In this document: piece by piece, positions 1 through 64,000 of the stretch | How positions within the stretch are numbered: position 1 is the first letter of the stretch | Layout: the number at the start of each line of letters is the position of its first letter | IMG/VR virus record: IMGVR_UViG_3300012988_000001 | Coordinates: 302,161 to 366,160 of that record | DNA length: 64,000 nt | Direction: 5' to 3' (one strand) | Translations under genes and position numbers: made by a program | Notes under the pieces: generated by a model | Databases searched by the model: none | The model's input: the letters and a program-made list of their open reading frames with translations, nothing else | What the model was told of the DNA's origin: nothing

Positions 1-245
1 ACTCAGCAGGAGAGCAATGTAACAACTATGGTCGTGGCCGATTCCTGCCGACCCGCTTAGTACTCGTAAGGTACTAAACGATTATAAGTACAGAAGTATA
101 AGGGCAGCGGTGTATACCAAATTGACGATACTATTTCTGTACTTTCTTTTTATGGTAACAGATAACCAATTCTTGCAGTAATCCAGAGGGAGTGTATGCT
201 GGGAGGGGGATATCTTGGAGTGAAAATCTTCATGTTACCTGCATT

Positions 246-380
246 GCGTGACGTTACGTAGAGCACCGAACAGATATCCTAAGTCAGTCTAGAAATACTT
301 AGGAAGGAGTTAGTGTTATCTAGGGTATCATACGAGGTTGATCGCTCGTTGGTGTGGTTCGAGTCCACGGTTACGTACCA
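246..380 (+). ncRNA. tRNA-like RNA with greatly expanded anticodon arm (135 nt)
   Basis: GCGTGAC/GTTACGT acceptor stem, A + CCA end, canonical T-arm TGTGG-TTCGAGT-CCACG, variable hairpin ACGAG/CTCGT; anticodon arm replaced by an 8-bp stem with ~40-nt loop. Confidence 0.6.
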
Positions 381-553
381 CTTAAATCATTTACCTTTAG
401 ACTGTAGTTCGAAATGCAGAATATTGGGGTACATAACATCGCTTAAGGACTTCGTTTAGCGGCGAAGGGGATACGTGCAAGGGTTATGAAGAAAATACCG
501 GGAACGACTGGCTATGCCTTAGATGATTTATTTTTAATTAAAGGAGTACTGAA

Positions 554-946
554 ATGCTTCATGACTTAATAGAGTTGTATTATTATATTAAGAATCTCGA
601 TAAGATTGATAACGCAATATATAGTTGGCGTTTTGAAACATGTGGCATATTACATTATCTGGATTTGAAACAGGTAATGAATCCTCACACTGGTGAGATA
701 TATCTTGCCATCAAATTATATGTAACATCACAGGATTCAAATTTTAAGAGTTCTAGTATTCGAGTTGATCCTAATCGAGTTGTATATAGAGATTCATATG
801 CTCAATTATACACTACCAACCACGAAGGTGCTTTGACTGATGAGAATGCAGATTATCTGTTAACTTGTCTCAGTACTGAAGAGGTTAACGCTATTGGTTG
901 CATCTATGATGAAATCAATGCTTTATATAAACGGAGTCGTGTATGA
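554..946 (+). CDS. hypothetical protein, paralogue of 943..1341
   Basis: AAGGAG SD; shared DLI(E/D)xYYYIK N-terminus and LxxE(N)xxD..L...ST.E...I C-terminus. Confidence 0.8.
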   Translation: MLHDLIELYYYIKNLDKIDNAIYSWRFETCGILHYLDLKQVMNPHTGEIYLAIKLYVTSQDSNFKSSSIRVDPNRVVYRDSYAQLYTTNHEGALTDENADYLLTCLSTEEVNAIGCIYDEINALYKRSRV

Positions 947-1341
947 TCCAAGACTTAATTGATGTTTATTATTACATTAAAAGCGTTGATGACCTTCAAG
1001 ACCTTGAGGGTTGGGCATTTACTGCCGCCACGTCATCCCATGCGATAACAATTGTCCCAACGTGGAATGCAACGTATACTGATCGTAAATGGGAAATTAA
1101 AATAACCACTGGTAACATAAATGATTATCGGTGGATTTTTTTGACCAAAAATCAGGTAGAAGTATTCCATTACTGGAAATATCGTTACGCAATATCAATT
1201 CCCGGATTAATCACCGAGAATGAATCTGATATGTTGATGAAATTCATCAGTACTAATGAGATTTCTATTATAAATCAGATCTTACTTGAAATGCGTAAAT
1301 TAGAGAACAGGAGCGTTCCTTATGAACGAACTAAATCGTAA
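943..1341 (+). CDS. hypothetical protein, paralogue of 554..946
   Basis: overlapping ATGA coupling; sequence similarity to upstream ORF. Confidence 0.8.
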   Translation: MIQDLIDVYYYIKSVDDLQDLEGWAFTAATSSHAITIVPTWNATYTDRKWEIKITTGNINDYRWIFLTKNQVEVFHYWKYRYAISIPGLITENESDMLMKFISTNEISIINQILLEMRKLENRSVPYERTKS

Positions 1342-1837
1342 TAGAGATTACTTCAAACTATTGGCTGAAGAGTTTAGCCATGATATGATTGATGTTCTTT
1401 CTGATGAACCGTGTTTTACTGTTGACTTTTGGAATGGGGAAGAGTATGATTTTAACATCATAGACAACCAAAGTTATCTCCGTGACTATTGTCCGAATTT
1501 CACAGGTGACGTTCATCTCTTTACAAACAAGATCCATGTATGTTATACTCCTGATAACGGCGACATTGAATTGCGTGAGATGTTCCACTTCAATACGTCC
1601 GAGTACGGTGTACCGTCCGAGTACTGCAAAGATGAGATTCATGATAGTGATGCAAATATTATCATTATCAAGAAAGATACTTTCTGGTACAATGACGAAG
1701 AGTACAGAATGGGAAGTACAGAAGAAGAACGTTTCCAACTTTCCTGTACTGATTTGGGGTACTTCATTGAAGTACTAAATGAAGTGAAACGTTTTATCCT
1801 AGAGGATATTGAAGATCATGGAAAACCAGAAGTATAA
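1322..1837 (+). CDS. acidic hypothetical protein, EExFQ-motif family
   Basis: GGAG SD; STEEERFQLS near C-terminus. Confidence 0.8.
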   Translation: MNELNRNRDYFKLLAEEFSHDMIDVLSDEPCFTVDFWNGEEYDFNIIDNQSYLRDYCPNFTGDVHLFTNKIHVCYTPDNGDIELREMFHFNTSEYGVPSEYCKDEIHDSDANIIIIKKDTFWYNDEEYRMGSTEEERFQLSCTDLGYFIEVLNEVKRFILEDIEDHGKPEV

Positions 1838-2237
1838 AGAAATGTTTCAAAATATGCTATTTGATGCAGACTTCGAATTCGGCTTTGTAAGCGGTTCTAA
1901 TTATAAGTTCTTCATCAAGGCGGCTGGCTATCGCATCACTTGGGATCGTTTGGCACATACTATCGAATTGCCATCCCTTGATGAAGCAGGTTCAGTACGA
2001 ACGAATGCTAAATCTTCGCATGGCATGACTCCTGCACAAATGGTCAACCTATTAAAAGGTCAGTCAACTAAGCAGGAGTACTACATCCCTACTTCACAAG
2101 AAGACGAGTTCCAAGCTAGTACTGCTAGGGTTGGTAACATATTACCATTTGTGTTAGTAGAACATCTTGAACGCTTACTTAGTGTTGCACAGGAATGTAT
2201 TTCTCGGTACTCAATTGATGAGAGGAAGTATAAATGA
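1818..2237 (+). CDS. hypothetical protein, EExFQ-motif family
   Basis: GAGG SD; SQEDEFQAST motif. Confidence 0.8.
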   Translation: MENQKYKEMFQNMLFDADFEFGFVSGSNYKFFIKAAGYRITWDRLAHTIELPSLDEAGSVRTNAKSSHGMTPAQMVNLLKGQSTKQEYYIPTSQEDEFQASTARVGNILPFVLVEHLERLLSVAQECISRYSIDERKYK

Positions 2238-2494
2238 AAGATGCACACGGCATTGAGATTACAGAAGGTTGTACTCTCATGTTCGCACAGCGTGAACCAG
2301 ACAAATGGAATCCACGTGATATGATTTTCCGTAAAGTAGAGAAGATTGATCCCGCCTTTGGTGGTCGTATCATCTTTGAAGACAAAAACCAAAATAGCAT
2401 TGCTTACAAGCAAAACATCACAACTCTCCGTGTAGTATCGGAAAGTTTTGTAAAGGCTTGGGAAAGTGGTGAATTGTTTATGAGGGAATTCTAA
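2234..2494 (+). CDS. hypothetical protein
   Basis: coupled ORF with GAGG SD; MKDAHGIEITEG start typical of small phage YopX-like beta proteins. Confidence 0.75.
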   Translation: MKDAHGIEITEGCTLMFAQREPDKWNPRDMIFRKVEKIDPAFGGRIIFEDKNQNSIAYKQNITTLRVVSESFVKAWESGELFMREF

Positions 2495-2736
2495 TGAGTA
2501 ATAAGTACTTTGTACGTTATAGTTACAATGTAACCAACAAGGTTCCACGTGGTGATGGTCTTGGTTGGGGTTATGAAACTGAACAAGTGACCGATTCTTG
2601 TGTATGTGAAATCGATCCAGAGCATATTGATATATCTGAAGTACGTCATACTGTACTTCGTTATGAACTCAATTATTTGGGTGAACGTAAACCAGATGCA
2701 TATGATATTGATATTTTAGTACTGAATAAACTATGA
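2494..2736 (+). CDS. hypothetical protein
   Basis: TAATG coupling. Confidence 0.75.
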   Translation: MSNKYFVRYSYNVTNKVPRGDGLGWGYETEQVTDSCVCEIDPEHIDISEVRHTVLRYELNYLGERKPDAYDIDILVLNKL

Positions 2737-2906
2737 TTAACTATATCTTTCGTGTAAGGGGTAAAGGTATTGTTCCCGGATTGACAGTTGTTCGTGCGTA
2801 CACTGCAACTGATGCTCGTGAAATGCTACTAGCTGAATTCAGCAAGCCCGAAGACGTTACGATCACTTTGGTTGAATGTAGTCAAGAATTATCGTTTTTA
2901 AACTAG
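2733..2906 (+). CDS. small hypothetical protein (57 aa, not in ORF track)
   Basis: ATGA overlap with upstream stop; MINYIFRVRGKG...SFLN*. Confidence 0.6.
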   Translation: MINYIFRVRGKGIVPGLTVVRAYTATDAREMLLAEFSKPEDVTITLVECSQELSFLN

Positions 2907-3007
2907 GACATATTGCGTGATCTGGTTTTATCGTGTAGAATGAGGCTAAAATCATTTGTAAATGCGTTAGAAGCGGAGTCGGGGTTGAATTCCCCGAATG
3001 TCCACCA
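2906..3007 (+). ncRNA. degenerate class II (Leu-like) tRNA or tRNA mimic
   Basis: GGACAT/ATGTCC acceptor, A+CCA, T-arm CGGGG-TTGAATT-CCCCG with non-canonical loop, 8-nt anticodon loop GGCTAAAA. Confidence 0.5.
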
Positions 3008-3009
3008 CC

Positions 3010-3097
3010 GGGAGAGTGATGGAAAGGCATACATAGGCATCTCCAGTGTCTTAGTCTTGATGACAATGCAAGGTTCGAGTCCTTGTCTCTCCCACCA
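3010..3097 (+). tRNA. atypical class II tRNA (Leu-like body, ambiguous anticodon TCC or CCA)
   Basis: GGGAGAG/CTCTCCC acceptor, A73+CCA, T-loop TTCGAGT, variable arm GTC/GAC; anticodon stem AGGCA/TGTCT with loop TCTCCAG; one extra pair between T and acceptor stems. Confidence 0.65.
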
Positions 3098-3245
3098 AAC
3101 AATAATACCTATCATCTAATATCAGTACTGGTGGCGTGTCGTCGAGGACGATGGACAGTACTGACAGGATACCTCGTTCGCCAGCAGTGGGTTCGGGGGA
3201 TGTACGTAAAGTCGTGCTGGGTATGCCAAATTATTTAAAAAACTT

Positions 3246-3274
3246 GGGACAAAACATGAATTTTGTCCTATAAT
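3246..3274 (+). promoter_or_regulatory. class II promoter GGGACA-N12-TGTCC-TATAAT
   Basis: one of five conserved copies with 17-nt spacing. Confidence 0.75.
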
Positions 3275-3295
3275 ATACGTACAAGAGGAAATGAT

Positions 3296-3511
3296 ATGAA
3301 AGCTAAAAACCTGCTGGCGATGTTACAAAACAACCCAGAAGCTGAAATTATTATGCGTGAGCAAGGCTACGAAGTTGATGCGTTCAACGAAGTGTCCACC
3401 GCTCATTTGTACCGCCAAGGTGATGTTGTTTTTGAACGTGGTGAAAACTTCACTGATTTCATCGATGATGAAACCGCAGAGGCTTTAGTCGATATCATCG
3501 TCCTATCATAA
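3296..3511 (+). CDS. hypothetical protein
   Basis: GAGG SD, directly after class II promoter. Confidence 0.8.
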   Translation: MKAKNLLAMLQNNPEAEIIMREQGYEVDAFNEVSTAHLYRQGDVVFERGENFTDFIDDETAEALVDIIVLS

Positions 3512-3545
3512 ATTGTAAATTTGCTAATTGGAGAATCCAAAGAAT

Positions 3546-4127
3546 ATGAAATTAACCCTACGTAAAGCTCATCGTTTAGTTAAAGACCTACAGAACAAGT
3601 TAGGTGTTCGTAATGTTTCCAAGAACATTCACCACAGTGCTGACCTTGCTGAAGTAACAGCAACCATTGCACTTGTCGAAGGTCTAAACCGTGCTAGTGT
3701 TGAACAAACCCTAGACGTAGCAACAGCGATTAGTGAAATCCGTGCAGCAGTACAAGTACTAAACGCTCGTGACGTAGATGGTGATACCATCGATTCTCTA
3801 CTAAACGCTAAGGTTCTAGTAGAAACCAAGATGAAAGTACTTTCATCATTCGCGTATCCTACACAGCAGGATCAAGAAGGCCGTGAACTAGCGATTCGTC
3901 GCCAAGTTTCTGACGTTGCGAAACACGCTGGCTCAGGCATGTACCACAACGAAGTAACTGTTAGTGGTCACAGTGTTGATTCACATACCCTATTCAATGA
4001 ACAGTACGTTGCATTGAAACAGGAACAAGAACGCATTAGCGATAAGCTAGCGTACATCAATAACGCTCTACACGTAGAGATTGATGACAAGTATCTTGAA
4101 CTATTCAAGACACTACAAGTTTTATAA
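3546..4127 (+). CDS. coiled-coil protein (MKLTLRKA...) followed by structured non-coding RNA
   Basis: helical heptad pattern; biased codon usage suggesting high expression. Confidence 0.8.
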   Translation: MKLTLRKAHRLVKDLQNKLGVRNVSKNIHHSADLAEVTATIALVEGLNRASVEQTLDVATAISEIRAAVQVLNARDVDGDTIDSLLNAKVLVETKMKVLSSFAYPTQQDQEGRELAIRRQVSDVAKHAGSGMYHNEVTVSGHSVDSHTLFNEQYVALKQEQERISDKLAYINNALHVEIDDKYLELFKTLQVL

Positions 4128-4400
4128 GGTAGCTTAACCGCTGACCTCCCTTTACCGAAAGGGCATATAGATGTTAAATCTATACTTTACATGGTATGAA
4201 AGATTGTCTGAGGACACTTTTTCGAATAAAGAGTTTGCTGCCATCTACACTATTTTACAGATTATTTCTTGCTTGTTTGTGAAATGGCTTAACTCGATTG
4301 TCCGGTTGCTATGTTGCATGTTTGCATTGTTGCTTCGCTCTTTCGGTAACGTATCTTGGTCCCGTTCTGATGTAAATAGAATGGGACACCCTATTAATTT
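4128..4400 (+). ncRNA. putative structured RNA
   Basis: 13-bp long-range helix TTACCGAAAGGGC (4152-4164)/GCTCTTTCGGTAA (4337-4349), hairpins TATAGAT/ATCTATA and GTCCCGTTCT/AGAATGGGAC. Confidence 0.55.
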
Positions 4401-4415
4401 AAACACGAGGTGCTT

Positions 4416-4985
4416 ATGAATCTTGAGAAGTTTAATCCAAAGAAAGTAAAAGACCTACCATTGCGAAAGTATAATCTAATGCTTCTGGATGGACGATATA
4501 TGCAGTGTATGGAATTGGAATATGTTGAAGACGGTCCAATGACACAAACTGTTTATTACTTTGTTAGTACTGACAGGCAAACGAAAGTAACACCGAAAGA
4601 GGTTGAATCGTTTTGTCGCTATATTCATTTTGATTATGTAGCAGTTGGTAATGGATTTGCTCTCACTAAAAACGGTTCAAAGATATTTCGTGAAAACGTG
4701 TATGGTGTAATTGAAAACGAACAATATGCACAGCACTTCATTATTAATATGAACAATAACGCAAACACTTACACTCCTGATACAATTCATCGTAATGATA
4801 TCGTTGAATGTATTGACGGTCATTTCTACAATGGTGATAAAGCCATTGTTACTGAAGTACGCAAACCGTATGATGTAGAAGACCACGGAACCGTTGAAGT
4901 GTATATGCTTGATAAGAAGTTTTTTGAGCACTTCACTTACACCGGATGGAATCAATTCTTGAAGGTGGTGGAAAAATACGACTAA
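4416..4985 (+). CDS. hypothetical protein (possible C-terminal KOW/SH3-like domain)
   Basis: GAGGTG SD; DIVECIDGHFYNGDKAIVTEV. Confidence 0.75.
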   Translation: MNLEKFNPKKVKDLPLRKYNLMLLDGRYMQCMELEYVEDGPMTQTVYYFVSTDRQTKVTPKEVESFCRYIHFDYVAVGNGFALTKNGSKIFRENVYGVIENEQYAQHFIINMNNNANTYTPDTIHRNDIVECIDGHFYNGDKAIVTEVRKPYDVEDHGTVEVYMLDKKFFEHFTYTGWNQFLKVVEKYD

Positions 4986-5017
4986 TGTACTAAATACTCC
5001 TTTAAGTAGGAGTAAAT

Positions 5018-5368
5018 ATGTTCAGTACACATCTTAAAGTTGAACTAATAAACAACAAAGGTAAGAAATGGAAAGTACTAGAGGACTTGACATACCATAG
5101 CGATTACGGTATGATCACTGTGCCAAAAGACTTCCAGACTGACTTTGCTAGCGTCCCTCGTATCCCTGTGGTTTTCGAACTTGTAGGTGACAGAGGCCAC
5201 GCAGCAGCAACCGTACACGATTGGTTATACCAACATGGTGACCTATCGAGGAAGCAAGCCGATTTAGTACTTCGTCAAGCATTACGCGATACGAATGTAG
5301 GAAAGGCTAGATCGTATGTAATGTACTATGGAGTACGTGCATTCGGATGGTTGTTCTTCAAAAAATAA
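5018..5368 (+). CDS. DUF1353 family protein
   Basis: VPKDFQTDFASVPR and AATVHDWLY motifs. Confidence 0.85.
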   Translation: MFSTHLKVELINNKGKKWKVLEDLTYHSDYGMITVPKDFQTDFASVPRIPVVFELVGDRGHAAATVHDWLYQHGDLSRKQADLVLRQALRDTNVGKARSYVMYYGVRAFGWLFFKK

Positions 5369-5382
5369 AGTTAGAGCGGTTG

Positions 5383-5545
5383 TAGCCAGTACAGGGCAGT
5401 ACGTAGGAGTAGTGACCTATTAGTATCCTGTGGTCTTAATAGACTTTCACGAGGTCAGTACATACGTTAGTCACTTTTCGTATGTAGGAATAAAGCTGAT
5501 AAAAAATGAGTAAGTATACCATTCACTGGTTAGGGTGGGCTTACG
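5383..5545 (+). ncRNA. putative multi-branched structured RNA upstream of tRNA-Gly
   Basis: closing TAGCCAGT/ACTGGTTA, internal TGACCT/AGGTCA, CTATTA/TAATAG, ACATACG/CGTATGT. Confidence 0.45.
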
Positions 5546-5549
5546 TCTT

Positions 5550-5625
5550 GCGGTAGTAGCTCAGATGGTAGAGCGGGAGTTTTCCAAACTTCAGGTCTTC
5601 GGTTCGAAACCGAATTATCGCTCCA
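5550..5625 (+). tRNA. tRNA-Gly (TCC)
   Basis: 76-nt cloverleaf, D-arm GCTC/GAGC, loop TTTCCAA, TTCGAAA T-loop, U73 + CCA. Confidence 0.95.
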
Positions 5626-5636
5626 CGAGGTAAAAT

Positions 5637-6185
5637 ATGTATAATAAGAAGATAGAAATATCTGGCATTAACAATGGTTACCAATATTTTATTGATTATG
5701 AACATCCATTAGCAACCGGAAATTCAGGAAGGGTGTATTTACACCGTCACATCGCATCAATTAAAATTAGTCGATGGGTTACTGGTAATGAACATGTTCA
5801 CCATATTGATGAAAACAAACTTAATAATGATGAAGTTAATTTGGAAGTACTATCAGATCTTGAACATCGTCGTTTACATTGGAAAGAAAGAAATAATTTG
5901 CCAGATGATTACGAATGGTTTGATTCTGAAATTATTCCATGTAATTGGTGCTCAGAATTATTTCAAACGAAATATAAAGATCACATGTATTGTTCTATTA
6001 GTTGCGGATCATTAGCACAACCACAAAAATTCCCAATTGATAAAGATATATTATCCGAATTGATTTGGAAAATGCCAGCCACTGAGATAGCCAAAATATA
6101 TGGTTGCTCTGATAAAACCATCGGTAAAAAATGTAACCGATATAATATAACCAAACCACCACGCGGTTATTGGTTGCGTAAATAA
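5637..6185 (+). CDS. HNH homing endonuclease
   Basis: YLHRHIA...EHVHHIDENKLNN..NLEVLSDLEHRRLH HNH motif, CxxC and C-terminal HTH-like tail; sits next to a tRNA. Confidence 0.9.
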   Translation: MYNKKIEISGINNGYQYFIDYEHPLATGNSGRVYLHRHIASIKISRWVTGNEHVHHIDENKLNNDEVNLEVLSDLEHRRLHWKERNNLPDDYEWFDSEIIPCNWCSELFQTKYKDHMYCSISCGSLAQPQKFPIDKDILSELIWKMPATEIAKIYGCSDKTIGKKCNRYNITKPPRGYWLRK

Positions 6186-6198
6186 CAGGAGAATACAA

Positions 6199-6456
6199 AT
6201 GAAGTTTTCCAAGATTTTAGAAGAATTACAAGCGTCATGGAAAAATGGCGTATACGTTGACCTTCCAGAGTACCGCAGTAATGAACGCATTTATGTTCAT
6301 CGCAGTGGTAAACTCTTCCACGTTAAATCACAATACGGAGGTCCATTGTGGTGTATTCCAACTGAATTAACCAGCTACGAGAAGGAAGACAGCCGTTGGC
6401 AAGTCAACCCACTTCAAAGCAACAAACTACCAGAGAAATTCTCTGAAGGTTGGTAA
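6199..6456 (+). CDS. hypothetical protein
   Basis: AGGAG SD. Confidence 0.75.
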   Translation: MKFSKILEELQASWKNGVYVDLPEYRSNERIYVHRSGKLFHVKSQYGGPLWCIPTELTSYEKEDSRWQVNPLQSNKLPEKFSEGW

Positions 6457-6522
6457 CAGATCTCTCCCGGCAGTGATGATATATTACAAAAGCTGCCATC
6501 CCCATAACGTAAGTTATGTTTT

Positions 6523-6560
6523 GCCGATAGTATGATCATCTACTATCGGCTTTTTTCTTA
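6523..6560 (+). terminator. intrinsic terminator
   Basis: GCCGATAGTA/TACTATCGGC hairpin followed by TTTTTT. Confidence 0.8.
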
Positions 6561-6574
6561 TCTGGAGAAAGAAA

Positions 6575-7063
6575 ATGAACACTAAGAATCTAGCAAAGTA
6601 CGTAATGCGTAGATGTAAACTATTAAGTACTTTTAATGCTGACATGTGGAGTAATAAGGTAGATAATAAATTCCATGCTGGACGTGTATTCAACACAGCT
6701 AAAATACCAGCAGGAACGGTGCGTCAATCCCTTTATATGAGTACTGACGGTACTATCTATATGGGAATCCTTGATTGTGATCCGGGATTTGGGAATGATG
6801 AAATTGAACTAGATATTGAGTACAATTTCGATACTCGTGTTATTACCTTAAATTATAATAACATTACTCTTCAAGAAGCATATGAAGACATGGAAGATGA
6901 TGAAGAAGATTGCTTTACTGTTTCTTATGAACTTACTGATTCCGAAGCAGAGTACTTCCAAACTAGCTTAGTTGAAGATCCTATGTTTGAATTTGAAGAT
7001 GAATTAATGATGATTACATTCTTTGAAACAATTCGTGAACGTTTCTATAAGGTTAAATCATGA
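6575..7063 (+). CDS. acidic protein, EExFQ-motif family
   Basis: SEAEYFQTSLV. Confidence 0.8.
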   Translation: MNTKNLAKYVMRRCKLLSTFNADMWSNKVDNKFHAGRVFNTAKIPAGTVRQSLYMSTDGTIYMGILDCDPGFGNDEIELDIEYNFDTRVITLNYNNITLQEAYEDMEDDEEDCFTVSYELTDSEAEYFQTSLVEDPMFEFEDELMMITFFETIRERFYKVKS

Positions 7064-7569
7064 AGAATATTACAACACCAGATCGCAAGGCATTTGATTT
7101 GATTATGGGATTTATCGAAGATTACGATTGCTGTAATATGGCAACGTATGATTCAGTAATACACCACAATAACGCTCTAAACAATGAACAGTACTACAAT
7201 TCTGAACGTACTGATATGCATTGTTTTAAATCTAGTCTTGGTAATCATCCATTAGAAGTAACACTAAAATTTGGAACACAGGAAGATATGAGTTTCCTCA
7301 TCTATCCAAAGAATGAGAATGGTATACGTCTTATCAACTTCATGTACAATTTTGATGATGCTAATGGTGATGAAGAATGGTATGAGAAGTCAAACCATTG
7401 GTGGGCTGATTTTTGTATTGAATTGTATGATACAGAGGAAGAATACTTCCAAGCTAGTACGGTTGATGATCTACTTCTAACTCCAGAGGAAAACCAAATG
7501 TTTATTGATTTCAATAATGCATTTACCCAACATTTGATCAAACGCATAGGAGAAAAACACTATGGATAA
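7060..7569 (+). CDS. acidic protein, EExFQ-motif family
   Basis: TEEEYFQASTV. Confidence 0.8.
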   Translation: MKNITTPDRKAFDLIMGFIEDYDCCNMATYDSVIHHNNALNNEQYYNSERTDMHCFKSSLGNHPLEVTLKFGTQEDMSFLIYPKNENGIRLINFMYNFDDANGDEEWYEKSNHWWADFCIELYDTEEEYFQASTVDDLLLTPEENQMFIDFNNAFTQHLIKRIGEKHYG

Positions 7570-7786
7570 TCAACACCGTAAAATTACAGGCTATCGTGAA
7601 CTAAGTGCAGAAGAGATTGCACTCATGAATGAAGTCAAAGAAATGAGTGCTCAAGTAGGGCAGTTAATTGAGAAACTACACTCAACCCCAGACGTTGACA
7701 AACGCTGGCTAAATATTGCCAAGACAGATTTACAGAAAGGCTTCATGAGTGCTGTACGCAGCGTTGCAAAGCCTGATTCATTCTAA
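7562..7786 (+). CDS. acb2: Acb2/Tad1-family cyclic-nucleotide sponge (anti-CBASS)
   Basis: MDNQHRKITGYRELSxEEI...RWLNIAKTDLQKGFM...R.VAKPDSF closely matches the recalled Acb2 signature. Confidence 0.9.
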   Translation: MDNQHRKITGYRELSAEEIALMNEVKEMSAQVGQLIEKLHSTPDVDKRWLNIAKTDLQKGFMSAVRSVAKPDSF

Positions 7787-7795
7787 GGATAGAAT

Positions 7796-8476
7796 ATGGA
7801 CAATTACGAACACACCCCCGGTGGTAAACCTTTTGACGATTTAGATGCGTATTTCGATGATGACCATCTATCAGAAGAAGATAAAAAACTACTTGCTGAA
7901 CTAGATGCGATCGATGTTAATACAGCAGAACTAGCAGTAGAGTTTACCGACCGTGACCTAGTACATAATAGTATGCTAATGGGTCGTATGGCTAAACTAA
8001 AAGGCCACGCTAATAACGTAGACTGTTGCTCTTACACTTACGTAATCAACGTATATCAGAAAGACCCCGCCGCAAGTACTTTTAAGTACACTCGTGTATA
8101 TGAATTCGCTGATAATGTATCCATCTCTCTAATGGAACTATTCAGTACTCAAGGTTGTAACTTCATCAAGCGTAGTACCACACAGTGCTTTGGTGCTGAT
8201 GAACTACATAACCCACACATTGAACTTGAACAACGTGCAGTTTATGTGTATGATTTAATTGTTCCAGAAGGTTTTGATATTGATGCAACGCATTATCATT
8301 ACTTCTCTCACATCATTTCGTTTGAACCGTGGGAACAAATTGAGGAACATTGGAATTCTGAACTCGAAGATGGTTGGGTTGACAGTCTCCCTGACCACCG
8401 CCACCTAGTTCTTCACAGCACGTCACCGCACCAGCTTGACACACGCAGTGCTATCTACATCCGTGACATAAAATAG
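7796..8476 (+). CDS. acidic hypothetical protein
   Basis: AGGA SD, 226 aa. Confidence 0.8.
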   Translation: MDNYEHTPGGKPFDDLDAYFDDDHLSEEDKKLLAELDAIDVNTAELAVEFTDRDLVHNSMLMGRMAKLKGHANNVDCCSYTYVINVYQKDPAASTFKYTRVYEFADNVSISLMELFSTQGCNFIKRSTTQCFGADELHNPHIELEQRAVYVYDLIVPEGFDIDATHYHYFSHIISFEPWEQIEEHWNSELEDGWVDSLPDHRHLVLHSTSPHQLDTRSAIYIRDIK

Positions 8477-8535
8477 TTGACACCGAGCCTGTACTGATGT
8501 AAAATTGGTACAGGCTTTTTAATTGGAGGATTCCT

Positions 8536-9018
8536 ATGTTTGTCGAAGCAGCCTTTATGGAGCAACTTGATATGCTCCCAATTCCCACGGACAAGGCACA
8601 GGTACGCTTTGATCCACCGGACAGCACTCACTACCGTGACGGTCCCGGACACCCTAGCATGTATATCCTGAATGCACCACTGAAGACGTACTTCTATAGT
8701 ACTGAAACGATGTGCTTCCTATCTCTAGATCTCAATGAAGAAATATCTTATAACTTCACTTGGTGGTTTGCGGATAATAAATTTGCAGCGAGCCTTGTTG
8801 ATCTAAATGAATTGTACTGTGAGGACACCGTACCAATTCGCGATACTATCAAGTTTGGTATATTCCACGATACCGAGGAAGAACATTTCCAAAAGGATTG
8901 CCATAAAGGTACTCCACTATCCTGGGATGCTGAACAGTTAGTACAGAAGAAGTTAACGGCACTAGCTGATTTCTATCTTAACCAGTACTATAACAATTTC
9001 CTAGTAAGGAGTGAATGA
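8536..9018 (+). CDS. EExFQ-motif family protein
   Basis: DTEEEHFQ; GGAGG SD. Confidence 0.8.
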   Translation: MFVEAAFMEQLDMLPIPTDKAQVRFDPPDSTHYRDGPGHPSMYILNAPLKTYFYSTETMCFLSLDLNEEISYNFTWWFADNKFAASLVDLNELYCEDTVPIRDTIKFGIFHDTEEEHFQKDCHKGTPLSWDAEQLVQKKLTALADFYLNQYYNNFLVRSE

Positions 9019-9440
9019 TGTTTGATTTGCTATCACCTAAAGTACTTGAGATTACACGCCAGCGTTTATTAGGTCTTTCAAAAACTGAGATCTTTGCAGC
9101 ACAACCAGAGCTACGTGAAGAACGCAATGAGTTCTTAATGAACTACGGCGATCAAGGCCGTGCTTATTACTTTGACTTCAACATTGATCTCGAAGATGGT
9201 TCGCGTGGTATTGAAGGATGTATCTCTGAAGATACTTTCAAGTTCACAGAGTACACCAGTAAAGATGAAAAGATCTTCAAGTTGGATATTCGTAAGCTAC
9301 CATCTAAGATGGGTGAAGATGAATTCTTCCAGTACTCTCTAGTTACAGACATTGGGGATTTGACAGTAGAGCAGCTTCATGCTATTCTTGTAATCCGTGA
9401 TATCATCCGTGAAGAAAAAATTGATTGGGGTGTAAAATGA
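9015..9440 (+). CDS. EExFQ-motif family protein
   Basis: GEDEFFQYSLV. Confidence 0.8.
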   Translation: MMFDLLSPKVLEITRQRLLGLSKTEIFAAQPELREERNEFLMNYGDQGRAYYFDFNIDLEDGSRGIEGCISEDTFKFTEYTSKDEKIFKLDIRKLPSKMGEDEFFQYSLVTDIGDLTVEQLHAILVIRDIIREEKIDWGVK

Positions 9441-9583
9441 AAGATAAACTAGAGAGCTATTTGTTTGTACTCGTGTTCATTTGGATGTGTCTGAAAGAAA
9501 CAGTACTTAATACTCCTTGGATGCTTTTTGTACTGGGTATCATCGTAGCAACCGGTTTCGCATATTTTGTCGGAATTATTTAA
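9437..9583 (+). CDS. small membrane protein (48 aa, not in ORF track)
   Basis: ATGA overlap; hydrophobic. Confidence 0.55.
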   Translation: MKDKLESYLFVLVFIWMCLKETVLNTPWMLFVLGIIVATGFAYFVGII

Positions 9584-9590
9584 AAAACTT

Positions 9591-9619
9591 GGGACAAAAT
9601 GAACTTTTTGTCCTATAAT
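9591..9619 (+). promoter_or_regulatory. class II promoter
   Basis: GGGACA-N12-TGTCC-TATAAT. Confidence 0.75.
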
Positions 9620-9626
9620 ATAAGTA

Positions 9627-9720
9627 CAGGAAGGGATGGGTCATCGGGACCGTAGAAAGCGAAGGGTGCAATGAGCGACGGCAATAGATGCATATAGTAG
9701 TGGCTTTAGGAACCTTCCTG
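9627..9720 (+). ncRNA. putative structured small RNA
   Basis: starts just after class II promoter; closed by CAGGAAGG/CCTTCCTG, internal CCGT/ACGG; G-rich relative to genome. Confidence 0.5.
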
Positions 9721-9729
9721 TGAAATTTC

Positions 9730-9810
9730 GTTGAGTAGCTTAAGGGAGAGCCGCAGGTAATAACGATAAGGTCACCTGTCAGCGTGGATTAAAACACCAC
9801 CTCAACAACA
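9730..9810 (+). ncRNA. tRNA mimic
   Basis: GTTGAG/CTCAAC acceptor-like stem, D-arm-like TAGCTTAAGGGAGAGC, GCAGGT/ACCTGT arm with 15-nt loop, degenerate T-arm, no encoded CCA. Confidence 0.5.
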
Positions 9811-9816
9811 CAATTT

Positions 9817-9867
9817 GGAATCCAACAGCAATTTAATCATCGGCTTATATGAAAAACAATGGATTCC
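9817..9867 (+). ncRNA. hairpin element with ACAGCAA motif
   Basis: perfect GGAATCCA/TGGATTCC stem with ACAGCAA directly 3' of the 5' strand. Confidence 0.4.
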
Positions 9868-9873
9868 AGCTTT

Positions 9874-9961
9874 CGGGGTATGGTCAAATTGGTAAAGGCA
9901 CGACACTTAAAATGTCGCGGGGAATTTCCCCTTCTCGGTTCGAGTCCGAGTACCCCGACCA
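9874..9961 (+). tRNA. tRNA-Leu (TAA)
   Basis: CGGGGTA/TACCCCG acceptor, CGACA-CTTAAAA-TGTCG, long variable arm, A73+CCA. Confidence 0.95.
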
Positions 9962-9984
9962 CATTAATAGAATAGGATAAACAT

Positions 9985-10413
9985 ATGTTTACTCCAGAAG
10001 AATATGAGTTTTACAATATACAATTAGACCGTTCATTGAATGGTGAAATAGTTCTTAATGATGTTTTATGTAAAGCAGAAGAGATGGACCCAGTTGCGTA
10101 TTGGCACGATGGTGATGATGCTGTATTTGGTGAATTCACTAATGTAACTATATACAACAGTACTGATCCTAGAATGGATTATTACATTGACATATTCCCA
10201 GATCACATTGATTTTGAATATAGTGGGAATACAGGTAATCCAAGTGAACTATCACGTGTTTTGCGTACTGAACTATTCAGTACTGAAAGCGATGAAGAAT
10301 TCTTTCAAGTTGGGACTATTCAAGATCTTACCTTTATGGAAGAAACAATATTACGAAAATTTATTAAATTGTCCCTCATGGCAAGGACTAATTTAAACAA
10401 CAGGGAAAGCTAA
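9985..10413 (+). CDS. EExFQ-motif family protein
   Basis: SDEEFFQVGTI. Confidence 0.8.
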   Translation: MFTPEEYEFYNIQLDRSLNGEIVLNDVLCKAEEMDPVAYWHDGDDAVFGEFTNVTIYNSTDPRMDYYIDIFPDHIDFEYSGNTGNPSELSRVLRTELFSTESDEEFFQVGTIQDLTFMEETILRKFIKLSLMARTNLNNRES

Positions 10414-10441
10414 TGCTTTCCTTTTTTTATGAGGGTATAAA

Positions 10442-10921
10442 ATGCAAAAGCCTTTAGATTTCTGCGTTAAGTTCAATAGAAAAGTAAATCAAGCTATTCT
10501 TAGTTCAATCCTTGAATGTGCATTTGAATTGTATTCTTATGGACTGAGGAATGAAAAGTTTGAATGGGAAAATAGTAAAGACAATGCATGTACTTTATTT
10601 GACATAGACTTTTATAACAGTGGTAATGGTACTATTGAACCATTGGAAGCAATGACTAACATTGTTATTACAATCAAGAACCACAAATTAACTGAAGATC
10701 TTCAATTCAATGTTATTGACATTTTCAATGACCGCATTGAATTGTGTGCTGAAGTTAATGGCGACTCGATCTTAACAATCCCGCTCACGAAGTACACCGA
10801 TGTTGATGAAGGATACGTATTCCAGATTGAGACTGACTCACCTATCATGCCATTCACCGTGCAGCATCTAGAATTGATTCAAAAGTATTCATCAATACTT
10901 GACGACGACTACGAAGACTGA
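10442..10921 (+). CDS. hypothetical protein, divergent EExFQ family
   Basis: DEGYVFQIET at equivalent position. Confidence 0.75.
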   Translation: MQKPLDFCVKFNRKVNQAILSSILECAFELYSYGLRNEKFEWENSKDNACTLFDIDFYNSGNGTIEPLEAMTNIVITIKNHKLTEDLQFNVIDIFNDRIELCAEVNGDSILTIPLTKYTDVDEGYVFQIETDSPIMPFTVQHLELIQKYSSILDDDYED

Positions 10922-10954
10922 TATAATTATTCCATCTTAATGAAGGAGTGAATT

Positions 10955-11176
10955 ATGAAAAAAATCATCTTGCTCGCCTTGTTAGCCTTGAGTGCTAACG
11001 CAAGTGCTCGTGAATATGATGTGATCTGCAAATGGACTGACGGTACTAAAGAAGTCTATACACAGAAAGAAGTGTGGACTGTTACTGTCAATCAAGGTGG
11101 TACAACCATTCAATTAAACGATGGTACTCGCATTGAGTACTCAAACGCAGTTCAATGTAAGGTGGTGGGAAAATGA
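10955..11176 (+). CDS. small secreted protein, paralogue of 11173..11418
   Basis: signal peptide (ANASA); GTxIxLxDG...YSxAxQC. Confidence 0.8.
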   Translation: MKKIILLALLALSANASAREYDVICKWTDGTKEVYTQKEVWTVTVNQGGTTIQLNDGTRIEYSNAVQCKVVGK

Positions 11177-11418
11177 AAACTATCTTAGCTATGATGTTAG
11201 TACTTTTCAGTACTCAAGTGTTTGCTACCGACTACGTAATGTGTAATAACCCAATGCATATGACTGTAGACAAATACAGTAGTGATGAATATGTATCATT
11301 CAGCATTAGTCGCGATGGTACTGAAATTGAATTACGTGATGGACAGGTTCGTGTTTATTCCCCGGCAATTCAATGTTACCATGAAGATAACACAAAGGCT
11401 GCTAAACATGACAAATGA
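11173..11418 (+). CDS. small secreted protein
   Basis: signal peptide; same two-Cys motif. Confidence 0.8.
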   Translation: MKTILAMMLVLFSTQVFATDYVMCNNPMHMTVDKYSSDEYVSFSISRDGTEIELRDGQVRVYSPAIQCYHEDNTKAAKHDK

Positions 11419-11725
11419 AGAACTAGCAAGGTCGTTGATACGATCAATAATTCGCCGTGATTTCGGTACTCCAGTACATGAAATGTACTACGACTACCAC
11501 ACTGATGAACTAACGAACATCGTAGGGCGTATGCACACCAATGATGAGTCCCGTATACGTGAAACCTTCCGTGATATGGTAAAACTCAACACAAAGTTTA
11601 TTGCACTTGACGCATCAGAACAGGATGATGTAATATTCTGGATGTTGGTCATTACCTTCGGCAACAACTTTGATCTTGAGTATCATAGTGAAGGTGTTCT
11701 TGTTAATGCACGAGCGGAGAGTTAA
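11408..11725 (+). CDS. hypothetical protein
   Basis: internal ATG of track ORF 11282..11725. Confidence 0.65.
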   Translation: MTNEELARSLIRSIIRRDFGTPVHEMYYDYHTDELTNIVGRMHTNDESRIRETFRDMVKLNTKFIALDASEQDDVIFWMLVITFGNNFDLEYHSEGVLVNARAES

Positions 11726-11726
11726 T

Positions 11727-12650
11727 ATGATTTCTAAAGAAACACTATATCGTTTTCTGGTAGCACTGGACAAACAGTACGGCAACAGTGTTGAGTACTT
11801 TATGGTAAATCCATACAATGAGATTCAGCATAAATTGGCTGAATTACAGAAACTACGGGATGAGCATGAAATGTGCGTGTGTTGGGATTTCCGTGCACCA
11901 CATGATATCGAATCCTATGACATTTCTGATATGTTTGACATTCGCGATCGCCTTGCAGTTGCACAATCCCCAGAATATCTACGTCTTGGAGTATACACTA
12001 ATAGTGCCGATCCACGCGTATCTTTAACTCCTGATTCTGAACTCTTCCAGAAGATGGCTAAGTTGTTTGTCGAAACCGATGATATTGTGGCATATATGCC
12101 GACTGACGTGATCGCAATCGATGATATGTCATTCACTGTACATGATATCCTTTGTGCAATCAACGAACACGCAGAACCGACACGTTTGAAGAAACACATT
12201 ATCGGTGATCGCTATGTTAAAGTGAATAGTGAAGATTTGACTATTGGTAGTACTGAATGCTATTCGGACGAAATGATTGATAAAATTGAAAAGGTAGCAG
12301 ATAAAGTACTTCCATATTGGAATGGTACTAAAGATTATACATATCCAGAAAGTGATGAATATGTAGGGTGGGAGGCAATCTTTGACGGTGAGAATCCTGT
12401 TCTAACCGACGACAACGTAATCTACTTATGTTGTAATAAACCAGACTATGATACTACTCGTGATAATATTCCAGCACTAACCAACTTGGTGGACTTCATG
12501 TGGGATACTGAAGATAAGTTCGTTGGTATTATGCTTATTCGTGCAATAACACAGGCGAAGATTAGTATTTCGTATAAAGATGTTCCCCGCTTTAAAGATT
12601 ACGTAAATGATAATGCTCTTTACGTTCGTGAAATTCGCTACATGCAATAA
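11727..12650 (+). CDS. hypothetical protein
   Basis: GGAG SD; long acidic ORF. Confidence 0.8.
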   Translation: MISKETLYRFLVALDKQYGNSVEYFMVNPYNEIQHKLAELQKLRDEHEMCVCWDFRAPHDIESYDISDMFDIRDRLAVAQSPEYLRLGVYTNSADPRVSLTPDSELFQKMAKLFVETDDIVAYMPTDVIAIDDMSFTVHDILCAINEHAEPTRLKKHIIGDRYVKVNSEDLTIGSTECYSDEMIDKIEKVADKVLPYWNGTKDYTYPESDEYVGWEAIFDGENPVLTDDNVIYLCCNKPDYDTTRDNIPALTNLVDFMWDTEDKFVGIMLIRAITQAKISISYKDVPRFKDYVNDNALYVREIRYMQ

Positions 12651-12694
12651 TCTTTATGGGGAAGTAATACTTCCCCTTTTCTTAAGGAAGAGTT

Positions 12695-13117
12695 ATGTCC
12701 CTTTTAAAAGTACTTAAACAAATAGATGAAGAATTTGATTCACTATATAGTCCAGTATCTCACCATAGAGTCCCTATTCCGAAAACAGTAATGGAAATAG
12801 TGTTCAATTGGGGATGGAGTGCAAGTGACAAGCCCTATAGTATTAGATTTGAATGGTTCCCTGCACAGGATAGATATTGTCTATTAATTGATGTGAATGG
12901 TTCAGATGAATTCATATACAATTCATGGGATTTAACTAATAAAGGACATACTTGGAATGAAGACTTTGCAATAGAATTTGATATAGAACGTGGATTCTTT
13001 GATTGCCTACCAATGGCATATCCAATGACAACCAATTTTAAGTACGAGCATATTGCAGTACTTAAGAGTATTTCTGACAAATACGCGGAGAAGAAAATTA
13101 TACACAACATGAAATGA
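12695..13117 (+). CDS. hypothetical protein
   Basis: AAGGA SD. Confidence 0.75.
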   Translation: MSLLKVLKQIDEEFDSLYSPVSHHRVPIPKTVMEIVFNWGWSASDKPYSIRFEWFPAQDRYCLLIDVNGSDEFIYNSWDLTNKGHTWNEDFAIEFDIERGFFDCLPMAYPMTTNFKYEHIAVLKSISDKYAEKKIIHNMK

Positions 13118-13129
13118 CAAGAGGTGAAT

Positions 13130-13378
13130 ATGAAATGTGACAAGGCCATAGAGAAAATGCGTCGGAATAAACGTAACTGGACTATTCCTAAGCTGAAAGT
13201 GATTGCTACACGTTGTGGTATGACTGTAGAATCAAATGGTTCAACACATCACGTATTCAGGGTAGAAGGTGTCAAAGAACACCTATCAATACCCTTTAAT
13301 GGTAAAGATATCCACCCGGATTATATTACCAAATTTTTACGTCTTATTGATAAGACAAAAACCGAAGGAGAACAGTAG
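13130..13378 (+). CDS. hicA: HicA-like mRNA interferase (dsRBD fold), no adjacent HicB
   Basis: WTIPKLKVIA..CGM.V..NGSTHHVFR....HLSIP...IHPDYITKFL.LI resembles HicA; GAGGTG SD. Confidence 0.7.
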   Translation: MKCDKAIEKMRRNKRNWTIPKLKVIATRCGMTVESNGSTHHVFRVEGVKEHLSIPFNGKDIHPDYITKFLRLIDKTKTEGEQ

Positions 13379-14637
13379 TGATTGCAGAGTATATGGCAAC
13401 CTTCAGTAGTATGATGAAGGAATATCCGTGGATGGTTGGTATCTATTCCCTATACGGGATGACAGTACTAACATATTGTTTAAAATTCATTCCCGGATTT
13501 TTTGGTTTTATTAAAGCTCAAAGTATTACAACACTAGAGCTAAACAACGCTGGCTGGAGTGGCAATGAAGCACACTTTCAAGCATTCATGGCGTGGTATC
13601 TAAAGAGTCCATATTCCAAATGGTCACGCTATCTTTCACTAGATGGAAAGTACTCTCGTTGGGATGATGACGAAGACGAAAGTCCAGATGGGAAGAAACG
13701 CAAAACATACGTAATTGGTGCTGGTTATGGTACACACTTCTTCTTCTATAAGAAGCGTCTATTCTGGTTCAGCAAAGGTTCACTACAAAGTACAGGTTCA
13801 GAAAAAGAGAAACAAAATATTGTTATTAAAACTCTCGGTCGTAACCAACAACCACTAATTGACTTAGTAGAAGATTTCGCTGTTAAACCAAAAGAAACTG
13901 ATCTAAACATCTTCTCATACAAAGAAGAATGGGATGTTATTTCGCGAGTTAACAAACGCCCACTATCATCTGTAATTCTACGTAAAGACATTAAAGATGC
14001 ATTAGTGAAAAATCTTGAGTACTTCTACTCTAATCGTGATTGGTATGTCAAACGTGGACTATCATATAAGCAAACTTATATTCTACACGGTCTACCGGGT
14101 ACAGGTAAAAGTAGTACAATTAAAGCACTAGCTTCACATTTCAACAAGAACATCTGCCTAATTGATATTACATCATTAGGAAATGCAGCGTTCGAGAAAG
14201 CAATGGCTTCAGTGCCTAAAAATAGTATTGTACTAATTGAAGACTTTGATTCATGTCGTGCTTTACATTCACGTGTAGAAGATGATAGTGATGATCCAGC
14301 ATCTAAGCTAGCAGAGCTAACCGAAGTGCTATCACTATCTAAAGTACTAAACGTACTAGATGGTGTAGTATCACTAGATGATACAGTTGTTTTCCTAACA
14401 ACCAACCATCTAGAGAAAATTGATGCAGCACTAATCCGTAAAGGTCGTGTTGATTACATTCACGAGATTCCATATCTTGAGGATGCAGAAGTAAAAGAGT
14501 ACATAAAGCTAATGTATCCAGAAGCTGAAGTACCACAAGTTACATTTGACACTATAGCAGGTTGTGATATTCAATCTAATTACCTAGAGCATCGCGAAGA
14601 TGTTAATGCATTCGTGGCAAGTCTAGCAGTCAAATAA
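13378..14637 (+). CDS. BCS1-like AAA+ ATPase with N-terminal membrane anchor
   Basis: TM segment, BCS1_N-like GxGxHFFFY region, Walker A GLPGTGKS, Walker B IEDFD, LNVLDG, TTNH..IDAALIRKGRVD. Confidence 0.85.
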   Translation: MIAEYMATFSSMMKEYPWMVGIYSLYGMTVLTYCLKFIPGFFGFIKAQSITTLELNNAGWSGNEAHFQAFMAWYLKSPYSKWSRYLSLDGKYSRWDDDEDESPDGKKRKTYVIGAGYGTHFFFYKKRLFWFSKGSLQSTGSEKEKQNIVIKTLGRNQQPLIDLVEDFAVKPKETDLNIFSYKEEWDVISRVNKRPLSSVILRKDIKDALVKNLEYFYSNRDWYVKRGLSYKQTYILHGLPGTGKSSTIKALASHFNKNICLIDITSLGNAAFEKAMASVPKNSIVLIEDFDSCRALHSRVEDDSDDPASKLAELTEVLSLSKVLNVLDGVVSLDDTVVFLTTNHLEKIDAALIRKGRVDYIHEIPYLEDAEVKEYIKLMYPEAEVPQVTFDTIAGCDIQSNYLEHREDVNAFVASLAVK

Positions 14638-14678
14638 TAGGTTGGCACAGAAATGTGCCATATTAATCGGAGGACATT

Positions 14679-15086
14679 ATGGCAGAAGTTAAACTTAAAC
14701 TAAAAGAGCGTTGGGTTGATATTAAGACCAACAAAGTAATTCAAAGTATTGTCACTGAAGAATCCATTCACATTGATGATGACCTAGATCAAGAAGCAAT
14801 GAAGCAATACTATCTTAAAGAACGTATTGGAAGTTCTGAACATGATGGGGTTCGTCATGAAGTATCAATTGTGGGAGAGGGTCTATCTAAGTCAGAGATG
14901 TTTGACTTCATTCTAAACAATGCAGTATCGATTGATCCTGATAACACTACGTGGACCAAATACCATGAAGATGGTACTGAAGAAAAGTTTAAAAAGAAAT
15001 ATACGGTATCTATCAATGGTCATGGTATGAGTGGGTTTGATCTAGAAGATGCAATCAATTACTATGTTCGGGAGATTCAGAAATGA
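14679..15086 (+). CDS. hypothetical protein
   Basis: GGAGG SD. Confidence 0.8.
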   Translation: MAEVKLKLKERWVDIKTNKVIQSIVTEESIHIDDDLDQEAMKQYYLKERIGSSEHDGVRHEVSIVGEGLSKSEMFDFILNNAVSIDPDNTTWTKYHEDGTEEKFKKKYTVSINGHGMSGFDLEDAINYYVREIQK

Positions 15087-15406
15087 TTCTAACAATGGCT
15101 ATTATTTGTATCACAATAGTTGTGTGTTTTATTATTCGGTACAGTGCAATTGTTCACTGTCAAAATATTGAGTACCGCATATATCAGGATTTACATAAAA
15201 AAGAGTTGGCCTCCTATGGTGTACGTCCTTATTTTTATAATGGTGGTGAGAAGCGTGAATCATTCTGGGGATATGTTGTCTATGATGAAATGAATGACTG
15301 TATCTATAAAGGTGCGGATAAAGATAACACCAATTTTATAATTTATCGCCGGGAAGGAGATGCAGAGATCTTTGCCGCAAAAGTGAGGAAAATGCATGGC
15401 CTCTAA
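15083..15406 (+). CDS. membrane-anchored hypothetical protein
   Basis: N-terminal hydrophobic helix. Confidence 0.75.
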   Translation: MILTMAIICITIVVCFIIRYSAIVHCQNIEYRIYQDLHKKELASYGVRPYFYNGGEKRESFWGYVVYDEMNDCIYKGADKDNTNFIIYRREGDAEIFAAKVRKMHGL

Positions 15407-15761
15407 AGAACACTATGATGTTTGTTATGCTTTACTAAAACGGTTTGTTACTCTTGTGCGTGACACTGGTAGCTTGCATGGTATGTCATGGTCATTTAGT
15501 CCACGTAAAGTCCAGATTGATGATATAATCAATCACACAGGTATAATCATACGCAAGGATAAGATCTATGTGCAAGCAAAAGGTCTTAGTCCACACGATA
15601 CGCTTGAGCGGGTTTTCAGTGCGAGTGCATCTTTTCAGAAGTCGTGCAGTACTGAATACTTCTGTGATAAGGCTATGGAAGATTTAATTGTTGAGGTGTT
15701 CAAAGCACACCACGATTACATTAGTGATAGTCTATTAGTCGGTTATTGGGAAGAAATATAA
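15396..15761 (+). CDS. hypothetical protein
   Basis: coupled ORF, GAGG SD. Confidence 0.75.
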   Translation: MASKEHYDVCYALLKRFVTLVRDTGSLHGMSWSFSPRKVQIDDIINHTGIIIRKDKIYVQAKGLSPHDTLERVFSASASFQKSCSTEYFCDKAMEDLIVEVFKAHHDYISDSLLVGYWEEI

Positions 15762-16195
15762 TGGCTATTATCAAACATGCGAGTTGGAGCAAAAGTATGG
15801 AATACACCAACAAGCAGAAGATTAAAGAGAGAACCTTAGAGCATATAGTCCAAGCTATTATAGAGTTGGAAGAGAATAAAACAAGAACCTACTCATGCGA
15901 TCTACAAGATGAACGCTTTATAGTTTCCAAATCTTTGTATAGTTCATCCTTTAAAGTTGTCGTGACCATTGATTCAATGACAATCTACTGGATGAGTGAT
16001 CGAGTAGATATGAAACGTGCTAAGTGCGAGGAAGAACTTTTCCAGATGATGTGCTTAGATGATACGTACTGCGACGAAGAGTTCGAGGAAGGTATCAAAT
16101 TATTAGTAGAACTACATATCCAACGCATACTCAAACAGAGCGGTATTGGAGGATTCAAAGAAGGTGTTTATGACAATCAGCCAAACTGTGAATAG
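15761..16195 (+). CDS. hypothetical protein, EExFQ-like
   Basis: CEEELFQMM. Confidence 0.75.
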   Translation: MAIIKHASWSKSMEYTNKQKIKERTLEHIVQAIIELEENKTRTYSCDLQDERFIVSKSLYSSSFKVVVTIDSMTIYWMSDRVDMKRAKCEEELFQMMCLDDTYCDEEFEEGIKLLVELHIQRILKQSGIGGFKEGVYDNQPNCE

Positions 16196-16496
16196 TTATG
16201 TTGCTGGCCTTACCTCGTTTAAACAAGGTAAGGGTTATATGATTGGCGATATTACATACAGTGTGAATTTCGATCCATCATCATATAATGAAGTACTATT
16301 ATTCTGGACAGAAGAAGAAGGACAGAAGTCAATTCAATTTGCTTGTACTGACTTTGGCATCTATATTCGTGAAGAAGGTGTAGAACAACCAACGCAATAT
16401 TTTTATCACACACTTATGTACACAATGGATTTTGGATTCAATCTAAAAGACCTTGCAAATGTGCATTACATTTTCAAAGAAATGAAAAATTCCTGA
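16170..16496 (+). CDS. hypothetical protein
   Basis: AAGG SD. Confidence 0.7.
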   Translation: MTISQTVNSYVAGLTSFKQGKGYMIGDITYSVNFDPSSYNEVLLFWTEEEGQKSIQFACTDFGIYIREEGVEQPTQYFYHTLMYTMDFGFNLKDLANVHYIFKEMKNS

Positions 16497-16523
16497 GACA
16501 AAACGTGACTCGTGTCCTATAAT
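16495..16523 (+). promoter_or_regulatory. class II promoter
   Basis: GAGACA-N12-TGTCC-TATAAT. Confidence 0.7.
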
Positions 16524-16553
16524 ATAAGAGTCAATAATATGGAGAAATAAAAT

Positions 16554-17462
16554 ATGTTTACCAAATTCCACAACGTAAGTTTTATCGCATCAACTGTAAC
16601 TGGTCTAGAACTAGAAAACAATATCATTCACATCCTAACCACTGGTCAGGGTTATGAAGTTCGCTTTGCAACCAAAAGCGAAGCTGAAGCTGGCCTTGTA
16701 GAGCTAACCGACCTACTAAACGCTGCTGTTGGCACTACCAAAACCGCACAGGAAGCACCCAAAGCGTCCAAAGCAGACGAGCTAAAGGCTACCATCACTT
16801 CTGGTTTTGACCGCCTACAGAGCGTCCTAGAAGGTGCTAAGACCACGGCAACCGACAAAGTACAGGAAGCTATCATGGCTCAAGTGCTAGGTACTGCTGG
16901 TAAGACCGTATCTGACCTAATGAATCGCAAAGATGATCTATTGCAACGTGCAGCAGATATGCTATCATCTCTTGAGACTCTTTTAGATACAGAAGAAGTT
17001 AAAGACGAACCTAAACCAATGGCTACTCGCAATAAACCAGCCCCTGAAGAGAAAGTTACCATCAAAGATGCAGCAGAAGCAGTTAAACGTGCTACCAGCA
17101 TCCTAGACACTGACGGTATCTTTAGCGGTGCTAAAGAAATGCCAGAGTTCACCGCAGAAGTTAAAGCTACTCGTGATACCAAAAAGATCACGGCTGAAGA
17201 ATTCAAACAAATCTTCGGTACTGAAGCAGAACCTGTAATTGGTGACTTGAGCGAACGTCAAGTACGTGAATTCATTGCCGAGTTTGTAGATGGTGCACTA
17301 GCCAATGAACGTGTACAACAGCTATTCCAAAACATCAAAGATAATTTTGGGGTAGATGAAGCTGAAGGGGCGATTGATGGCTATAAGAATCTAATTCTAA
17401 CCATCTGTCTACAAAATACCGAGATGACTCTATCACAAATCATTGCTCGTTATTTCTCCTAA
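16554..17462 (+). CDS. helical Ala/Glu/Lys-rich hypothetical protein
   Basis: GGAG SD; strongly biased codons. Confidence 0.85.
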   Translation: MFTKFHNVSFIASTVTGLELENNIIHILTTGQGYEVRFATKSEAEAGLVELTDLLNAAVGTTKTAQEAPKASKADELKATITSGFDRLQSVLEGAKTTATDKVQEAIMAQVLGTAGKTVSDLMNRKDDLLQRAADMLSSLETLLDTEEVKDEPKPMATRNKPAPEEKVTIKDAAEAVKRATSILDTDGIFSGAKEMPEFTAEVKATRDTKKITAEEFKQIFGTEAEPVIGDLSERQVREFIAEFVDGALANERVQQLFQNIKDNFGVDEAEGAIDGYKNLILTICLQNTEMTLSQIIARYFS

Positions 17463-17472
17463 TACAGAAATA

Positions 17473-17503
17473 AAAAAAAGGCGGCCTTACGGTCGCCTTT
17501 TTG
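17473..17503. terminator. bidirectional terminator
   Basis: A8-GGCGGCC ttac GGTCGCC-T5 between convergent genes. Confidence 0.85.
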
Positions 17504-17505
17504 TG

Positions 17506-18645
17506 TTATACTTTTCCAGTTACAACAATAGTACCAGCGAAGTTATCTTCACTGTGAAGAATAATTTCTTCATCACTTTCTAGATCAGCTTCTACTGTAC
17601 TCACATTATTACCTGCATAAACAGTGAATGAAATGTTTTGCTTACCATGAGTAGATTGTGGTATACTTGACACATACGAATCACCAGAAGCGGTCCACGT
17701 TAGTGCTTGTGTAAACGGTGTGGTTTCTAATGTAGTACCGATTAGTATTAAGTAGAATGGACTATTATCTTCTTTCTGTACTGTAACAGTACCATTAACT
17801 ACTGATACATCAGCAAAGAATACTTCACGTGATGCATTGGCAGTCTGTAACTGTACTACTAAATCATTACCACGGCGGTGGACTGATTCAGGAACAACAG
17901 ATTGATAAACACCACCAACATTAGTTTGGTCTGCACTTGCAATATAAAGTTCAGTAACATAATCCGAGTCTTCCCCTGCTGGTACAATAGGAATTACTAC
18001 CTCTTTATCATTATAATTCGGAGATGTAATATCTATTACAATATTTCCCGGACCAGTAATACCACCCGGAATATCTATTTCAAATGAACCATCAGGATTT
18101 ACAGTACCTTCGACTTCAGTTCCATCTGGTAGGGTTGCTTTAATAACCATACCATTTGTATTAACTGTTCCACCCGGAACAACGATATTACCTGTAATTT
18201 TGGTATCACCATCTTGAATTGGATCAACCACAACATTAGAAATGTCAATTGGTGGAATACCACATTCAGGAGTATAGATATCGAATAGTACTTTACCATT
18301 ACTTAAAATTTTCTTGTTAAGTAACCAACGTACTACGAATCCTTGAATTGTATTACTTGGGTTGTATCCTCTCATGAAGAAAGTATTACGCGGAATGTTG
18401 TTAACTAATTGTTCATCCGATAGAGAATAATCTAACGGGTAGCCCATTAAGTCAACACCAGTTAGTAGTAGCTTTTGTGTTACTTTCATAGTACTTGGAT
18501 CAATCAAGTCAAACATTACATCACTACGTTGTTTGTAGATTCTTAAGTTTGTCGTTGTTGTTTGGTCATGAAAATGAACACCGTTGGCAATAAAGCCACA
18601 TACACCATAAGGATAATCATTTATCCCTGCTATTGGTCTTGCCAT
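17506..18645 (-). CDS. putative virion structural protein with Ig-like domain
   Basis: VDPIQDGDTKITG...ATLPDGT..GTVNPDGSFEIDIP resembles bacterial Ig-like repeats; late-type promoter upstream. Confidence 0.65.
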   Translation of the reverse strand: MARPIAGINDYPYGVCGFIANGVHFHDQTTTTNLRIYKQRSDVMFDLIDPSTMKVTQKLLLTGVDLMGYPLDYSLSDEQLVNNIPRNTFFMRGYNPSNTIQGFVVRWLLNKKILSNGKVLFDIYTPECGIPPIDISNVVVDPIQDGDTKITGNIVVPGGTVNTNGMVIKATLPDGTEVEGTVNPDGSFEIDIPGGITGPGNIVIDITSPNYNDKEVVIPIVPAGEDSDYVTELYIASADQTNVGGVYQSVVPESVHRRGNDLVVQLQTANASREVFFADVSVVNGTVTVQKEDNSPFYLILIGTTLETTPFTQALTWTASGDSYVSSIPQSTHGKQNISFTVYAGNNVSTVEADLESDEEIILHSEDNFAGTIVVTGKV

Positions 18646-18674
18646 TTTTCCCCCTTGTTTTTATTAGCGTTACC

Positions 18675-18684
18675 CATATTTACC
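18675..18684 (-). promoter_or_regulatory. putative late promoter GGTAAATATG
   Basis: identical 10-mer ~30 nt upstream of both - strand units (here and 60185). Confidence 0.55.
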
Positions 18685-18697
18685 TGAAATTTATGAT

Positions 18698-18726
18698 TTG
18701 ACACCGGACATGAAAACCAGTATAAT
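18698..18726 (+). promoter_or_regulatory. consensus sigma70 promoter
   Basis: TTGACA-N17-TATAAT. Confidence 0.85.
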
Positions 18727-18826
18727 GTTTGCATCTTATGGAGTGGTGTAGCAGAGAATTTTGATTGACACCTACCATTTTTGGCTGTATTATAAGGCTG
18801 TATTATTATAAGACTGGAGAATGTAA

Positions 18827-19399
18827 ATGAATCGCTTAACTATTAAGAATGACAAGATGACTGTGAAATTATTCAGTGACGAGGCTGATTCGTTCATGGC
18901 TAAGGCCATTGCGAAATCTGAAAAGTACGAAAAAATCGCATCATCTTCAAAATCACCGTATGGCTTCAACCACCCACATGCACACTTTGTTGGTATGGTT
19001 GCTGAACATGCGGCATGGGTACTCTTCAATGAAATCGAAGAACTCACCAACAAAGAGCTATCAATTGATCCCGCTTATCAGTTCGAAAACCGTGATGCAG
19101 AATGTGATCTAATAGTGAATGGTTTGCGGATTGAAGTCAAAGGTATCAAGTACGGTAGCTGGTTACAGTTCGGTCCGTGCATCAGTACTCGCCAGTTGAA
19201 AAAGATTGAGAAAAAGGCTGACATTGTATTGTGGGCGTTGTATAATGAACGCCGTCAGGAATTTTCTTTCGAAGGTTTCAACTACGTTAAAGATATCCGT
19301 GCTCTACCTACCATGATTACAGGTGCTGTAGGTCGTCCACAGATTGAAAACTATCCAGTAATGGATATCATTAAACCACTTCAGGAGCTAGCTCTATGA
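18827..19399 (+). CDS. PD-(D/E)XK restriction-endonuclease-fold protein
   Basis: GMVAEHA...CDLIVNGLRIEVK. Confidence 0.65.
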   Translation: MNRLTIKNDKMTVKLFSDEADSFMAKAIAKSEKYEKIASSSKSPYGFNHPHAHFVGMVAEHAAWVLFNEIEELTNKELSIDPAYQFENRDAECDLIVNGLRIEVKGIKYGSWLQFGPCISTRQLKKIEKKADIVLWALYNERRQEFSFEGFNYVKDIRALPTMITGAVGRPQIENYPVMDIIKPLQELAL

Positions 19400-19641
19400 A
19401 AACAATTATTCAAGAAGGTACTACTGCCAATGTTATCTACACCTTAAATGGTGATGATGAAAACATGGTTGAAGTTAACTTTCCAGTACTACCAAAAGTT
19501 GGTGATGTAGTTTCTCTAAGCCGTCATGGTGGCTACTTCAGTTCTAAACATGTGATTACTAAAGTCGAACATGAAGTACGTGTTGGTGATCTTGGTAACA
19601 CCGTTACAATCAATCTCTATACTGTACCGGAGGAAGTATGA
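19396..19641 (+). CDS. hypothetical protein
   Basis: coupled; LPKVGDVV motif. Confidence 0.75.
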   Translation: MKTIIQEGTTANVIYTLNGDDENMVEVNFPVLPKVGDVVSLSRHGGYFSSKHVITKVEHEVRVGDLGNTVTINLYTVPEEV

Positions 19642-20102
19642 GTTTATTCTGGATTCTATTCCCAACGATTGTATTCTTTGTAGTACTCTCGTGGACTGAT
19701 CTACAAAGCCATGTTGGGTATGCCGTTTGTATCTCTAAGTACGAAGGGTGGTGGAAGTTCCCATTGATTTGGTTACAATCATTCTTCATTCCATCTTGCT
19801 TCTTACGTAGTGGAAGGAGTAATATAGATTTTGATATTGTTGCCAACGTTGAACGTGCTTGTCGCATTGCACTAAGTGATGATCCTAAGATTACATTATC
19901 GTTTGATAAACGGCGTGATATCTATGAAATCAATGGATCTCGTAATTTGTATTTCCGGTTCAAAGATAATGACAGTGTTGATGTAAACGGTTATGACAAG
20001 TTAATACCACCACGTGTTGCATTCCTCATGTTGGCAGTACGGGACAAGATCAATGCAAAAGTCAAGGCTGAGGATTTAAAACCAAAGTCACTTATTAGTT
20101 GA
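19638..20102 (+). CDS. membrane-anchored hypothetical protein
   Basis: GGAGG SD; hydrophobic N-terminus. Confidence 0.75.
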   Translation: MSLFWILFPTIVFFVVLSWTDLQSHVGYAVCISKYEGWWKFPLIWLQSFFIPSCFLRSGRSNIDFDIVANVERACRIALSDDPKITLSFDKRRDIYEINGSRNLYFRFKDNDSVDVNGYDKLIPPRVAFLMLAVRDKINAKVKAEDLKPKSLIS

Positions 20103-20152
20103 CAGGGCGGTTATACTGTATTACAATATTTTCACTTACTAAGGAGACAGAT

Positions 20153-20641
20153 ATGAATATCGTAGCAACCAAACTAACCAACGCAATGAGTAAGCGTCAA
20201 GGCTACATCAGCATTTCTGATGCGATGGAAGATAGCTTTAAAAGCTATACTTTCAGCAATTGCCTTAAACTAAAGAAAGATCACACTGGTTTTACAAAGT
20301 GGGTTCTATATTGGGATGATGTTGATTTTGTAGTAGTATTCACTGTTCTAACTACAGTATTGAGTACTGGCTTCGTGAAAGCAACTATCATCGACCGTAC
20401 ATTAACTGATGTACAAACAGTCGGTCCTTACGTTGGTAAACTATCCTTCTGCGAAGTTGAGTTGATTCAGGGTAAGTACACTACTCGCAAAGCACGTGAT
20501 GCTCACGTACAAGCCGAACTAGCCAAGCACGACTTCACGGCACGTGGCGTTAAGAAAGAGCAAACCGAAAAAGACACCGCAGCAATTCAGAGTAAAGTTG
20601 ACTCAATCGCCGCAGCGTGGGGCATTACACCCAAGAAATAA
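20153..20641 (+). CDS. hypothetical protein
   Basis: AAGGAG SD at internal ATG. Confidence 0.8.
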   Translation: MNIVATKLTNAMSKRQGYISISDAMEDSFKSYTFSNCLKLKKDHTGFTKWVLYWDDVDFVVVFTVLTTVLSTGFVKATIIDRTLTDVQTVGPYVGKLSFCEVELIQGKYTTRKARDAHVQAELAKHDFTARGVKKEQTEKDTAAIQSKVDSIAAAWGITPKK

Positions 20642-20686
20642 CAACATAGGCTACGCTACGTAGCCTACTTTTAACGGAGATTAGAA

Positions 20687-21133
20687 ATGATCAAGCTAGG
20701 ATATTTGAAGTACTGGCTAATTAGTACTGTTGCATTAGTCTACAGTTTCATTGCAGCATACTTCCCAGAACTAATTACATGGGAAACTCCTAAACATATT
20801 ACCGTCATAATGAACATTGTACTTAGTATTACTGGTGTGTTCTATGCTCTAATGATCATGAGTTGTTGGTCAGAAGATATGATGAGTCGTACTGATTCGT
20901 TCAAGGTATTTGGTGAGCGTAAAATATGGCGTATCTGGCAGTGGGTTTATCTACCAATGATGATTTGGTCTATTTACATGTGGAGCCATTTTGGTATTCT
21001 AGTTGCGTGTGTTCTCTTCTACTTCGGATTGAAGGTGATGATCACTAATCAGAACAAACATTATGATTCATATAAGTTAGATTGTATTAAACGGGCAGCC
21101 CGTCAAGAACAAGCGGAGAAAGTAACACTATGA
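20687..21133 (+). CDS. multi-pass membrane protein
   Basis: about four hydrophobic segments. Confidence 0.8.
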   Translation: MIKLGYLKYWLISTVALVYSFIAAYFPELITWETPKHITVIMNIVLSITGVFYALMIMSCWSEDMMSRTDSFKVFGERKIWRIWQWVYLPMMIWSIYMWSHFGILVACVLFYFGLKVMITNQNKHYDSYKLDCIKRAARQEQAEKVTL

Positions 21134-21546
21134 TCAAGTATATCTATTTTGTAATGTCAGCAATCATGGCTATTACCCTGATTGAAGGTATTCCAGTGAT
21201 TGATATCTTCAGTACAAGTTGGCACTTCATTGCTAAGTGGAGCCTAGCCATTATCTCGTTCCTAAGCCTATTCGCTACTATTATCATCCTAATAGCGTAT
21301 GCTGAAGAACATGATAACCCACAGAGTGACTTTGTGCAGTTCTTCTTACGTACAACTGTTGGCTTGAAATTTTTACCTAAATGGCCTGTTGTCCTTTGGG
21401 GCATCCTCGCAGCGACATTAGTTCAGTTCAACCAGATTGGTATGGCGGTAGCAGTAACGATTCTTACAATCTTCGCTAGTGCGATTGTCTTTGTACAGAA
21501 TGGTCTTTACACCGCTTTCTTGAAGGGTGAAGCAAAGGGCGAATAA
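21130..21546 (+). CDS. multi-pass membrane protein
   Basis: about four hydrophobic segments; similar layout to upstream gene. Confidence 0.8.
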   Translation: MIKYIYFVMSAIMAITLIEGIPVIDIFSTSWHFIAKWSLAIISFLSLFATIIILIAYAEEHDNPQSDFVQFFLRTTVGLKFLPKWPVVLWGILAATLVQFNQIGMAVAVTILTIFASAIVFVQNGLYTAFLKGEAKGE

Positions 21547-21612
21547 AAACACTTGACCGCTTCGGCGGTCATTTGCTATAATACTTTCACCAAAACAACA
21601 GAGGGTTTAAAA

Positions 21613-22035
21613 ATGGCTTGGGTTCATGTTAGTCGTGCAGATGTAAACAGCGTTGATATCTTTGCGTTCGTCAATCTTAAAGAGAACGTGTTGATGAAAG
21701 GTCGCGTGGTAGTAGGTTCTGACCTAGTTACCAAAGTACTGGTAATGTGCGACAAAGGTGAGATTCAGGGTCTTGTACCTCTTCCTGATTGGGCTTACTA
21801 CAGTAAAGAAGATTCAATGCTTAAAGCATTTTACGAAGAAGTAGGCTCTCTACCGGGTGGTGATTTTAAGAACAAGGTGTGGAACGTGAAGAACAACAAT
21901 TATACCCCAGAACAATTGGAGAAATTGTACACGGCGATCTCCAGCATTGCATTTGAAGCACCAGAAGCCGTAATCCTTAAGTACATTCCTGATCTCACGA
22001 TCACAGACGAGATGTTTGAAAACTTCCGTTTCTAA
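21613..22035 (+). CDS. hypothetical protein
   Basis: GAGG SD after TTGACC..TATAAT promoter. Confidence 0.8.
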   Translation: MAWVHVSRADVNSVDIFAFVNLKENVLMKGRVVVGSDLVTKVLVMCDKGEIQGLVPLPDWAYYSKEDSMLKAFYEEVGSLPGGDFKNKVWNVKNNNYTPEQLEKLYTAISSIAFEAPEAVILKYIPDLTITDEMFENFRF

Positions 22036-22114
22036 TCAAAATTGAACAATAGCAGTTGACGAAGTGAATGTTGGCTGCTATAATTACTGTACTTTAATCA
22101 ACAGGAGAATCATC

Positions 22115-22480
22115 ATGGGTCATCGTTTCGCGTTTGTTCACAACCGTAAAGAATACTTTATGAAATCTGGTATGAATGAAGAACAAGCTAAACAAAAAGC
22201 AGAGAAAGACTTCCGTCGCATGTCACGCCTTGCTGCTGATTGTGTAATGACAGGTTACCACGATGAACTTCCGGGTAAAGGTGTAACTCGCTGCAACCGT
22301 ACAGCTTGCCAGAGTGATCAGCACGTGGCATTTCATAACTTTGTTATGAACCGCAACTACTGCGTGAACTGTGCAACCGATATCCGTTTTTGTAATAACC
22401 TCAATGAACTCGATCTGTACCCAGAGTACAATGAAAGTCTTGACAAACTTCTTCAGGAGAGCGATAATGAGCATCAGTAA
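22115..22480 (+). CDS. Cys-rich putative Zn-binding protein
   Basis: CNRTAC...YCVNC. Confidence 0.75.
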   Translation: MGHRFAFVHNRKEYFMKSGMNEEQAKQKAEKDFRRMSRLAADCVMTGYHDELPGKGVTRCNRTACQSDQHVAFHNFVMNRNYCVNCATDIRFCNNLNELDLYPEYNESLDKLLQESDNEHQ

Positions 22481-22724
22481 AATGGTTGAATACGCCGCCG
22501 ACCAAATCAAAAACGACCAAGCCGAAGTCGAATCACTACGCTTGCATATCAAAGATTTATATGCACGTATTAACTCTGGCCTTGCAGCAACCAACGGCGT
22601 AATTACCAAGGGTATTGAAAATCTTTACAAAGAAATTGATTCTACCTTCAACAAGAAATCTAAGTTGGAGCAGAATATTCAGTCTGCAAAGCGTCAAATC
22701 ATGATTGACTTGGGGATTAACTAA
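22467..22724 (+). CDS. coiled-coil hypothetical protein
   Basis: AGGAG SD. Confidence 0.7.
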   Translation: MSISKMVEYAADQIKNDQAEVESLRLHIKDLYARINSGLAATNGVITKGIENLYKEIDSTFNKKSKLEQNIQSAKRQIMIDLGIN

Positions 22725-23023
22725 TGCACGAATTTAGTAAGTACTCCCCATTTGAAGATAAACGTCCCGCAGAAAGCGGGGCATATAACACTATCACCTT
22801 TACACGTGATAATGTACCAGTGATCGAAGTGTCATATTACGATGCATACAAACGTCAATGGTATCGCCGCCGTATTGAAGAGTACGGTTACAGTGAAGAG
22901 TTCAAGATTGATGACAATTATATCTCGTACTTCAAACAGATCGAAGGTGTAGGTTTTGTGGTAATCCCCGAAACTTACGATATTGATATCCCCGGTGTTA
23001 AATTAGAGGACGACGACGAATAA
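22724..23023 (+). CDS. hypothetical protein
   Basis: TAATG coupling. Confidence 0.75.
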   Translation: MHEFSKYSPFEDKRPAESGAYNTITFTRDNVPVIEVSYYDAYKRQWYRRRIEEYGYSEEFKIDDNYISYFKQIEGVGFVVIPETYDIDIPGVKLEDDDE

Positions 23024-23529
23024 TGACTACCATCTATGTCAATCATACTCTGGGTGTTGTAATGACGGACACTCGCACTACTACTACGTATGTAAAATCC
23101 TTCTTGGGTTTAATCCCGGTAGGTACGTATGATGTATATGATGACACTGGTATTAAAGCGATTCATGTACATGATCGCATCTTCGTTGAAAGCGGTTCTT
23201 GCTCTGAAAGTACTAAAATTCTTCAGTACTTAACTAACGGAACACCGATCAAACCAGCACACAAAAAGCATAAACTTATCAGTAATTGCTTCCTTATCGA
23301 TAAGAATTGGGTTTTACAGATTGCAATCGACAAGGGAAAGATTATCAAAAAGTTTACTGCCCTCAGCCCAACAGCTTGGTACAGCACTGGTAGTGGTGCG
23401 TCAGCCCTTTATGAAGCATTAAAGGGCTACGGCTTCAATCCAACGATGGAACAGGCTATAGCGGCGTTTAAGACGGTTCATTTCAGTGATCGTTTTACAA
23501 GCAGTGACGTACAGATTTACCAAATGTAA
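23023..23529 (+). CDS. Ntn-hydrolase, proteasome beta/HslV-like protease
   Basis: N-terminal MTT, xDTR, SG, TGSGA motif, D..TS..V tail. Confidence 0.7.
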   Translation: MTTIYVNHTLGVVMTDTRTTTTYVKSFLGLIPVGTYDVYDDTGIKAIHVHDRIFVESGSCSESTKILQYLTNGTPIKPAHKKHKLISNCFLIDKNWVLQIAIDKGKIIKKFTALSPTAWYSTGSGASALYEALKGYGFNPTMEQAIAAFKTVHFSDRFTSSDVQIYQM

Positions 23530-23616
23530 TCGTTTCTACTTGACCAATAAAATAATATTATGTATTATAAATGCCAGTTAAAGAAGACTGGCATTTTTCT
23601 TCTATAGGAGTTGTAA

Positions 23617-24585
23617 GTGAAAAAACTAGATCTAGAATCAATCCACGATGAAGTACTAGACGAATGTTTCCATAATGAGAACGTAAAAGTGAGTAATCTT
23701 CTTGTTAACGACGATGAAGATATTGAGGTGACAACGACTCCAACCTCCGAATCTTACAATACAAAAGAACGTCTTCCTGCTGGTCTAACGAATGAAATTC
23801 TAATTGACCGTATCAATGCTGGTGTTGACGTATCTCGCAACATGGATATGCTAGTTCGCTGTAACAGTGGTCTAGTATATGCAATTGCACGTAAGTGTAC
23901 TTGTAATATTCCTTTCCAAGATAAAGTACAATATGGGTTCGAAGGTCTTATTCACGCAGTGCGTAAGTTCGATACTTCTAAGGGTATCTCTTTCAGTACT
24001 TATGCCAGTACTGCAATCCGTCAGACCATGTACAACTACGGTAACGAAGAAGCTCGTATGGTTGCATTGCCTAAGTATCAGTCAGTGAATAACGTAACTA
24101 TTCAAAACTTCATTGAACGTTTCATTAGTAATAATGGGCGTGTTCCAACAAATGAGCAGATTGCAGAAGGTACTAACATTGATCTAGTATCAGTTGGGCG
24201 TGTAATGCAGTACTCAAGTAATGCAATCAGTCTTGACACACCAGTGAACGACGATGGCTCTGTAATGCTACAGGACGTTATCAAAGGGGAAAGCTCTGAA
24301 TTCCACCTTGATCCGGGTCTAGTAACTGATGAGAGCATTATGAATGAATTACTCGAAGTAATATTCCAAGACCTTTCTGCTGATGACCGTGCATTGATTG
24401 AGGCGGTTCATGGCTTGAACAAGGATGATGAGAAATCCTTCTGGACTCTAGCTTCTGAGGGGTTCGTGTACACCGATAATAAGGGTCGCACGTACAGTTC
24501 ACGCACATCATTGCATCGTTGCTACAATGACGTTGTAGCTCGCATCCGTCGCCACATGGCAGATCGTGATATCAAAAGTAACTAA
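23617..24585 (+). CDS. sigma70-family RNA polymerase sigma factor
   Basis: region 2 (NSGLVYAIARK...G..GLI.AVRKFD.SKG..FSTYA) and region 3 (GRVPTNEQIAE...SLDTPV). Confidence 0.85.
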   Translation: MKKLDLESIHDEVLDECFHNENVKVSNLLVNDDEDIEVTTTPTSESYNTKERLPAGLTNEILIDRINAGVDVSRNMDMLVRCNSGLVYAIARKCTCNIPFQDKVQYGFEGLIHAVRKFDTSKGISFSTYASTAIRQTMYNYGNEEARMVALPKYQSVNNVTIQNFIERFISNNGRVPTNEQIAEGTNIDLVSVGRVMQYSSNAISLDTPVNDDGSVMLQDVIKGESSEFHLDPGLVTDESIMNELLEVIFQDLSADDRALIEAVHGLNKDDEKSFWTLASEGFVYTDNKGRTYSSRTSLHRCYNDVVARIRRHMADRDIKSN

Positions 24586-24591
24586 TTAAAG

Positions 24592-24627
24592 AAAAGGGTT
24601 GACGAGAGTCAGCCCTTTTGTTATTAT
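24592..24627 (+). promoter_or_regulatory. class I terminator/promoter repeat (copy 1 of 9)
   Basis: AAAGGGTTGAC-n-GTCAGCCCTTTT hairpin containing the -35 element, -10 TATTAT. Confidence 0.85.
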
Positions 24628-24720
24628 ATCTACATCGAAACGAATGAATGAGGTTAATTATGTTATTAGTATTCATTATTGGTGTTGTTCTTATTATTTT
24701 ATCTGATTAAGGAATCTAAG

Positions 24721-24996
24721 ATGAAAGTAACTATTACAGTTGAAGCACCAAGTAAAGTACATCTGGTTAAAGAACTGAACAACATCGTAGAGAATATCTC
24801 TCGCTTTAACCGCTTTGATGCTCGCCGTAAGTTCCTACAGGGTAGTGCTGAAGTAACAGTTGAAGGTGAGTACTTCAAGTACGCAGTAGTGGATCGGGAC
24901 GATAGCTATATCTCTTTCCACAACGACCGTAAAGAAGCAAACGAAGCAGCAGGTGAGAAGTACTCCGTTATTAACATGTTAAAAGAGTGGGCGTAA
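24721..24996 (+). CDS. hypothetical protein
   Basis: AAGGA SD. Confidence 0.75.
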   Translation: MKVTITVEAPSKVHLVKELNNIVENISRFNRFDARRKFLQGSAEVTVEGEYFKYAVVDRDDSYISFHNDRKEANEAAGEKYSVINMLKEWA

Positions 24997-24997
24997 T

Positions 24998-25243
24998 ATG
25001 ATTCGTTACAAAGGTACTATCAAACAAAAACATCCAAACTATGATATTCTGTGCAACAAAATTGAAGTCGATGGCTTTGTTATGTATGATCGTTTTAATG
25101 TAGGTGCAACTAACAAACCATGCTCAATGAGCATTACCATTGACAAAGCTATGAAAGTACTGGAAGATCACAACAACGGTACAAGCGTTATTTCGTACCC
25201 ATGTACTGGTCACTGCCTTGACATTTTCCCAGTAAGGAAGTAA
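24998..25243 (+). CDS. hypothetical protein
   Basis: packed operon. Confidence 0.7.
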   Translation: MIRYKGTIKQKHPNYDILCNKIEVDGFVMYDRFNVGATNKPCSMSITIDKAMKVLEDHNNGTSVISYPCTGHCLDIFPVRK

Positions 25244-25244
25244 T

Positions 25245-25559
25245 ATGGATCGCAATGCGGTTGTTGGTATCATGACTGGTATTGGTTTTGCTGTCGCGGT
25301 TTGGTCTTACCCTTACATCAAGCCAGTACTTGACAAAGTACTCGATACGGAGTATACTTGTAAAATCGAATACACACTACCAAATGGTATCTATCAGGAA
25401 CGTACCACCGATGCACTAATGACCGAATTGAAGGTCGGTAAGTTCATCAAAGGTTTTCGTATCGTAGATGCTAACTTTGTAGGTGACAAGTTCTTCGGAA
25501 TGGTGTATCATCCTGAATACAAAGTTGAACAACTCTTATGCTCAAAGAAGGAGAAATAA
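25245..25559 (+). CDS. membrane-anchored hypothetical protein
   Basis: AAGGA SD, N-terminal TM. Confidence 0.75.
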   Translation: MDRNAVVGIMTGIGFAVAVWSYPYIKPVLDKVLDTEYTCKIEYTLPNGIYQERTTDALMTELKVGKFIKGFRIVDANFVGDKFFGMVYHPEYKVEQLLCSKKEK

Positions 25560-25772
25560 ATGGTTAAGTACTTCACAGCAGTTGGTAAAGTAAATGTCAA
25601 AACATTAACTGAATCTGGGCATACTAACGTTGAATGTAATTTCAATCATGTAGTACAGGCAGATGATTCAGATGAAGCTCATGAAAAAGTAATTGCTTAT
25701 TACTCTGATAAGAGTACGTATTACGAAGAGTTCGGTCTGAATGAAATCGAAATCTTTGATTTTATCTCTTAA
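25560..25772 (+). CDS. hypothetical protein
   Basis: AGGAG SD. Confidence 0.75.
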   Translation: MVKYFTAVGKVNVKTLTESGHTNVECNFNHVVQADDSDEAHEKVIAYYSDKSTYYEEFGLNEIEIFDFIS

Positions 25773-25784
25773 AGGAGTCTTATA

Positions 25785-26075
25785 ATGAAGATCGTTAAAA
25801 TTTATGTCCAAGTTAAAGACACTAAGTACGGTAATGGTCATTACACCTTAAGTGCTATTAGTGTTGATGCAGCGGTTAAGTACTTAACAGAGAAGTTTGA
25901 AGGTATTATTGATGATACTGAACAGTACTTCAAAGACCATCCTTATCAAATGCAGGATGAAGACACGCTGTTAAAACATTTCCATCATACTAAAGAACGT
26001 GTTGATGAAGATGGTGATTGGGACTATCCATGTGAAAGTGAAATTTCACTGTACTGGGAAGAGGTGATTGAATAA
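25785..26075 (+). CDS. hypothetical protein
   Basis: AAGGAG SD. Confidence 0.75.
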   Translation: MKIVKIYVQVKDTKYGNGHYTLSAISVDAAVKYLTEKFEGIIDDTEQYFKDHPYQMQDEDTLLKHFHHTKERVDEDGDWDYPCESEISLYWEEVIE

Positions 26076-26359
26076 TGAAATCTAAAGCTGATCAAGAGTT
26101 AATTAGTACTCTGTCGAAAGACCATCAAGATATCATCACCTTTAAGCACGGCGGTGAAGAGTTCTTTAAGAACACAAAAATTCGTGATTTCCTTAACAAA
26201 CTCCTTTCCGCTGATATCAAATCCGTGTATACTGTGTCCAAGAAATATGACACTACACACGGTTTGGATTGGAGTGGTGAGAGTATCATCTTAGTTAATG
26301 CTAAGGATGAAGTTGTTTATCTTACCAACTCTGAATGGGCTGCATTCGGACTTTTATAA
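26075..26359 (+). CDS. hypothetical protein
   Basis: GAGGTG SD. Confidence 0.75.
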   Translation: MKSKADQELISTLSKDHQDIITFKHGGEEFFKNTKIRDFLNKLLSADIKSVYTVSKKYDTTHGLDWSGESIILVNAKDEVVYLTNSEWAAFGLL

Positions 26360-26368
26360 GGAATAGTA

Positions 26369-26686
26369 ATGAAAGCATTATGGGCGGTTCTGGTAGTACT
26401 GATTGTTATTATGGGTATGGGTATCTATATTGTAGTACAGAAGGTTCAGGAGACACCATACGAATGTTCTGTACTGACAGTGGATGCAGACGGTAATAAG
26501 ACGTATCGTGACGGTAAGTTCACACAGGGACAGCTAGACGCTATCTCCGAGCACGGAGGTGGTATGCTTGGTTCACACGTTGAAATGATGCAGGAAAACG
26601 ATTCTGGTGATTATATATCGCCAATCCTGAAGCAAGAAGAATCATTCGGTGGTGCGGTAGTTTGTAAGAAATCAGTAAGTATTTAA
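26369..26686 (+). CDS. membrane-anchored hypothetical protein
   Basis: N-terminal TM; YEC...VVC pattern like 25245..25559. Confidence 0.75.
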   Translation: MKALWAVLVVLIVIMGMGIYIVVQKVQETPYECSVLTVDADGNKTYRDGKFTQGQLDAISEHGGGMLGSHVEMMQENDSGDYISPILKQEESFGGAVVCKKSVSI

Positions 26687-26687
26687 A

Positions 26688-26724
26688 ATAAAGGGTTGAC
26701 TTAGGTCAGCCCTTTTGCTATTAT
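26688..26724 (+). promoter_or_regulatory. class I terminator/promoter repeat
   Basis: AAATAAAGGGTTGACTTAGGTCAGCCCTTTTGCTATTAT. Confidence 0.85.
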
Positions 26725-26767
26725 ATCTACATCGAAACGAAACACACTAACAACATTAAGAGGAAAT

Positions 26768-27187
26768 ATGACTATGCCAGCTATCAACACTACTAAAGGT
26801 ATTGCTCCGGGTAAAATCCTGTATCACGTATATGGTTCAGTTATTGCTAAAGGTAAAGGCCAATCTTCTGATCCTGAAAAATTGGTTGAGAAAATCATTG
26901 TAACTTCTTTCCCTAAAAATTGGCACACTGGCACAGGTCGTCGGTCAGACTCTCTGTTCTTTGATGTGCTGCGTAAAAGCTCTTTGGGTGATGGTGATTG
27001 GCATAGTGCTCACAGTGTTCGCGATTGTGGGATTGGTGCTAAGTACAACCTGAACCGCATCTTCGCAACTAAGGCAGAAGCCATTGAGTTTGCCAGTGAA
27101 TGTTTGTTGGGTAAATTCTTTGACAATTCAGATCAAGCTGTGTATGATCGTATTAAATATGATGATTTCTTGAACTGGGATTTTTAA
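26768..27187 (+). CDS. hypothetical protein
   Basis: first gene after class I promoter. Confidence 0.8.
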   Translation: MTMPAINTTKGIAPGKILYHVYGSVIAKGKGQSSDPEKLVEKIIVTSFPKNWHTGTGRRSDSLFFDVLRKSSLGDGDWHSAHSVRDCGIGAKYNLNRIFATKAEAIEFASECLLGKFFDNSDQAVYDRIKYDDFLNWDF

Positions 27188-27198
27188 GGAGAACTACA

Positions 27199-27873
27199 AT
27201 GAATAAGTACACTATCTCTTTCACTTGCGATAAAAAGCACGTACTACTGAACAACTATGATCATTTTGATTCTATGTTCGAAATGTTCCTTGAGTTATTA
27301 GAAGAAGCCTTTGAAAATAAATGGGTGGTGTGTGACGCTGAATTACGTTATTGTGGCATAAGCATTTCTAATGATATAGTTAATATCATTAAGATTGGTA
27401 CTGTCATTGCGAACTTCAGTATTATGGTTTCTGATCCTAATAATCAGGGTGTTTTTATGCTGTACCCACTCAGCACTTATGTCGTTGGTGTTCGCGAATT
27501 CAAGATTGACAGTGAAGAGGTTAAAATTCACATTGTTGGCAATCGCAGTAATTCTTATAATGTATTTCCTCTTTCCATCTTCACTTGCAACTTGAAGCCT
27601 TACTTCAAACAGTGGGGTGATATGGTAGAGAAAGCACAACAGAAAGTACAGAGCCTGATGAAAGCAGCTAAAGAGCACAAGAATGTGTGTCATGATCATG
27701 CGATCAATTCAGTACTGCAAAATGATATCAAACTTGTTGACATGAATTGGACGATGCAGTATAATCTTCACAACGAGTTGAAAGAAGCGATTGAACTTCT
27801 TGAAACAAACCCAAGTGAATCCAAGCGTCTACTAATGATGATGGACTACATGCTCTCTAAGGGGAAAAAGTAA
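27199..27873 (+). CDS. hypothetical protein, paralogue of 27873..28508
   Basis: shared LxNYxHFxxMFExFLE..E.A and IGxxIAxFxIM. Confidence 0.8.
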   Translation: MNKYTISFTCDKKHVLLNNYDHFDSMFEMFLELLEEAFENKWVVCDAELRYCGISISNDIVNIIKIGTVIANFSIMVSDPNNQGVFMLYPLSTYVVGVREFKIDSEEVKIHIVGNRSNSYNVFPLSIFTCNLKPYFKQWGDMVEKAQQKVQSLMKAAKEHKNVCHDHAINSVLQNDIKLVDMNWTMQYNLHNELKEAIELLETNPSESKRLLMMMDYMLSKGKK

Positions 27874-28508
27874 TGAACAATTACTCAATTGCAATGAAAA
27901 TAAACAACCATCAAGTTACACTGGATAACTACGCACACTTTGGTACTATGTTTGAAGTATTTCTTGAGTACATTGAAAAGGCTTATCTGGCGAAGCACCC
28001 AATCGATGATGTGGTGTTGTGCTATAAAGATGCAATCCTTGCAACTGATGTAGCCTCTCTAATTCGCATTGGGTCTTCTATTGCTGGGTTTGATATTATG
28101 TTCACCGATCCAACAACAGGCTATTGTATTACGGCTGTCCCACTTTCAGTACTGCTGAATAGTCCAGACACGATTCGCCTACCGGGTAAGACCATCAATG
28201 TTAATATTGTTGGTAAACGCCAACAAATGTACGATTTGTTACCTAATGCTATGTTGGTTTCTAATATGCCAATGGTATTCTCAAATTGGGCTTCACTCGT
28301 CAAAGATGCACAGTGTGTGGTGACGACCGTCTACGATCTCCCAGACATTGACGCAGTGTTAGAACCTGTTGACACCGAATGGATGTTAGGGTATTATGTA
28401 CGCAATGAACTCAAGCAGATTAAAGAATTGCTTGAAACTGATCTCCAAGAAGCTAAGAAGCGTATTAGCGTCATGGAATACATGATTAACTCAAAGGTGA
28501 AAATCTAA
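27873..28508 (+). CDS. hypothetical protein, tandem paralogue
   Basis: similarity along whole length to upstream ORF. Confidence 0.8.
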   Translation: MNNYSIAMKINNHQVTLDNYAHFGTMFEVFLEYIEKAYLAKHPIDDVVLCYKDAILATDVASLIRIGSSIAGFDIMFTDPTTGYCITAVPLSVLLNSPDTIRLPGKTINVNIVGKRQQMYDLLPNAMLVSNMPMVFSNWASLVKDAQCVVTTVYDLPDIDAVLEPVDTEWMLGYYVRNELKQIKELLETDLQEAKKRISVMEYMINSKVKI

Positions 28509-28798
28509 TGAAAGACGGTCTGATCATTCGTACTGAACAATCTATTCCTTCACTCAAACTCAAGTTACCTGAAGGGCTTGATGAAAGTGAATATATGCGT
28601 CGGGAACAACAGATCGTCTATTTGTTTGAACGTGTATATCGCCAGCATGGGGTAGAACTAAAGTTTAGCGAAAACGAGTACTTTAACTTTACCATTCGTA
28701 CAATGAACTATGATGGTGAATGCAAAACGGAACTTCTTCTCGAAGCATATAAACACTTCGAAGAGATTCGTAAAATACTTAATCTTGAAGTAGCTTAA
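28508..28798 (+). CDS. hypothetical protein
   Basis: coupled. Confidence 0.75.
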   Translation: MKDGLIIRTEQSIPSLKLKLPEGLDESEYMRREQQIVYLFERVYRQHGVELKFSENEYFNFTIRTMNYDGECKTELLLEAYKHFEEIRKILNLEVA

Positions 28799-28808
28799 GG
28801 GGAATACT

Positions 28809-29402
28809 ATGTTAGTATCGTTGAAGACCAACCACGAAGAGTACAATAAAGAAACTCACTTTCACGGTTGTCGCGAAGAGGTTGAAGTAAGTGATGATGG
28901 TTTGGTATTCATCAAAACCTATGCCGACACCAGCCATGAATGGTGGGCGGCCTTTGCCGAAAATGGTGCTGAAATCTTAGTTGATGCTAAGGAAGAAGTA
29001 CAGAAGGGTGTATGGATTACTCTCGGTGGTAACTTCCATTCAGATATCGCAGATTGTATCAACCTCAAGAACAACCATAGTCTGTGGTTTGTTAGTTCTG
29101 ATGGTGTTCCAATTAGCGAACTCAAGGGTACACGTCCAGATCAGTTAGCGGAATACATGGTTTGTGATAATGTAGAACAAGCTCTTGAGTACTGGAAAGG
29201 TGCTGTTGAAAACCCTGATCACAAATACGTGATTGCTCTTATGCCTATCAAGAAATCGGATGAGCCTGAAACTGATGGCTGGCGTTGGCATAAGTGGGGT
29301 AAGTACATCGGTACTCAAAAACCACAATGCGAATATATGTTTGACGAGCCAGAGATCGAAATGGTATACTGTGCTCACATTTACAACGTAGAGGAAATCT
29401 AA
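28809..29402 (+). CDS. hypothetical protein, RWHK-motif family
   Basis: VCDNVEQAL...GWRWHKWGKYIG. Confidence 0.8.
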   Translation: MLVSLKTNHEEYNKETHFHGCREEVEVSDDGLVFIKTYADTSHEWWAAFAENGAEILVDAKEEVQKGVWITLGGNFHSDIADCINLKNNHSLWFVSSDGVPISELKGTRPDQLAEYMVCDNVEQALEYWKGAVENPDHKYVIALMPIKKSDEPETDGWRWHKWGKYIGTQKPQCEYMFDEPEIEMVYCAHIYNVEEI

Positions 29403-29403
29403 T

Positions 29404-30036
29404 ATGTCCGTACCATTATTCCACCCAAACAATACGTTCACCATTTACAAAAAGGATGAACAACTTAAGACCATTCACTTCAATGGTCATAAGGTTGGAC
29501 TGTATTACAAACTGTATTCCATCCTACGCAAGAAGCACAACTATCATCTAGGTACTTCTACGGTTCTTTCTTTAACTAATCGTGTCCTCATGACTGGTAA
29601 CTTCTTTGATATTTTCGCGGCATTAATCGCTGATCTCAAAGACGAACACAAGTACTCAATCATTTCTTCTAATTCGGACAATGGTGAAGTGTATCACTGG
29701 TGTGATGATAAAACACGAGTGGTGGAACAGTTGCAATACTTAAAAGAGAAGTACACTCGTAGTGGTGATCCTCGCTTGTTCGCAACTGTAGCTATTGATA
29801 ACAACGAAACTGGTGATACATACAACGCCAGCCTCGATGAACTAATTGAAATCTTCAGTACTAAAGAAGATGCCGATGAAGATACTGAATGTGAAGAAGC
29901 AGAGTTTGGTGTGTACCTTAGCTTCGAAGAAGTACTTGCTGATATGCGTCCGTTGATCATGAACGGTACTGACAAAGAGAAGATTGAAGCTAAAGCTATC
30001 TTGGCTTATGTAGCTACTAAACTAGCGGAGAAGTAA
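29404..30036 (+). CDS. hypothetical protein
   Basis: GAGG SD. Confidence 0.8.
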   Translation: MSVPLFHPNNTFTIYKKDEQLKTIHFNGHKVGLYYKLYSILRKKHNYHLGTSTVLSLTNRVLMTGNFFDIFAALIADLKDEHKYSIISSNSDNGEVYHWCDDKTRVVEQLQYLKEKYTRSGDPRLFATVAIDNNETGDTYNASLDELIEIFSTKEDADEDTECEEAEFGVYLSFEEVLADMRPLIMNGTDKEKIEAKAILAYVATKLAEK

Positions 30037-30038
30037 TC

Positions 30039-30254
30039 ATGACACTGGAAATGATTTCGTATCAGAATGGTGAAGCAGTATTAGTTTTCAAATACATCCG
30101 TGAACATGGTTTGGAGATTGATAGTGTACGCTTGATCGAAAGCGATACCAGTACTAATATCATGTTACTATACGTTTGGTGCAATGAGGAACAAAAGGAA
30201 GAACTTATCAGGCTCAAAAAGATTGATGAGAATTCTGGGACAAAAGTCGAATAA
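30039..30254 (+). CDS. hypothetical protein
   Basis: GGAG SD. Confidence 0.7.
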   Translation: MTLEMISYQNGEAVLVFKYIREHGLEIDSVRLIESDTSTNIMLLYVWCNEEQKEELIRLKKIDENSGTKVE

Positions 30255-30265
30255 TGTCCTATAAT
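30237..30265 (+). promoter_or_regulatory. class II promoter driving the large ncRNA
   Basis: GGGACA-N12-TGTCC-TATAAT. Confidence 0.75.
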
Positions 30266-30269
30266 ATGA

Positions 30270-30700
30270 TATAAACCGATTACAGGGAGCTTCGTGCTCC
30301 CTGCTGTTATTTCCTGATCCGTTGAAAACGTAAACGGCAGATGAGTAGAGAATCGCTACGCAGTGCAGATGAAACCCGCTAGGCGGCAATGTGGCACTCT
30401 AAACGAACACGAAAAGCACGTTAGTTCGCTCGATAGAACATATGAGAAACCCCTCACCAGATTGCTAAGGGAGTTTATTAAAGGATGAGTCACGCCTGTA
30501 ATAAACGCATTGCACAGTGGACTGTATCGCTGTACAATGTAGTGTAGTAAGACTACGACCGTTGCATAGAACAGAGATAGGAAGAAACAGGGCAACCCGC
30601 TTCCGTGTCGAAAGATAATTCTCTATACAGTAAGCCGATGCCACCAGCGTCAAACTTTCCTCCCTTCCCAGTGGGGGGATGAAATTGCCTCCACAAACCT
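30270..30700 (+). ncRNA. large (~430 nt) multi-helix RNA of unknown class
   Basis: own promoter, no credible ORF, at least 10 helices visible by eye incl. CAGGGAGC/GCTCCCTG, GTTTATTA/TAATAAAC, long-range GTGGCA/TGCCAC, GNRA loop. Confidence 0.7.
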
Positions 30701-30805
30701 CGTCAATATAAAAGGTTGACAGTACAGAAGAATTGAATTACAATGAACGTAGTGAAGTGTAATTCCGTTGCTATCGAAGATAGAAACGCTCATTAGGAGA
30801 ATGAA

Positions 30806-31669
30806 ATGATTAACCTTACAGTCCCATTAGATATCCCAATCAATCTATTAAGTGAAATATATCTTCCCTATGTGGATTGGACTAACGTTCCTGATCCAGA
30901 TATTCAATCCCTACCTACATCTTCATTGAAGTATGTCAGTACTAGGAAGTTACTCTCCACCTATCTCAATAACAAAAATGCTGGTATAAGTGATGAGGAT
31001 TTAATGTCAATCATTGTTCGGGACATGAAGATCCTCAACAATCAGTACGACTACACTAAAGACGCACGACTTGAAGAATTTTTGCATACATTTTGTACTG
31101 AAGAGTTCTTATCTAAGTATAACAAACAAATTTACGCTTTGTGTAAACTAAACAATACTTCCAAACGTTCGATTTCACTATTACTAACCTATGGTCTTCA
31201 ACCACTCCACAAATTAGTGGATTTTGGATTGTATGAAATACGTTGGAATGTACTTAATCGCCGTGAAGTACCTATGCAGCACCGCTACGAAATACTACGT
31301 AGTGGTTCATACATGGGATATATGATTGTGTATGATAAAGAGTTTGTTGAAATGGCTCCAGTACTGTATAGTGGTCAACTGGAATCGATGCCCTTCATGA
31401 TTCATGTACCATACAATTTCGATGATTATGCGATTTCACATATATTTCAAGGTAACACGGTAATGTTTCCTGGGATTGCTGATCGCCAAGATATCACATG
31501 GGATGAGCTAATAGATTTGTATCTTGCTGAAAAGATTCATTACAGTCAAATCGAAGCAGCGTGGGAGTACTTCTTACGTAATGGTGACTTTGATATTGAA
31601 GCATATGAAAACCGCATAAGTAGTATGATGCCTAACAATACAGTCTTTAAGAAGGAGGACTTCTTATGA
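30806..31669 (+). CDS. hypothetical protein
   Basis: AGGAG SD after TTGACA..TACAAT promoter. Confidence 0.8.
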   Translation: MINLTVPLDIPINLLSEIYLPYVDWTNVPDPDIQSLPTSSLKYVSTRKLLSTYLNNKNAGISDEDLMSIIVRDMKILNNQYDYTKDARLEEFLHTFCTEEFLSKYNKQIYALCKLNNTSKRSISLLLTYGLQPLHKLVDFGLYEIRWNVLNRREVPMQHRYEILRSGSYMGYMIVYDKEFVEMAPVLYSGQLESMPFMIHVPYNFDDYAISHIFQGNTVMFPGIADRQDITWDELIDLYLAEKIHYSQIEAAWEYFLRNGDFDIEAYENRISSMMPNNTVFKKEDFL

Positions 31670-31938
31670 TGTTGAATATCTTTATTGTACTAATCATGTA
31701 CATTCCGTTTTACGCAGCATTGATTCACAAACACAGTGGTTGGCTCACAGCTATCATGATGTTCTTGTGGTGTGCTGCAACTAGTTCAATGATGATTCTC
31801 TGCGTAGCGGTGGCATTCTTCTTAGAGATATCAGTACACCCTTCTACTTTAGCCGCTGTTGGTAGCATAGTGGGATGGGGTTCGATAAACTTCTTTATTG
31901 GCTTCAAGGTTGTATTGTCTGATAGGCTGAAAGATTAA
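31666..31938 (+). CDS. membrane protein
   Basis: three hydrophobic segments. Confidence 0.75.
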   Translation: MMLNIFIVLIMYIPFYAALIHKHSGWLTAIMMFLWCAATSSMMILCVAVAFFLEISVHPSTLAAVGSIVGWGSINFFIGFKVVLSDRLKD

Positions 31939-31939
31939 A

Positions 31940-31978
31940 AATAAAGGGTTGACTTAGGTCAGCCCTTTTTGCTATCAT
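31940..31978 (+). promoter_or_regulatory. class I terminator/promoter repeat
   Basis: near-identical to the 26688 copy incl. ATCTACATCGAAACGAAACAC leader. Confidence 0.85.
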
Positions 31979-32018
31979 ATCTACATCGAAACGAAACACA
32001 TTTTTAAGGAATTAAGTA

Positions 32019-32996
32019 ATGGCTAAGATCGCAAAAACTAAAACTGATAACATCGGTGGTGTACTGTACGAAGCATCACGCAAATCTAAGATTCGTAACC
32101 CACGTTTCAAAGCTGCGTTCATAGCTTCTATTCCACGTGAGAAGAACTATTCCAAAACTGTTCATGCTCTGATTCACCGTTACAAACAAACTGGTGAACT
32201 CAAATGTGAATGCTGTGGTGCTGATAATGTTTACTTCAAATTTCACAAAGAGAATGGTCGCGTAACATTCAAGGCATTTGTTAAAACCGATAAAGGTGAA
32301 CAGCCTATGACTGTGGACCACGATATGCTTAAGTCGTTGGGTGGTGCTGATGGTGTAAGCAATTACAATCCAATGTGCTATCGTTGTAACCAGCTTCGTG
32401 GTTCACGTTTTGCTGGCTTTAAAGAGTTTAAAGAATGGTATGATGCACAGGAATACATCGATACTATTGCTGGTCTTCCTGATGCAAACTTTTGTTTCAT
32501 TGATTATTCTCTGAACAAAAACAACAATCAATTCTTCAACAACGTTGTTGGTGCGAAAACATTACCACCACGGTTAGTACAGGCAATGAAGAAAACAATG
32601 CGTACTTCAGCACCAGAACCTTTCGCACATATTAGTATGAAAGAGATGATTAACCTTGATCGTGATTATGCCAACCAATTACTTAATGAACTGGTTTACG
32701 AGCGTAGTACTAAAGTTAACGGATGCCGGGATGTGCCAATGGGCGAGCATGATTTCTTCATTGGTTGTACCAGTGCTGATCATCGTAAGATTAAGACTTA
32801 CATTGAAGAACACGTTAAGGCACAACTGCGTAAGCATAAAGCAATGCAGCACAAGATTAATGTTGAAAAACATACTGGTGCTGGTTATAAAGACTTTACT
32901 GAAGAAGTTAAAATGAAAGTGAAAGAAGTTAACGAAGTCAATACGTCCTTTACGTTCAAATCTTTGTGGATTAAATTCACAAATATCTTTGCATAA
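32019..32996 (+). CDS. HNH nuclease-domain protein
   Basis: CECCG...MTVDHDMLKSLGGADGVSNYNPMCYRCNQLRG. Confidence 0.8.
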   Translation: MAKIAKTKTDNIGGVLYEASRKSKIRNPRFKAAFIASIPREKNYSKTVHALIHRYKQTGELKCECCGADNVYFKFHKENGRVTFKAFVKTDKGEQPMTVDHDMLKSLGGADGVSNYNPMCYRCNQLRGSRFAGFKEFKEWYDAQEYIDTIAGLPDANFCFIDYSLNKNNNQFFNNVVGAKTLPPRLVQAMKKTMRTSAPEPFAHISMKEMINLDRDYANQLLNELVYERSTKVNGCRDVPMGEHDFFIGCTSADHRKIKTYIEEHVKAQLRKHKAMQHKINVEKHTGAGYKDFTEEVKMKVKEVNEVNTSFTFKSLWIKFTNIFA

Positions 32997-33060
32997 CGCT
33001 TGACTGTCATCGGGAGTATTGATATAATACTCCCATACCAAACAAAGAGAGGAAATCAAA

Positions 33061-33327
33061 ATGTACGATAAAAATACACAAGGTTTTACTATCATTAATT
33101 TAAGTCATGAAAATGTCAAATTCGGTCAACAAATTGATGCATGTTTCCAATTTGAATTTCATGGTTATGAAATCTCAGTAAGTACTGGTGGTTCAGTACT
33201 GTCAGGTGCATGTCTGGTTGAACATCTGGTAACACGTCCAGATACTTCTACCTTCATTGTACGTGGTAGCGTTGAAGATGCAATCATGCAAGTACTGCAA
33301 GAAGTTAACAAAACTAAAGAGGCATAA
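33061..33327 (+). CDS. hypothetical protein
   Basis: GAGG SD; similar to 36444..36686 (F.FKGY.I.VST/KT.G). Confidence 0.75.
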   Translation: MYDKNTQGFTIINLSHENVKFGQQIDACFQFEFHGYEISVSTGGSVLSGACLVEHLVTRPDTSTFIVRGSVEDAIMQVLQEVNKTKEA

Positions 33328-33328
33328 C

Positions 33329-33646
33329 ATGAACTATCAACTCATTCTTACAGGACTGCGTGATTTGAAAGCTGGTCATCTGGAAGATGATAGCAAAGGT
33401 ATATGCTTCAACTTGGCGTGGAAAGTAGACGCGAAGCGTGGTGGAAGTGCAGAGTATTTCATTGAAGAATGCTTTATTCACATCTTTGGAAAACACGTGT
33501 GTTCACCAGTAGAAGGTGATCTCGTTTCTTATCTGAACAATGAACGTAAATGGGATAAAGAAACTGATTTTGGCTTGCGTCGTTACGATTTACTTGATAA
33601 AATGATCGCCTACGCAGAAGAACAACTCAACAAAGAGGAAGCATAA
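33329..33646 (+). CDS. hypothetical protein, paralogue of 34554..34874
   Basis: GICxNL...P(V/I)EGD...KWD..T..G..R..LLD.MI. Confidence 0.8.
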   Translation: MNYQLILTGLRDLKAGHLEDDSKGICFNLAWKVDAKRGGSAEYFIEECFIHIFGKHVCSPVEGDLVSYLNNERKWDKETDFGLRRYDLLDKMIAYAEEQLNKEEA

Positions 33647-33815
33647 CATGAAATTGTTAATCGTATTAGGTCTAATTTGTAGCATTGGTGCTGGTTTCTG
33701 GCTGGGTAAAGCAGTGTATCAGGTTAAACTCACGCCGGGTCAATGTCTGGACGCAACTACCCAAAGCATCGGTGAAAGTATCGATAACTTCATCGCGAAT
33801 ATCAAGGGGTAAGTC

Positions 33816-34205
33816 ATGAACTTCAACACGATTGTTAATTACAATACTAAGCTGTCAATCAAAGATTACCAGATTGAACATAGTGCAAATGAGTTAATAC
33901 TCAATCGCAATTGTGTAGTACTCGAACCTTCGCACAAATTAGGTGATGACTTCCATCTCATTACTGATGATCTATGTAATGCACGTGGTATGGTACGGTT
34001 TGAGTATAAAGGATGGGATGATGTAATTCGTCGTGTTGAAGGTCATGTTTGTTCTATACTTTCCCAAACTAAATTTGCGGCAGATGTAAAAATATGGACA
34101 GAAAAAAATGAGATGGTTTCCATATTTTTCTCTTCCGCTTGGAACATGAACGTGGTACAATTACCACCTACTTACACAGCACTGGAAGATAATCATGAAT
34201 TCTGA
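33816..34205 (+). CDS. hypothetical protein
   Basis: packed operon. Confidence 0.7.
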   Translation: MNFNTIVNYNTKLSIKDYQIEHSANELILNRNCVVLEPSHKLGDDFHLITDDLCNARGMVRFEYKGWDDVIRRVEGHVCSILSQTKFAADVKIWTEKNEMVSIFFSSAWNMNVVQLPPTYTALEDNHEF

Positions 34206-34554
34206 TTACCATAATCAACTTTCGGCTCTTAAAATGTATGAGGGGATTGAAAATATGAAAACTCAAGATACTGTAATTTACTACCAGACTCGTCGTAACG
34301 CAGACATGACCGAAGGCCGTGGTCCAATGGTCAATGACCGTGCGTTTGTACATCGTGAAGATGCAGCAAATTACATCGACAGTCGCAGTGGTTGTATGGG
34401 TCGTCGTGCTAAATGGTCTGAAGAAAAGTACGGCGATTGGGACATTCAAACTGTTCACGTACTAACTGGTCCATTTGATCCTGAAGCAGAAGCAAAAGCA
34501 AAAGCTCTAGCAAAACTCACCGCAGAAGAACGTAAACTTCTTGGTCTTGAATAA
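34195..34554 (+). CDS. hypothetical protein with NADxTEGRGP motif
   Basis: intact ORF; true start may be the internal MKTQ. Confidence 0.75.
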   Translation: MNSDYHNQLSALKMYEGIENMKTQDTVIYYQTRRNADMTEGRGPMVNDRAFVHREDAANYIDSRSGCMGRRAKWSEEKYGDWDIQTVHVLTGPFDPEAEAKAKALAKLTAEERKLLGLE

Positions 34555-34874
34555 TGGTTCTAAACAAGAAACAGAAGAAGAAGCTCGCCAAAGTACTCAC
34601 CGCTCTCCATGAACTAAAGAGCGGTGACCGCAACGAGAAACATGGTATCTGCAACAATTTGTACTTTAAGGTTGACAGTACTGATCTCGTTGAGCAATTC
34701 ATTGCATACTCCTTTGAATTGAAGTACGGTGATTCTGATATCCTATATCCAATTGAAGGTGATCGCCGTTTGCATTACTCGGATAATGGGAAATGGGATG
34801 GAAATACAGTGAATGGTGCTGCAAGGCTAAAACTTCTTGACTTCATGATTGAAACATGTGAGGGCTTACTATGA
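34554..34874 (+). CDS. hypothetical protein, paralogue of 33329..33646
   Basis: see paralogue. Confidence 0.8.
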   Translation: MVLNKKQKKKLAKVLTALHELKSGDRNEKHGICNNLYFKVDSTDLVEQFIAYSFELKYGDSDILYPIEGDRRLHYSDNGKWDGNTVNGAARLKLLDFMIETCEGLL

Positions 34875-35131
34875 AGTACTTAATGCTTGTACTTGCTGTC
34901 TTTGCTCTTAGTGGTTGCTATAAAGAAGAGGAAGTGATTGACGCTAAGTATCTTGCACTAAACAATTGTGAGTACACTGGTCAATCCTTTGAGGTCACTG
35001 AGCAAGTTTGGCATAGTGTGGGTCGTGGTGGTAGCTATGAGGATGTGAAGAAGCGTTATTATCTTTACGTCTGTTCTCCCGGAAACAAAAAGACCTTATC
35101 ACTTGTTCGCCTAGTATTCGACAAAGAGTAG
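34871..35131 (+). CDS. lipoprotein
   Basis: signal peptide with lipobox LSGC. Confidence 0.8.
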   Translation: MKYLMLVLAVFALSGCYKEEEVIDAKYLALNNCEYTGQSFEVTEQVWHSVGRGGSYEDVKKRYYLYVCSPGNKKTLSLVRLVFDKE

Positions 35132-35359
35132 TTGACACCTTAATGGGAGTATGTAATAATATTCCCATATTAATTTAAGAAGAGAGGAAACTATGGAACG
35201 CATTTATAAAAATGAATTCACTGGTTTAGTACGCAAGTTCAAAGGCAGCGAAGACAGCACAGGCTGGAACCTCCAAGATGATGGTTCATGGGTCAGTACT
35301 GGTATGACCGAGAAACAAGTGAAACGTCTTCCTTACTACAAACTTCAGGAGCAGAAATA

Positions 35360-35911
35360 ATGGCTGGTATCGAAAAAGTATGTGAACTGTCAGGTGACTA
35401 TCCGGGCTACCATATGTACGCCATGAAGCGTAACCACATTCAGGTTGTGCCAAAGTATCGGAAACTGTTCCGTGGTCACAAAGCTACTCTGTACATCTTC
35501 AAGGGTGAACTACAAATAGATGATGGAGACTGTCACTGGAAAGCAAACCTGAACTGCATTAACTCCCAGCCGACCGAAGCTGATTGGGATTCATATAATG
35601 CTGATCGTGCAGTACGCTACAAGAACGGCATCAAACAGGTTTACAGCGTCTTTTATGACAACCTAGACGAATACAAGGCTGAACTGCGTAAACGTGGTCA
35701 GCGGCTCGTACAGGAGTTTGAGTACGTTCTTGATGTACCTTCTCTTCCCGGTCAAGTAGATGGCCTGTACACTAACTACAGTCGGGATATCAGTACTGTA
35801 ATCCGTCGCCTGTCGCGTTTGGTTGGTCATCGCAACCTAACTATCAAGTACAAAGATGGTGATATGGGTGATTTCTGTGATTCACTGTACAGCGAAAGGG
35901 GTAAGAAATGA
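35360..35911 (+). CDS. hypothetical protein
   Basis: AGGAG SD at internal ATG; coupled to a 55-aa ORF upstream. Confidence 0.75.
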   Translation: MAGIEKVCELSGDYPGYHMYAMKRNHIQVVPKYRKLFRGHKATLYIFKGELQIDDGDCHWKANLNCINSQPTEADWDSYNADRAVRYKNGIKQVYSVFYDNLDEYKAELRKRGQRLVQEFEYVLDVPSLPGQVDGLYTNYSRDISTVIRRLSRLVGHRNLTIKYKDGDMGDFCDSLYSERGKK

Positions 35912-36159
35912 AAGCCTTAAAAGGTAAAGTGCTGACCTCCGTTGACGAAGGTTATAATGTAATGGTGTACTTGACACCAAAAGAGATTACAAGTAAACTG
36001 CTCGAATTGGAAACGTATTACACACGTGATGGGGAAGAATTGAGTACTGAACAAATTCTCACGAAACTAGCAGAAGTTGGTTACGTTTACTTATATACGA
36101 AAGATTATTACGATTATCTTTCCAACGATTGGGTTTATCGTGTGGAGACTCACAAATGA
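35908..36159 (+). CDS. hypothetical protein
   Basis: ATGA overlap. Confidence 0.7.
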   Translation: MKALKGKVLTSVDEGYNVMVYLTPKEITSKLLELETYYTRDGEELSTEQILTKLAEVGYVYLYTKDYYDYLSNDWVYRVETHK

Positions 36160-36443
36160 AATTCGTAATCGACTACACTAGCTTCAAGCTAAGTAAAGGT
36201 ACTGAAGCCATTCGCTGGACTGAACGTGCTGAATGGTTCTTCCGTGATCATAACTTGGAATACGAAATTGTTTTGCTGGACTTCTATAACGATCCACAAG
36301 TAAAATGCATTCAGTGGAGTGAAGAGTTGGTTGTTAACATTCCAATCCACACACTATCTGTACTTCAGAGCTACACCGAGATCTATAACTGTAAAATTAT
36401 TGTAGAAAAAGATCTTTACACTATAAAATTCAACGAGGTATAG
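36156..36443 (+). CDS. hypothetical protein
   Basis: GGAG SD, ATGA overlap. Confidence 0.7.
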   Translation: MKFVIDYTSFKLSKGTEAIRWTERAEWFFRDHNLEYEIVLLDFYNDPQVKCIQWSEELVVNIPIHTLSVLQSYTEIYNCKIIVEKDLYTIKFNEV

Positions 36444-36686
36444 ATGAAAGTTATTGACAAGAATCCGTACAGTAAACACTTTGAGCAGATTACAGAAGCT
36501 ATTGTAATCTTCGACTATAAAGGTTATACTATTGCTGTTAAAACAAATGGTACTGGCTCTCTTGGATTCGTAGGTGCAGAGCAAGAGTTCCACATTAATG
36601 ATGTATTCAAACAGCAATGGAATGGTAAAGGTTGCATTGCAGATGCAATCAAATTTATCCACAATTTAGAATCCTTGAAGGACTAA
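36444..36686 (+). CDS. hypothetical protein
   Basis: GAGG SD. Confidence 0.7.
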   Translation: MKVIDKNPYSKHFEQITEAIVIFDYKGYTIAVKTNGTGSLGFVGAEQEFHINDVFKQQWNGKGCIADAIKFIHNLESLKD

Positions 36687-36688
36687 TC

Positions 36689-37345
36689 ATGTTAAAAGAC
36701 CCTAACTTCAATGTAGCAGATTTGACCCTCCGCAATATGGAAAATGGTATGTCGTTTAGTGAATACTTTTTTACGAGTCCTATTGACGGTCGGGACATCC
36801 CTACTGTTGTTGGGGTCACTATCCCTACGCATACAAAGTGGGCTGAACACAGTAATAAAAATCCTGTGCGTATGATGTGTGCAGCAAAACACAGTACTGG
36901 TATCTATCTGGGATTTCCATTAGACCATACTATTGAGATGTTTAGTAGTACTGAAATTCTCTCTGACTTTGCCGACTTCGACTTGAGTACTGGTATGTGG
37001 TACACTATGGATGAATACCGTGAAAGTCTGAACCGTGAGGATTGGGATGATCGTAGCCCTCTGACGAGCGGTAAGCCTCGTCCTAGCCATAACGCGATGA
37101 CAACGGCATATGGCCTAGCTGATAACATTACTCAAGTCCTGAAGCATTACAGGAAGGTTGTGAGCCATCCTGATTATGATGTGGTTATGCACGTTCGCTT
37201 CCTCGATAAAGATAGCTGGGGTGGTATGCGTTGGCACAAACAAGGCAAGTACTTGGGTAACTTCAAGAAGAAGTGGGAATACATGCAGGATGAGGTTGGG
37301 CTGAATAGTCTTATCCAATTTCATTTCTATGTAATTAAGAATTAG
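36689..37345 (+). CDS. hypothetical protein, RWHK-motif family
   Basis: YGLADNITQVL...GGMRWHKQGKYLG. Confidence 0.8.
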   Translation: MLKDPNFNVADLTLRNMENGMSFSEYFFTSPIDGRDIPTVVGVTIPTHTKWAEHSNKNPVRMMCAAKHSTGIYLGFPLDHTIEMFSSTEILSDFADFDLSTGMWYTMDEYRESLNREDWDDRSPLTSGKPRPSHNAMTTAYGLADNITQVLKHYRKVVSHPDYDVVMHVRFLDKDSWGGMRWHKQGKYLGNFKKKWEYMQDEVGLNSLIQFHFYVIKN

Positions 37346-37353
37346 GAGATAAC

Positions 37354-37551
37354 ATGCGTGATTCGCTTGCTTTCTTCCTCGGTTATGTAGTATCATTACT
37401 TGTAGCCGCAGGAATCTATATGTACAATGTTTGGGATAGTTTATATCCATCCCTATGTAATTTGTTCTGGGGTGATGTAGTAATAGTAGCATTTGGGTGT
37501 GCTATACCCGCAATGCTGACGATGCTTGTGAACGTTATAATTAAGGATTAA
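37354..37551 (+). CDS. small membrane protein
   Basis: two hydrophobic segments, AGGAG SD. Confidence 0.7.
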   Translation: MRDSLAFFLGYVVSLLVAAGIYMYNVWDSLYPSLCNLFWGDVVIVAFGCAIPAMLTMLVNVIIKD

Positions 37552-37883
37552 CATGAAATACTTGATTTATTGGGTGATCTTGTTTATAATGTTCTTCTTG
37601 GTGGTTGGTGGTATGTACAGTGCCGCTGGAGTACCAACCAACATTGAAGTACTGTTCTATCAAGCACTAGGTTTTTCATCTTCTGTTACTCTACTAAGGT
37701 GGTGCTGTGAATGAAATACTTGACTTCTTTTGCTGTGTGTTTTATAATTACTTTCATCGGTTGTGCTTTGATTGTTAAAACAACTGGTGATATCGATGGG
37801 TTTGTCTTGACAATGTTGTTGGGGCAATCTACAATAGCTGGATTAATGTGCGTACTGTTACGGTACTGCGTGGAGAATAAAGA

Positions 37884-38252
37884 ATGAAACGTTTAGCATT
37901 AGCAGTACTTTGTTTAGTAGGCTTCAGTACTTCAGCTTATGCAGAGAAACTTCTCTGTGTAGATAAAAAGCACCAGCCACACAGCGTAGAATTTATTGGC
38001 GACAATATTGACTTTGTGTTCGTGGATAATGTACAATACACTTACACTGGTGAGTCAAAGGATGGGAAGACCATTCAGTACTCAAACGATAAGCACCATG
38101 TCAAGTTCTTAGTTGATCCTGACAACCGCGATTGGTTCTTCCTTGTCCAAACAACAAAAGGGAAAAAAGAAGTTGAAAAATTCTATGCGTTGTGCGATAA
38201 TGTTCACGTTGTAGAAGAAGAACCACAACCTAAACTAGTTCTAAACAAATAA
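37884..38252 (+). CDS. secreted hypothetical protein
   Basis: signal peptide (SAYA). Confidence 0.8.
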   Translation: MKRLALAVLCLVGFSTSAYAEKLLCVDKKHQPHSVEFIGDNIDFVFVDNVQYTYTGESKDGKTIQYSNDKHHVKFLVDPDNRDWFFLVQTTKGKKEVEKFYALCDNVHVVEEEPQPKLVLNK

Positions 38253-38261
38253 GGAAAACAA

Positions 38262-38579
38262 ATGACAATTCTTTCTATCGCTTTGTACGTAATGGTAATC
38301 TGCATGGGTATTTGCTACTTCTCTAAGAACGAAGCACTAAACCACGATTACTTCAATCTCGATGAAGCAGTAAGTAAACCTGTTCGCTTCACTGGTTATG
38401 CAGCAATTGCGTTCTTCGTCGTGTGGATTGCATCTATTCTTATCGTGCCACTCGTTGTAGTACTACCAATCTTGAAGATTGCAATTGTTGTACTAACTTG
38501 GTGGTGGTTGATCGAAACTGTACAGAAGGGTAATGTTCGTGTATGGTTCCAAGACGCCAAAGAGTACTTCAATAAGTAA
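38262..38579 (+). CDS. membrane protein
   Basis: three hydrophobic segments. Confidence 0.75.
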   Translation: MTILSIALYVMVICMGICYFSKNEALNHDYFNLDEAVSKPVRFTGYAAIAFFVVWIASILIVPLVVVLPILKIAIVVLTWWWLIETVQKGNVRVWFQDAKEYFNK

Positions 38580-38635
38580 TACATTTGGGCTGTGAAAGCA
38601 GCCCATTTTAATTTAATACAAAAGGAGTTTTCCAA

Positions 38636-38971
38636 ATGGTAATGTTCTTTATGATCCCAATGTTCCTCTATATGTTAACTTTCATCGCAGGTTCCATTAT
38701 TACTGCTTTTGGTGGCAAATGTATTGCAGAGTTAGTACAAGTGGATCTAAGTAATTCTTTGGCTACTAAATTATTCATGGGCTGTCTTGCGGTATTCATT
38801 GTCATCGCAGTATACGCAGGTGTAACAGGTGCAAAACCCGAAGGTGGTGTATTCATCTTTGAGGTGGCTAAACTTTCCTTCTTCGGTATGATCGCAGCGT
38901 CTTGGTACTGGTTGTATGAATGCTATCGCGAAGGTGTTTACGGTAAAATCGTCCAGCTTCTAAAGAATTAA
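38636..38971 (+). CDS. membrane protein
   Basis: three hydrophobic segments; C-terminus resembles upstream gene. Confidence 0.75.
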   Translation: MVMFFMIPMFLYMLTFIAGSIITAFGGKCIAELVQVDLSNSLATKLFMGCLAVFIVIAVYAGVTGAKPEGGVFIFEVAKLSFFGMIAASWYWLYECYREGVYGKIVQLLKN

Positions 38972-39011
38972 AAATAAAGGGTTGACTTCGGTCAGCCCTT
39001 TTTGCTATAAT
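38972..39011 (+). promoter_or_regulatory. class I terminator/promoter repeat
   Basis: TTGACT-N18-TATAAT inside hairpin. Confidence 0.85.
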
Positions 39012-39038
39012 AATCCCATATTATTAAGGGAAAGAAAG

Positions 39039-40571
39039 ATGCGTACACAAGCTAAAGCTGAAATTGAAGTACTTCAACGTTGTAAAGAATTAGGTTATAC
39101 ATGTTCAGCATTTGAATACATCGGTGTTGATAAGACAATGCTTCCTCTTACGTGTGATGCTGGTCATTCATGGAATACTACTTCATTCTATAGCTTTATC
39201 AGGATGCAAACTAAGTGTCGCATATGTCGTGGAAAAGCACGTGTTACACAGGAATCATCTGAGGCTAAGGTATCAGCTACGTGCATTGAACGTAACTATA
39301 CGTTTAAGCCTTTTAAGTACATTGGTGTTGATGACACTAAAATTGAACTTACTTGTAAAGATGGTCACGATTTCACAACAACATATTACCGACTGATCTG
39401 TACTCCTACTGGCTGTCCATCTTGTGCAGAACTAAATCGCAGTTCTCGTAGGAAGATGAAACCGGAAACTATTAAACGTCGCATTGAGGAAGTCTGCAAT
39501 GAACGTGGTTTTTCATTGGTGTCCGATTACGAGTACACTACTGCTATTAAAACCAAACTGCATCTTAAATGCACAAAGGATCATACGTGGATAACTACAT
39601 TTAACACATTGGTTAATGGTAAAAGTGGTTGCCCTGATTGTGGTGGTTCAAAGAAGAAATCCCACTCTGCGGTAGTGGTTGATATTGAGAATCGTTGTAC
39701 TGATCTTAACTATACTTTCATTAGTAAAGATAAGTTTGATTACAAAAATGTATACACACGTATTGATTTGAAGTGCCATTGTGGTAATGTGTGGAATACA
39801 ACATGTCAGGTCTTTCTTGGCGTTGGTAGTGGCTGTCCGAAGTGTGCAAACTGCCAGAGGCTGACACAAGAAGAAGCCACTGAATTAGTCGCGAAAGCGT
39901 GTAAAGAACTCGGCAACTATAAGTTTGAACAGTTTGATTACATTGGAAATAAAAACACTAAGGTAACTATTACATGTCCTAAGAAACATACTTGGACAAA
40001 GCCATTTAACCAAATAACAAGCTCTCGTAATAATGCAGGGTGTGTAATCTGTGCTGGTCAAGTGGTAACGCAAAAAGAAGCCGAAGCGAAAGTTCAAGAC
40101 GCATGTAATCGTACTGGATATACAGTTGAGAAGTTCGTGTACAAGAATAGTAGGACACGTCTTAGTCTTAATTGCACCTGTGGGTATAGCTGGAAAGTAA
40201 CATACGCTAACTATGTTTATCATGGTCGTGGTTGTCCGGGTTGTAGTGGTCGTAACCAAACATATGCGTATATTAATGTCGTCACTGATGACGATTTACC
40301 AATAGCATTGAAGTACGGTATTGAAAAGAATGCGGGGAGTCGCCACCAGCAACAATCATTGAAGTCTGTATTTGACGTACATCCTTATCTGGTCTTTAAA
40401 TTCAAAAGTGCAGAGAGTTGTAAAGCGGCAGAACGTAAATGCAAAAGTACCTTTGGAAAAGGCATCCTAACACGTTCGGAAATGCGTGACGGATACACTG
40501 AAACAACTGGCACACAAAACCTTGAAAAGATTATCGAGATCTATAAAAGTTTTGGTGGAGAAAAAATGTAA
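39039..40571 (+). CDS. free-standing homing endonuclease with six Zn-finger-like repeats and C-terminal GIY-YIG-like domain
   Basis: six C..GHxWxTT......GCPxC-type repeats; YAYINV...KYGI....R.QQQ terminal domain. Confidence 0.75.
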   Translation: MRTQAKAEIEVLQRCKELGYTCSAFEYIGVDKTMLPLTCDAGHSWNTTSFYSFIRMQTKCRICRGKARVTQESSEAKVSATCIERNYTFKPFKYIGVDDTKIELTCKDGHDFTTTYYRLICTPTGCPSCAELNRSSRRKMKPETIKRRIEEVCNERGFSLVSDYEYTTAIKTKLHLKCTKDHTWITTFNTLVNGKSGCPDCGGSKKKSHSAVVVDIENRCTDLNYTFISKDKFDYKNVYTRIDLKCHCGNVWNTTCQVFLGVGSGCPKCANCQRLTQEEATELVAKACKELGNYKFEQFDYIGNKNTKVTITCPKKHTWTKPFNQITSSRNNAGCVICAGQVVTQKEAEAKVQDACNRTGYTVEKFVYKNSRTRLSLNCTCGYSWKVTYANYVYHGRGCPGCSGRNQTYAYINVVTDDDLPIALKYGIEKNAGSRHQQQSLKSVFDVHPYLVFKFKSAESCKAAERKCKSTFGKGILTRSEMRDGYTETTGTQNLEKIIEIYKSFGGEKM

Positions 40572-40609
40572 GAAATGGGTTGACTTCGGTCAGCCCTTTT
40601 TGGTATCAT
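40572..40609 (+). promoter_or_regulatory. class I terminator/promoter repeat
   Basis: GGGTTGACTTCGGTCAGCCCTTTT..TATCAT. Confidence 0.85.
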
Positions 40610-40639
40610 ATGTACACACCAACTGATGAGGATTAAGCA

Positions 40640-41056
40640 ATGTCCAACGTATCGTTCAAAGTCACCGAATTCGATCCAAACCGTATCCACCGTGATATGT
40701 TCGAAACCAAGAAAGCATATGAGTACTTCCTGATCGGATTCTATGCCGCTCGCGAGTTACAAATACTGAAGGACGCTGGGCATGTTATTCTTGATGATGG
40801 TGAACCATTTGATAATCGCTACAACTTCCACATCAACTTCGATGAAGATAATGGGAAGTTATCTATGCCCCGCCTCGGTCCATATCGCAGGGGTGGTATG
40901 ACGATGTGGCTTGGTGCAACGATGGGTAACGTTCCTAACACTATCTTTGTGTACAAGTCAGAACTGAATGATGCCTTTGGAAAGATTACTCACTTCAAAC
41001 CACAAGAAGTGCAGAAATTTAACGTCAAAAGCATTGACGAATATCTTGGTCGGTAG
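40640..41056 (+). CDS. hypothetical protein
   Basis: GAGG SD. Confidence 0.8.
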   Translation: MSNVSFKVTEFDPNRIHRDMFETKKAYEYFLIGFYAARELQILKDAGHVILDDGEPFDNRYNFHINFDEDNGKLSMPRLGPYRRGGMTMWLGATMGNVPNTIFVYKSELNDAFGKITHFKPQEVQKFNVKSIDEYLGR

Positions 41057-41091
41057 TATAATACCTGTACTTTAATTAAGAGGGTAACGAA

Positions 41092-41322
41092 ATGTTTGAA
41101 GAAGATATGCAACATCTTCCACCAGTACTTCAAGAAACACTTGCTAGTATTGAAAAAATGGGTAAGAAAGAACTTAAAGAGTTCGCAAAGAGCGTTCTCC
41201 TTAATCTCGCTGACCTGCTCGAAAAACATGAACAGCTTCAGAAACAATACAATCGCCAATCCCAAGACTACCTCTCACGTTGTCGTAGCTCTGGTGGCGT
41301 AACACTACCACCGGGGGTTTAA
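41092..41322 (+). CDS. hypothetical protein
   Basis: GAGG SD. Confidence 0.7.
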   Translation: MFEEDMQHLPPVLQETLASIEKMGKKELKEFAKSVLLNLADLLEKHEQLQKQYNRQSQDYLSRCRSSGGVTLPPGV

Positions 41323-41323
41323 T

Positions 41324-41632
41324 ATGGCTGAACTAATCAATCAGGTGTATTATGTTGTAACTGTTCTTCTATGCTGTTATAGTACAATCGGTATGCTATT
41401 GACCTTCTTCAAGAAAGACAGCTTGCGTTATAAATGGAAGATGAAGTTGAGTGGCAAAGATTACTTACTACTATCAGCATATACATATTTGTTCTTTATT
41501 ATGGGCTTAATAGACACCCAAGACGGGTATTCAATTGGTGTGTTAGCGGTAGCGTTCTTATCATGCGTTGCTGTTGTAGTTGCCTTAATATATGCCATTT
41601 ACAAATGGCATACTAATTTACAATCATCATAG
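41324..41632 (+). CDS. membrane protein, paralogue trio
   Basis: 3 TM; FFKK after first TM. Confidence 0.75.
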   Translation: MAELINQVYYVVTVLLCCYSTIGMLLTFFKKDSLRYKWKMKLSGKDYLLLSAYTYLFFIMGLIDTQDGYSIGVLAVAFLSCVAVVVALIYAIYKWHTNLQSS

Positions 41633-41640
41633 GGGGTATA

Positions 41641-41970
41641 ATGCCTACTATCATCAATAACCTAGTTTTTGTTTTACACGTCATTTTAGCAATGGCAATT
41701 GTATTTGTTTGGCTAGGTAATTTCTTTAAAAAGCGTACACTGTTGGAAAAATACGGATTATATGGTGATACTCCTATTTTTATATCAATTGTTGTAGCTG
41801 CGTTTGATACTTTGTTGATATGCACCGATTTCATGTATGCATATTACGATAGTCAACGCTTAGGATATACTTTAGGTAGCATTGTCACTGGTATTTTGTT
41901 AGCTGGAATTGCAGTCTTTGCAATCTTAGTGTACTTATGTGTATTGCAAACAAAAATTAAAGAAACATAA
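41641..41970 (+). CDS. membrane protein, paralogue trio
   Basis: FFKKRTLLEKYGLYGD. Confidence 0.75.
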   Translation: MPTIINNLVFVLHVILAMAIVFVWLGNFFKKRTLLEKYGLYGDTPIFISIVVAAFDTLLICTDFMYAYYDSQRLGYTLGSIVTGILLAGIAVFAILVYLCVLQTKIKET

Positions 41971-41979
41971 GGGGTTGTT

Positions 41980-42312
41980 ATGGATATTTTAGTATGGGTA
42001 GTGAACGTATTCGTCATGGGGAGTTCAGGAATCATAGCTACTATCATGTTTGTAGTGTACCTCCTAAACCTTTTCAAGAAGCGTTCAGTACTAGAAAGTT
42101 GGGGGATGTACGGTGATGATGAACGTCTTGCGTCATTCTGGGGTGGCGTAGTATCAGCAATATTCTGTTTGTTAGGTTTGGTTCAGGATGATAAAGATTT
42201 CTATGGACTTTCAGTTGGTGCGGGGATACTATTGTTACTCATAGCATTCGTGTTGTTCGTGATGATTTGTGAATTTATCGGTTCGTGGTTTAAAAATCTA
42301 CCGGAGAGCTAA
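41980..42312 (+). CDS. membrane protein, paralogue trio
   Basis: LFKKRSVLESWGMYGD. Confidence 0.75.
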   Translation: MDILVWVVNVFVMGSSGIIATIMFVVYLLNLFKKRSVLESWGMYGDDERLASFWGGVVSAIFCLLGLVQDDKDFYGLSVGAGILLLLIAFVLFVMICEFIGSWFKNLPES

Positions 42313-42313
42313 G

Positions 42314-42643
42314 ATGAAAGAATATGTTGGTGTACTAGTTTGGGCATTAGCAACAATTCTGCTTGCTATCGCATTAACTTACGGGTATAATAAATCACGT
42401 GAAGTAGAGATGACTAAAGAATATCGCTGCTACTTGAACATCGAAAAGAAAGAAGGTTGGTATGAAGGCATGACTCGCCTTACTAAAACACGGGGTGAAT
42501 TGGAAATGCTAACTCCGGGTGCAGATCTAGAAGGTTATACCGTCAGCCGACAAGAACTTAACAATACAAGTGCTGATATCTACCTCGATGAAGTAGATAA
42601 CCCAACACTAGAACCAAGTAAAATGACATGTTTTAGTTCATAG
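42314..42643 (+). CDS. membrane-anchored hypothetical protein
   Basis: GGAG SD, N-terminal TM. Confidence 0.75.
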   Translation: MKEYVGVLVWALATILLAIALTYGYNKSREVEMTKEYRCYLNIEKKEGWYEGMTRLTKTRGELEMLTPGADLEGYTVSRQELNNTSADIYLDEVDNPTLEPSKMTCFSS

Positions 42644-42651
42644 GGAGCTAT

Positions 42652-42969
42652 ATGAATTTCAGTACAGTAACAAAGAGTGGTGTCTTCCAGTTCGTTCAGA
42701 AAGACAAAACAAAGAAGATTGTAGTGCCAGAAGTTGAGTACCAAATCGTTGAAGCATTCAATACTCGCTACGCGAAGGATGGTATTAAACTCTGTGCCTA
42801 CTCTCCAAACTTACCACTGGCTTTCATGATTGTAGCGGAAACTCGCTATAACAGTGAAAATACTGATAAGCGTGACCATCCAGATTACAGTGCTTTAATC
42901 TTAAGTACTGGTTATTTGAACAGTATCGCTGATGGTTTTGACTTGAAGTGTACACGTAAAGGTACTTAA
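42652..42969 (+). CDS. hypothetical protein
   Basis: GGGAG SD. Confidence 0.75.
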   Translation: MNFSTVTKSGVFQFVQKDKTKKIVVPEVEYQIVEAFNTRYAKDGIKLCAYSPNLPLAFMIVAETRYNSENTDKRDHPDYSALILSTGYLNSIADGFDLKCTRKGT

Positions 42970-42970
42970 T

Positions 42971-43165
42971 ATGATGCTATTGTGCTCTAAAACGTTCTGG
43001 ATTTCATTTGTAGTTTTCTCACTTCTCGGTTTTGGTTTGGATATTATAATGGAGTGGAATGAATTAGGCACATACTTCTATGAAACGCCGTGGTATATCA
43101 AGTTAACACCATGTTATGTGTCGTTTTTTGTGTCCTTCCTTGTATTCATTTTCGCAGAGGATTAG
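42971..43165 (+). CDS. small membrane protein, paralogue of 43176..43394
   Basis: EWNELG.YFY...WY. Confidence 0.7.
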   Translation: MMLLCSKTFWISFVVFSLLGFGLDIIMEWNELGTYFYETPWYIKLTPCYVSFFVSFLVFIFAED

Positions 43166-43175
43166 GGGGGAGAGT

Positions 43176-43394
43176 ATGGAAAGCAAAGGCGTTTTACTTA
43201 CATTGCCTTTTGTTATTCAGTTTGTGTTGTACAACGTGGCTGGTTATGGTATAATCATTTACATTGAGTGGGGCGAGCTAGGCAAGTTCTACGACAACTT
43301 TGAATGGTACGAACTTTTGGTTCCATGTGCTCTAGCTACTTTGGTATCAATGTTCAGTACTTCATTAATGCTAACAATCGACGGAGATTGGTAA
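43176..43394 (+). CDS. small membrane protein
   Basis: EWGELGKFY...WY. Confidence 0.7.
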   Translation: MESKGVLLTLPFVIQFVLYNVAGYGIIIYIEWGELGKFYDNFEWYELLVPCALATLVSMFSTSLMLTIDGDW

Positions 43395-43395
43395 T

Positions 43396-43716
43396 ATGAA
43401 ACGCATCGCAATGGTAGGTATCGCAATTGGTTTGGCTCTGAGTGCTTCTGTAGCACAGGCCGATGAACTCGATCAACCTATGTGTAAGGTTCGTATCTGT
43501 AACAAGATTGAACGCTTCTCACTTGATATCTTTGCTCATATGAAAGACTCTATGGGTGAAGTATGTGATACCGTCATCATGCCTAAGTCAGAATTAGGTA
43601 CTGGTGTAGGTCAAGAACTATCATCCGAATCGCGTTGGTGGCAGGGTAGTAGTATTAACCCAACTAAGAGGTCGGTAACTCGTATCGACCAAATCATTCG
43701 TTGTCAAGGGGAATAA
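43396..43716 (+). CDS. secreted hypothetical protein
   Basis: signal peptide (VAQA), four Cys. Confidence 0.8.
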   Translation: MKRIAMVGIAIGLALSASVAQADELDQPMCKVRICNKIERFSLDIFAHMKDSMGEVCDTVIMPKSELGTGVGQELSSESRWWQGSSINPTKRSVTRIDQIIRCQGE

Positions 43717-43718
43717 TT

Positions 43719-43931
43719 ATGCTAAAAGAAATTCTGTATTTTGATGAAGGTTTGACAGTTAAAGAACTGAAAGAAATCATCAAAGACTGGCCTGATGAAC
43801 GTGCAGACGGAACACCCACCGAAGTATGGTTGGCAAACGCAGCAGGTGTTAGCAACCTAGCAGTTGAAGTGAGCGATCTCAATCGTGATGATGAAAATGT
43901 AGGTGATCTAATTCTATCGCACGGTTGGTAA
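43719..43931 (+). CDS. hypothetical protein
   Basis: LTVKELKEIIKDWP...EVW. Confidence 0.75.
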   Translation: MLKEILYFDEGLTVKELKEIIKDWPDERADGTPTEVWLANAAGVSNLAVEVSDLNRDDENVGDLILSHGW

Positions 43932-43971
43932 AATAAAAGGGTTGACTTCGGTCAGCCCTTTTTGCTATAAT
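43930..43971 (+). promoter_or_regulatory. class I terminator/promoter repeat
   Basis: TTGACT-N18-TATAAT. Confidence 0.85.
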
Positions 43972-43994
43972 GATACTTCAACGGGAGGAACACC

Positions 43995-44192
43995 ATGAAC
44001 AACATTATTCATTCTGCTCTTACTTTTGTAGTATCACAATTAATCGGAATCAGTATTATGCTGTATGGTTATACAGTATATCAAAGTACTGAAAAGTTCT
44101 GGCATTTCTTGATAATTAGTGCTGGTGGAATTATAATAGCTCTACTGTTTATTGAGGCAATGAATCGCTTTATTAAGGTAACACATGACTAA
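43995..44192 (+). CDS. small membrane protein
   Basis: GGAGG SD, two TM. Confidence 0.75.
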   Translation: MNNIIHSALTFVVSQLIGISIMLYGYTVYQSTEKFWHFLIISAGGIIIALLFIEAMNRFIKVTHD

Positions 44193-44826
44193 GAATGATA
44201 TCTTTCAATCCCTAATCAATATCCTACGTCCAGAAGATGTACGCCGTTATATGGAGTACAATATAGATTTAGCTCAACGTACTATCTACCCACAAGTGGA
44301 AGCGTTGGGATTAACTGTACTTGGAATGGGGATGTATGCTATTGTTGTCGAACACAAAGATTATCCGGGTCGTGCCTTTAAAGTTACTACGTCACGTTGG
44401 GATGGCTTCAGGACTTATGCTAAGTACTGTCAAGCTAACAAAGGTGCACCGTTTATTCCTAACGTTTATAGTATTAATGAACAGGGCAACTTTGGATGGT
44501 ACGAGCTTGATAAGTATTACCCTATCGTAAAGCCTTGTAATGGCTATGAGGCGTTTGTTAGTATTAAAGGTGAAGAGATGTATACCTACGCTCATGCAGG
44601 GCAGTACGCATCGTCCTGTGGCGTTCTAAGGGGTACACCTGAGCAGTTAGCCATCTATGAGTTAGCAAAAAGTATTGCTGATGAATTCGGAAAACGCTTT
44701 ACAACTGACATTCATACGGGTAATATAATGGTAGATTCAAATGGTGATGTGTTTATCACTGATCCATTAGGCGGCGACTTGCGTCGTGAGATTCCAGTTA
44801 CCGAAGATGATCCCACATTTGATTAA
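44185..44826 (+). CDS. T7 gp0.7-like Ser/Thr protein kinase
   Basis: LGMGMYAIV glycine loop, AFKV, IPNVY, DIHTGNIM catalytic loop, FITDP. Confidence 0.8.
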   Translation: MTKNDIFQSLINILRPEDVRRYMEYNIDLAQRTIYPQVEALGLTVLGMGMYAIVVEHKDYPGRAFKVTTSRWDGFRTYAKYCQANKGAPFIPNVYSINEQGNFGWYELDKYYPIVKPCNGYEAFVSIKGEEMYTYAHAGQYASSCGVLRGTPEQLAIYELAKSIADEFGKRFTTDIHTGNIMVDSNGDVFITDPLGGDLRREIPVTEDDPTFD

Positions 44827-44835
44827 GGAACTATT

Positions 44836-45048
44836 ATGAAAGGTTTGCATTTTAATGATGTATCTGTTATGATTATCGACGGTGATTATACGATTGAAGT
44901 ACTGAACAGTACCGGGGCAAAGAAAATGGTTGCTGTTTCAATCCGTGGTGCAATCGCTTTCACTGCTACGGATAAGTACGCAGTACCAGTACTGACAAGC
45001 TGCATCCCTATGCACATCTTAAAAACTGTTATTTCTTTTGTGGAGTAA
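44836..45048 (+). CDS. hypothetical protein
   Basis: AAGGA SD. Confidence 0.7.
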   Translation: MKGLHFNDVSVMIIDGDYTIEVLNSTGAKKMVAVSIRGAIAFTATDKYAVPVLTSCIPMHILKTVISFVE

Positions 45049-45214
45049 ATTATGAACATGAAACGTCATTTGTTAAAGAAAGCAATCTCCGATCTGTGCA
45101 CCATGCGTTGCCTGTACATGAAGAATCTGTACGAAGGGAACGACAACACCAAACTGGATGCAGAAATCACCAAACAGCAGAAGTACGTGGATGGTTTGGT
45201 TGATGAGGTGACTA

Positions 45215-45424
45215 ATGCGTAATGTATTATTCAGTACTAAAGACCCGGTAGGCGATTCTAGCAATCTAGTTCGTAACTTCTATAATCACGCTGGGCGTAA
45301 GACCCATCATGGTTCATGGGGTGGTGATAAACATACACGTAAGCTATTCCCACGTGGAAAGGCGTATGATCGTCTGTTTGAATTGCAATTGGATAGTTGG
45401 ATGAACAACTACGATTATTTCTAA
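45215..45424 (+). CDS. hypothetical protein
   Basis: GAGGTG SD. Confidence 0.65.
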   Translation: MRNVLFSTKDPVGDSSNLVRNFYNHAGRKTHHGSWGGDKHTRKLFPRGKAYDRLFELQLDSWMNNYDYF

Positions 45425-45433
45425 GAGGATATT

Positions 45434-45823
45434 ATGACTACACAACTAACTGAAGATGGCCCAATTACTGTACAAGTACTGTTTTCTTTTGTACAAGCCA
45501 CGAAAGACGAACTACCAGCACTGTTTGTTTGTACTGCTGAGTACTTAGAATACAACGAAGAAACCGACGATGATATCACACCTGAACAATTCCCTGATAT
45601 CTTTGAAGCTGGTGAACCAGAAGATGAAGATGATTGCATTTTCTACTACGTCAAAGGCTCTACACGCTTCCGCTTCTACGACATGGGCTATGGTACGTGG
45701 GGCATTGAAGAACTCAAAGACTGCGAGTATGATTGCGTAGGTGAGGTGGATGAGAAAGCACTCATGATGTTACTTGGTCAAGCTGGCCTCGTGAAAGATG
45801 ATTCATTGATTCAGTACTTCTAA
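45434..45823 (+). CDS. acidic hypothetical protein
   Basis: GAGG SD. Confidence 0.8.
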   Translation: MTTQLTEDGPITVQVLFSFVQATKDELPALFVCTAEYLEYNEETDDDITPEQFPDIFEAGEPEDEDDCIFYYVKGSTRFRFYDMGYGTWGIEELKDCEYDCVGEVDEKALMMLLGQAGLVKDDSLIQYF

Positions 45824-45861
45824 AATAAAGGGTTGACTTCGGTCAGCCCTTTTGCTATTAT
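45822..45861 (+). promoter_or_regulatory. class I terminator/promoter repeat
   Basis: TTGACT-N17-TATTAT. Confidence 0.85.
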
Positions 45862-45887
45862 AGACATAACGAAACACATTAAGGAAA

Positions 45888-46229
45888 TTGAAGATGCCTA
45901 CTATCACTAGCAACAAAACTGAAAAGTATGATGAGTGGAACAGCTTACACCAAAAGACTCAATATTGGATCAAAGACGTACCTGATTCCGAATTGTCTAA
46001 AGGTTTAGTAAAGCGTTGTATTTCATATGCTATGAAACGCATGGAGAAATTTCCACTTGATCATTCTAAAGTACTGAACATTCACGTATCAAAGAATGAC
46101 TCGGACTTTATCACTGTATCATTAAAAGGTGAGTTCGGTGCTATTAAGGTAGAAGGTATCATGATTGGTGCTGGTGGCTGGCCTTTCATCGACCACGGAA
46201 TTTCATACGATGAAAATGATGTAGCTTAG
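45888..46229 (+). CDS. hypothetical protein
   Basis: AAGGA SD. Confidence 0.7.
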   Translation: MKMPTITSNKTEKYDEWNSLHQKTQYWIKDVPDSELSKGLVKRCISYAMKRMEKFPLDHSKVLNIHVSKNDSDFITVSLKGEFGAIKVEGIMIGAGGWPFIDHGISYDENDVA

Positions 46230-46292
46230 TACTTGACAATATCTTTATACTTTGATATTATATCTGCATAGAAACGAAAGAGGATTAAGTAA

Positions 46293-46475
46293 ATGACATG
46301 TAAAGAATCGGTGGTTAATGCAATTGTTGCTCATGAGGTTTTACATCTAGTGCATTCAATTCCGGGTGTACATAACTTGCAATTCCTTCAAGCAGCAGTT
46401 GAACACCAAATTCAAACCGAAGAACGTTACGCTCACATTCGTAACTATATTAATCAAAATGAGGTACAGAAATGA
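46293..46475 (+). CDS. hypothetical protein
   Basis: GAGG SD after TTGACA promoter. Confidence 0.65.
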   Translation: MTCKESVVNAIVAHEVLHLVHSIPGVHNLQFLQAAVEHQIQTEERYAHIRNYINQNEVQK

Positions 46476-46699
46476 AATACGCATACACAGGTATCCACAA
46501 GTTCATCTCTCACAAAGATCGTCTGTACTTCATTTGTGAAGCTACTCTTGACGCAGCAACACAAGCTGAGTGGGCTGAAGATGTACTGAAACGTGCTAAC
46601 GTACAATTCGACAATGGTCGTTGGTCACATGAAGCAGCAGGGGAAATCCTTGACAAAGCTGAAGCAACTCTGTTAAACTATCTCGTAGTTACTGCTTAA
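46472..46699 (+). CDS. hypothetical protein
   Basis: GAGG SD, ATGA overlap. Confidence 0.75.
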   Translation: MKYAYTGIHKFISHKDRLYFICEATLDAATQAEWAEDVLKRANVQFDNGRWSHEAAGEILDKAEATLLNYLVVTA

Positions 46700-46980
46700 G
46701 GGGATAACCATGATTATCATCGGAACCGCGTACTGCATTGTCGGCGTAGTCTGTTTTTATCTGATTGCTCGCATGACAATTCAAAGCGACAAAGATACGT
46801 GTAAAACTCTTGATTGGTTAGAAGAGGAACTTAAGAAATGAAACTCTTGACTTGCGATGATTGTGGTGTTAAAATACCTGAAAATGAAGTACATCGCAAC
46901 GAAACCGCTTTTGGTGATGATGGTGATTATTGCCAAGATTGCTTTTATGAAAACCATTATGATTTTGGAGAAGACGAAGA

Positions 46981-47175
46981 ATGAAACTGAAACGTTATGA
47001 TCGCAATCGTATTATGGATTCACTGTATCGTGAAGAAACCAGCATCAAAGCAGTGAAAGCACATTTCGTATTGGGCTTTCGTATGCCAGCCCGTAAAGCT
47101 AAACAGCTTGCGGTTGACCTTCTGAACGAAGGTATTGAGTACTGGAACTCTGACGTAATGGATGATATCTACTAA
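46981..47175 (+). CDS. hypothetical protein
   Basis: packed operon. Confidence 0.65.
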   Translation: MKLKRYDRNRIMDSLYREETSIKAVKAHFVLGFRMPARKAKQLAVDLLNEGIEYWNSDVMDDIY

Positions 47176-47265
47176 TGGGTGACATTGGTGGATTCATCTT
47201 CAGCGTAATAGTAACTATCATTGCATGTGCGATAGCTTACTATTACTTACATATTCATCCAGAAG

Positions 47266-47505
47266 GTGCTTTCCATAAGTCCAAATCTGAAACTTGGAAA
47301 GAACACAAAAAGCCAGAAGCGGAGAAAAATGATGGAAAAGATTTTTGGGATTAGTATCGTTGGGATTGTAGTATCAATTGTACTAGGCGTACTTGGTCTA
47401 TTGATTAACCCATTACTTCCTTTAGCTGGTGCATTGTTCATTGTATCTTGTTTAGTACTGATCATCACTTTCTTCATTGAAGCTGCCATTTACTTATTGC
47501 GTTAA
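47266..47505 (+). CDS. small membrane protein
   Basis: two TM; true start probably the internal MMEK. Confidence 0.65.
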   Translation: MLSISPNLKLGKNTKSQKRRKMMEKIFGISIVGIVVSIVLGVLGLLINPLLPLAGALFIVSCLVLIITFFIEAAIYLLR

Positions 47506-47635
47506 GAGGATTAAATGAAAGTATTAAATGAAAGTATTAAATGTTAAAATTGATTATAGTACATGTGAAGGATGTGGCTTGCCAGTATATCTCTGTGCAT
47601 GTCATGGTGAATATTTTTTAATATAAGGAACTGCC

Positions 47636-47920
47636 ATGAAATTAACTCGCGTACCAAATAGTACTAAGATGAAAACAGTCCAGTACTTCAACTTAGAACT
47701 GATCGTTCCTGAAGATATTAAGTACATTAGTGTTGATAGTGAAGGTGAGATTGTCCTTTGGTTCGGTGTGTACGAACCTTATGTTCGCATGTATTCATGG
47801 GGCGTAGATGATTGGGTAGGCGAAACCTATGATATGGACATGGGTACGGTCGATCTGGAAGGTATGGATTGGCGTGAAACCCTCGTTGAATACGAAGTGC
47901 AAGAAGACGATATCTTTTAA
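47636..47920 (+). CDS. hypothetical protein
   Basis: AAGGA SD. Confidence 0.75.
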   Translation: MKLTRVPNSTKMKTVQYFNLELIVPEDIKYISVDSEGEIVLWFGVYEPYVRMYSWGVDDWVGETYDMDMGTVDLEGMDWRETLVEYEVQEDDIF

Positions 47921-47960
47921 AAAGAAAAGGGTTGACAATAGTCAGCCCTTTTGTTATTAT
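47920..47960 (+). promoter_or_regulatory. class I terminator/promoter repeat
   Basis: TTGACA-N17-TATTAT in hairpin. Confidence 0.85.
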
Positions 47961-47996
47961 AGTACTACCAAAACGAAACACATTAAGGAACTCACT

Positions 47997-48401
47997 ATGC
48001 CAATTCTCGTATCAATTCAGCCACGGTTGCAGCACGGTACTCCAAAGTACTTCTTAGTGATTGAATCTGGCTATAATGCTGGTAAACTCATTATGCACCC
48101 GTCCTTTATCAGTACTGAATCAGCTAAGAAATGGGCTGAAGAAACTGGCTACACGGTGCAAGATGAAGAGATGCCAAAAGAAGAGATCATTCGCCTAGCT
48201 GAAGAAGTGCGTTATAAGTGCGTACACTTCACTATGAAGGCCGCAAAGCAAACTCTTATGATTGCTTGTGTTGGTAAAGAAAACTGCACCAAGCTCTTTG
48301 CAAAGGCTCTGGATGCACGTACCAAAGACCAGTTCTGTGATGCAGTAACTACTGCCGCAGCATTAATCCGTAATCCAATTTTAAGGAGTGTTGACGAATG
48401 A
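47997..48401 (+). CDS. hypothetical protein
   Basis: AAGGA SD at internal ATG. Confidence 0.75.
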   Translation: MPILVSIQPRLQHGTPKYFLVIESGYNAGKLIMHPSFISTESAKKWAEETGYTVQDEEMPKEEIIRLAEEVRYKCVHFTMKAAKQTLMIACVGKENCTKLFAKALDARTKDQFCDAVTTAAALIRNPILRSVDE

Positions 48402-48736
48402 AAAAGATTGCAATCGCATTACTAACAATGGTATCATTCTATGCAACTGCTGGTGGTGAAATCACTGGTACACACAAAGTAGTTGATGTTGACAGCGTAA
48501 CATATGAGCGTGTATTCCTCGGATGCTTAAGTACTTTCAAAGTAGATGCGAAGAAGCCAGCAGAAGATCTATCCGACCTTGTTGAAGCGTGTCAGAAGTC
48601 AGCACAAAAGATTGCTTCGCAAAGCGAGTATGTTGGTACTGATGATAAGTACTACATCACTATCAAGCCCCGGAGTCCTTCTGTACCTAAAGAATCTGGT
48701 GCTGGTGTTAAACCAATAAATCCAGTGAAGAATTAG
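48398..48736 (+). CDS. secreted hypothetical protein
   Basis: signal peptide (YATA). Confidence 0.8.
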   Translation: MKKIAIALLTMVSFYATAGGEITGTHKVVDVDSVTYERVFLGCLSTFKVDAKKPAEDLSDLVEACQKSAQKIASQSEYVGTDDKYYITIKPRSPSVPKESGAGVKPINPVKN

Positions 48737-48774
48737 AATAAAGGGTTGACTTCGGTCAGCCCTTTTGTTATTAT
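48737..48774 (+). promoter_or_regulatory. class I terminator/promoter repeat
   Basis: TTGACT-N17-TATTAT. Confidence 0.85.
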
Positions 48775-48802
48775 ATCTGTATCGAAACAAAGGAGACTTA
48801 CC

Positions 48803-49570
48803 ATGACACGCGAAGAAAAAGCAATCCAAATTGAAAAGAACTTCAATAGCATGATGGATGCTCTGGAATGCCTGATCGCCCCTAACAGTGCAATCAACAG
48901 CATGATCGTGTCTGGTAAAGGCGGTGTTGGTAAAACCTATAACATCGAACAACGTCTGAATAAAGCCAACGACAACATGGAATGCAACTTCAAAAGCATT
49001 TCTGGTAAGATTACTACAATGGGTCTGTATAAGGCTCTGTACGAAAGCCGTCACAGTACTGATATCCTTCTGTTAGATGACGTTGATGTGTTCGCAAACG
49101 AAACAACTATCGACTTGCTGAAAGCTGTACTTGACACCTCAGCCATTCGTAATGTATCATACATCACTAGCTCTAAGGTACTGGCTGAATCTGGTATTCC
49201 TCAAGAGTTTGAATTCCGTGGGAAGGTAATCTTCATCACGAACAAAAACTTAGCTCGTATGGCTAAGATGGAGAATGCTCTTTCTCCACACGTTGACGCA
49301 TTGTTAACCCGTAGTATCTTTGTTGATCTGCAACTCTTTACTAATGAAGAAGTAATGATCCACATCGAAAACCTTATGCGTAAGCATAATATGTTAGCTA
49401 AGTACGGTATCAACAAAGAGGGTTCTGATTTGATCCTCGCGTGGATGCTTAAACATGAATCTAAACTGCGTTCACCTTCTTTACGTATGCCTGTACTCAT
49501 GAGTGCAATGTATAACAAATTCCCATTCGATTGGGAAGAGAAGTGTGAAAATATGTTCCTTGAAAAATAA
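48803..49570 (+). CDS. AAA+/P-loop ATPase
   Basis: GKGGVGKT Walker A, LLLDDVD Walker B, VIFITN, LLTRS. Confidence 0.85.
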   Translation: MTREEKAIQIEKNFNSMMDALECLIAPNSAINSMIVSGKGGVGKTYNIEQRLNKANDNMECNFKSISGKITTMGLYKALYESRHSTDILLLDDVDVFANETTIDLLKAVLDTSAIRNVSYITSSKVLAESGIPQEFEFRGKVIFITNKNLARMAKMENALSPHVDALLTRSIFVDLQLFTNEEVMIHIENLMRKHNMLAKYGINKEGSDLILAWMLKHESKLRSPSLRMPVLMSAMYNKFPFDWEEKCENMFLEK

Positions 49571-49580
49571 TGGAGAAACC

Positions 49581-49862
49581 ATGACTACGATCCTTTTTGT
49601 ACTATCAGCAATTGTTCTAGCTTTCTATGTGATTGGTGCAGTAGCACTAATCTGGGAAAACAAATTCACTGAATACTTTGAATTCTTTGTTGAATTTAAT
49701 GGTTGGTTCATCACCGCTCTTGGTGCATTCAATTCACTATTACTTGTACTAGCAATTACAATCGGTGCAATTGGTTCTACGCAAGTACTAATCCTACTAG
49801 CATACATCCTATTCTGCATTGGTTCTATCGCGGTTAGTACTCACAAGTTTATCCGGGCGTAA
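49581..49862 (+). CDS. membrane protein
   Basis: GGAG SD, 3 TM. Confidence 0.75.
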   Translation: MTTILFVLSAIVLAFYVIGAVALIWENKFTEYFEFFVEFNGWFITALGAFNSLLLVLAITIGAIGSTQVLILLAYILFCIGSIAVSTHKFIRA

Positions 49863-49864
49863 CT

Positions 49865-50224
49865 ATGAACTGGGAGAATATACACTTAGTTTACTACGTG
49901 TACACTTCCATTAGTGTAGCCTTCTTACTATTAGCACTTGGTAAGTACTTCTGTGTTCGGAGGCTATACGAAGTATACAACGTACTGGACCGCAAACTTG
50001 ATTACGGTTTAAATGTCTGTCTCATCATCGGCTTTGGTATTCTAATGGTAGCTTACGTTTCACTGTTCTTTGTGTGGAAAACAATGATACTATTATCAGT
50101 CTTAGCAATGATGTTATGCGGCGGGGTCTTTACTATAATCGTAGTTTGCTTTGTATTGGGTATGGGTTATGATTTTCTTGGTTCATATCATCACAAACTA
50201 AAACGTAAGAAGAATCTATATTAG
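49865..50224 (+). CDS. membrane protein
   Basis: 3 TM. Confidence 0.75.
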   Translation: MNWENIHLVYYVYTSISVAFLLLALGKYFCVRRLYEVYNVLDRKLDYGLNVCLIIGFGILMVAYVSLFFVWKTMILLSVLAMMLCGGVFTIIVVCFVLGMGYDFLGSYHHKLKRKKNLY

Positions 50225-50235
50225 GAGTACTGAAA

Positions 50236-50541
50236 ATGCTTTTCTGGACATTGCCAATTATCTTTTTAGTACTTGGTGCGTTCCTAGCACTAGGTTGGTT
50301 CTTTAACGCAGACTCTTACCATTCGGCACAAAAAACGTTTGGGATACAAATTACCATCGGTGTAGTTGGTAACTTCTACCTGCTCCCTGCGTTAGCATAT
50401 TCCGTCTGGTTTGATGGTAGCAAAGATTTATACATCATTCAAGGATTGTACTTGATATTCTTTTGTGCTTTTGCTATAATGACTGCATTCAAAGGGTTGA
50501 TGATTTATCGGGAGAAGTATATTTTGGTGCACAAAGAATGA
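50236..50541 (+). CDS. membrane protein
   Basis: AGGAG SD, 3 TM. Confidence 0.75.
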   Translation: MLFWTLPIIFLVLGAFLALGWFFNADSYHSAQKTFGIQITIGVVGNFYLLPALAYSVWFDGSKDLYIIQGLYLIFFCAFAIMTAFKGLMIYREKYILVHKE

Positions 50542-50669
50542 AACCTGAAAGCTGGATTATCGAAGACATTCGCCGTATGCGGGGAACAAAAGAACGCACA
50601 GCAATCGAAGAGTCCTACCTCGATCTATTGCTGTGGTATGTTAAAGTACTGAACGAGAAGGAATAAACT

Positions 50670-51014
50670 ATGTGGGGATTTGTTAGTGAAATCATTTTCT
50701 TTGTTCTGGCAACATTGGGTTCAATAATTGCACTCGATTATATGTTCGGAACGGATAAGCTAAAAAATATACGCGAAGCTCTCTGCACCGACCGCCACGC
50801 TATTATTCTAATAGCAGGTGCAGTAATCCTAATTGCTGGTGTCCTGCATTTATGGGCTATTATGTTGGACAGTACAACATTTAAAGACCTAACAACTTTC
50901 TACATGTCATTGGCATGGACTATTACATGGGCGTATTATACAGTACTCAATGTAAAAGAAGGTATAATTACCTTACGTAATAATAGTATCCTTAAACGTC
51001 AAAAGCCCCAGTAA
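50670..51014 (+). CDS. membrane protein
   Basis: 3 TM. Confidence 0.75.
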   Translation: MWGFVSEIIFFVLATLGSIIALDYMFGTDKLKNIREALCTDRHAIILIAGAVILIAGVLHLWAIMLDSTTFKDLTTFYMSLAWTITWAYYTVLNVKEGIITLRNNSILKRQKPQ

Positions 51015-51028
51015 GGGGCTTTTCTTTT
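51001..51028. terminator. bidirectional terminator
   Basis: AAAAGCCCC-agta-AGGGGCTTTT between convergent units. Confidence 0.8.
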
Positions 51029-52193
51029 ATGGAATATAGTACGGAACTGTAGTATCAATTGAATAAATTGGATGTGATGGCGTAAACACTGATCCAGTAC
51101 CATACAATTTACCATTGTATACAAACACTGTACCTGATAACATTTTACCCGGAAATAAAAACTCATTATAATCGGTGGGTGTTGGTGTACCTGAACTTAA
51201 TACATATGAAGAAAGTACTGCTGTACTCCCATTACCATTACCGTATTGGTTACCATTACCGACAGAATATATACCAGTAGTTGCAATAACACTTACTGTA
51301 TTACTACTCTGTTGTGAAGGCATTAACTTGACTGGTGTTGCAGCAGTACCACCAGTACCGAATTGTGTGGAAAGAGCAAACGTCAATTGGTTTCCAGTAG
51401 TTGCACCATTACCACCAAACGCCGCATTTCCAGCAAAAAGAACAACTTTCTTGGTCGAACTATTAGTCTGTGCGATAAGTTGGACAAAATCAGAACCTGC
51501 AACAACATCAGTGATTAGTGGATATGTAGTAACGACTGTTGAACTAGTACTTTGTGTCCATGTATTAACTTGTGTAGTATTGTTATTACCAAATTGTCCA
51601 TTGGCGTTATATCCAGCGAACCATACTTTATTTGAGGTATCAATATGAGCAGCACTTCGATTATGTATTGAGATTTTTAATACACCACTTTTGATCAAGA
51701 ATGGCGTTCCATATCTTGTCCCAACTGCCCCAGAACCTAATGCACCTTCTAAGTTATAACCCATACCATACATATTACCCGCATTATCAAGTATTAGTGT
51801 ACTGTACTGTCCAAACTTCATATCTACAATTGTATTAAGCGGAATCACAGGACTGATTGTTGTTATTTGGGTCCACACTTGAGTACTACTACTTCCGGTG
51901 GCTAACATCGTATACTGTAATCCACACCAGTAAGTAGTATCATCGTTTTTAATAATAAACGTGGTATAGTTCGATGAATAAAAATCACGAACATTTGTAT
52001 TTGTTAATGTCCACGTTGTTCTAGGGCTGTTGTCACCTAAACCAAAGTTACCAAATCCTTGACCTCCTAGGCAATACAACTCACCGTTATCATATAGGAT
52101 AAAGATACCACCAGTACTGGTACTAACTTTCTTTATTTTTGGTGCTTCTGGTAATATATTACCATATTTTACTATTCTTGCGAATGGAATCAT
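51027..52193 (-). CDS. MIPFARI-family protein, RCC1-like beta-propeller
   Basis: MIPFARIVKYGN; G.N..G.LG repeats. Confidence 0.85.
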   Translation of the reverse strand: MIPFARIVKYGNILPEAPKIKKVSTSTGGIFILYDNGELYCLGGQGFGNFGLGDNSPRTTWTLTNTNVRDFYSSNYTTFIIKNDDTTYWCGLQYTMLATGSSSTQVWTQITTISPVIPLNTIVDMKFGQYSTLILDNAGNMYGMGYNLEGALGSGAVGTRYGTPFLIKSGVLKISIHNRSAAHIDTSNKVWFAGYNANGQFGNNNTTQVNTWTQSTSSTVVTTYPLITDVVAGSDFVQLIAQTNSSTKKVVLFAGNAAFGGNGATTGNQLTFALSTQFGTGGTAATPVKLMPSQQSSNTVSVIATTGIYSVGNGNQYGNGNGSTAVLSSYVLSSGTPTPTDYNEFLFPGKMLSGTVFVYNGKLYGTGSVFTPSHPIYSIDTTVPYYIP

Positions 52194-52203
52194 TATTTTT
52201 CTC

Positions 52204-53295
52204 CTACGGTAATTGTATTTCAGTAAATGAAGTGGAATTTATATTAAAAACAGAAAGTGCACTGCTACCAGTACCAGTAGCATATAACTTACTATCAACA
52301 ACAACAAATACGCAGTTGTTTGAAGAACTGGACACCCATTCAACATTCGTCAATGGTAACCCAGATGAATACCTACCAAACTGTGAATGTGTTACCAAAT
52401 CACCAGTACCCAATGTATTGTTATCATTGCGACCTGCACTATATAATCCACTTTGTGGATTAGCACTGGCAAAGATGTTATCACCACACGCACCAGACTG
52501 CACCAAATCGCCTGTAGCGTTACCAATGCCTGTCCATTGACCCGAACTACCATTGGTGTTCAAAAACGTGCTACCACACGCATAGGCGACATTTGAATAG
52601 TTCACAGCATAAGTCGCTGCTCCGTTTGTAACCACATCACGGATGTTTGTCATTGTGGATGCTCCCAACGGACCTGAACTAGATGCCCCAGTACTACGCC
52701 CCAATTGACCACCACCGTTATATCCACCACAGTATAATGAACCGTCTTTCAGTACAACACATGTAACATTACTACATGAGAATATCTTAGCTCCATCTGC
52801 ATATACATATTGCGGCGTAGATGTAGTACTGTATATTTCCCCATATGTATTATAACCACGTGTGTATACTTTGCCATCAGTTAATAAGTAAACCATACCA
52901 GTACTTGTTAATGTAATATCGGCAATCGTATCTAGTGTAAAATGTGTAAAGTTTGGAGTAACATCAGTCCAGACCGTATTTTGAGTACCAGAACTTGAAG
53001 CAGTATACAATGACTGTCTTCCGATATGCCACCATGTACCATCTTCGGTGATGGCTAATGCACATTTATCACCATAACCACAATATAAACGTTGTACATT
53101 ACTTCTTATTAATTTAAATGCACCGGGACTAGAAACTCCATCGGGATATACGGAAGCATCACTTCCTCTAGCATACAAATCACCATTTTGATATAATATA
53201 AACAATGTATTATTGTTCATTATTGCCATTTTTTTAATATTCTTTAAGTCCGGGGCAATATTACCGTACTTACTTATTCTTGCAAATGGTATCAT
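52204..53295 (-). CDS. MIPFARI-family protein, RCC1-like beta-propeller
   Basis: MIPFARISKYGN; GYNGGGQLG, GRNDNNTLGTG. Confidence 0.85.
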   Translation of the reverse strand: MIPFARISKYGNIAPDLKNIKKMAIMNNNTLFILYQNGDLYARGSDASVYPDGVSSPGAFKLIRSNVQRLYCGYGDKCALAITEDGTWWHIGRQSLYTASSSGTQNTVWTDVTPNFTHFTLDTIADITLTSTGMVYLLTDGKVYTRGYNTYGEIYSTTSTPQYVYADGAKIFSCSNVTCVVLKDGSLYCGGYNGGGQLGRSTGASSSGPLGASTMTNIRDVVTNGAATYAVNYSNVAYACGSTFLNTNGSSGQWTGIGNATGDLVQSGACGDNIFASANPQSGLYSAGRNDNNTLGTGDLVTHSQFGRYSSGLPLTNVEWVSSSSNNCVFVVVDSKLYATGTGSSALSVFNINSTSFTEIQLP

Positions 53296-53344
53296 ATTGT
53301 TATCCTTTATTTTATCTCTTTTTATATTTAAGTACTCAAATTAC

Positions 53345-54076
53345 TTAAGGATATAAGTTAGTTAAACTGAAATTGGCATTAACCACTAAATCCTTACGAA
53401 CCCTGTATCTATCTACGTATGTATGGTTTGAACCATTGTTATTTACATGTCCACCTATTCCAAATCTAGTTGCACCAGTTGGTGTTGGAAATGTAAATGT
53501 AAAAGTATCTACTTGAACCCCGTTGATAAAGAAATAACTATTCTTTGTAACAGAATCATATGAATACAAAATATGTTTCCATACATTAGTACTTAATCCT
53601 GCATATAAAGTTCCTGAACGAGAAGTACTTGTCCCGGCATATTGATAGTATACATTGGGATTAAAAGGAAACCATGCCATTAGTTTAGGGTTATTATTGG
53701 AAGCCGTTATATAATGTCCAAATGGTATAGTTTCTAATGAACCATTGGAGATTTGTCTTTGCCAAAAATCTACAGTAAATGACTGACTACTCCCAAGCTG
53801 CACGGAAAGAACAGTACTGTCTAAACTACTAACTAATCCCGCAGCCAAGTTTATTATATTTGTACCGTATGGCCCTGTACTGTCAATCATTAAATTGGGA
53901 CGTAAGTATCCAGCATTCTGCATTTCCAAGGTCATAGTATTACCTACATAATCAGTAAATCCATTACTGGAAAAATTATTACCATCCCACGCCATTACTA
54001 CATTACTATCAGTATACCAAGGTGGACTAATTGGTAATGTATTACCATATTTTGATATTCTTGCAAATGGTATCAT
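53345..54076 (-). CDS. MIPFARI-family protein, LamG/ConA-like domain
   Basis: FTVDFW...WKHI...FINGVQ...GIGG...DRYRV. Confidence 0.85.
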   Translation of the reverse strand: MIPFARISKYGNTLPISPPWYTDSNVVMAWDGNNFSSNGFTDYVGNTMTLEMQNAGYLRPNLMIDSTGPYGTNIINLAAGLVSSLDSTVLSVQLGSSQSFTVDFWQRQISNGSLETIPFGHYITASNNNPKLMAWFPFNPNVYYQYAGTSTSRSGTLYAGLSTNVWKHILYSYDSVTKNSYFFINGVQVDTFTFTFPTPTGATRFGIGGHVNNNGSNHTYVDRYRVRKDLVVNANFSLTNLYP

Positions 54077-54087
54077 ATTTTGTCCTA

Positions 54088-54759
54088 TTATTTTATCTCT
54101 TTTATATTTAAGTATTTTATATATCCAGTAAAGGCAGAACTCAATCCCTTAAAGTATCCCCCAATACCAAATGTAGTGCTAGCACCAAATGGTTGGTTTG
54201 TGCCAGTAACTGTACCCTGTTGTACTCCGTTCATATCGTATATGGTTGCCGTTGTTGTCAATCCAATGCGTGTAATGACAACACGCCTCCATGCATTATC
54301 AACTGCACCAGTTACGTAGTTACGCCAATAATCACTTATTGTGTTACCAGTAGTGAATATCTGTGCTTGTCCTGAAGTTTGGTGTATTTGATAGCATATC
54401 CCTGTACTCCAGTTTGCGGCATCAGGATAATAACCAGTTCCCCATACCAATGCGGTTGATCCCGCTGAACTTAAATATTCAAATTCCATGACCCAGTTTT
54501 TAGTACTCAAATCTAACGCTGAATTTGATGTTATAGGAGAACCAAATATAGCTCCGGTGAAATACATCACATTACCAGCACTTGTATTATCGTAAACAAC
54601 CGATGCCGCACCGGAATTTAATTTTGTAAAAACATTTGCATGTGAACTATTATCAACAATATTAGTATCTCCTACAGTACTTTTTCTAAAATCAACGTCC
54701 AATAACGTTAAATCTGTAACAGTATTACCATATTTGCTTATTCGTGCAAAAGGTATCAT
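54088..54759 (-). CDS. MIPFARI-family protein, LamG/ConA-like domain
   Basis: WRRVVITR...FGIGG...FTGYI. Confidence 0.85.
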   Translation of the reverse strand: MIPFARISKYGNTVTDLTLLDVDFRKSTVGDTNIVDNSSHANVFTKLNSGAASVVYDNTSAGNVMYFTGAIFGSPITSNSALDLSTKNWVMEFEYLSSAGSTALVWGTGYYPDAANWSTGICYQIHQTSGQAQIFTTGNTISDYWRNYVTGAVDNAWRRVVITRIGLTTTATIYDMNGVQQGTVTGTNQPFGASTTFGIGGYFKGLSSAFTGYIKYLNIKEIK

Positions 54760-54770
54760 ATTTTCTCTCC

Positions 54771-55478
54771 TTAATAATGTATTCCCGCTCTCATTCTATA
54801 CCTATCAATCGCCGCAGTAAAATTAGCATTGTCTACGGTCCTGATGCTAGCTGTTGTTGTTGCACCCGGTGATGCTAATGTTCTAGTAACTGAACCCTGA
54901 TATACTTCATTAATATAAAATTTCAACAGTCCCGAAGACTTCTCATATGTAATAGCATGATGCTGCCATACTCCTTGACCATAATATGCAGTAGTAGGCC
55001 AAGAACTATAAGAAACTGGTGCACCACTGTTATTCCATAAGTGCACATATCCCGGCTGATTACCACCACTATATGCTATTAATATTCTTGATGTAGAAGC
55101 AATAGCAGAAAACGGAGTGTTAATCGCTAATGGATATAAATGCACTACCGCAGGATATACATACGCATCAAGTTGTTTAGTGTGATAATCTATAGTCCAA
55201 TCATTATCTATATAATTTCCAATAGGAAAACTACTAGCTCCTATGTTCCAATATATACCACCACTTTTAATCATCAAACCAGTACCAAACGGTGAATCTG
55301 GATAACTCTCTATAGTACTAGTTGCCGCACCACCATTACCCTTTAACAATGGTACACCATTATAATCAGTCCATCCACTTGTACCAACAATTCTAGTACT
55401 GTCAAATGCAATTAATGTATCTTTATACCACGGATCTGGTCTATTTCCGTAAGTACTTATTCTTGGAAAAGGTATCAT
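54771..55478 (-). CDS. MIPFPRI-family protein, LamG/ConA-like domain
   Basis: WTIDY...WQHHAITY...FYIN...IDRYRMRAG. Confidence 0.85.
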   Translation of the reverse strand: MIPFPRISTYGNRPDPWYKDTLIAFDSTRIVGTSGWTDYNGVPLLKGNGGAATSTIESYPDSPFGTGLMIKSGGIYWNIGASSFPIGNYIDNDWTIDYHTKQLDAYVYPAVVHLYPLAINTPFSAIASTSRILIAYSGGNQPGYVHLWNNSGAPVSYSSWPTTAYYGQGVWQHHAITYEKSSGLLKFYINEVYQGSVTRTLASPGATTTASIRTVDNANFTAAIDRYRMRAGIHY

Positions 55479-55479
55479 A

Positions 55480-56613
55480 TTAACTCACTCCCACTAATGT
55501 AGATTTAACTAGATTTATATTACCAGTATTAACACCCAATTGATATGCTAAACTATTACCACCCATAACAACACCAGTTTTCTGTAATGATATATACTGA
55601 ATAGAGGTAGCACTTTCAGTACTTGGAGTATAAATTTTAGTAATAACTTCATCAACATTTTTATTAGCACGACCAACATATGACCCAACTGAATCAAATG
55701 ACGAAGTTCTATTCACATTTCTACCACCAGCATTCAGTACTGTAGGAGTAGCAGTAAGTACATAATACGAACTCTCATAGTTCAAACCAAATAACTTAAC
55801 TCCACTAGCCATTAAAGTATTATTAAATGTTGGCCTGTTTAGATTTCCGTCCAACTCACCATTTAAATTACCATCACCATATAGTGTCCCAGTATCATCT
55901 AAGTACATAATACTCGCCCCACTTCCACATGCAATCTGAACTATATTACTAGCTGCTGTTCTCTGTATCCATGCTGTAGTACTAATATATGTTCCAAATC
56001 CAAATCCAGTACCAACCGCACGAACTGAACCAGCACCCCATACTGTACCATCATTAAGCAACAATGTACTATATGCACTACTACCTTCACTTGTAACAAA
56101 TGTATGAAACATATCTTTAATGTTATTCTTACTGCTCAAAGTCCATGTACTAATCAATCCAGTACTTGCATTTCCAAATCTACCGTTAGTTCCCGCTCCA
56201 CGGAAGTATAATGTACCATCATTTAATAGTATCATAGCACTCGCATTAGTACTGCATTGTATTTTCTTAATATTAATCGCACTAAACGGTAAAGTCATCA
56301 CTGTTGGAACAGAAACCACACCTCCACTATCAAAAGATACGGCTACGCCTATACGGTATAGCGTAGTGTTTTTAACATACATCGTGAATTGATATCCACA
56401 AAACATAGCTGATACTCCAGTATCAACCAATACAAAGGTAGAAGTCGTAGTTATTAAACTATTGTTTAGAATGTTGTTAGTATTTGTTCCTCGTCCCCAC
56501 AAGTTACCATCACTGTCTAAAACCAATGCATGTGACCTAGATACCTGTATATCAACTATATTTTTAATCTTAACTGAATTACCATATTTGGATATTCTAG
56601 CAAACGGTATCAT
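55480..56613 (-). CDS. MIPFARI-family protein, RCC1-like beta-propeller
   Basis: HALVLDSDGNLWGRGTN, GTNGRFG. Confidence 0.85.
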   Translation of the reverse strand: MIPFARISKYGNSVKIKNIVDIQVSRSHALVLDSDGNLWGRGTNTNNILNNSLITTTSTFVLVDTGVSAMFCGYQFTMYVKNTTLYRIGVAVSFDSGGVVSVPTVMTLPFSAINIKKIQCSTNASAMILLNDGTLYFRGAGTNGRFGNASTGLISTWTLSSKNNIKDMFHTFVTSEGSSAYSTLLLNDGTVWGAGSVRAVGTGFGFGTYISTTAWIQRTAASNIVQIACGSGASIMYLDDTGTLYGDGNLNGELDGNLNRPTFNNTLMASGVKLFGLNYESSYYVLTATPTVLNAGGRNVNRTSSFDSVGSYVGRANKNVDEVITKIYTPSTESATSIQYISLQKTGVVMGGNSLAYQLGVNTGNINLVKSTLVGVS

Positions 56614-56716
56614 ATTTTTTTACCCTCCCTTAAGGTAATCTCATCAATTATCTCTAAAGATACTTATTATGTATTTAACCAAAAAAAGGCCAGTACAGTC
56701 AATGTACTGACCCATC

Positions 56717-57364
56717 TTATACACTCATTGTCATCCTGTAATTATCTATTATCCCTATTAATGGTATAGCATTATCAGTACTATTACCAATCCTCAATGT
56801 ATTCGAAGATGAACTAAAACCTAAACTCATCACCTGTGATGTACCAATCTGTACATCATTAAGCCAAAAAGATAAGTTCGTACCAACTCTCTGTAACTTA
56901 ATCTTGAACCAAGTATTAATCGGTAACTTAGTAGAACCAACACCGAATCGGAATCTCTGTACCGATCCTGTAGTACTGTAACCATCTAACGATATCTGAC
57001 TAGCTGCACCAAACACGTTGTTTAATGTAACCCAATAAGATCCAGTACCTAAGTTATTATTTAAATTACCAACTAATATCTGCGTAGCAGTAGAAGTCAA
57101 ATACACATTACTCTCAATAACAAAATTAGTACTGTTACCTATACTAAACACCGATGGAACTCCACCAGAACCTATCTGCAAATATCCAGATGCTGGAAAT
57201 TGTATAGCATTATTCTGCGAAGTCACAAAATTAGTCGGTGTAACATTTATGTTTGAACTCTTTACCACAAAATCATGCATCTGATTCTGTAGTACTGAGA
57301 TTATTTTATTTGGATTGTCATACGAAGTATTCCCGTATTTCACTATCCTTGCAAAAGGTATCAT
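56717..57364 (-). CDS. MIPFARI-family protein, LamG/ConA-like domain
   Basis: NTWFKIKLQRVG...LRIG...GIIDNYRMT. Confidence 0.85.
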   Translation of the reverse strand: MIPFARIVKYGNTSYDNPNKIISVLQNQMHDFVVKSSNINVTPTNFVTSQNNAIQFPASGYLQIGSGGVPSVFSIGNSTNFVIESNVYLTSTATQILVGNLNNNLGTGSYWVTLNNVFGAASQISLDGYSTTGSVQRFRFGVGSTKLPINTWFKIKLQRVGTNLSFWLNDVQIGTSQVMSLGFSSSSNTLRIGNSTDNAIPLIGIIDNYRMTMSV

Positions 57365-58518
57365 TCTAAACCTCCCGGTAAATCCAATTTAACAAATGGT
57401 GCATTAACAATCGAACCCTGTCCAACACAGTAACCAACGCAGTATAGAGTACTTTTACCATCTACATCTTGATATAACACGTACATGTTTTTGTTACCAG
57501 ATGAAGTCCCACCGTTACCGCATATGAACTTAATATCACTGGAATTAAAACCACTAGGCATTGCTCTTATATTCACAACACTTCCACTGTTACTGTTAGA
57601 CGAACTAGCAATCGGCAACTGATTTGATGAATACGCACCAAGCATTAGCGTTGTTATTCCTATTCCACATCCAGCAAACGCAGCAACTCGTCTTGGTGCA
57701 TTAGATGCAGCAGTTAAGGTATTATTAAAACTAGCGACACCAGTTAATGAACCACAATGTACCGCCCTACCATCACTCAATATACCAGTACTGAATGTTC
57801 CACCATTCGCCATCTGATAATCTGTATAAGCTAATGTTCCCAATTTAGTGAACGAAAAAAACGTACTAGTTGCAGCAGAACTAATTAATCTGTTACTATT
57901 CGAACCTATACCATATAAGAACCCATCAGTACCCTGAATGATAAAAACAAACCCACTTGCAGTTTGCTCGAATGATATCATTTTTTCAACTGTTACTACA
58001 CTCGATGTGTTTAATCTCCATGTGCGATCTATAACAGTACTGCCATCTGCTAATGTCAACGCTACACTATATAATGTATTATCATATGTTAATATAGCAA
58101 CATAATTTGTATGATTATATATCTGCTTAATACCCTTTGCCAAAATTTCCGCAGGGATATGATCAGTAACATCCAACCATGATAAATTAGATGTTGGTAA
58201 GTTTGGAGTACTAAACTTCGCCGCTAATATTGAACCACATACATATACTTTATCATCATTTGTAACTGCTATTGTACTAGCCAGTCTATTTGAACTAAAT
58301 GATTTAACATTTGAGATATTACTTTTGTACCAACCCTGATTTGCAGTTGAAACAGTTGTCCCAATTCCCATAGACCCACTCGAAGTATATCCAAATGCCC
58401 ACATTTCACCATCAGCCGTTAATAACATCAAATGTGTATCGTTTGCTTGTAAATCTTTAATCTTTTGTAACCCCGCTACGGTATTACCATATTTGCTTAT
58501 TCTAGCAAAAGGTATCAT
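57361..58518 (-). CDS. MIPFARI-family protein, RCC1-like beta-propeller
   Basis: HLMLLTADGEMWAFG..SGSMGIG. Confidence 0.85.
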   Translation of the reverse strand: MIPFARISKYGNTVAGLQKIKDLQANDTHLMLLTADGEMWAFGYTSSGSMGIGTTVSTANQGWYKSNISNVKSFSSNRLASTIAVTNDDKVYVCGSILAAKFSTPNLPTSNLSWLDVTDHIPAEILAKGIKQIYNHTNYVAILTYDNTLYSVALTLADGSTVIDRTWRLNTSSVVTVEKMISFEQTASGFVFIIQGTDGFLYGIGSNSNRLISSAATSTFFSFTKLGTLAYTDYQMANGGTFSTGILSDGRAVHCGSLTGVASFNNTLTAASNAPRRVAAFAGCGIGITTLMLGAYSSNQLPIASSSNSNSGSVVNIRAMPSGFNSSDIKFICGNGGTSSGNKNMYVLYQDVDGKSTLYCVGYCVGQGSIVNAPFVKLDLPGGLE

Positions 58519-58528
58519 GTCTCTCTCC

Positions 58529-59446
58529 TTATGTTAACTTAAATGCTTGTGTTGTCGTTGCACCAGAATTATTCTTTCCACCCATAGTGAGTATAAAATT
58601 ATTCGCACTATTCGCGAATATATTACAGTTCACCAAATAACTAGGAACCGTACCCATAGACTCAATAGAAGAATTACCCGGAACATATGTGTACATATTA
58701 CCAGTACTATAACCAAACAATACAACAATGTCTTTATATGCAGCTATACGCCCTATAGCCTCTGTAGTGCTCAATATGACTCGCCACGTCCCAGACACCG
58801 TATTATACCCCATTAGGTATAACGTGCTCCCTGTGCCTCCCATAACCAATAATTCAGTACCAACCAACACCATGCTCGTTCCCAATGCCATAGGATATGG
58901 GGAAGTGGCTAATGTCGTCCACGTTGAAGTACTGATATCAAATACTGACGCTGTGTTAGCCGCCGCTAATGTACTATAAGAACCAAACAACCACAACTTA
59001 TTATCATAACATACCATAGAAGCATGTAATCTGGCTGCTGGTTTCGTCCCTAAAGTATTAACTAAACTCCACGCATTAGTACTGACATTATATACATATA
59101 AATCGTTCTGCATACTTCCACCCGCTGGTAATGATGTACTACCACCAAATGAATATACTCTGTTATTAACATCATCAAATGCCATTGCTGGTGCACTTCG
59201 GTTTGAACCAAATTGTGCTAGCTGTGTCCAGTTATTAGTACTAGGATTATATCTCCAAAAGTCTCGGTAATATGTATTGGTCAGTACTCCACCCATAGCA
59301 TATATCTCTCCTGTACTCGCCGCACAAAAACCCATCTCCGCTCTTGTACTCATTGCACTGTAAGTCTGTGCTTCGTAATTTCCTAAGAATGAATTTTGTG
59401 GTATAATCACATTCCCGTACTTTACTATCCTCGCAAAAGGTATCAT
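58529..59446 (-). CDS. MIPFARI-family protein, Kelch-repeat beta-propeller
   Basis: IYAMGG..WRYNP..NNW, VYSFGG..YNV..NAW, LLVMGG. Confidence 0.85.
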   Translation of the reverse strand: MIPFARIVKYGNVIIPQNSFLGNYEAQTYSAMSTRAEMGFCAASTGEIYAMGGVLTNTYYRDFWRYNPSTNNWTQLAQFGSNRSAPAMAFDDVNNRVYSFGGSTSLPAGGSMQNDLYVYNVSTNAWSLVNTLGTKPAARLHASMVCYDNKLWLFGSYSTLAAANTASVFDISTSTWTTLATSPYPMALGTSMVLVGTELLVMGGTGSTLYLMGYNTVSGTWRVILSTTEAIGRIAAYKDIVVLFGYSTGNMYTYVPGNSSIESMGTVPSYLVNCNIFANSANNFILTMGGKNNSGATTTQAFKLT

Positions 59447-60156
59447 GAATAAATCTCCTGTACTGTGAATCCGGTAACCGGATACTTCATACCAGCCCGC
59501 ATCCGGTATCTCTCAACTATAGCACTATTTGTAGGAGTACTGTTATATACATCACCACATAAAGTGAAAGCAGCCAACGATCCACCAGTACTTAATACAT
59601 CGTACTGTGCAGTAGGTACACCATCTATATACAAATAATGTCGGTTTATTGACGAATCATACATAAAACAATAATGATGCCACACTGGAGTATTCCATGG
59701 AATTGCAGTGTAATTGTAATATTGAACGTTATTACCTAATTTAAATGTCGCAGAACTACCACTATAATCATTTAATAATTGATATTTGGGAGTACTAGCC
59801 CACGGACCGCTAAATGTATTTAAACAATTAATTGCACCAAAAAATGTATATCCTGATATCAATGTCCGGTGCCAAAAATCTAAAGTATATGATGATGTAA
59901 CCCATTGAACCGGAAAACCATTTTTACCTATAATACTCTTCTTTACTTGTACCCCTGAACCATATGGCATATCAGTTCCAATACTGATAGTAGCTGAACC
60001 AGCAGCACCATTTATATCCTGTACAGTTATCGTATTACCTACATAATCAGTAAACTCTGTACTAGAAAATATAGTACTATCCCATGCCAATAATGATCCA
60101 CTGTACCATGGCAACACAGTGTTCCCGTACTTACTTATTCTCGCAAATGGTATCAT
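59443..60156 (-). CDS. MIPFARI-family protein, LamG/ConA-like domain
   Basis: YTLDFW...WHHYC...LYIDG...ERYRMRAG. Confidence 0.85.
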   Translation of the reverse strand: MIPFARISKYGNTVLPWYSGSLLAWDSTIFSSTEFTDYVGNTITVQDINGAAGSATISIGTDMPYGSGVQVKKSIIGKNGFPVQWVTSSYTLDFWHRTLISGYTFFGAINCLNTFSGPWASTPKYQLLNDYSGSSATFKLGNNVQYYNYTAIPWNTPVWHHYCFMYDSSINRHYLYIDGVPTAQYDVLSTGGSLAAFTLCGDVYNSTPTNSAIVERYRMRAGMKYPVTGFTVQEIYS

Positions 60157-60184
60157 TTCCCCCCTCCATAATTTTCCATTATTA

Positions 60185-60194
60185 CATATTTACC
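60185..60194 (-). promoter_or_regulatory. putative late promoter GGTAAATATG for the MIPFARI array
   Basis: same 10-mer and spacing as at 18675. Confidence 0.55.
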
Positions 60195-60215
60195 CAAATT
60201 CCCCAAAAGATTCTT

Positions 60216-60244
60216 GGGACAAACACCACAAAATGTCCTATAAT
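60216..60244 (+). promoter_or_regulatory. class II promoter
   Basis: GGGACA-N12-TGTCC-TATAAT. Confidence 0.75.
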
Positions 60245-60274
60245 ATCTGTATATAAATCCCGCAAGGAGCAATC

Positions 60275-61288
60275 ATGAATAAACCAAAAAATACACCATT
60301 CTATACCAAATTCATCGCACAAGTATACTCTCACATCATAACCTCCGACGACAATACCGTAGTTATGAATCTCGACAACAATACAATTCTCTCCGTGAAC
60401 TTCAATTCACCTACGTATAAAACACTAAACAATACATTCGTAATGACTAACCCTCCTGTACTACATATCAGTAATACAGAATATAACCTATACGTAAAAG
60501 TAGATACCGAAACCCTTACCGTATCTCTCAGAGACTACAAAACCGATGACCTAATCTATGATGTATCTTTCAACGAAATTAATGCCGTCCAACTACAGTC
60601 AGATGTTAAACAAAGCAAAAAACCATTCATCGACTCAGTGGCTATCGCGTACCAAATCCTTAAGTACATCCCATATGTCACACCAGCATATAACAACGGT
60701 AAAGATAAAATCTTTAATACCGCTAAAGAACTTAAAGCCCATGTAGCAGAATGCATCAATCGTACTATCTTACACTTCAATAATCGCGAACAAGAAATTA
60801 TCCTCAGTACAGAAAAAGATATGCAGGAAATCACCGGAGTAATTGATTACCTCAATAATCTCAGTACTCAAAGCGTTAAAGAAACTAATAGCCTAGAACT
60901 ACAAGTCAAAGCAACAGTCAATGACACCACCTATATCATTAATATCAACGACAAACTCTCAATAGATATTATAGATAAAGAAGATGCAAATATTACCTAC
61001 AAACTACAGTACGACCCAGATAACTCTTCTGTACTACAAGTAATAAACAAAAACTTTAATAACACTATTCATACCATCCCTACATTCATTCTACAGAATA
61101 ACAAAATGGATGAGGAAGAAATTAAAGCACTACGTAGTACATACAAACTATTCGATGCCACTTGTCAAGGTTATCGAATTTTACAACACTTCCATAACTC
61201 TGGTACGTTCTCTATTACAGATAAAGCATATGATATCAAACAACAAGTCTATTCAGCACTAGGGTATACTCCATTTATCCTCAAATAA
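60275..61288 (+). CDS. hypothetical protein (Asn/Thr-rich, G-poor coding strand)
   Basis: AAGGAG SD, 337 aa. Confidence 0.8.
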   Translation: MNKPKNTPFYTKFIAQVYSHIITSDDNTVVMNLDNNTILSVNFNSPTYKTLNNTFVMTNPPVLHISNTEYNLYVKVDTETLTVSLRDYKTDDLIYDVSFNEINAVQLQSDVKQSKKPFIDSVAIAYQILKYIPYVTPAYNNGKDKIFNTAKELKAHVAECINRTILHFNNREQEIILSTEKDMQEITGVIDYLNNLSTQSVKETNSLELQVKATVNDTTYIININDKLSIDIIDKEDANITYKLQYDPDNSSVLQVINKNFNNTIHTIPTFILQNNKMDEEEIKALRSTYKLFDATCQGYRILQHFHNSGTFSITDKAYDIKQQVYSALGYTPFILK

Positions 61289-61495
61289 GTATACGCCAGA
61301 ACGCATAGGAAGCCCGTAGGCAAGACTTCTCTTACACCCTGTACAGGTGTCGCTCCTGTAGATTGCGTCCAGTAGACGCTTATCGAAAGGATTCAACACC
61401 TGTAAAAATACCCAACTGTTGTGTTGTACAGTACTTTTCTTTTTATAATTATACAGGGAATCGTTTCATATGCAACTATTCTCCTGTACTCATGT

Positions 61496-61531
61496 GAGCT
61501 ACGGTAAGCTACGGTAAGCTACGGTAAGCTA
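61496..61531 (+). repeat. 10-bp tandem repeat (AGCTACGGTA) x ~3.5
   Basis: GAGCTACGGTAAGCTACGGTAAGCTACGGTAAGCTAC. Confidence 0.9.
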
Positions 61532-62143
61532 CTGTGAAGTACTCCTTCTGTACTTTACCCCCTTCCGCTATATCTTCTCTTAAAGAGAAGTATAAAGTAC
61601 TGAAAAGTACTTGTACCTTGTTTTGTAAAAGCCCTTTCACCTTTCAGGGAAAGTACCATCGACCCTTGAGCTAAAATCTGGAAAGTACTCCATCCTAAAT
61701 CTCGATCCTAGAAATTTTGGAGTACCTTCCAACCTTCAGCCCAATGTTGGAGTACTGACCAAATCATTAACCGATGCACCAAAAGTACTTGACACGTTTG
61801 TTAGACTATGGTAACATGCCATTAGTGGGAATCCACCCTGCGTGTACGTGTATGTATATAATACCAGTACTGGATAAATTAACAGTAAATTTAATGAAAA
61901 TAATGATTGACATGCTGGTGGGTTTTAGGCATAATAGTTGCCATAGAGTCATGGTTTTCCTTCCATAACTTTTCGTTGAATATAAACAGTACGGCTTACC
62001 CTGCAAGTATTCAGTACTGATATTAAGCTAAGAGGAAGTTCACCACCTATCACCTACCAGACTTCCAATCTGGGAAATGATAAAAAATGTAAGAATAATA
62101 AGAAGGGAGAATCCCCACTGAGAAATACAGTCTATTGAGATTA

Positions 62144-62195
62144 TCAGTACTACAATAGTTACTCCACAAGAATGAGAAGACTATTGTAGTACTGA
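62144..62195. repeat. perfect 16-bp inverted repeat, 20-nt spacer
   Basis: TCAGTACTACAATAGT / ACTATTGTAGTACTGA. Confidence 0.9.
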
Positions 62196-62311
62196 CACTT
62201 TTATGGTAAGATTTGTTGGATGGATTTTGGGTATACTTGTCCTGTACTCTGGACGGATTTTGGGCGTAGTTGTGCTAGTTGCGTTTATACGAATGATAAG
62301 CGTTCTCCTTT

Positions 62312-62413
62312 TGAGAATGGTTCTCGTTTGCATTTGCGAATGAGATTGATTCTCATTTGCTGGTGGAAATGATAATGATTCGCATTAGCCCCTGAGAATG
62401 ATAATGACTATCA
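62312..62413. promoter_or_regulatory. four Fur-box-like 7-1-7 palindromes at 29-bp period
   Basis: boxes start at 62312, 62341, 62370, 62399; best copy TGATAAT-G-ACTATCA. Confidence 0.6.
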
Positions 62414-62509
62414 TTTGCAGTACTGGCCTGTTTTTGCCATTGCCTAGCCTACCGCGACGGAATATATTATTCCGGCAGTATCTCAATTCATCTTTTTTTG
62501 TTCACGGCT

Positions 62510-62593
62510 ATTATCTCAATATATGGGGGAAGTGTCAAGCGTTTATTTTACTAAAAATAGTAGTTGACAGGGTAGCCAGTACTGATATATAAT
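62510..62593. promoter_or_regulatory. divergent sigma70 promoters
   Basis: + strand TTGACA(62564)-N18-TATAAT; - strand TTGACA(62538)-N17-GATAAT. Confidence 0.65.
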
Positions 62594-62618
62594 AATCACA
62601 ACAAAGAGAAATTTGTAG

Positions 62619-62705
62619 CCCACAGGGTGCGGGGGTCTGTCCTTAATTTTTTAAATGCGAATGATTATCATTTCGCTCATATGATACATTTCCGCACCCT
62701 GTGGG
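62619..62705 (+). ncRNA. long hairpin enclosing a fifth Fur-like box
   Basis: perfect 14-bp CCCACAGGGTGCGG/CCGCACCCTGTGGG; TGCGAAT-G-ATTATCA at 62656-62670. Confidence 0.5.
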
Positions 62706-62844
62706 TTCGGGAGTTTCGCCTCCATGTAAAACATTATACGGGTTTCCTGTGCTTGAGTCAACATCTTTTTAAAAGAAAATCGAAAATAATTCCGGTTGTT
62801 TTATCCCTCCAGTACTGGCATACTTAAAGCCTACTATATAAGGA

Positions 62845-63150
62845 ATGAAAACAATGTATCATTTAACATTAGAAAAGCATTTATCTAGCATTTTGGAAAA
62901 GGGTTTAATCCCTGCTATTGGATCGCGTAGTCGGGCGTTTGGTGAAAAAGTGGCGGCGGTATACTTGTTTAAGCACGTTGACGATGCATACGACGCTTTA
63001 GCTAATTGGTACGGGGATGCAGTAGGGGATCAATCTGTTGTACTGTTAGAAGTTGATAGCCAGCGTTTTAGTACTGTAAACGTTGCGTTTGAATATCAGT
63101 GTTTAGAAGTAATAAAAAGTACTGAAATAAAAGTTTTAGAATATCTTTAA
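62845..63150 (+). CDS. putative ADP-ribosyltransferase-fold protein (Tpt1/KptA-like)
   Basis: YHLT....SILEKGLIP....R....VYL....V.LL.V...FEY. Confidence 0.55.
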   Translation: MKTMYHLTLEKHLSSILEKGLIPAIGSRSRAFGEKVAAVYLFKHVDDAYDALANWYGDAVGDQSVVLLEVDSQRFSTVNVAFEYQCLEVIKSTEIKVLEYL

Positions 63151-63229
63151 AAAGTACTTGCATTGTTTTTTCATTCTGTCATAATAGCTCTATCGAAACG
63201 AGATACACAAACACATTAAGGAAAGTATT

Positions 63230-63472
63230 ATGTTACGCATTGTTAAAATGACTCCATCAGTAGGTAAAGCAATTGTTTATGCAGTTGTAGTATCCGAAGA
63301 TAATGCCAACCATTTACACGATTTACTGAGTCGCTTCTTTGAGCGTGAAGGATATCAATTCTTTACTATCTCATATGTTGAACGTTTTGTTTGCCCTTGT
63401 GTGGATATTTCAGAATACAAAGTAACGGCCTTTATGAATGCCGACGAAATGATCTCAAACGGTACTTTGTAA
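63230..63472 (+). CDS. hypothetical early protein
   Basis: sigma70 promoter, AAACACATTAAGGAA leader. Confidence 0.75.
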   Translation: MLRIVKMTPSVGKAIVYAVVVSEDNANHLHDLLSRFFEREGYQFFTISYVERFVCPCVDISEYKVTAFMNADEMISNGTL

Positions 63473-63554
63473 GTTAGTATTAAAAGTACTTGCAAAGTAT
63501 AAGCGAGTACTTTATAATACTTACATACAAACGAAACACATTAAGGAAAGAATC

Positions 63555-64000
63555 ATGGAAAACATCATCGACGTTATCAAAGCAGTATCTTATGACGCAC
63601 TGAATGAAGCACAGAAAGCACAGGCAATTGAGATTATGAGAGATTTAGAAAATCATGACTCTACTCCGTTTTGGTCACAATGCATTCTGGAAGATTGGAA
63701 AGAGCATTTAGAATCAAACTATGGCATCAGTGAAGCCGTGATCTACTGGTCTGGTTTTAGCTCACAGGGCGACGGTGCAAGCATTAGCACAGAGTACTAT
63801 ATTGATATTGAGAAGTTTTTACGCAAATGTAAAGCGTGGTCAAAATTCCGTGTCTTACATAACATTGTAGACCGTGAAGAGATTCACGCAAAGGTTAACC
63901 GTAGCTCAAGCCGTTACAGTCACGAAAACACTGTAGGCGGCAGTGTAGAACTTGATTATAACATTGATTGGACTCCTACCCAAGAAGCGAACGCCGAACG
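63555..64000 (+). CDS. hypothetical protein with YWSGFxSQGDGAS motif (partial, runs off window)
   Basis: open to window end; TTGCAA..TATAAT promoter and shared leader. Confidence 0.75.
   Translation, partial: MENIIDVIKAVSYDALNEAQKAQAIEIMRDLENHDSTPFWSQCILEDWKEHLESNYGISEAVIYWSGFSSQGDGASISTEYYIDIEKFLRKCKAWSKFRVLHNIVDREEIHAKVNRSSSRYSHENTVGGSVELDYNIDWTPTQEANAE

Follow-up and report, generated by a model that had tools for sequence, protein, structure and literature searches.

We analyzed an intergenic region of a 64,000-nucleotide stretch of viral DNA, hereafter the window, to test the proposal that it encodes a large structured non-coding RNA. Between two + strand ORFs lies a gene-free gap of 551 nt (30255-30805), in which no ORF exceeds 79 aa in any frame. 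The gap lies behind a recurrent phage promoter, which is followed by an 8-bp hairpin. A motif search for TGRRAYN-N15-18-TATAAT found five occurrences on the + strand of the window (3245, 9590, 16494, 30236 and 60215), against 0.66 expected on both strands by shuffling. The motif precedes every member of the family described below, and matches the 'divergent RpoD-like' promoter with a TGAAACG -35 element described for phage CBB (PMC5259590), where this promoter class mostly precedes DNA-synthesis genes. In most copies it is also a good extended -10 sigma-70-type site, and its phage specificity, as proposed in the earlier note, is therefore not shown. Folding of the single sequence gave an energy only modestly better than shuffled sequences on either strand (z -2.3 on + and -3.3 on -), which alone proves little, and the case for a structured RNA thus rests on comparison with homologues.

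To find relatives of the element, we searched GenBank phages by blastn and obtained matches in 62-71 records, all of them roughly 350-kb jumbo phages of the Rak2/121Q/GAP32/CBB/BF group, infecting Escherichia, Salmonella, Klebsiella, Erwinia, Yersinia, Serratia, Cronobacter, Pectobacterium and Xanthomonas. Each record has 2-5 places, and 4-5 when a central family member is used as query. The matches lie in unannotated gaps of 575-840 nt or under short 'hypothetical protein' calls that are not conserved. Two motif scans of IMG/VR followed by nhmmer gave 31 distinct copies. The window is part of a 366,160-bp metagenome contig that carries at least four of them, namely the copy in the window (locus L019), a copy between endonuclease VII and baseplate genes (L021), and copies at loci L017 and L033/L066/L104. 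No paralogue was found inside the window itself by blastn or nhmmer, the other copies of this genome lying outside the 64 kb. The copies fall into six paralogue groups (a to f, the window copy belonging to group a) that are syntenic across genera, so the duplications are old. In seven genomes all four mapped copies point the same way, even where the neighboring genes are on the other strand.

The family is not confined to jumbo phages. A scan of one genome per bacterial species, confirmed by nhmmer, found a full-length copy in a Citrobacter amalonaticus chromosome, in a prophage, directly after a large serine integrase that abuts host pilus genes and near a CI-type repressor, and a full-length copy in a Buttiauxella MAG contig, beside a related repressor gene that is convergent with it. 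Two of 5,426 complete E. coli genomes (LR-29-1 and EEC_W5) carry one copy; in strain LR-29-1 it is full-length and lies in an unannotated 1.4-kb gap of a roughly 10-kb island beside ffs, with a disrupted integrase. No plasmid in PLSDB has a member. In a tree these chromosomal copies nest inside the jumbo-phage paralogue groups; since the tree is unsupported by formal tests, the direction of transfer is only suggested. Metagenome contigs hold a more distant clade in which only the 3' domain aligns. No partner protein shared by the E. coli island, the Citrobacter prophage and the jumbo-phage loci examined was found, as only island-prophage and prophage-prophage matches turned up.

To assess whether the homologues support a common fold, we examined compensatory base changes. 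On 20 copies, RNAalifold predicted 75 pairs, 42 of them with compensatory double changes. On 40 non-redundant members (51-96% identity), 71 of 106 proposed pairs show double changes. A blind test that assumes no base-pairing rules (G-test with APC correction over all 126,253 column pairs) placed proposed pairs in ranks 1-16, in 18 of the top 20 and in 27 of the top 40. Frequent G.U pairs would be A.C on the other strand, which fixes the + strand. A helix scan further revealed three long-range pairings, PK1, PK2 and PK3. In PK1 at least five different complementary sequence pairs occur, in PK2 four compensated variants besides that of the window, and in PK3 two of the three positions covary. 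Of the four readable contigs of the distant metagenome clade, three keep PK1 with other sequences and all keep the PK2 strands. Between the helices, many unpaired stretches are invariant across all paralogues. The features are collected in the table.

Table. Features of the locus in window coordinates, with base-pair counts, scan ranks and other support for each.
Feature	Coordinates	Strand	Description and support
Upstream ORF	30039-30254	+	71 aa
Promoter	30236-30265	+	TGGGACA, 17-nt spacer, TATAAT; inferred (not measured) transcription start about 30272-30274
RNA core	30273-30706	+	About 430 nt; helices P1-P17, three long-range pairings and conserved 3' tail ending CCUCGUCAA; nhmmer 357-426 bits to the family profiles
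P1	30283-90/30296-303	+	5' hairpin, 8 bp; also scores as terminator-like for the upstream gene; hairpin of unrelated sequence at this place in most copies
P2	30319-23/30333-37 plus 30315-16/30338-39	+	Hairpin; CG 28/UA 11 and UA 33/AU 6; rank 13 of 126,253
GAUGAG strand	30340-45	+	Between P2 and P3
P3	30345-48/30356-59	+	Hairpin; UA 17/AU 14/CG 9; rank 1 of 126,253
P4	30362-66/30394-98	+	Encloses P5; AU 25/UA 13 and UA 29/AU 11
P5	30376-79/30383-86	+	UA 32/CG 3/UG 3; most paralogues carry an extra hairpin inside it
PK3	30389-91/30439-41	+	3-bp contact: A30389-U30441 (AU 40), U30390-A30440 (UA 37/CG 3), G30391-C30439 (GC 28/AU 12); rank 17 in the blind scan
P6	30404-08/30424-28	+	Hairpin, followed by conserved single strand CUCGAUAGACAUAU; all 5 pairs in the top 0.1% of background
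P7	30443-46/30453-56	+	Hairpin; AU 27/GC 12
P9	30473-80/30499-506	+	Hairpin; UA 28/AU 8/CG 4 and UA 19/CG 14; loop replaced in most paralogues by a module UAUAGAUCCGUCYAAAAUUU
P10	30508-20/30527-39	+	13-bp hairpin; 8 of 13 pairs in the top 0.1%; highest helix covariation in the helix scan
PK1, 5' strand	30521-30527	+	ACUGUA(U) in the P10 loop
PK1, 3' strand	30625-30631	+	AUACAGU, after P13; variants UUCGAAU/AUUCGAA, GUCGAAU/AUUCGAC, UCAUAU/AUAUGA, UUCAUGU/ACAUGAA, UUCGCAU/AUGCGAA
P11	30543-48/30552-57	+	Hairpin, followed by the invariant CGACC
PK2, 5' strand	30561-65	+	GUUGC
PK2, 3' strand	30592-96	+	GCAAC in the P14 loop; variants GUUAC/GUAAC, GUUGU/AUAAC, GUUGU/ACAAC, GUUGA/UCAAC
P13	30573-77/30620-24	+	Three-way junction with P14 and P15 (30573-30624); CG 14/UA 13/AU 9 and UA 19/AU 10/CG 10
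P14	30580-84/30600-04	+	Three-way junction
P15	30606-09/30614-17	+	Three-way junction
P16	30637-41/30647-51	+	Hairpin; GAUGC/GCGUC alternates with GACGA/UCGUC, two compensated positions
P17 and tail	30658-64/30673-79; to 30706	+	GC hairpin with an invariant G-run and conserved tail AUGAAAUUGCCUCCACAAACCUCGUCAA; near-invariant in all copies
3' module	30707-30790	+	Hairpins P18 and P19; present after nearly all copies, including those with no gene downstream
P18	30735-42/30758-65	+	Hairpin, loop with AACGUAGUGAAG
P19	30766-30788	+	Hairpin; compensatory stem changes CAUUC/GAAUG, CAUAC/GUAUG, CAAUC/GAUUG, CUAUC/GAUAG, CUUGC/GCAAG, CUAAC/GUUAG
Sigma-70-like promoter	30716-30744	+	TTGACA-17-TACAAT, 11 of 12 matches; consensus match only; kept only in the window/Munch subgroup; could serve the downstream gene
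Downstream ORF	30806-31669	+	287 aa, no family match; starts 100 nt after the RNA tail

These results confirm the observation made in the earlier note from the sequence alone, that an ORF-free structured element of about 430 nt lies behind a promoter at 30270-30700. Ten of the eleven helices listed there are conserved. Eight of them show compensatory changes: CCGTT/AACGG, GTAG/CTAC, CCGC/GCGG, CGAAC/GTTCG, GTTTATTA/TAATAAAC, CATTG..ACAG/CTGT..CAATG, GTAGT/ACTAC and the AGAGA-GGAAG/CTTCC-TGTC/GATA-TCTCT junction. CAGGGAGC/GCTCCCTG is a hairpin of different sequence in most copies, and the terminal GC hairpin is conserved with one-sided changes only. The proposed long-range GTGGCA/TGCCAC helix is not conserved, its two halves belonging to P4 and P16, and the conserved unit runs further 3' than 30700, to about 30790. 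Other candidate pairings were rejected as well. The closing helix GAUGAG/CUCGUC predicted by RNAalifold is invariant, shows no compensatory change and is broken in 4-7 of 38 sequences at three of its five pairs, and is not supported; GGCAAU/AUUGCC and U-tract/CAAUAAA pairings, read against the alignment, are inconsistent across copies.

The 3' part differs between paralogue groups. In groups b, c, d and f a short hairpin with a perfect U6-7 tract is inserted directly after P16, whereas it is absent in groups a and e. It is followed by the strictly conserved P17, a tail ending CUCGUCAR, and the 3' module. In 16 copies from four to five of the six groups, a ribosome-binding site and start codon follow 83-147 nt after the tail, but the genes are unrelated between groups, and those that follow other paralogues are unrelated to the downstream gene of the window. 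The group b copy lies between minus-strand genes and is bounded by the promoter and by a bidirectional terminator just after the 3' module, with no same-strand gene after it, and yet keeps the whole structure in every genus examined. Two positions near P16 and two in the tail, within repeats (..CGUCAR) that flank the P17 segment, covary with the same letter (U,U/C,C in 38 of 38; G,G/A,A in 36 of 38). Close relatives switch both positions together, and paralogues within one genome differ. The tail therefore belongs to the same functional unit. A search for a third column complementary to these two repeats found none.

We next compared the element with known RNA classes. A scan of the window against Rfam 15 (4,227 models, including GOLLD, ROOL, OLE, HEARO, raiA, RNase P, tmRNA and group I/II introns) at gathering thresholds gave only two tRNAs elsewhere, and a scan of 30100-30900 at E up to 10 gave only a CrcZ fragment on the P1 hairpin (E = 6.7). 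Eight other loci holding copies gave no consistent hit inside the element. ARAGORN found three tRNAs at 3012, 5550 and 9874, and no tRNA or tmRNA at 30.2-30.8 kb. A group I intron is not indicated, as the element is intergenic with its own promoter in all copies, has no Rfam hit and differs in the order of its pseudoknots. The resemblance to bacterial RNase P RNA is short and local (ACAG..AACCCGCUU), no RNase P model scores at E up to 10, and the AAC of that stretch pairs in this family with GUU of GUUGC (PK2), which differs from P4 of RNase P. Our literature searches found no description of the family, including in a 2026 review of jumbo phages, and no transcriptome of a Rak2-like phage; the RNA class is thus new relative to Rfam 15 and the papers searched, a comparison that does not extend to the unnamed 10,006 candidate RNAs of PMC10690425. 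The interpretation in the earlier note, a new class of large RNA without tmRNA, RNase P or group I/II signatures, is supported, with the corrections given above and the addition that the family is multi-copy; its suggestions of a catalytic, scaffold or sponge function remain hypotheses.

Among described systems, GOLLD and ROOL, shown by cryo-EM to form RNA-only multimers (10.1101/2024.12.08.627333), are likewise large (over 400 nt), multi-helix, pseudoknotted RNAs of unknown function carried by lytic phages and prophages and found by comparative analysis, with high conservation in unpaired positions. Neither model matches the present family in sequence or structure; here the hosts are Enterobacteriaceae and their jumbo phages, and there are 4-5 diverged copies per genome at fixed places, each behind a conserved promoter and followed by a conserved 3' module. 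PA5oct, a distantly related jumbo phage, has four RNA-seq-defined non-coding RNAs (ncRNA001-004; PMC7318152) of similar size (236-619 nt, ncRNA002 being 451 nt) that lie in ORF-free gaps among early genes, two of them highly expressed, with unknown function. An nhmmer comparison of ncRNA001, 002 and 004 detected no sequence similarity, and the hallmark motifs are absent from ncRNA002. The HK022 put RNA and the Bacillus EAR element are promoter-proximal structured RNAs followed by terminators and then genes, and a copy is needed at each transcription unit; they are about 65-120 nt and lack this architecture, whereas here some copies have no downstream gene and two groups lack the terminator. 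The T4 oriF/oriG transcripts and ColE1 RNA II are primer RNAs; the features in common are a transcript, here predicted from sequence, from a middle-type promoter at several dispersed places in a T4-related genome and a G-run near the 3' end, but T4 origin transcripts are not known to be conserved structured RNAs, chromosomal island copies do not fit, and no hybrid or unwinding element is evident. The P4 satellite immunity leader (CI RNA with seqA/seqC repeats) is a long untranslated leader with repeated elements and internal terminators carried by integrative elements, as the present RNA may be, but no complementary 'seqB' partner column was found here, and no sequence similarity is known.

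Taken together, the data indicate a gene for a large non-coding RNA, about 430 nt in its core and about 520 nt with its 3' module, predicted to be transcribed on the + strand from its own promoter. That this is a functional structured RNA family is nearly certain. What the comparison establishes is a fold of at least 15 conserved helices and three long-range pairings, with many unpaired nucleotides invariant among paralogues otherwise only 51-65% identical, which is the signature of a compact tertiary fold binding one common partner or forming a defined RNA assembly, and the presence of 4-5 anciently duplicated, co-oriented copies per Rak2/121Q-like genome. Expression, inferred from sequence alone, and function belong to the inferred part. 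We tentatively favor a product that works as a stable RNA in its own right, as an RNP or an RNA-only assembly in the manner of GOLLD and ROOL, whose partner would be a host or phage component common to jumbo phages and some temperate elements. In this view, the copies sit at the head of early/middle transcription units, and in most paralogues the weak built-in terminator after P16 would split output between a short RNA and read-through into the tail, the 3' module and whatever gene follows, while the copy in the window, lacking that terminator, should read through. The free-standing group b and Buttiauxella copies, the invariant core shared by all copies and the occurrence of the same RNA in different mobile elements favor this reading. 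On the other hand, no partner has been identified, the strictly conserved tail and 3' module lie downstream of the terminator-like hairpin, with a gene starting shortly after the tail in the 16 copies noted above, which fits a cis-acting leader at least as well, and diverged paralogues kept at fixed places argue for a role tied to each place rather than for mere dosage.

The main alternative, possible but somewhat less likely, is such a leader, in which the folded RNA, alone or with a factor or ligand, would act on the polymerase that made it or on the nascent transcript and decide whether transcription passes the weak terminator and later ones into the downstream genes, by processive antitermination of the put/EAR kind or as a very large attenuator or riboswitch-like sensor. 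The position of every copy directly behind a promoter, the U6-7 hairpin right after the folded core in most paralogues, the conserved tail and hairpins before start sites of unrelated genes, the retention of copies at fixed, dispersed places in the direction of early/middle transcription, the same-strand genes after the E. coli island and Citrobacter prophage copies, and the coevolution of the tail with P16 across the terminator are consistent with it. However, the group b and Buttiauxella copies keep everything without a same-strand gene downstream, the terminator hairpin is dispensable in groups a and e, the helix scan found no conserved alternative (antiterminator) pairing with its strands, and an RNA of about 430 nt with three long-range pairings is several times larger than known antiterminator RNAs.

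Other readings are unlikely. A replication-origin transcript, in which a structured RNA from a middle-type promoter would form a persistent RNA-DNA hybrid and prime leading-strand synthesis, as at T4 oriF/oriG or with ColE1 RNA II, would agree with the dispersed, co-oriented copies in a roughly 350-kb T4-related genome, with the use of this promoter class in CBB, with the invariant G-run (ColE1 RNA II uses a G-run for hybrid formation) and with one copy lying beside the recombination nuclease and endonuclease VII genes; but GC skew does not change at the element at 30 kb (although T4-like phages need not show such a change), copies in a 10-kb chromosomal island and in a prophage beside its integrase are odd places for a jumbo-phage origin, T4 origins are not known to share a structured RNA, and nothing points to a DNA unwinding element. 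A ribozyme or self-processing RNA, for example one that cleaves itself from the downstream mRNA, or a remnant of a self-splicing or mobile RNA element, is suggested by the size, the pseudoknots and the many invariant unpaired nucleotides, which resemble large ribozymes, by the multiple copies and the occurrence in unrelated mobile elements, and by the two co-varying repeats flanking P17. Against it, the group I, group II, RNase P and small-ribozyme models of Rfam gave no hit at E up to 10 in nine copies, the element does not interrupt a gene, the copies are orthologous at syntenic places and so not recently mobile, and a hammerhead-like GAUGAG...CGAAG lacks invariant core bases in several copies. 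A non-RNA reading, as a DNA-level repeat (protein-binding array or recombination site) or as short coding genes, is nearly excluded. GenBank records place 'hypothetical protein' CDSs on the element, for example ENKO_477 and four small minus-strand CDSs in Hallingskeid, and the same-letter covariation could suggest DNA sites. However, the compensatory changes with G.U pairs valid on one strand only speak against both, the annotated ORFs are not conserved between close relatives, and the longest + strand stop-free stretch has a median of 56 aa and is not conserved. Mismatches between the window and Munch by codon position are 24/18/19 (p = 0.6), with indel lengths of 2, 2, 1, 1, 2, 1, 1, 1 and 3, and the repeats differ between paralogues within one genome, which argues against one genome-wide DNA-binding protein.

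Large, intricately folded bacterial and phage RNAs are rare, and each one found so far (RNase P, group I/II introns, OLE, GOLLD, ROOL, raiA) has opened new biochemistry. The present family is well suited to experiment, as its phages infect E. coli K-12 and other laboratory enterobacteria, about 270 natural copies in GenBank genomes are available for covariation, the 4-5 paralogues per genome act as natural replicates, and chromosomal copies in E. coli can be expressed and deleted without a phage. It also corrects annotation, since dozens of GenBank jumbo-phage records either leave these gaps empty or fill them with spurious 'hypothetical proteins'. A more speculative possibility, less likely than not, is that this is a previously unknown class of large RNA machine of jumbo phages, which could be a self-assembling RNA-only structure, a ribozyme or a giant polymerase-modifying leader, and which host islands and temperate phages would have repeatedly captured, perhaps as a decoy or as an infection sensor in phage-host or phage-phage conflict. 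If host islands captured the RNA as a decoy or sensor, it would be a new kind of player in phage defence.

The promoter motif TG(G/A)GACAAA-N-TGTCCTATAAT was found at four more sites on the + strand of the window. At these sites, the -35 element and the bases just before the -10 form an inverted repeat (GGACA...TGTCC), which suggests a dimeric regulator site overlapping the promoter. One of the four sites precedes about 250 nt of non-coding sequence followed by tRNA-Leu. In addition, a near-consensus sigma-70 promoter (TTGACA-17-TACAAT) lies inside the 3' module of the RNA and overlaps the 5' strand of P18. This promoter is kept only in the window/Munch subgroup, and it may give the downstream gene its own start.

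Coordinates of features in the window and in other sequences carrying family members
Sequence	Position	Strand	Feature
Window	3245-3274	+	Promoter motif
Window	9590-9619	+	Promoter motif; precedes the non-coding stretch and tRNA-Leu (9874)
Window	16494-16523	+	Promoter motif
Window	60215-60244	+	Promoter motif
Window	3012-3097	+	tRNA-Gly(UCC) called by ARAGORN, 86 nt
Window	5550		Second tRNA-Gly(UCC)
Window	30481-30498		P9 loop of the window's copy
Window	30645/30698 and 30653/30706 (non-redundant alignment columns 660/752 and 669/760)		Same-letter covarying positions, P16 region and 3' tail
Window	30716-30744	+	Sigma-70-like promoter in the 3' module
Window	about 51000-62000		Excursion in GC skew
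L050 (Citrobacter amalonaticus P55, NZ_JBALIF010000001.1)	3499-4130		Full-length family member with its promoter
L121 (E. coli LR-29-1, NZ_AP027515.1)	9001-9583		Intact family member
L003 (GenBank record carrying a copy)	923-1210		Annotated gene ENKO_477
L005 (GenBank record carrying a copy)	1112-1723	-	Four annotated CDSs

Within the RNA itself, same-letter covariation (U,U or C,C; G,G or A,A) links the P16 region to the 3' tail; no complementary third column was found in the alignment. A distant clade of the family changes both ..CGUCAR repeats to ..ACGAAG together. This clade is represented by the OERT/OEQO metagenome contigs L080, L100, L103, L120, and L102, which have the same promoter-RNA-hairpins-RBS layout and a near-identical P13-P14 core, but a different 5' domain with a hairpin loop UGAGAG. 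The neighboring large ORFs on these contigs have no PHROG match that would indicate the type of phage. In the family alignment (A3), a conserved module UAUAGAUCCGUCYAAAAUUU is inserted in the P9 loop of most paralogues, and a second time in the P15 loop of some of them (the alignment examples include the family member L002 as well as L050 and L121). In contrast, the window's copy has a different P9 loop.

Several GenBank records, including L003, L005, PHA46, 7t3, and others, annotate short "hypothetical protein" genes across the RNA. These annotated genes are not conserved between close relatives and are probably false gene calls. Elsewhere in the window, the tRNA-Gly(UCC) called by ARAGORN does not reach the threshold of the tRNA model of Rfam at this place; it may be an unusual or degenerate tRNA, with a second tRNA-Gly(UCC) present in the window. 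The GC skew of the window turns from positive to strongly negative (-0.15 to -0.26) and back at about 62 kb, which suggests a block of minus-strand genes and is unrelated to the RNA.

In C. amalonaticus P55, the full-length family member lies directly after a large serine integrase at the edge of a prophage, next to host pilin/T2SSE genes. A CI-type S24 repressor is encoded about 900 nt further on, and a second promoter-like motif lies just upstream. In E. coli, only 2 of 5,426 complete genomes, those of strains LR-29-1 and EEC_W5, have a copy. In LR-29-1, one intact copy sits in an unannotated 1.4-kb gap of a roughly 10-kb island beside ffs. The island also holds an IS3-disrupted tyrosine integrase, hypotheticals, DUF4326, DUF488, a dual-OB protein, and a recombinase. 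This island of E. coli could be a satellite or a defense island.

Follow-up and report, generated by a model that had tools for sequence, protein, structure and literature searches.

A shared N-terminal peptide on putatively swappable virion proteins of a giant bacteriophage

Ten consecutive genes and one common start

Why should ten neighbouring genes of a giant bacteriophage all begin with the same 12-residue peptide and then continue as unrelated predicted sugar- or protein-binding folds? The genes lie on the minus strand (51027-60156) of a 64-kb window, the whole stretch of DNA analysed (64,000 nucleotides of a metagenomic viral contig), and all start MIPF[AP]RI[SV][KT]YGN. A six-frame pattern search found this motif exactly ten times in the window, always at the start of an ORF. 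The earlier note had described ten genes sharing this start and diverging into four RCC1-like propellers, five LamG/ConA-like domains and one Kelch propeller, and this observation is confirmed. In the papers that could be searched, the peptide is not described. The array is made up of the following features.

60178-60195, minus strand: promoter-like motif GGGTAAATATGTAATAAT, about 35 nt upstream of gene 10
59443-60156, minus strand: gene 10, tag and LamG/ConA-like domain (237 aa; Laminin_G_3 28.1 bits; phrog_34363), first gene of the upstream operon
58529-59446, minus strand: gene 9, tag and Kelch beta-propeller (305 aa; Kelch families up to 1.5e-32), its start overlapping the gene 10 stop (ATGA); 48% identical to the kelch-like protein of XbC2
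57361-58518, minus strand: gene 8, tag and RCC1-like propeller (385 aa; RCC1_2 29.8 bits; phrog_4219)
56717-57364, minus strand: gene 7, tag and LamG-like domain (215 aa; Laminin_G_3 19.5 bits, below the cut-off), last gene of the upstream operon
56681-56713, minus strand: intrinsic terminator (11-bp stem plus T run) after gene 7
56663-56680, minus strand: promoter-like motif GGTTAAATACATAATAAG ahead of gene 6, resembling by eye the motif ahead of gene 10; function inferred
55480-56613, minus strand: gene 6, tag and RCC1-like propeller (377 aa; RCC1_2 44.0 bits), 66% identical to a Hallingskeid protein
54771-55478, minus strand: gene 5, tag (variant MIPFPRISTYGN) and LamG domain (235 aa; Laminin_G_3 31.4 bits), absent from the close relative L031
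54088-54759, minus strand: gene 4, tag and ConA-like jelly-roll (223 aa; Laminin_G_3 20.7 bits, below the cut-off), the most widely conserved member (phrog_6011, 'virion structural protein')
53345-54076, minus strand: gene 3, tag and LamG domain (243 aa; Laminin_G_3 37.4 bits), replaced by an RCC1 gene in L031
53296-53344, minus strand: 49-nt spacer upstream of gene 2 that repeats the 3' end of gene 4 (TACTTAAATATAAAA...), a relic of a duplication or recombination joint (83% identity between 53259-53322 and 54040-54103)
52204-53295, minus strand: gene 2, tag and RCC1-like propeller (363 aa; RCC1 29.7 bits, RCC1_2 28.0 bits)
51027-52193, minus strand: gene 1, tag and RCC1-like propeller (388 aa; RCC1_2 22.6 bits; phrog_4219, 9e-62), last gene of the array
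51001-51023: bidirectional intrinsic terminator between the array and the convergent plus-strand genes

The 36 nt encoding the tag lie at 60121-60156 in gene 10 and, in genes 9 to 1, at 59411-59446, 58483-58518, 57329-57364, 56578-56613, 55443-55478, 54724-54759, 54041-54076, 53260-53295 and 52158-52193 (all minus strand).

The earlier note placed a putative late promoter at 60185, which corresponds to GGGTAAATATGTAATAAT at 60195-60178. A near-identical GGTAAATATG (18684-18675) lies about 35 nt upstream of the only other minus-strand gene of the window (17506-18645), which is a virion structural protein. A shared promoter is therefore plausible, although it is not shown to be late.

Fold assignments

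RCC1-repeat models (PF00415, PF13540) reach their gathering scores in genes 1, 2, 6 and 8 (cut-off 22 bits for RCC1_2), while the whole-domain model PF25390 stays below its cut-off of 150 bits. The AlphaFold2 (AF2) model of gene 6 (pLDDT 71) is all-beta and blade-like, with the propeller beginning at residue 19. Laminin_G_3 (PF13385, cut-off 27.6 bits) is above gathering in genes 3, 5 and 10 but not in genes 4 and 7. Gene 4 was confirmed as a ConA-like jelly-roll by AF2 (pLDDT 83.7) and Foldseek, which places it nearest to carbohydrate-binding modules and lectins (TM 0.5-0.65) and, among viral models, matches it to LamG domains of tail-fibre and baseplate proteins. Gene 7 rests on the sub-threshold Pfam hit, two weak PHROG hits and 52% identity to XbC2_582, annotated as a LamG domain protein. 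Kelch in gene 9 is far above threshold (113 bits on PF24681, with Kelch_1, 2, 3, 4 and 6 all above their cut-offs), and a further search gave KEAP1 and designed Kelch proteins. No solved structure contains a homologue.

The proteins are of low charge. Lys and Arg make up 5-6%, Asp and Glu 3-6% and Ser, Thr, Asn, Gly and Gln 36-47%, against 11, 15 and 25% for other ORFs of the window, and net charge is -2 to +6. The basic character expected of an RCC1 protein in the functional sense (chromatin or DNA condensation factor) was not found, and similarity to RCC1 proteins is limited to the repeat scaffold (best PDB hits HERC2 and HERC1 at about 1e-6).

Selection acts on the peptide

The tag holds the only invariant columns (M1 P3 F4 R6 Y10 N12) of 19 LamG-type proteins, which are otherwise 14-39% identical. 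In 23 RCC1-type proteins the invariant columns are M1 P3 F4 N12 plus three Gly, so that four of seven lie in the tag. Synonymous codons vary freely (Ser is AGY and TCN, Arg is AGR and CGA, and Pro, Ala, Gly and Tyr codons also vary) and upstream DNA differs between genes; selection is therefore on the peptide and not on the DNA. In AF2 models of genes 4 and 6, residues 1-12 have a pLDDT of about 45-53, while the domains start at residue 17-19 with high confidence. Although low pLDDT does not prove that the tag is unpacked, AlphaFold does not place it confidently in either fold. The peptide is thus a genuine conserved module, independent of the fold that follows.

It is possible that the shared start has no separate function, being either inherited through repeated duplication and recombination at the 5' end with constraints on translation initiation, or an integral edge element of each fold. 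The tag-coding 36 nt are 78-92% identical across the ten copies and A/T-rich, genes 2 and 3 share about 60 nt around the start, and homology blocks with L031 end at the tag. However, amino-acid conservation persists across genera while codons diverge, including switches within the sixfold-degenerate codon sets of Ser and of Arg. The same peptide sits on three unrelated folds, is more conserved than any domain residue and has low confidence in both AF2 models, and other lineages replaced it with a different shared peptide at the same boundary. This explanation is very unlikely.

Distribution of the tag

A profile of the tag, a search proposed beforehand as a test of copy number and domain diversity, was compared with 1.84 billion protein representatives and gave 127 hits, about 124 of them genuine, of which 117 start exactly at residue 1. 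They are fused to RCC1, LamG, Kelch, RCC1 plus Kelch and unclassified domains. A DNA pattern scan found the tag only in jumbo contigs of about 350 kb and their fragments. The tag occurs only in RaK2-like jumbo phages, at 2 to about 17 copies per genome, with the group consensus M-[IL]-P-F-x-R-[IML]-x-x-Y-G-N.

Tags are more alike within a genome (0.80) than between genomes (0.61), with 0 of 2000 permutations reaching that difference, and the genome-specific variant is shared across folds. This similarity could partly reflect recent duplication or recombination and not co-adaptation to a partner. LamG homologues in 4MG, CR8, PhiEaH1 and PCH45 carry a different shared head (M-x-E-x-x-L...G-G/K) joined to the same first strand, indicating that the N-terminal peptide is specific to the lineage.

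An assembly handle, and not a permanent docking peptide, may also be considered. The tag would be recognized by a dedicated chaperone or modifying enzyme, or tags would associate with one another to bundle several modules into hetero-oligomers, which then attach by other means. AF2 draws residues 4-11 as a short helix in both models, at low confidence; the strict requirement for position 1 would also suit recognition by an enzyme or chaperone, and tandem RCC1-Kelch fusions show that the modules can work in series. In contrast, twelve residues are too few for a stable self-bundle, and no candidate chaperone gene is conserved inside the array. The flanks are a P-loop NTPase and small membrane proteins, which are also present in K64-1, where there is no array at this locus. 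This reading is unlikely.

Tagged homologues in virions of relatives

Published mass spectrometry of CBB virions detected CBB_247, 536, 537, 548, 549, 551, 552 and 553 (PMC5259590), all of which are tagged, representing 8 of 10 tagged proteins. Five of the six MS-positive CBB proteins absent from GAP32 are tagged. In phAPEC6, gp003, 005, 006, 007, 009 and 010 are MS-positive (PMC7247149) and all are tagged (6 of 12 tagged proteins). Gene 4 is the orthologue of CBB_553, at 38% identity. All of this evidence comes from relatives and not from the present phage, which is known only as a metagenomic contig; peptide counts are low and the data are from whole virions, without localization.

The earlier note connected the array with hair-like tail appendages of RaK2/121Q-like phages. 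Such appendages are documented for CBB, phAPEC6 and fEgEco12 (PMC5259590, PMC7247149, PMC13070987), but no such report was found for RaK2 or 121Q themselves. GAP32, which has not been reported as hairy, also has tagged proteins, so the partner need not be specific to the hairs and the link to them is only correlative. Furthermore, globular proteins of 25-43 kDa cannot themselves form hairs 119 nm long.

The main rival is a capsid-targeting signal like that of T4, with the peptide binding the scaffolding core so that the proteins are packaged inside the head, possibly as the inner body or as ejected proteins acting in the host. Rapid cassette turnover would then reflect an arms race with host defences. 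The formal architecture matches the hyperplastic T4 internal-protein locus, in which a leader of about 10 aa is shared by unrelated cargo genes in a variable tandem locus. The whole-virion data would fit an internal location, phAPEC6 has an inner body for which its authors suggested the RCC1 proteins, and CBB encodes an S77, gp21-type prohead protease. However, there is no conserved Glu in or after the tag: position 9 is K, Q, E, N, S, T or D across phages and the first Glu in the ten proteins lies anywhere from residue 16 to 176. The T4-type L/I-x-E cleavage site that defines a capsid targeting sequence (CTS) is therefore absent. The net charge and the composition rich in Ser, Thr, Asn and Gly are unlike those of basic DNA-associated internal proteins, and the folds are large, rigid beta-propellers and lectins, with nearest neighbours among carbohydrate-binding modules and tail-fibre LamG domains. 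An internal, capsid-targeted location is unlikely but not excluded.

Cassette turnover

L031 keeps some genes of the array at 87-96% identity but replaces, inserts or deletes whole neighbouring genes, with homology ending at the tag. Best orthologues of the ten genes are spread over several phages. The genes thus behave as interchangeable cassettes, and the array has the conserved anchor, exchangeable distal module and mosaic inheritance seen in phage receptor-binding proteins with an N-terminal anchor.

A putative docking peptide

The most likely explanation (probability about 0.5) is that the 12-residue N-terminus is an address or docking peptide, a short linear motif at a free N-terminus that binds one conserved site on the virion of RaK2-like jumbo phages and so incorporates whatever globular module follows it. 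In this view the modules most likely sit on the particle surface, on the hair-like fibres or on other tail or capsid decoration sites, where they would act as a mixed, low-copy set of glycan- or protein-binding adhesins. The array is a cassette locus in which whole genes are gained, lost and replaced at gene boundaries, with the conserved tag-coding 36 nt at every junction.

The analysis itself establishes the tag and its conservation at the peptide level, its strictly N-terminal position, its restriction to this phage group, the fold assignments and the turnover of cassettes, while published mass spectrometry establishes the presence of tagged homologues in virions of two relatives. That the tag binds anything, that there is a single shared partner, a surface location, carbohydrate binding, an adhesin function and recombination within the tag-coding sequence are inferences. 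The interpretation in the earlier note, that a shared docking or assembly tag plugs a library of adhesins onto one virion scaffold to give a swappable host-recognition system, is partly supported: a fold-independent module, virion presence in relatives, interchangeable genes and binding scaffolds are borne out, but docking onto one scaffold, the identity of that scaffold, a position on the hairs and a role in host recognition are not shown, and no genetic data on receptor binding or host range were found in relatives.

A more far-reaching possibility, which remains tentative, is that RaK2-like jumbo phages carry a natural plug-and-display system, the peptide being by itself sufficient to load any folded module onto a fixed site of the virion and the tag-coding sequence also serving as the recombination joint that shuffles a library of lectin and propeller adhesins between phages. 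Other large myoviruses would use an analogous but different peptide (M-x-E-x-x-L...GGK) on the same domain family, pointing to a general and so far unrecognized address-label principle for accessory virion proteins.

In every RaK2-like jumbo phage, proteins now annotated as 'DNA condensation proteins', 'kelch-like proteins' or 'structural proteins' become one system, defined by a shared address peptide and not by fold. As five of the six CBB-specific virion proteins carry the tag, they are candidates in the open question of what the hair-like appendages of CBB- and phAPEC6-type phages consist of and do. The array points to the most variable part of these particles, and so to a likely determinant of environmental adhesion or host interaction. 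If the peptide alone is sufficient for incorporation, it would be a very small tag for decorating jumbo-phage particles, and the alternative peptide in rV5-like and other large phages suggests that the principle extends beyond this group.

Comparison with known systems

The same gene arrays have been annotated as tandem duplications of a 'regulator of chromosome condensation / DNA condensation protein' in Munch, 121Q and phAPEC6 (PMC8273493, PMC7247149). The RCC1-repeat assignment is correct and tandem duplication was recognized. However, those papers treat the arrays as duplicates of one gene, infer a role with DNA and do not report that LamG and Kelch neighbours share the same N-terminus. 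The composition found here argues against DNA binding, and the label is not supported.

In the T4 CTS and the polymorphic internal-protein locus of T-even phages, a leader of about 10-12 residues is likewise shared by otherwise unrelated proteins encoded in a variable tandem locus, and the leader is sufficient to address cargo to the particle. The T4 leader ends in an L/I-x-E site cut by the gp21 protease and its cargo is small, basic and internal, whereas here no conserved Glu or cleavage motif exists and the cargo is near-neutral propellers and lectins of 215-388 aa.

The N-terminal tail of adenovirus fibre is also a short conserved peptide, anchoring receptor-binding proteins with divergent distal domains to one conserved capsid site, the penton base. 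That is a eukaryotic virus with trimeric fibres and one or two fibre genes, while here there are 10-17 apparently globular paralogues per genome, with no sequence similarity to the fibre tail and a partner that is only inferred. In encapsulins, short linear peptides on unrelated cargo proteins dock onto a shell built from the HK97 fold, and the peptide, not the cargo fold, determines loading. Those peptides are usually C-terminal, the compartments are cellular, the cargo is internal and there is no sequence relationship.

Finally, short conserved N-terminal anchors of secondary receptor-binding proteins in Klebsiella phages, and the N-terminal head-binding domains of P22-like tailspikes, join a conserved anchor to exchangeable receptor-binding parts, with horizontal swapping at the junction. 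Those anchors belong to trimeric beta-helix depolymerases or tailspikes, and most are longer domains. Here the anchor is 12 residues on lectin or propeller modules, and K64-1, which has branched depolymerase fibres, has no array at the syntenic locus.

Organization and predicted folds of the tagged genes

Ten consecutive minus-strand ORFs encoding proteins of 215-388 aa lie between 51027 and 60156, and all begin MIPF[AP]RI[SV][KT]YGN. A six-frame search for this motif found it exactly ten times in the 64-kb window, each time at the first ATG of one of these ORFs. The observation made in the earlier note is real, and the pattern is far beyond chance. With genes numbered from the low coordinate, Pfam assigned genes 1, 2, 6 and 8 to RCC1-like propellers (RCC1_2 or RCC1 repeats at or above gathering), genes 3, 5 and 10 to LamG/ConA-like domains (Laminin_G_3 above gathering) and gene 9 to a Kelch propeller (many Kelch models, up to 1.5e-32). 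Genes 4 and 7 were also LamG/ConA-like, although with Laminin_G_3 below gathering (20.7 and 19.5 bits, respectively, against 27.6). The AlphaFold2 model of gene 4 (mean pLDDT 83.7) is a ConA-like jelly-roll whose nearest solved structures are carbohydrate-binding modules and lectins. The count of four RCC1, five LamG and one Kelch given in the earlier note is therefore correct.

Genes 10-7 overlap or are 10 nt apart and end at a strong terminator, while genes 6-1 follow with gaps of 1-49 nt and end at a bidirectional terminator. Features of the window outside the ten ORFs are as follows.

3012-3097, 5550-5625 and 9874-9961 (+): three tRNA genes, two tRNA-Gly(TCC) and one tRNA-Leu(TAA); the first Gly gene is 86 nt, unusually long for a tRNA-Gly
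17506-18645 (-): virion structural protein (phrog_10468, no Pfam hit), the only other minus-strand gene among about 50 kb of plus-strand small genes
18675-18684: GGTAAATATG, preceding 17506-18645
38982-40571 (+): 529-aa ORF matching HNH and endonuclease families (phrog_681, phrog_559), probably a homing endonuclease sitting among early genes
48746-51014 (+): P-loop NTPase (phrog_1250) followed by a block of small predicted membrane proteins
51001-51023: bidirectional terminator after gene 1
56713-56687, plus a T run: terminator after gene 7
60275-61288 (+): 337-aa ORF, transcribed divergently from the array, with no Pfam or PHROG match and no counterpart next to the arrays of Hallingskeid, CBB or XbC2

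A scan for sigma-70 promoters showed no enrichment (40 sites found against 45 expected) and was discarded in favour of a shared TAAATAY motif. GGGTAAATATGTAATAAT lies about 35 nt upstream of gene 10 and GGTTAAATACATAATAAG lies ahead of gene 6. In addition, GGTAAATATG, the same motif as that found upstream of gene 10, precedes the virion structural gene at 17506-18645. Judged from sequence alone, and without bearing on its timing, a shared promoter for virion genes is plausible. The canonical T4 late box TATAAATA is absent from the whole window.

Conservation of the N-terminal peptide

The ten tag-coding 36-mers are 78 to 92% identical, but the differences are synonymous. Pro is encoded by CCA, CCT or CCG, Ala by GCA, GCT or GCG, Arg by AGA, AGG or CGA, Ser by AGT, AGC, TCC or TCA, Tyr by TAC or TAT and Gly by GGG, GGT or GGA. 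Upstream sequences differ and each gene has its own Shine-Dalgarno. A DNA-level repeat or gene conversion was rejected as the cause of the conservation because of this synonymous variation. In an alignment of 19 LamG-type tagged proteins from several phages (14 to 39% identical), the only invariant columns are M1, P3, F4, R6, Y10 and N12, while in 23 RCC1-type proteins they are M1, P3, F4 and N12 plus three glycines. The tag is thus the most constrained part of these proteins.

The tag is not confidently part of either fold modelled. In the AlphaFold2 models of gene 4 (LamG) and gene 6 (RCC1), residues 1-12 have a pLDDT of about 45-53 and are drawn as a short helix, whereas the domains begin at residue 17-19 with high confidence. 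The possibility that the tag forms the velcro strand of the propeller was not supported by the gene 6 model. An invariant sequence with low structural confidence is the usual signature of a linear motif that becomes ordered only on a partner, although for this tag that is an inference. Searches of PDB sequences with LamG, RCC1 and Kelch members gave no virion structure, only generic HERC2, KEAP1 and designed Kelch proteins, so the partner could not be read from a structure.

Distribution of the tag

Megablast of the array gave no match among 50,697 deposited phages, so the genome has no close deposited relative. A back-translated tag pattern scanned against IMG/VR returned 21 loci, two of which (L020 and L028) together equal window positions 48419-64000, so the window comes from the contig IMGVR_UViG_3300012988_000001 (366,160 bp). 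Under that pattern the ten copies of the array are the only ones in this contig. All other genuine hits lie in RaK2-like jumbo genomes of about 350 kb or their fragments. Arrays that were retrieved contain 10 tagged genes in Hallingskeid, 10 in CBB, 11 in XbC2, 12 in phAPEC6, 11 in 121Q, 16 in Munch, at least 10 in PHA46, 4 in BF and at least 2 in GAP32. The group consensus is M-[IL]-P-F-x-R-[IML]-x-x-Y-G-N.

A 31-position tag profile, searched without a word index against 1.84 billion protein representatives, gave 127 hits at E of 0.001 or better. About 124 are genuine and 117 start exactly at residue 1; the few offsets look like mis-called starts. Tag-stripped HMMs classified the hits as 98 RCC1, 13 LamG, 2 Kelch, 1 RCC1+Kelch and a few unclassified, although the profile is biased towards RCC1-type linkers. 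Two long tagged proteins, of 688 and 667 aa (XbC2_591, locus L003:359-2425, and locus L015:6413-8416), are tandem RCC1 + Kelch double propellers, so the modules can be combined in one chain. A degenerate tag variant, MLPFPIIS[NKH]T[TN], which lacks the Y-G-N part, is found in XbC2 (L003:5481-6647 and 8927-9553) and in phage BF (L012:2189-3325 and 5394-6191). One example (XbC2 8927-9553) is the closest orthologue of gene 7, which has the canonical tag. Several array members in 121Q (L007:17726-17932, 20066-20194 and 21395-21619) are annotated as short fragments, for example a 68-aa tagged ORF, suggesting frameshifts or decay within the array.

The P-loop NTPase beside the array has homologues in more than 1300 phages, including T4-like ones, where it is often annotated 'thioredoxin'. 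The block comprising this gene and the small membrane proteins is syntenic in CBB, PHA46 and K64-1 whether or not the array follows. At this locus K64-1 has no array and no tag, and the first 50 kb of RaK2 also lack the tag; on this evidence, absence from these two phages and from the Alcyoneusvirus genus is only partly established.

Homologues of gene 4 outside the RaK2-like group, in rV5-like and other large phages, lack the MIPFAR...YGN tag. They share another short N-terminus (M-x-E-x-x-L...G-G/K), which joins the same first β-strand (...LLD[IV][DN]F) at the same boundary. The N-termini are MEEMLLVGGGK in 4MG_167 and MLEAMLTAGK in 4MG_179 (phage 4MG, L029:4977-5627 and 9960-10613), MQELLTVGGG in CR8_038 (L034:344-1006), MFESNLMGKK in PhiEaH1 (L035:359-1000) and MLESMLAGK in PCH45 (L030:3980-4642). 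This possible second family of address peptides supports the idea that such peptides are lineage-specific.

Presence of tagged homologues in virions

Published data on relatives link tagged proteins to the virion. Structural proteins of CBB found by ESI-MS/MS include CBB_247, 536, 537, 548, 549, 551, 552 and 553 (PMC5259590), and all eight begin with the tag. CBB_550 and CBB_554, both Kelch proteins, were not detected. The same paper names six MS-positive proteins whose genes are missing from the morphologically similar but non-hairy GAP32 (CBB_144, 247, 536, 537, 551 and 552) and argues that the tail hairs should be encoded among such genes. Five of the six carry the tag, a link made here and not in that paper. 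In phAPEC6, which has hairs at three rings on the sheath and on the capsid, gp003, 005, 006, 007, 009 and 010 were detected at low coverage (PMC7247149), and all are tagged.

Cassette turnover

A word-indexed protein homology search with gene 4 gave only two hits because of the word index, but one of them led to L031, a Logan contig from a close relative. L031 shares genes 9, 8, 4 and 2 at 87 to 96% and gene 6 at 74% amino-acid identity, but its gene order differs. Between genes 8 and 6, gene 7 is replaced by a new RCC1 gene (375 aa) plus a new 435-aa LamG gene; between genes 6 and 4, where the window has gene 5, there is nothing; and between genes 4 and 2, gene 3 is replaced by a new RCC1 gene (385 aa). 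Nucleotide homology blocks end exactly 36 nt into the next gene, which is the end of the tag. Inside the window, the 49-nt spacer before gene 2 repeats the 3' end of gene 4, a relic of such a joint. That recombination uses the tag-coding sequence is inferred from where the breakpoints lie.

Best counterparts of the ten genes are scattered. Genes 6 and 4 match Hallingskeid best (66% and 46%) and genes 7 and 9 match the Xanthomonas phage XbC2 best (52% and 48%), while genes 3, 5 and 10 have no Hallingskeid counterpart. By one core protein, that of the flanking core gene, the nearest relatives are Salmonella phage PHA46 (83%) and Erwinia phage Hallingskeid (67%). The fEgEco12 paper notes that 'chromosome condensation regulators' are among the few strongly divergent proteins between two phages of one species.

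Tags are more similar within a genome (mean identity 0.80 over positions 2-12) than between genomes (0.61), and none of 2000 label permutations reached that difference. The genome-specific variant is shared across folds, with ARISK on LamG and RCC1 in the window and PQLVQ, in which R6 is changed to Q, on Kelch, LamG and RCC1 in XbC2. Because codons are not homogenized, co-adaptation of all tags to one shared site is the simplest reading, although recent duplication and recombination could also contribute.

Possible location and role

Composition separates the ten proteins from the rest of the window. K+R is 5 to 6%, D+E is 3 to 6% and S+T+N+G+Q is 36 to 47%, against 11, 15 and 25% elsewhere, and net charge is -2 to +6. 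This is typical of phage fibre and surface proteins and unlike basic DNA-associated internal proteins. The 'DNA condensation' label therefore rests only on the name of the RCC1 repeat. Viral structural neighbours of gene 4 include LamG domains of tail-fibre and baseplate proteins, and PHROG hits of the RCC1 genes include 'tail protein' families. A surface adhesin role is thus favoured but not shown. The modules are too small to form the 119-nm hairs themselves, but could sit on the hairs, at their bases or elsewhere. As GAP32 also has tagged proteins, the partner is probably a conserved virion component.

The earlier note took the peptide to be a docking or assembly tag on a library of binding modules, giving a swappable host-recognition system, and this is supported in part. 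A docking or assembly tag is the best-supported reading (probability about 0.5). The analysis itself establishes the peptide-level conservation, the distribution of the tag and the exchange of whole genes, and published mass spectrometry places tagged homologues in virions of two relatives. Binding of the tag to a single shared, as yet unidentified partner, a surface location of the proteins on the particle and any part in host recognition are inferred.

The main rival, a role in capsid targeting, appears unlikely. A T4-type capsid-targeting signal needs an L/I-x-E protease site after the leader, and CBB does encode an S77 protease. However, position 9 of the tag is variable and the first Glu lies at residue 16-176 in the ten proteins, so this defining feature is lacking. 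No paper was found in a full-text search for the motif strings, and a shared N-terminus is not mentioned in the CBB, phAPEC6, 121Q, Munch and fEgEco12 papers or in a broad jumbo-phage survey (Iyer/Aravind), although the literature searched was incomplete and this is absence of evidence only. In that literature this tag, its restriction to one jumbo-phage group, its use on three unrelated folds and its place at cassette junctions appear undescribed, whereas the principle of short address peptides is known from other systems.

What the first reader, a model, noticed from the sequence alone, without database searches (positions are those of the whole stretch)
62312..62413. Four Fur-box-like operators at exact 29-bp periodicity
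Seen: TGAGAAT-G-GTTCTCG (62312), TGAGATT-G-ATTCTCA (62341), TGATAAT-G-ATTCGCA (62370), TGATAAT-G-ACTATCA (62399), plus a fifth at 62656. Established: the Fur 7-1-7 consensus is TGATAAT-n-ATTATCA. A leftward sigma70 promoter at 62538 points into the array. Inference: the phage senses host iron status through Fur, titrates Fur as a decoy (which would derepress iron-uptake receptors), or uses these as iterons for its own protein.
Basis: partly seen in the sequence, partly recalled or inferred. Interest (0 to 1): 0.72.

Follow-up and report, generated by a model that had tools for sequence, protein, structure and literature searches.

The report
Fur-box array in phage terminal repeat
A giant phage carries a tight row of sites that look exactly like docking sites for the host's iron regulator Fur near the edge of its long terminal repeat. 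The same kind of row sits in phage T5's unexplained "injection stop signal", so a host protein may act at the genome ends of several unrelated virulent phages.

Summary
Palindromes start at 62312, 62341, 62370 and 62399, exactly 29 bp apart. There is also an overlapping box at 62393, a weak one at 62294 and a fifth at 62656.

- **Match to Fur sites.** Their scores on a matrix built from 11 E. coli Fur promoters equal or beat genuine Fur sites. A pattern derived from the phage boxes finds the Fur regulon in E. coli K-12.
- **Location.** The window is the end of a 366-kb RaK2-like jumbo phage. The array lies in a 1.5-kb non-coding leader, 721-848 bp inside a direct terminal repeat of about 20.8 kb. 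The repeat boundary is at 61571.
- **Restriction to the repeat.** All six good matches in the genome lie in this repeat.
- **Other phages.** The same box type occurs in the terminal repeats of Alcyoneusvirus and Munch-like phages, in phAPEC8, and in T5's injection-stop-signal region (direct repeat C, palindromes E-I). I found no paper that calls the T5 boxes Fur boxes.
- **No phage candidate.** The phage has no Fur gene, no T5 A1/A2 homologue and no gene shared with the other families next to the array. A host factor is therefore the economical reading.

The array overlaps no strong promoter, so it is not a classical operator. Its function is inferred and binding is untested.

The parts
61571..61580 (.). 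Left boundary of the long direct terminal repeat, which is also the physical left end (TATCTTCTCT)
   Evidence: It is homologous to position 1 of fENko-Kae01, whose DTR 1-19736 was set by PhageTerm, and to position 1 of Serratia BF. In run X6 a contig starts exactly at 61571 with depth 13.4, against 3.3-8.6 on the left.
61789..61817 (+). Rightward sigma70-like promoter (TTGACA, 17 nt, TAACAT, TG extension)
   Evidence: 10 of 12
61907..61935 (+). Rightward sigma70-like promoter (TTGACA, 17 nt, CATAAT); it reads toward the array
   Evidence: 11 of 12
62144..62195 (.). Perfect 16-bp inverted repeat (TCAGTACTACAATAGT / ACTATTGTAGTACTGA) with a 20-nt loop, followed by TTTT
   Evidence: pair I12; the role as a terminator of the rightward transcript is inferred
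62217..62276 (+). Two 27-nt direct repeats (TGGAYGGATTTTGGG...) immediately left of the array
   Evidence: family D9. The core weakly resembles T5 direct repeat D (CGGATTTGCACA); homology is inconclusive.
62294..62308 (.). Weak Fur-like box 0 (TGATAAGCGTTCTCC, 3 mismatches)
   Evidence: the overlapping 19-mer at 62289 scores 13.1 bits
62312..62326 (.). Fur-like box 1 (TGAGAATGGTTCTCG)
   Evidence: 12.1 bits. It is near-identical to the E. coli fecI site TGAGAATGGTTATCA.
62341..62355 (.). Fur-like box 2 (TGAGATTGATTCTCA)
   Evidence: 13.9 bits. The identical 15-mer occurs in T5 (9614), SpoonbillGilly and, with one change, phAPEC8.
62370..62384 (.). Fur-like box 3 (TGATAATGATTCGCA)
   Evidence: 18.6 bits. 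The identical 15-mer occurs in SpoonbillGilly and phAPEC8.
62393..62413 (.). Fur-like boxes 4a and 4 overlapping with a 6-bp offset (TGAGAATGATAATGACTATCA), the classical two-dimer arrangement
   Evidence: (17.7 and 19.2 bits)
62510..62538 (-). Leftward sigma70-like promoter that reads through the array (TTGACA, 17 nt, GATAAT, TG extension)
   Evidence: 11 of 12; conserved in fENko-Kae01
62564..62593 (+). Rightward consensus promoter (TTGACA, 18 nt, TATAAT, 12 of 12) that starts the promoter-hairpin-box module
62619..62705 (+). Inverted repeat CCCACAGGGTGCGG / CCGCACCCTGTGGG (14 bp, perfect) enclosing Fur-like box 5
   Evidence: pair I23. It is conserved in Kae01, PHA46, BF, Muenster and KP13-7, and has a second copy in the own genome at about 6030-6190 on the minus strand.
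62656..62670 (.). Fur-like box 5 (TGCGAATGATTATCA), about +56 to +70 of the rightward start site
   Evidence: 14.6 bits; identical in fENko-Kae01 and PHA46
62733..62761 (-). Leftward promoter-like site converging on the hairpin module (TTGACT, 17 nt, TATAAT)
   Evidence: 11 of 12

Best explanation
The palindromes are a cluster of binding sites for the host's ferric uptake regulator Fur. There are six or seven in the array, plus one in each of two promoter-hairpin modules.

The cluster lies in the non-coding leader of the phage's ~20.8-kb direct terminal repeat, 721-848 bp from the repeat boundary, which is also the physical left end. Host Fe2+-Fur dimers are present before any phage protein is made, and are predicted to coat about 125 bp of the incoming DNA.

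The array overlaps no strong promoter. It sits between convergent early sigma70 promoters: about +90 to +209 of the leftward one at 62538, and about 190-310 bp upstream of the consensus rightward one at 62564. The Fur coat therefore most likely acts as a boundary element. It would block read-through transcription toward the repeat edge, keep H-NS-type silencing off the first early promoters, or both. Events at the genome end would then depend on host Fur and iron state.

It is the jumbo-phage counterpart of the 'direct repeat C / palindromes E-I' block in T5's injection-stop-signal region.

**Shown:** motif identity with Fur sites, clustering, restriction to the terminal repeat, position, and cross-family occurrence.
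**Inferred:** that Fur binds, and what binding does.
For: **1. Match to genuine Fur sites.** The matrix was built from 11 E. coli K-12 Fur promoters. Leave-one-out scores of those sites are 9.5-18.7 bits (median 13.4). The array has 7 hits of 12 bits or more and 3 of 16 or more (19.2, 18.6, 17.7). In 50.5 kb of non-training E. coli DNA there are 2 hits of 12 or more and none of 16 or more.

**2. The phage pattern finds the Fur regulon.** TGAKAATNATTMTCA with up to 1 mismatch gives 26 sites in E. coli K-12, against 2 for the reversed control. Nine lie just upstream of entC/fepB, fiu, ryhB, fecI, sodA, sufA, mntH, fhuF and gpmA.

**3. Six-bp offset pairs.** Hit pairs at 62336/62342, 62365/62371 and 62394/62400 are offset by 6 bp. 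Footprinted E. coli Fur sites show the same offset (PMC2189734).

**4. Restriction to terminal repeats.**
- Own genome: 6 of 6 matches.
- T5: 6 of 6.
- SpoonbillGilly: 5 of 6 within the first 10 kb of the record (its repeat was not mapped here) and the sixth 90 nt from the record's other end.
- fENko-Kae01: 8 of 11.
- Muenster: 6 of 9.

**5. Three unrelated families carry the same box type in non-coding end regions.** These are RaK2-like jumbo phages, T5-like phages and phAPEC8-like phages. The consensus of 40 boxes is AAATGAKAATSATTMTCATTT. No protein-coding gene is shared around the arrays, and T5 A1/A2 have no match in this genome.

**6. No phage Fur.** No Fur-family gene was found, while the same search found the family in all 14 control genomes.

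**7. Precedent for distal arrays.** Several Fur sites upstream of ftnA keep H-NS off the promoter (PMC3788343).

**8. Repeat boundary and position.**
Against: - There are no binding data of any kind. The one structure-prediction job was not folded.
- The array is not in operator position.
- Serratia BF and related Erwinia phages carry different palindromes at the homologous place (matrix maximum 2.6 bits), and CBB has no boxes above the control level. Fur docking is therefore dispensable or replaceable there.
- Phage boxes prefer G at half-site position 4 (TGAGAAT, 25 against 14), where the Fur consensus has T.
- Particular off-consensus boxes (TGAGATTGATTCTCA, TGATAATGATTCGCA) are shared across families. 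This points to a horizontally moving module, or to a more specific and still unknown binder.
- The box at genome position 190 lies inside a coding region and may be coincidental.
- The host of this metagenomic phage is unknown.
Confidence: 0.5

Rival explanations
1. Fur, or whatever binds the boxes, builds an architectural nucleoprotein plug used for a DNA transaction at the genome end. This could be a T5-type injection stop with two-step DNA transfer, or host-factor-assisted recognition of the repeat edge by terminase, as IHF assists at lambda cosB. It would not be transcription control.
For: - The T5 array (9468-9640) lies inside the annotated injection stop signal. It sits next to the DnaA-box inverted repeats and just left of the 7.9% nick and shear point.
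- Topology is the same in both families. The array lies 0.45-0.85 kb inside a long terminal repeat, counted from one boundary, in a large non-coding repeat-rich stretch.
- There are 4-8 phased boxes, more than simple repression needs.
- The injection stop needs no phage protein synthesis (paper text), so it requires a pre-existing factor.
- In viral contigs L033, L035 and L059 the boxes sit between DnaA-box triplets beside the terminase genes.
Against: - The window region has no DnaA boxes, and the jumbo phage has no A1/A2 homologues.
- Nothing is known about DNA entry or packaging direction in RaK2-like phages.
- Other boxes lie deep inside the repeat (genome 6090, Kae01 7308, Muenster 10914), far from any end.
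- From my own knowledge, published E. coli host-factor screens for T5 report fhuA and not fur.
Confidence: 0.2
2. The boxes are bound by a phage-encoded or virion-carried protein, or by another host protein, whose specificity merely resembles Fur's. The array would then be a set of iterons for an origin, a partition site or a packaging site.
For: - Phased arrays of palindromes are typical of iterons and centromere-like sites (own knowledge: F sopC, plasmid iterons).
- Off-consensus box variants and the G preference are shared across families.
- BF replaces the array with different palindromes, as a co-evolving protein-site pair would.
- DnaA boxes accompany the boxes in T5-likes and in L033-type contigs, which looks like an origin.
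Against: - No shared gene lies near the arrays in the three families, over 24 kb of this genome's repeat region, the whole T5 left repeat, and 1.5-2.5 kb of flank each side in phAPEC8 and SpoonbillGilly.
- Neighbouring ORFs have no Rep-like or DNA-binding family match.
- Boxes are palindromic rather than directional, and the 29-bp spacing is 2.76 helical turns.
- T5 origins were mapped near the genome centre (paper text).
- The match to Fur sites is as good as that of genuine sites.
Confidence: 0.18
3. Fur decoy. Replicating phage DNA titrates Fur and derepresses host iron uptake, to feed iron-dependent phage enzymes such as ribonucleotide reductase. Each genome would offer about 8 or more sites per repeat in two repeats, multiplied by hundreds of copies.
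For: - Site quality is high and the sites are multiple.
- From my own knowledge, a single Fur box on a multicopy plasmid is enough for the Fur titration assay. The number of sites late in infection would be comparable to the cellular Fur pool.
Against: - T5 carries the same array but destroys host DNA within minutes, so derepressing host genes cannot be its purpose there.
- A decoy need not be confined to the terminal repeat, and need not sit at a conserved distance from its edge.
- The effect would come late in infection.
Confidence: 0.07
4. The palindromes act as hairpins in the leftward transcript or in single-stranded DNA, with no sequence-specific protein. Alternatively, they are a neutral product of tandem duplication.
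For: - A leftward promoter transcribes the array and a terminator-like site follows at 62116-62104.
- BF has other palindromes at the same place.
- The 29-bp unit looks duplicated.
Against: - Half-site differences are not compensatory. TGATAAT/ATTCGCA gives two mismatches as a stem, and TGAGATT/ATTCTCA gives one (read).
- Rfam has no match.
- A hairpin function does not explain why the sequence is the Fur consensus in three phage families.
Confidence: 0.05

Closest known systems
Phage T5 injection-stop-signal region: direct repeat C copies 1-4 and palindromes E-I (AY587007 9468-9640)
   Same: - The box type is the same (AAATGAGAATCATTATCATT), and TGAGATTGATTCTCA is identical in both.
- Both arrays lie in a large non-coding, repeat-rich stretch 0.5-0.85 kb inside a long direct terminal repeat.
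- In both genomes all good matches are confined to the terminal repeats.
- The T5 element is conserved in 525 phage records.
   Different: - T5 has DnaA-box inverted repeats, a strand nick and nine direct repeat D copies beside the array, and A1/A2 genes in the repeat. The jumbo phage has no DnaA boxes and no A1/A2 match.
- T5 spacing is 35 bp or irregular, not 29.
- Neither the T5 annotation nor the Davison preprint calls these boxes Fur boxes.
E. coli Fur-binding site clusters (Fur boxes: the 19-bp GATAATGATAATCATTATC or 7-1-7 model), including the distal multi-site array upstream of ftnA
   Same: - Consensus, matrix score range and 6-bp overlapping pairs all agree.
- A distal multi-site array that does not overlap the promoter has a precedent at ftnA, where it acts as an H-NS antirepressor.
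   Different: - The array is on a virulent phage genome, phased at 29 bp over about 125 bp, between convergent promoters.
- G is preferred at half-site position 4.
- No iron-related gene is nearby.
phAPEC8 (Stephanstirmvirinae) non-coding array, NC_020079 142,937-143,050
   Same: - It has four boxes at exactly 29-bp spacing.
- It shares the variants TGATAATGATTCGCA and TGAGATTGATTCT(C/T)A.
- It is followed by a GC-rich element ending ...CCATGTAA, like the right arm of the window's hairpin module.
   Different: - It belongs to an unrelated 148-kb myovirus.
- Its position relative to the physical ends is unknown.
- The order of box variants is permuted.
Fur box at the stx1 promoter of Shiga-toxin prophages (own knowledge, not checked here)
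   Same: A phage-borne Fur site that ties phage gene expression to host iron.
   Different: It is a single operator overlapping one promoter of a temperate phage's cargo gene. It is not a phased array at the genome end of a virulent phage.
Host-factor sites in phage end processing (IHF site I1 within lambda cosB) and centromere-like palindrome arrays (F sopC); own knowledge
   Same: Cis-acting arrays near a genome end or in a segregation site that assemble a higher-order complex, in the lambda case with a host protein.
   Different: The proteins and sequences differ. No terminase or partition link is shown here.

Membership tests
Fur-binding site cluster (enterobacterial Fur box) | Sequence match to the 19-bp / 7-1-7 consensus at the level of validated sites | tested here: met
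   Array scores are 12.0-19.2 bits, against 9.5-18.7 for leave-one-out E. coli sites. No hit of 16 bits or more occurs in 50.5 kb of control E. coli DNA.
Fur-binding site cluster (enterobacterial Fur box) | Overlapping sites offset by 6 bp (two dimers on opposite faces) | tested here: met
   Hit pairs at 62336/62342, 62365/62371 and 62394/62400; the rule comes from PMC2189734.
Fur-binding site cluster (enterobacterial Fur box) | The motif defined by the candidate sites recovers the known Fur regulon | tested here: met
   26 sites against 2 for the control in E. coli K-12. Nine lie upstream of entC/fepB, fiu, ryhB, fecI, sodA, sufA, mntH, fhuF and gpmA. The test is partly circular, because the pattern includes the canonical T/A option.
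Fur-binding site cluster (enterobacterial Fur box) | Operator position overlapping the -35/-10 of the regulated promoter | tested here: not met
   The array lies about +90 to +209 of the leftward start site and 190-310 bp upstream of the rightward one. Only weak 9-of-12 promoter-like hits fall inside it. Distal arrays do exist, as at ftnA.
Fur-binding site cluster (enterobacterial Fur box) | Metal-dependent binding by Fur protein | not testable with these tools
   The complex-prediction job with FUR_ECOLI and the DNA was not folded.
T5-type injection-stop-signal (iss) region | Direct repeat C / palindrome E-I type boxes | tested here: met
   blastn link to the T5-like phage SpoonbillGilly; identical 15-mers.
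T5-type injection-stop-signal (iss) region | Location in a large non-coding stretch just inside one boundary of a long direct terminal repeat | tested here: met
   The boundary is at 61571 and the array at +721 to +848. In T5 the array is at 9468-9640 of a 10,139-bp repeat.
T5-type injection-stop-signal (iss) region | Paired DnaA boxes (IRD'/IRC') next to the boxes | tested here: not met
   No TTWTNCACA match in window 61200-63000.
T5-type injection-stop-signal (iss) region | Direct repeat D type repeats (TGCAAATCCGACA) between the array and the repeat boundary | tested here: inconclusive
   Two 27-nt repeats with a GGATTTTGGG core lie at 62217-62276 (D9). They share only about 7 nt with direct repeat D.
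T5-type injection-stop-signal (iss) region | A1 and A2 genes in the repeat | tested here: not met
   No match at E of 1 or below in the own genome. This was a sequence-level search only.
T5-type injection-stop-signal (iss) region | Two-step DNA transfer that stops at the element | not testable with these tools
   This needs a blender/shear or time-resolved entry assay.
Replication-origin iterons | Directional repeats with an adjacent initiator gene, DnaA boxes or an unwinding element | tested here: not met
   The boxes are palindromic. There are no DnaA boxes. Flanking ORFs have no Rep-like family match. The cumulative GC skew minimum near the repeat start also coincides with a change in gene strand.

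The most novel reading that the evidence does not exclude
The Fur-box array is the missing host-dependent part of T5-type injection control. On this reading, pre-existing Fe2+-Fur coats the array as the terminal repeat enters and halts or gates further DNA transfer or end processing. RaK2-like jumbo phages and phAPEC8-like phages would use the same trick. Two-step, host-state-gated genome delivery would then be a widespread strategy of large virulent enterobacterial phages rather than a T5 peculiarity.
Probability: 0.13. Interest if true: 0.9.

Novelty: new variant of a known kind. Interest (0 to 1): 0.68.

Why it matters
**An open problem becomes testable.** T5's injection stop signal has been an open problem for about 60 years. 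Its repeats are described as impossible to interpret, and the only host factor proposed so far is DnaA. If the palindromes there are first-rate Fur sites, the question can be tested directly with fur-deleted or iron-chelated hosts, scrambled boxes and Fur ChIP.

**A wider pattern.** The same boxes occur, confined to terminal repeats, in jumbo phages and phAPEC8-like phages. This suggests a general way in which large virulent phages use an abundant host regulator on the first DNA that enters the cell.

**Practical relevance.** Infection by therapeutic jumbo and T5-like phages could depend on the iron status of the target bacterium.

Tried and rejected
- **Complex prediction** (FUR_ECOLI x2 plus 30 bp of the array): not folded, so it is no evidence either way.
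- **Rfam** scan of 61200-63300 at E of 1 or below: only chance-level eukaryotic miRNA/snoRNA hits.
- **Plasmid database:** no match to the array.
- **Fur family (PF01475):** no match in the own genome.
- **T5 A1 and A2:** no match in the own genome, and an empty result shows little because no positive control exists for these two queries.
- **All-against-all blastp** of ORFs around the arrays of the three families: the only hit is an artefact ORF reading through the array itself.
- **DnaA boxes** in the window region: none.
- **The idea that 29 bp is a general, functionally fixed spacing: rejected.** Relatives differ, and a sample of 80 viral contigs shows 18-48 bp with no peak.
- **Covariation in the hairpin that holds box 5:** the stem is invariant, so there is no evidence for or against an RNA structure.
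- **GC skew:** monotonic and tracks gene strand, so it says nothing about an origin.
- **Read laying:** only assembler contigs were available, so there are no read-end pile-ups. The contig break and depth step at 61571 were still useful.
- **Other regulators considered from memory and rejected.** KdgR (AAATGAAACAnTGTTTCATTT) shares only the outer six bases on each side. The ArgR, Zur, MetR and LacI-family operators differ in spacing or core sequence.
- **Literature:** the open full-text library holds no paper that joins 'Fur box' with T5-like, Tequintavirus, jumbo phage or RaK2. The Davison preprint contains neither 'Fur' nor 'iron'. Subscription papers were not searched.
Full report
**What is there.** Window 62285-62420 holds a row of 15-bp palindromes of the form TGAnAAT-N-ATTnTCA. 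There is also an overlapping box at 62393, offset 6 bp from the last, and a weak one at 62294. A fifth good box at 62656 lies inside a perfect 14-bp inverted repeat, 62619-62632 / 62692-62705. The repeat unit is longer than the palindrome: 49-nt copies are 73-76% identical, which fits tandem duplication of a 29-bp unit. The whole stretch 61288-62845 has no convincing ORF.

**Where it is.** The window is the last 64 kb of a 366,160-bp IMG/VR virus record. Its nearest relatives, at about 80% nucleotide identity, are the jumbo myophages Salmonella Munch, 7t3 and PHA46 and Klebsiella fENko-Kae01. More distant relatives are Alcyoneusvirus (RaK2, K64-1, Muenster), Eneladusvirus (Serratia BF, Erwinia pEa_SNUABM) and Mimasvirus (CBB, GAP32).

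In fENko-Kae01 and Muenster, PhageTerm defined direct terminal repeats of 19,736 and 20,030 bp that start at position 1. The start sequence TATCTTCTC of Kae01 and BF aligns with window 61571. In public run X6, an assembler contig begins exactly at 61571 with depth 13.4, against 3.3-8.6 for the contigs to the left. Homology to the end of the Kae01 repeat stops at own-genome position about 18,508. The repeat is therefore about 20.8 kb (inferred), and the array lies 721-848 bp inside its left boundary.

**Is it Fur-like?** I built a position weight matrix from the best site in each of 11 E. coli K-12 promoters known to be Fur-regulated (fepA-fes, fepD-entS, fepB-entC, fhuA, fecI, cirA, fiu, ryhB, tonB, exbB, fur).
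- Leave-one-out scores of these sites are 9.5-18.7 bits, median 13.4.
- The array has seven 19-mers of 12 bits or more and three of 16 or more (19.2, 18.6, 17.7).
- In 50.5 kb of non-training E. coli DNA there are two hits of 12 or more and none of 16 or more.
- Forty Markov-1 simulations of the genome never gave more than 3 hits of 12 or more within 150 bp. The observed number is 7.

In the reverse direction, I searched E. coli K-12 with the pattern read off the phage boxes, TGAKAATNATTMTCA, allowing one mismatch. It finds 26 sites, against 2 for the reversed control. Nine lie immediately upstream of entC/fepB, fiu, ryhB, fecI, sodA, sufA, mntH, fhuF and gpmA. The fecI site (TGAGAATGGTTATCA) is nearly box 1. 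This test is partly circular, because the pattern contains the canonical option. It does show that the G-containing half-site TGAGAAT occurs in genuine sites. Matrix hits come in pairs offset by 6 bp, the arrangement reported for all footprinted E. coli Fur sites (PMC2189734).

**Distribution inside phage genomes.**
- In the own genome, all six matches with up to one mismatch lie in the terminal repeat: three in the array, one at 62656, one at genome 190 and one at genome 6090. None lies in the other ~345 kb.
- The match at 190 is inside a coding region and may be coincidental.
- The match at 6090 belongs to a second copy of a module. The module consists of a sigma70 promoter, GCCCACAGGGTGCGG, a box, CCGCACCCTGTGGG, then ATGTAA..ATTATAC and a T-run. 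Its first copy is window 62564-62775. It is conserved in Kae01, PHA46, BF, Muenster and KP13-7. The stem never varies, so an RNA structure is neither supported nor excluded.
- Matches in relatives are also concentrated in the repeats: fENko-Kae01 8 of 11, Muenster 6 of 9, PHA46 4 of 5 near the homologous place, KP13-7 6 of 8.
- Serratia BF has unrelated palindromes (TCTAGAC, TAGATGG) where the array should be, and only the hairpin box remains. CBB has no boxes above control level.

**The link to T5.** A blastn hit led to the T5-like phage SpoonbillGilly, and from there to T5 itself. T5 positions 9468-9640 are annotated as direct repeat C copies 1-4 and palindromes E-I. They consist of the same boxes, for example AAATGAGAATCATTATCATT and TGAGATTGATTCTCA, with matrix scores up to 18.3 bits.

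This block lies inside the annotated injection stop signal. It directly follows the DnaA-box inverted repeats and sits just left of the 7.9% nick, 500-670 bp from the inner end of the 10,139-bp left terminal repeat. All T5 pattern matches are in the terminal repeats. The block is conserved in 525 phage records.

The Davison preprint on T5 two-step injection lists these repeats, says their function cannot be guessed, proposes DnaA and a restriction-like A1, and contains neither 'Fur' nor 'iron'. I found no paper in the open full-text library that links Fur boxes with T5-like or jumbo phages.

A third family, phAPEC8-like myoviruses, has four boxes at exactly 29-bp spacing with the same off-consensus variants. 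They include contigs where two boxes sit between triplets of DnaA boxes, in the gap between terminase and replication genes. Spacing in that sample is broad, 18-48 bp, so 29 bp is a lineage feature and not a rule.

**Who binds?**
- The phage encodes no Fur-family protein.
- It has no detectable T5 A1 or A2.
- ORFs around the arrays of the three families share nothing.
- The flanking genes have no informative family matches. To the left are Kelch and LamG-type virion-like proteins; to the right are small proteins of unknown function.

A factor common to unrelated phages of Enterobacterales, and present before phage gene expression, is most simply the host's Fur. I put Fur binding at about 0.7. 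The main doubts are the G preference at half-site position 4, the sharing of particular imperfect boxes across families, and the replacement of the array in BF.

**What it does.** The array is not a classical operator. It lies between convergent promoters, rightward at 61789 and 61907 and leftward at 62538. It is also upstream of the 12-of-12 rightward promoter at 62564, which opens the row of small early genes.

My best reading is a Fur-coated boundary element. It would block transcription running toward the repeat edge, or act as an antirepressor barrier of the ftnA type against H-NS. Either way it makes the first events on the incoming DNA depend on host Fur and iron. This is inference.

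The main rival is an architectural role in DNA entry or end processing, as the T5 context suggests. Own-protein iterons, a Fur decoy and pure hairpins are less likely, for the reasons given under rivals.

**Novelty.** Fur-site clusters and the T5 repeats are both known objects. What appears new is recognising the T5 repeats as Fur-type sites, finding them confined to the terminal repeats of jumbo phages, and finding them across three phage families. I rate this a new variant of a known kind, interest 0.68. The claim rests on sequence evidence only.

Noticed in passing
Whole genome; e.g. window 61400-63600: AGTACT occurs 910 times in 366 kb, against about 120 expected from base composition. The next most frequent palindromic hexamer occurs 227 times. 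AGTACT is spread over the whole genome and is densest in the terminal repeat. It is also visibly dense in the leaders of Kae01, Muenster and BF. Some copies are the upstream part of early promoters (AAAAGTACTTGCA), but most are not. Its function is unknown.
   Followed up: partly
window 61497-61532: A tandem repeat (AGCTACGGTA) x3.6 lies 39 bp outside the terminal-repeat boundary. It is one unit shorter in three other public runs, so it is polymorphic.
   Followed up: partly
window 62564-62775 (+) and own genome about 6030-6190 (-; L004 1420-1650): A conserved module occurs twice in this genome and in five relatives from three genera. It consists of a strong sigma70 promoter, GCCCACAGGGTGCGG, a Fur-like box, CCGCACCCTGTGGG, ATGTAA..ATTATAC and a T-run. 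It may be a small RNA gene or a protein-bound inverted repeat. The stem is invariant, so covariation is uninformative.
   Followed up: partly
L022 1465-1605 (phAPEC8, NC_020079 142,921-143,061): An unrelated 148-kb myovirus has four Fur-like boxes at exactly 29-bp spacing. They share the imperfect variants seen in the window and are followed by a GC-rich element ending CCATGTAA. This suggests a horizontally moving module.
   Followed up: partly
L033 1050-1240 (also L035, L059): In these viral contigs two Fur-like boxes 29 bp apart are flanked on each side by three DnaA boxes. They sit in the gap between leftward terminase genes and the rightward thymidylate synthase and primase-helicase genes.
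   Followed up: partly
L008 600-830 (Serratia phage BF): At the place homologous to the array, BF has a different set of palindromes: a GTCTAAACGTCTAGA / TCTAGACGTTTAGAC inverted repeat and TAGATGG repeats. The Fur matrix maximum there is 2.6 bits.
   Followed up: no
L020 233-247 (T5) and SpoonbillGilly record 110-124: T5-like phages also carry a perfect or near-perfect Fur 7-1-7 box 110-250 bp from the left physical end. In T5 it lies inside the 3' part of dmp.
   Followed up: no
window 60054-60136: In three of the four runs laid (X1, X2, X6), contigs replace 81 nt here with 96 other letters. The site is in the 5' part of the minus-strand LamG-domain ORF 59443-60156, so this putative virion or adhesin gene varies between strains.
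   Followed up: no
window 62144-62195: A perfect 16-bp inverted repeat built around two AGTACT sites has a 20-nt loop and is followed by TTTT. It may terminate the rightward transcript from the promoter at 61907.
   Followed up: no
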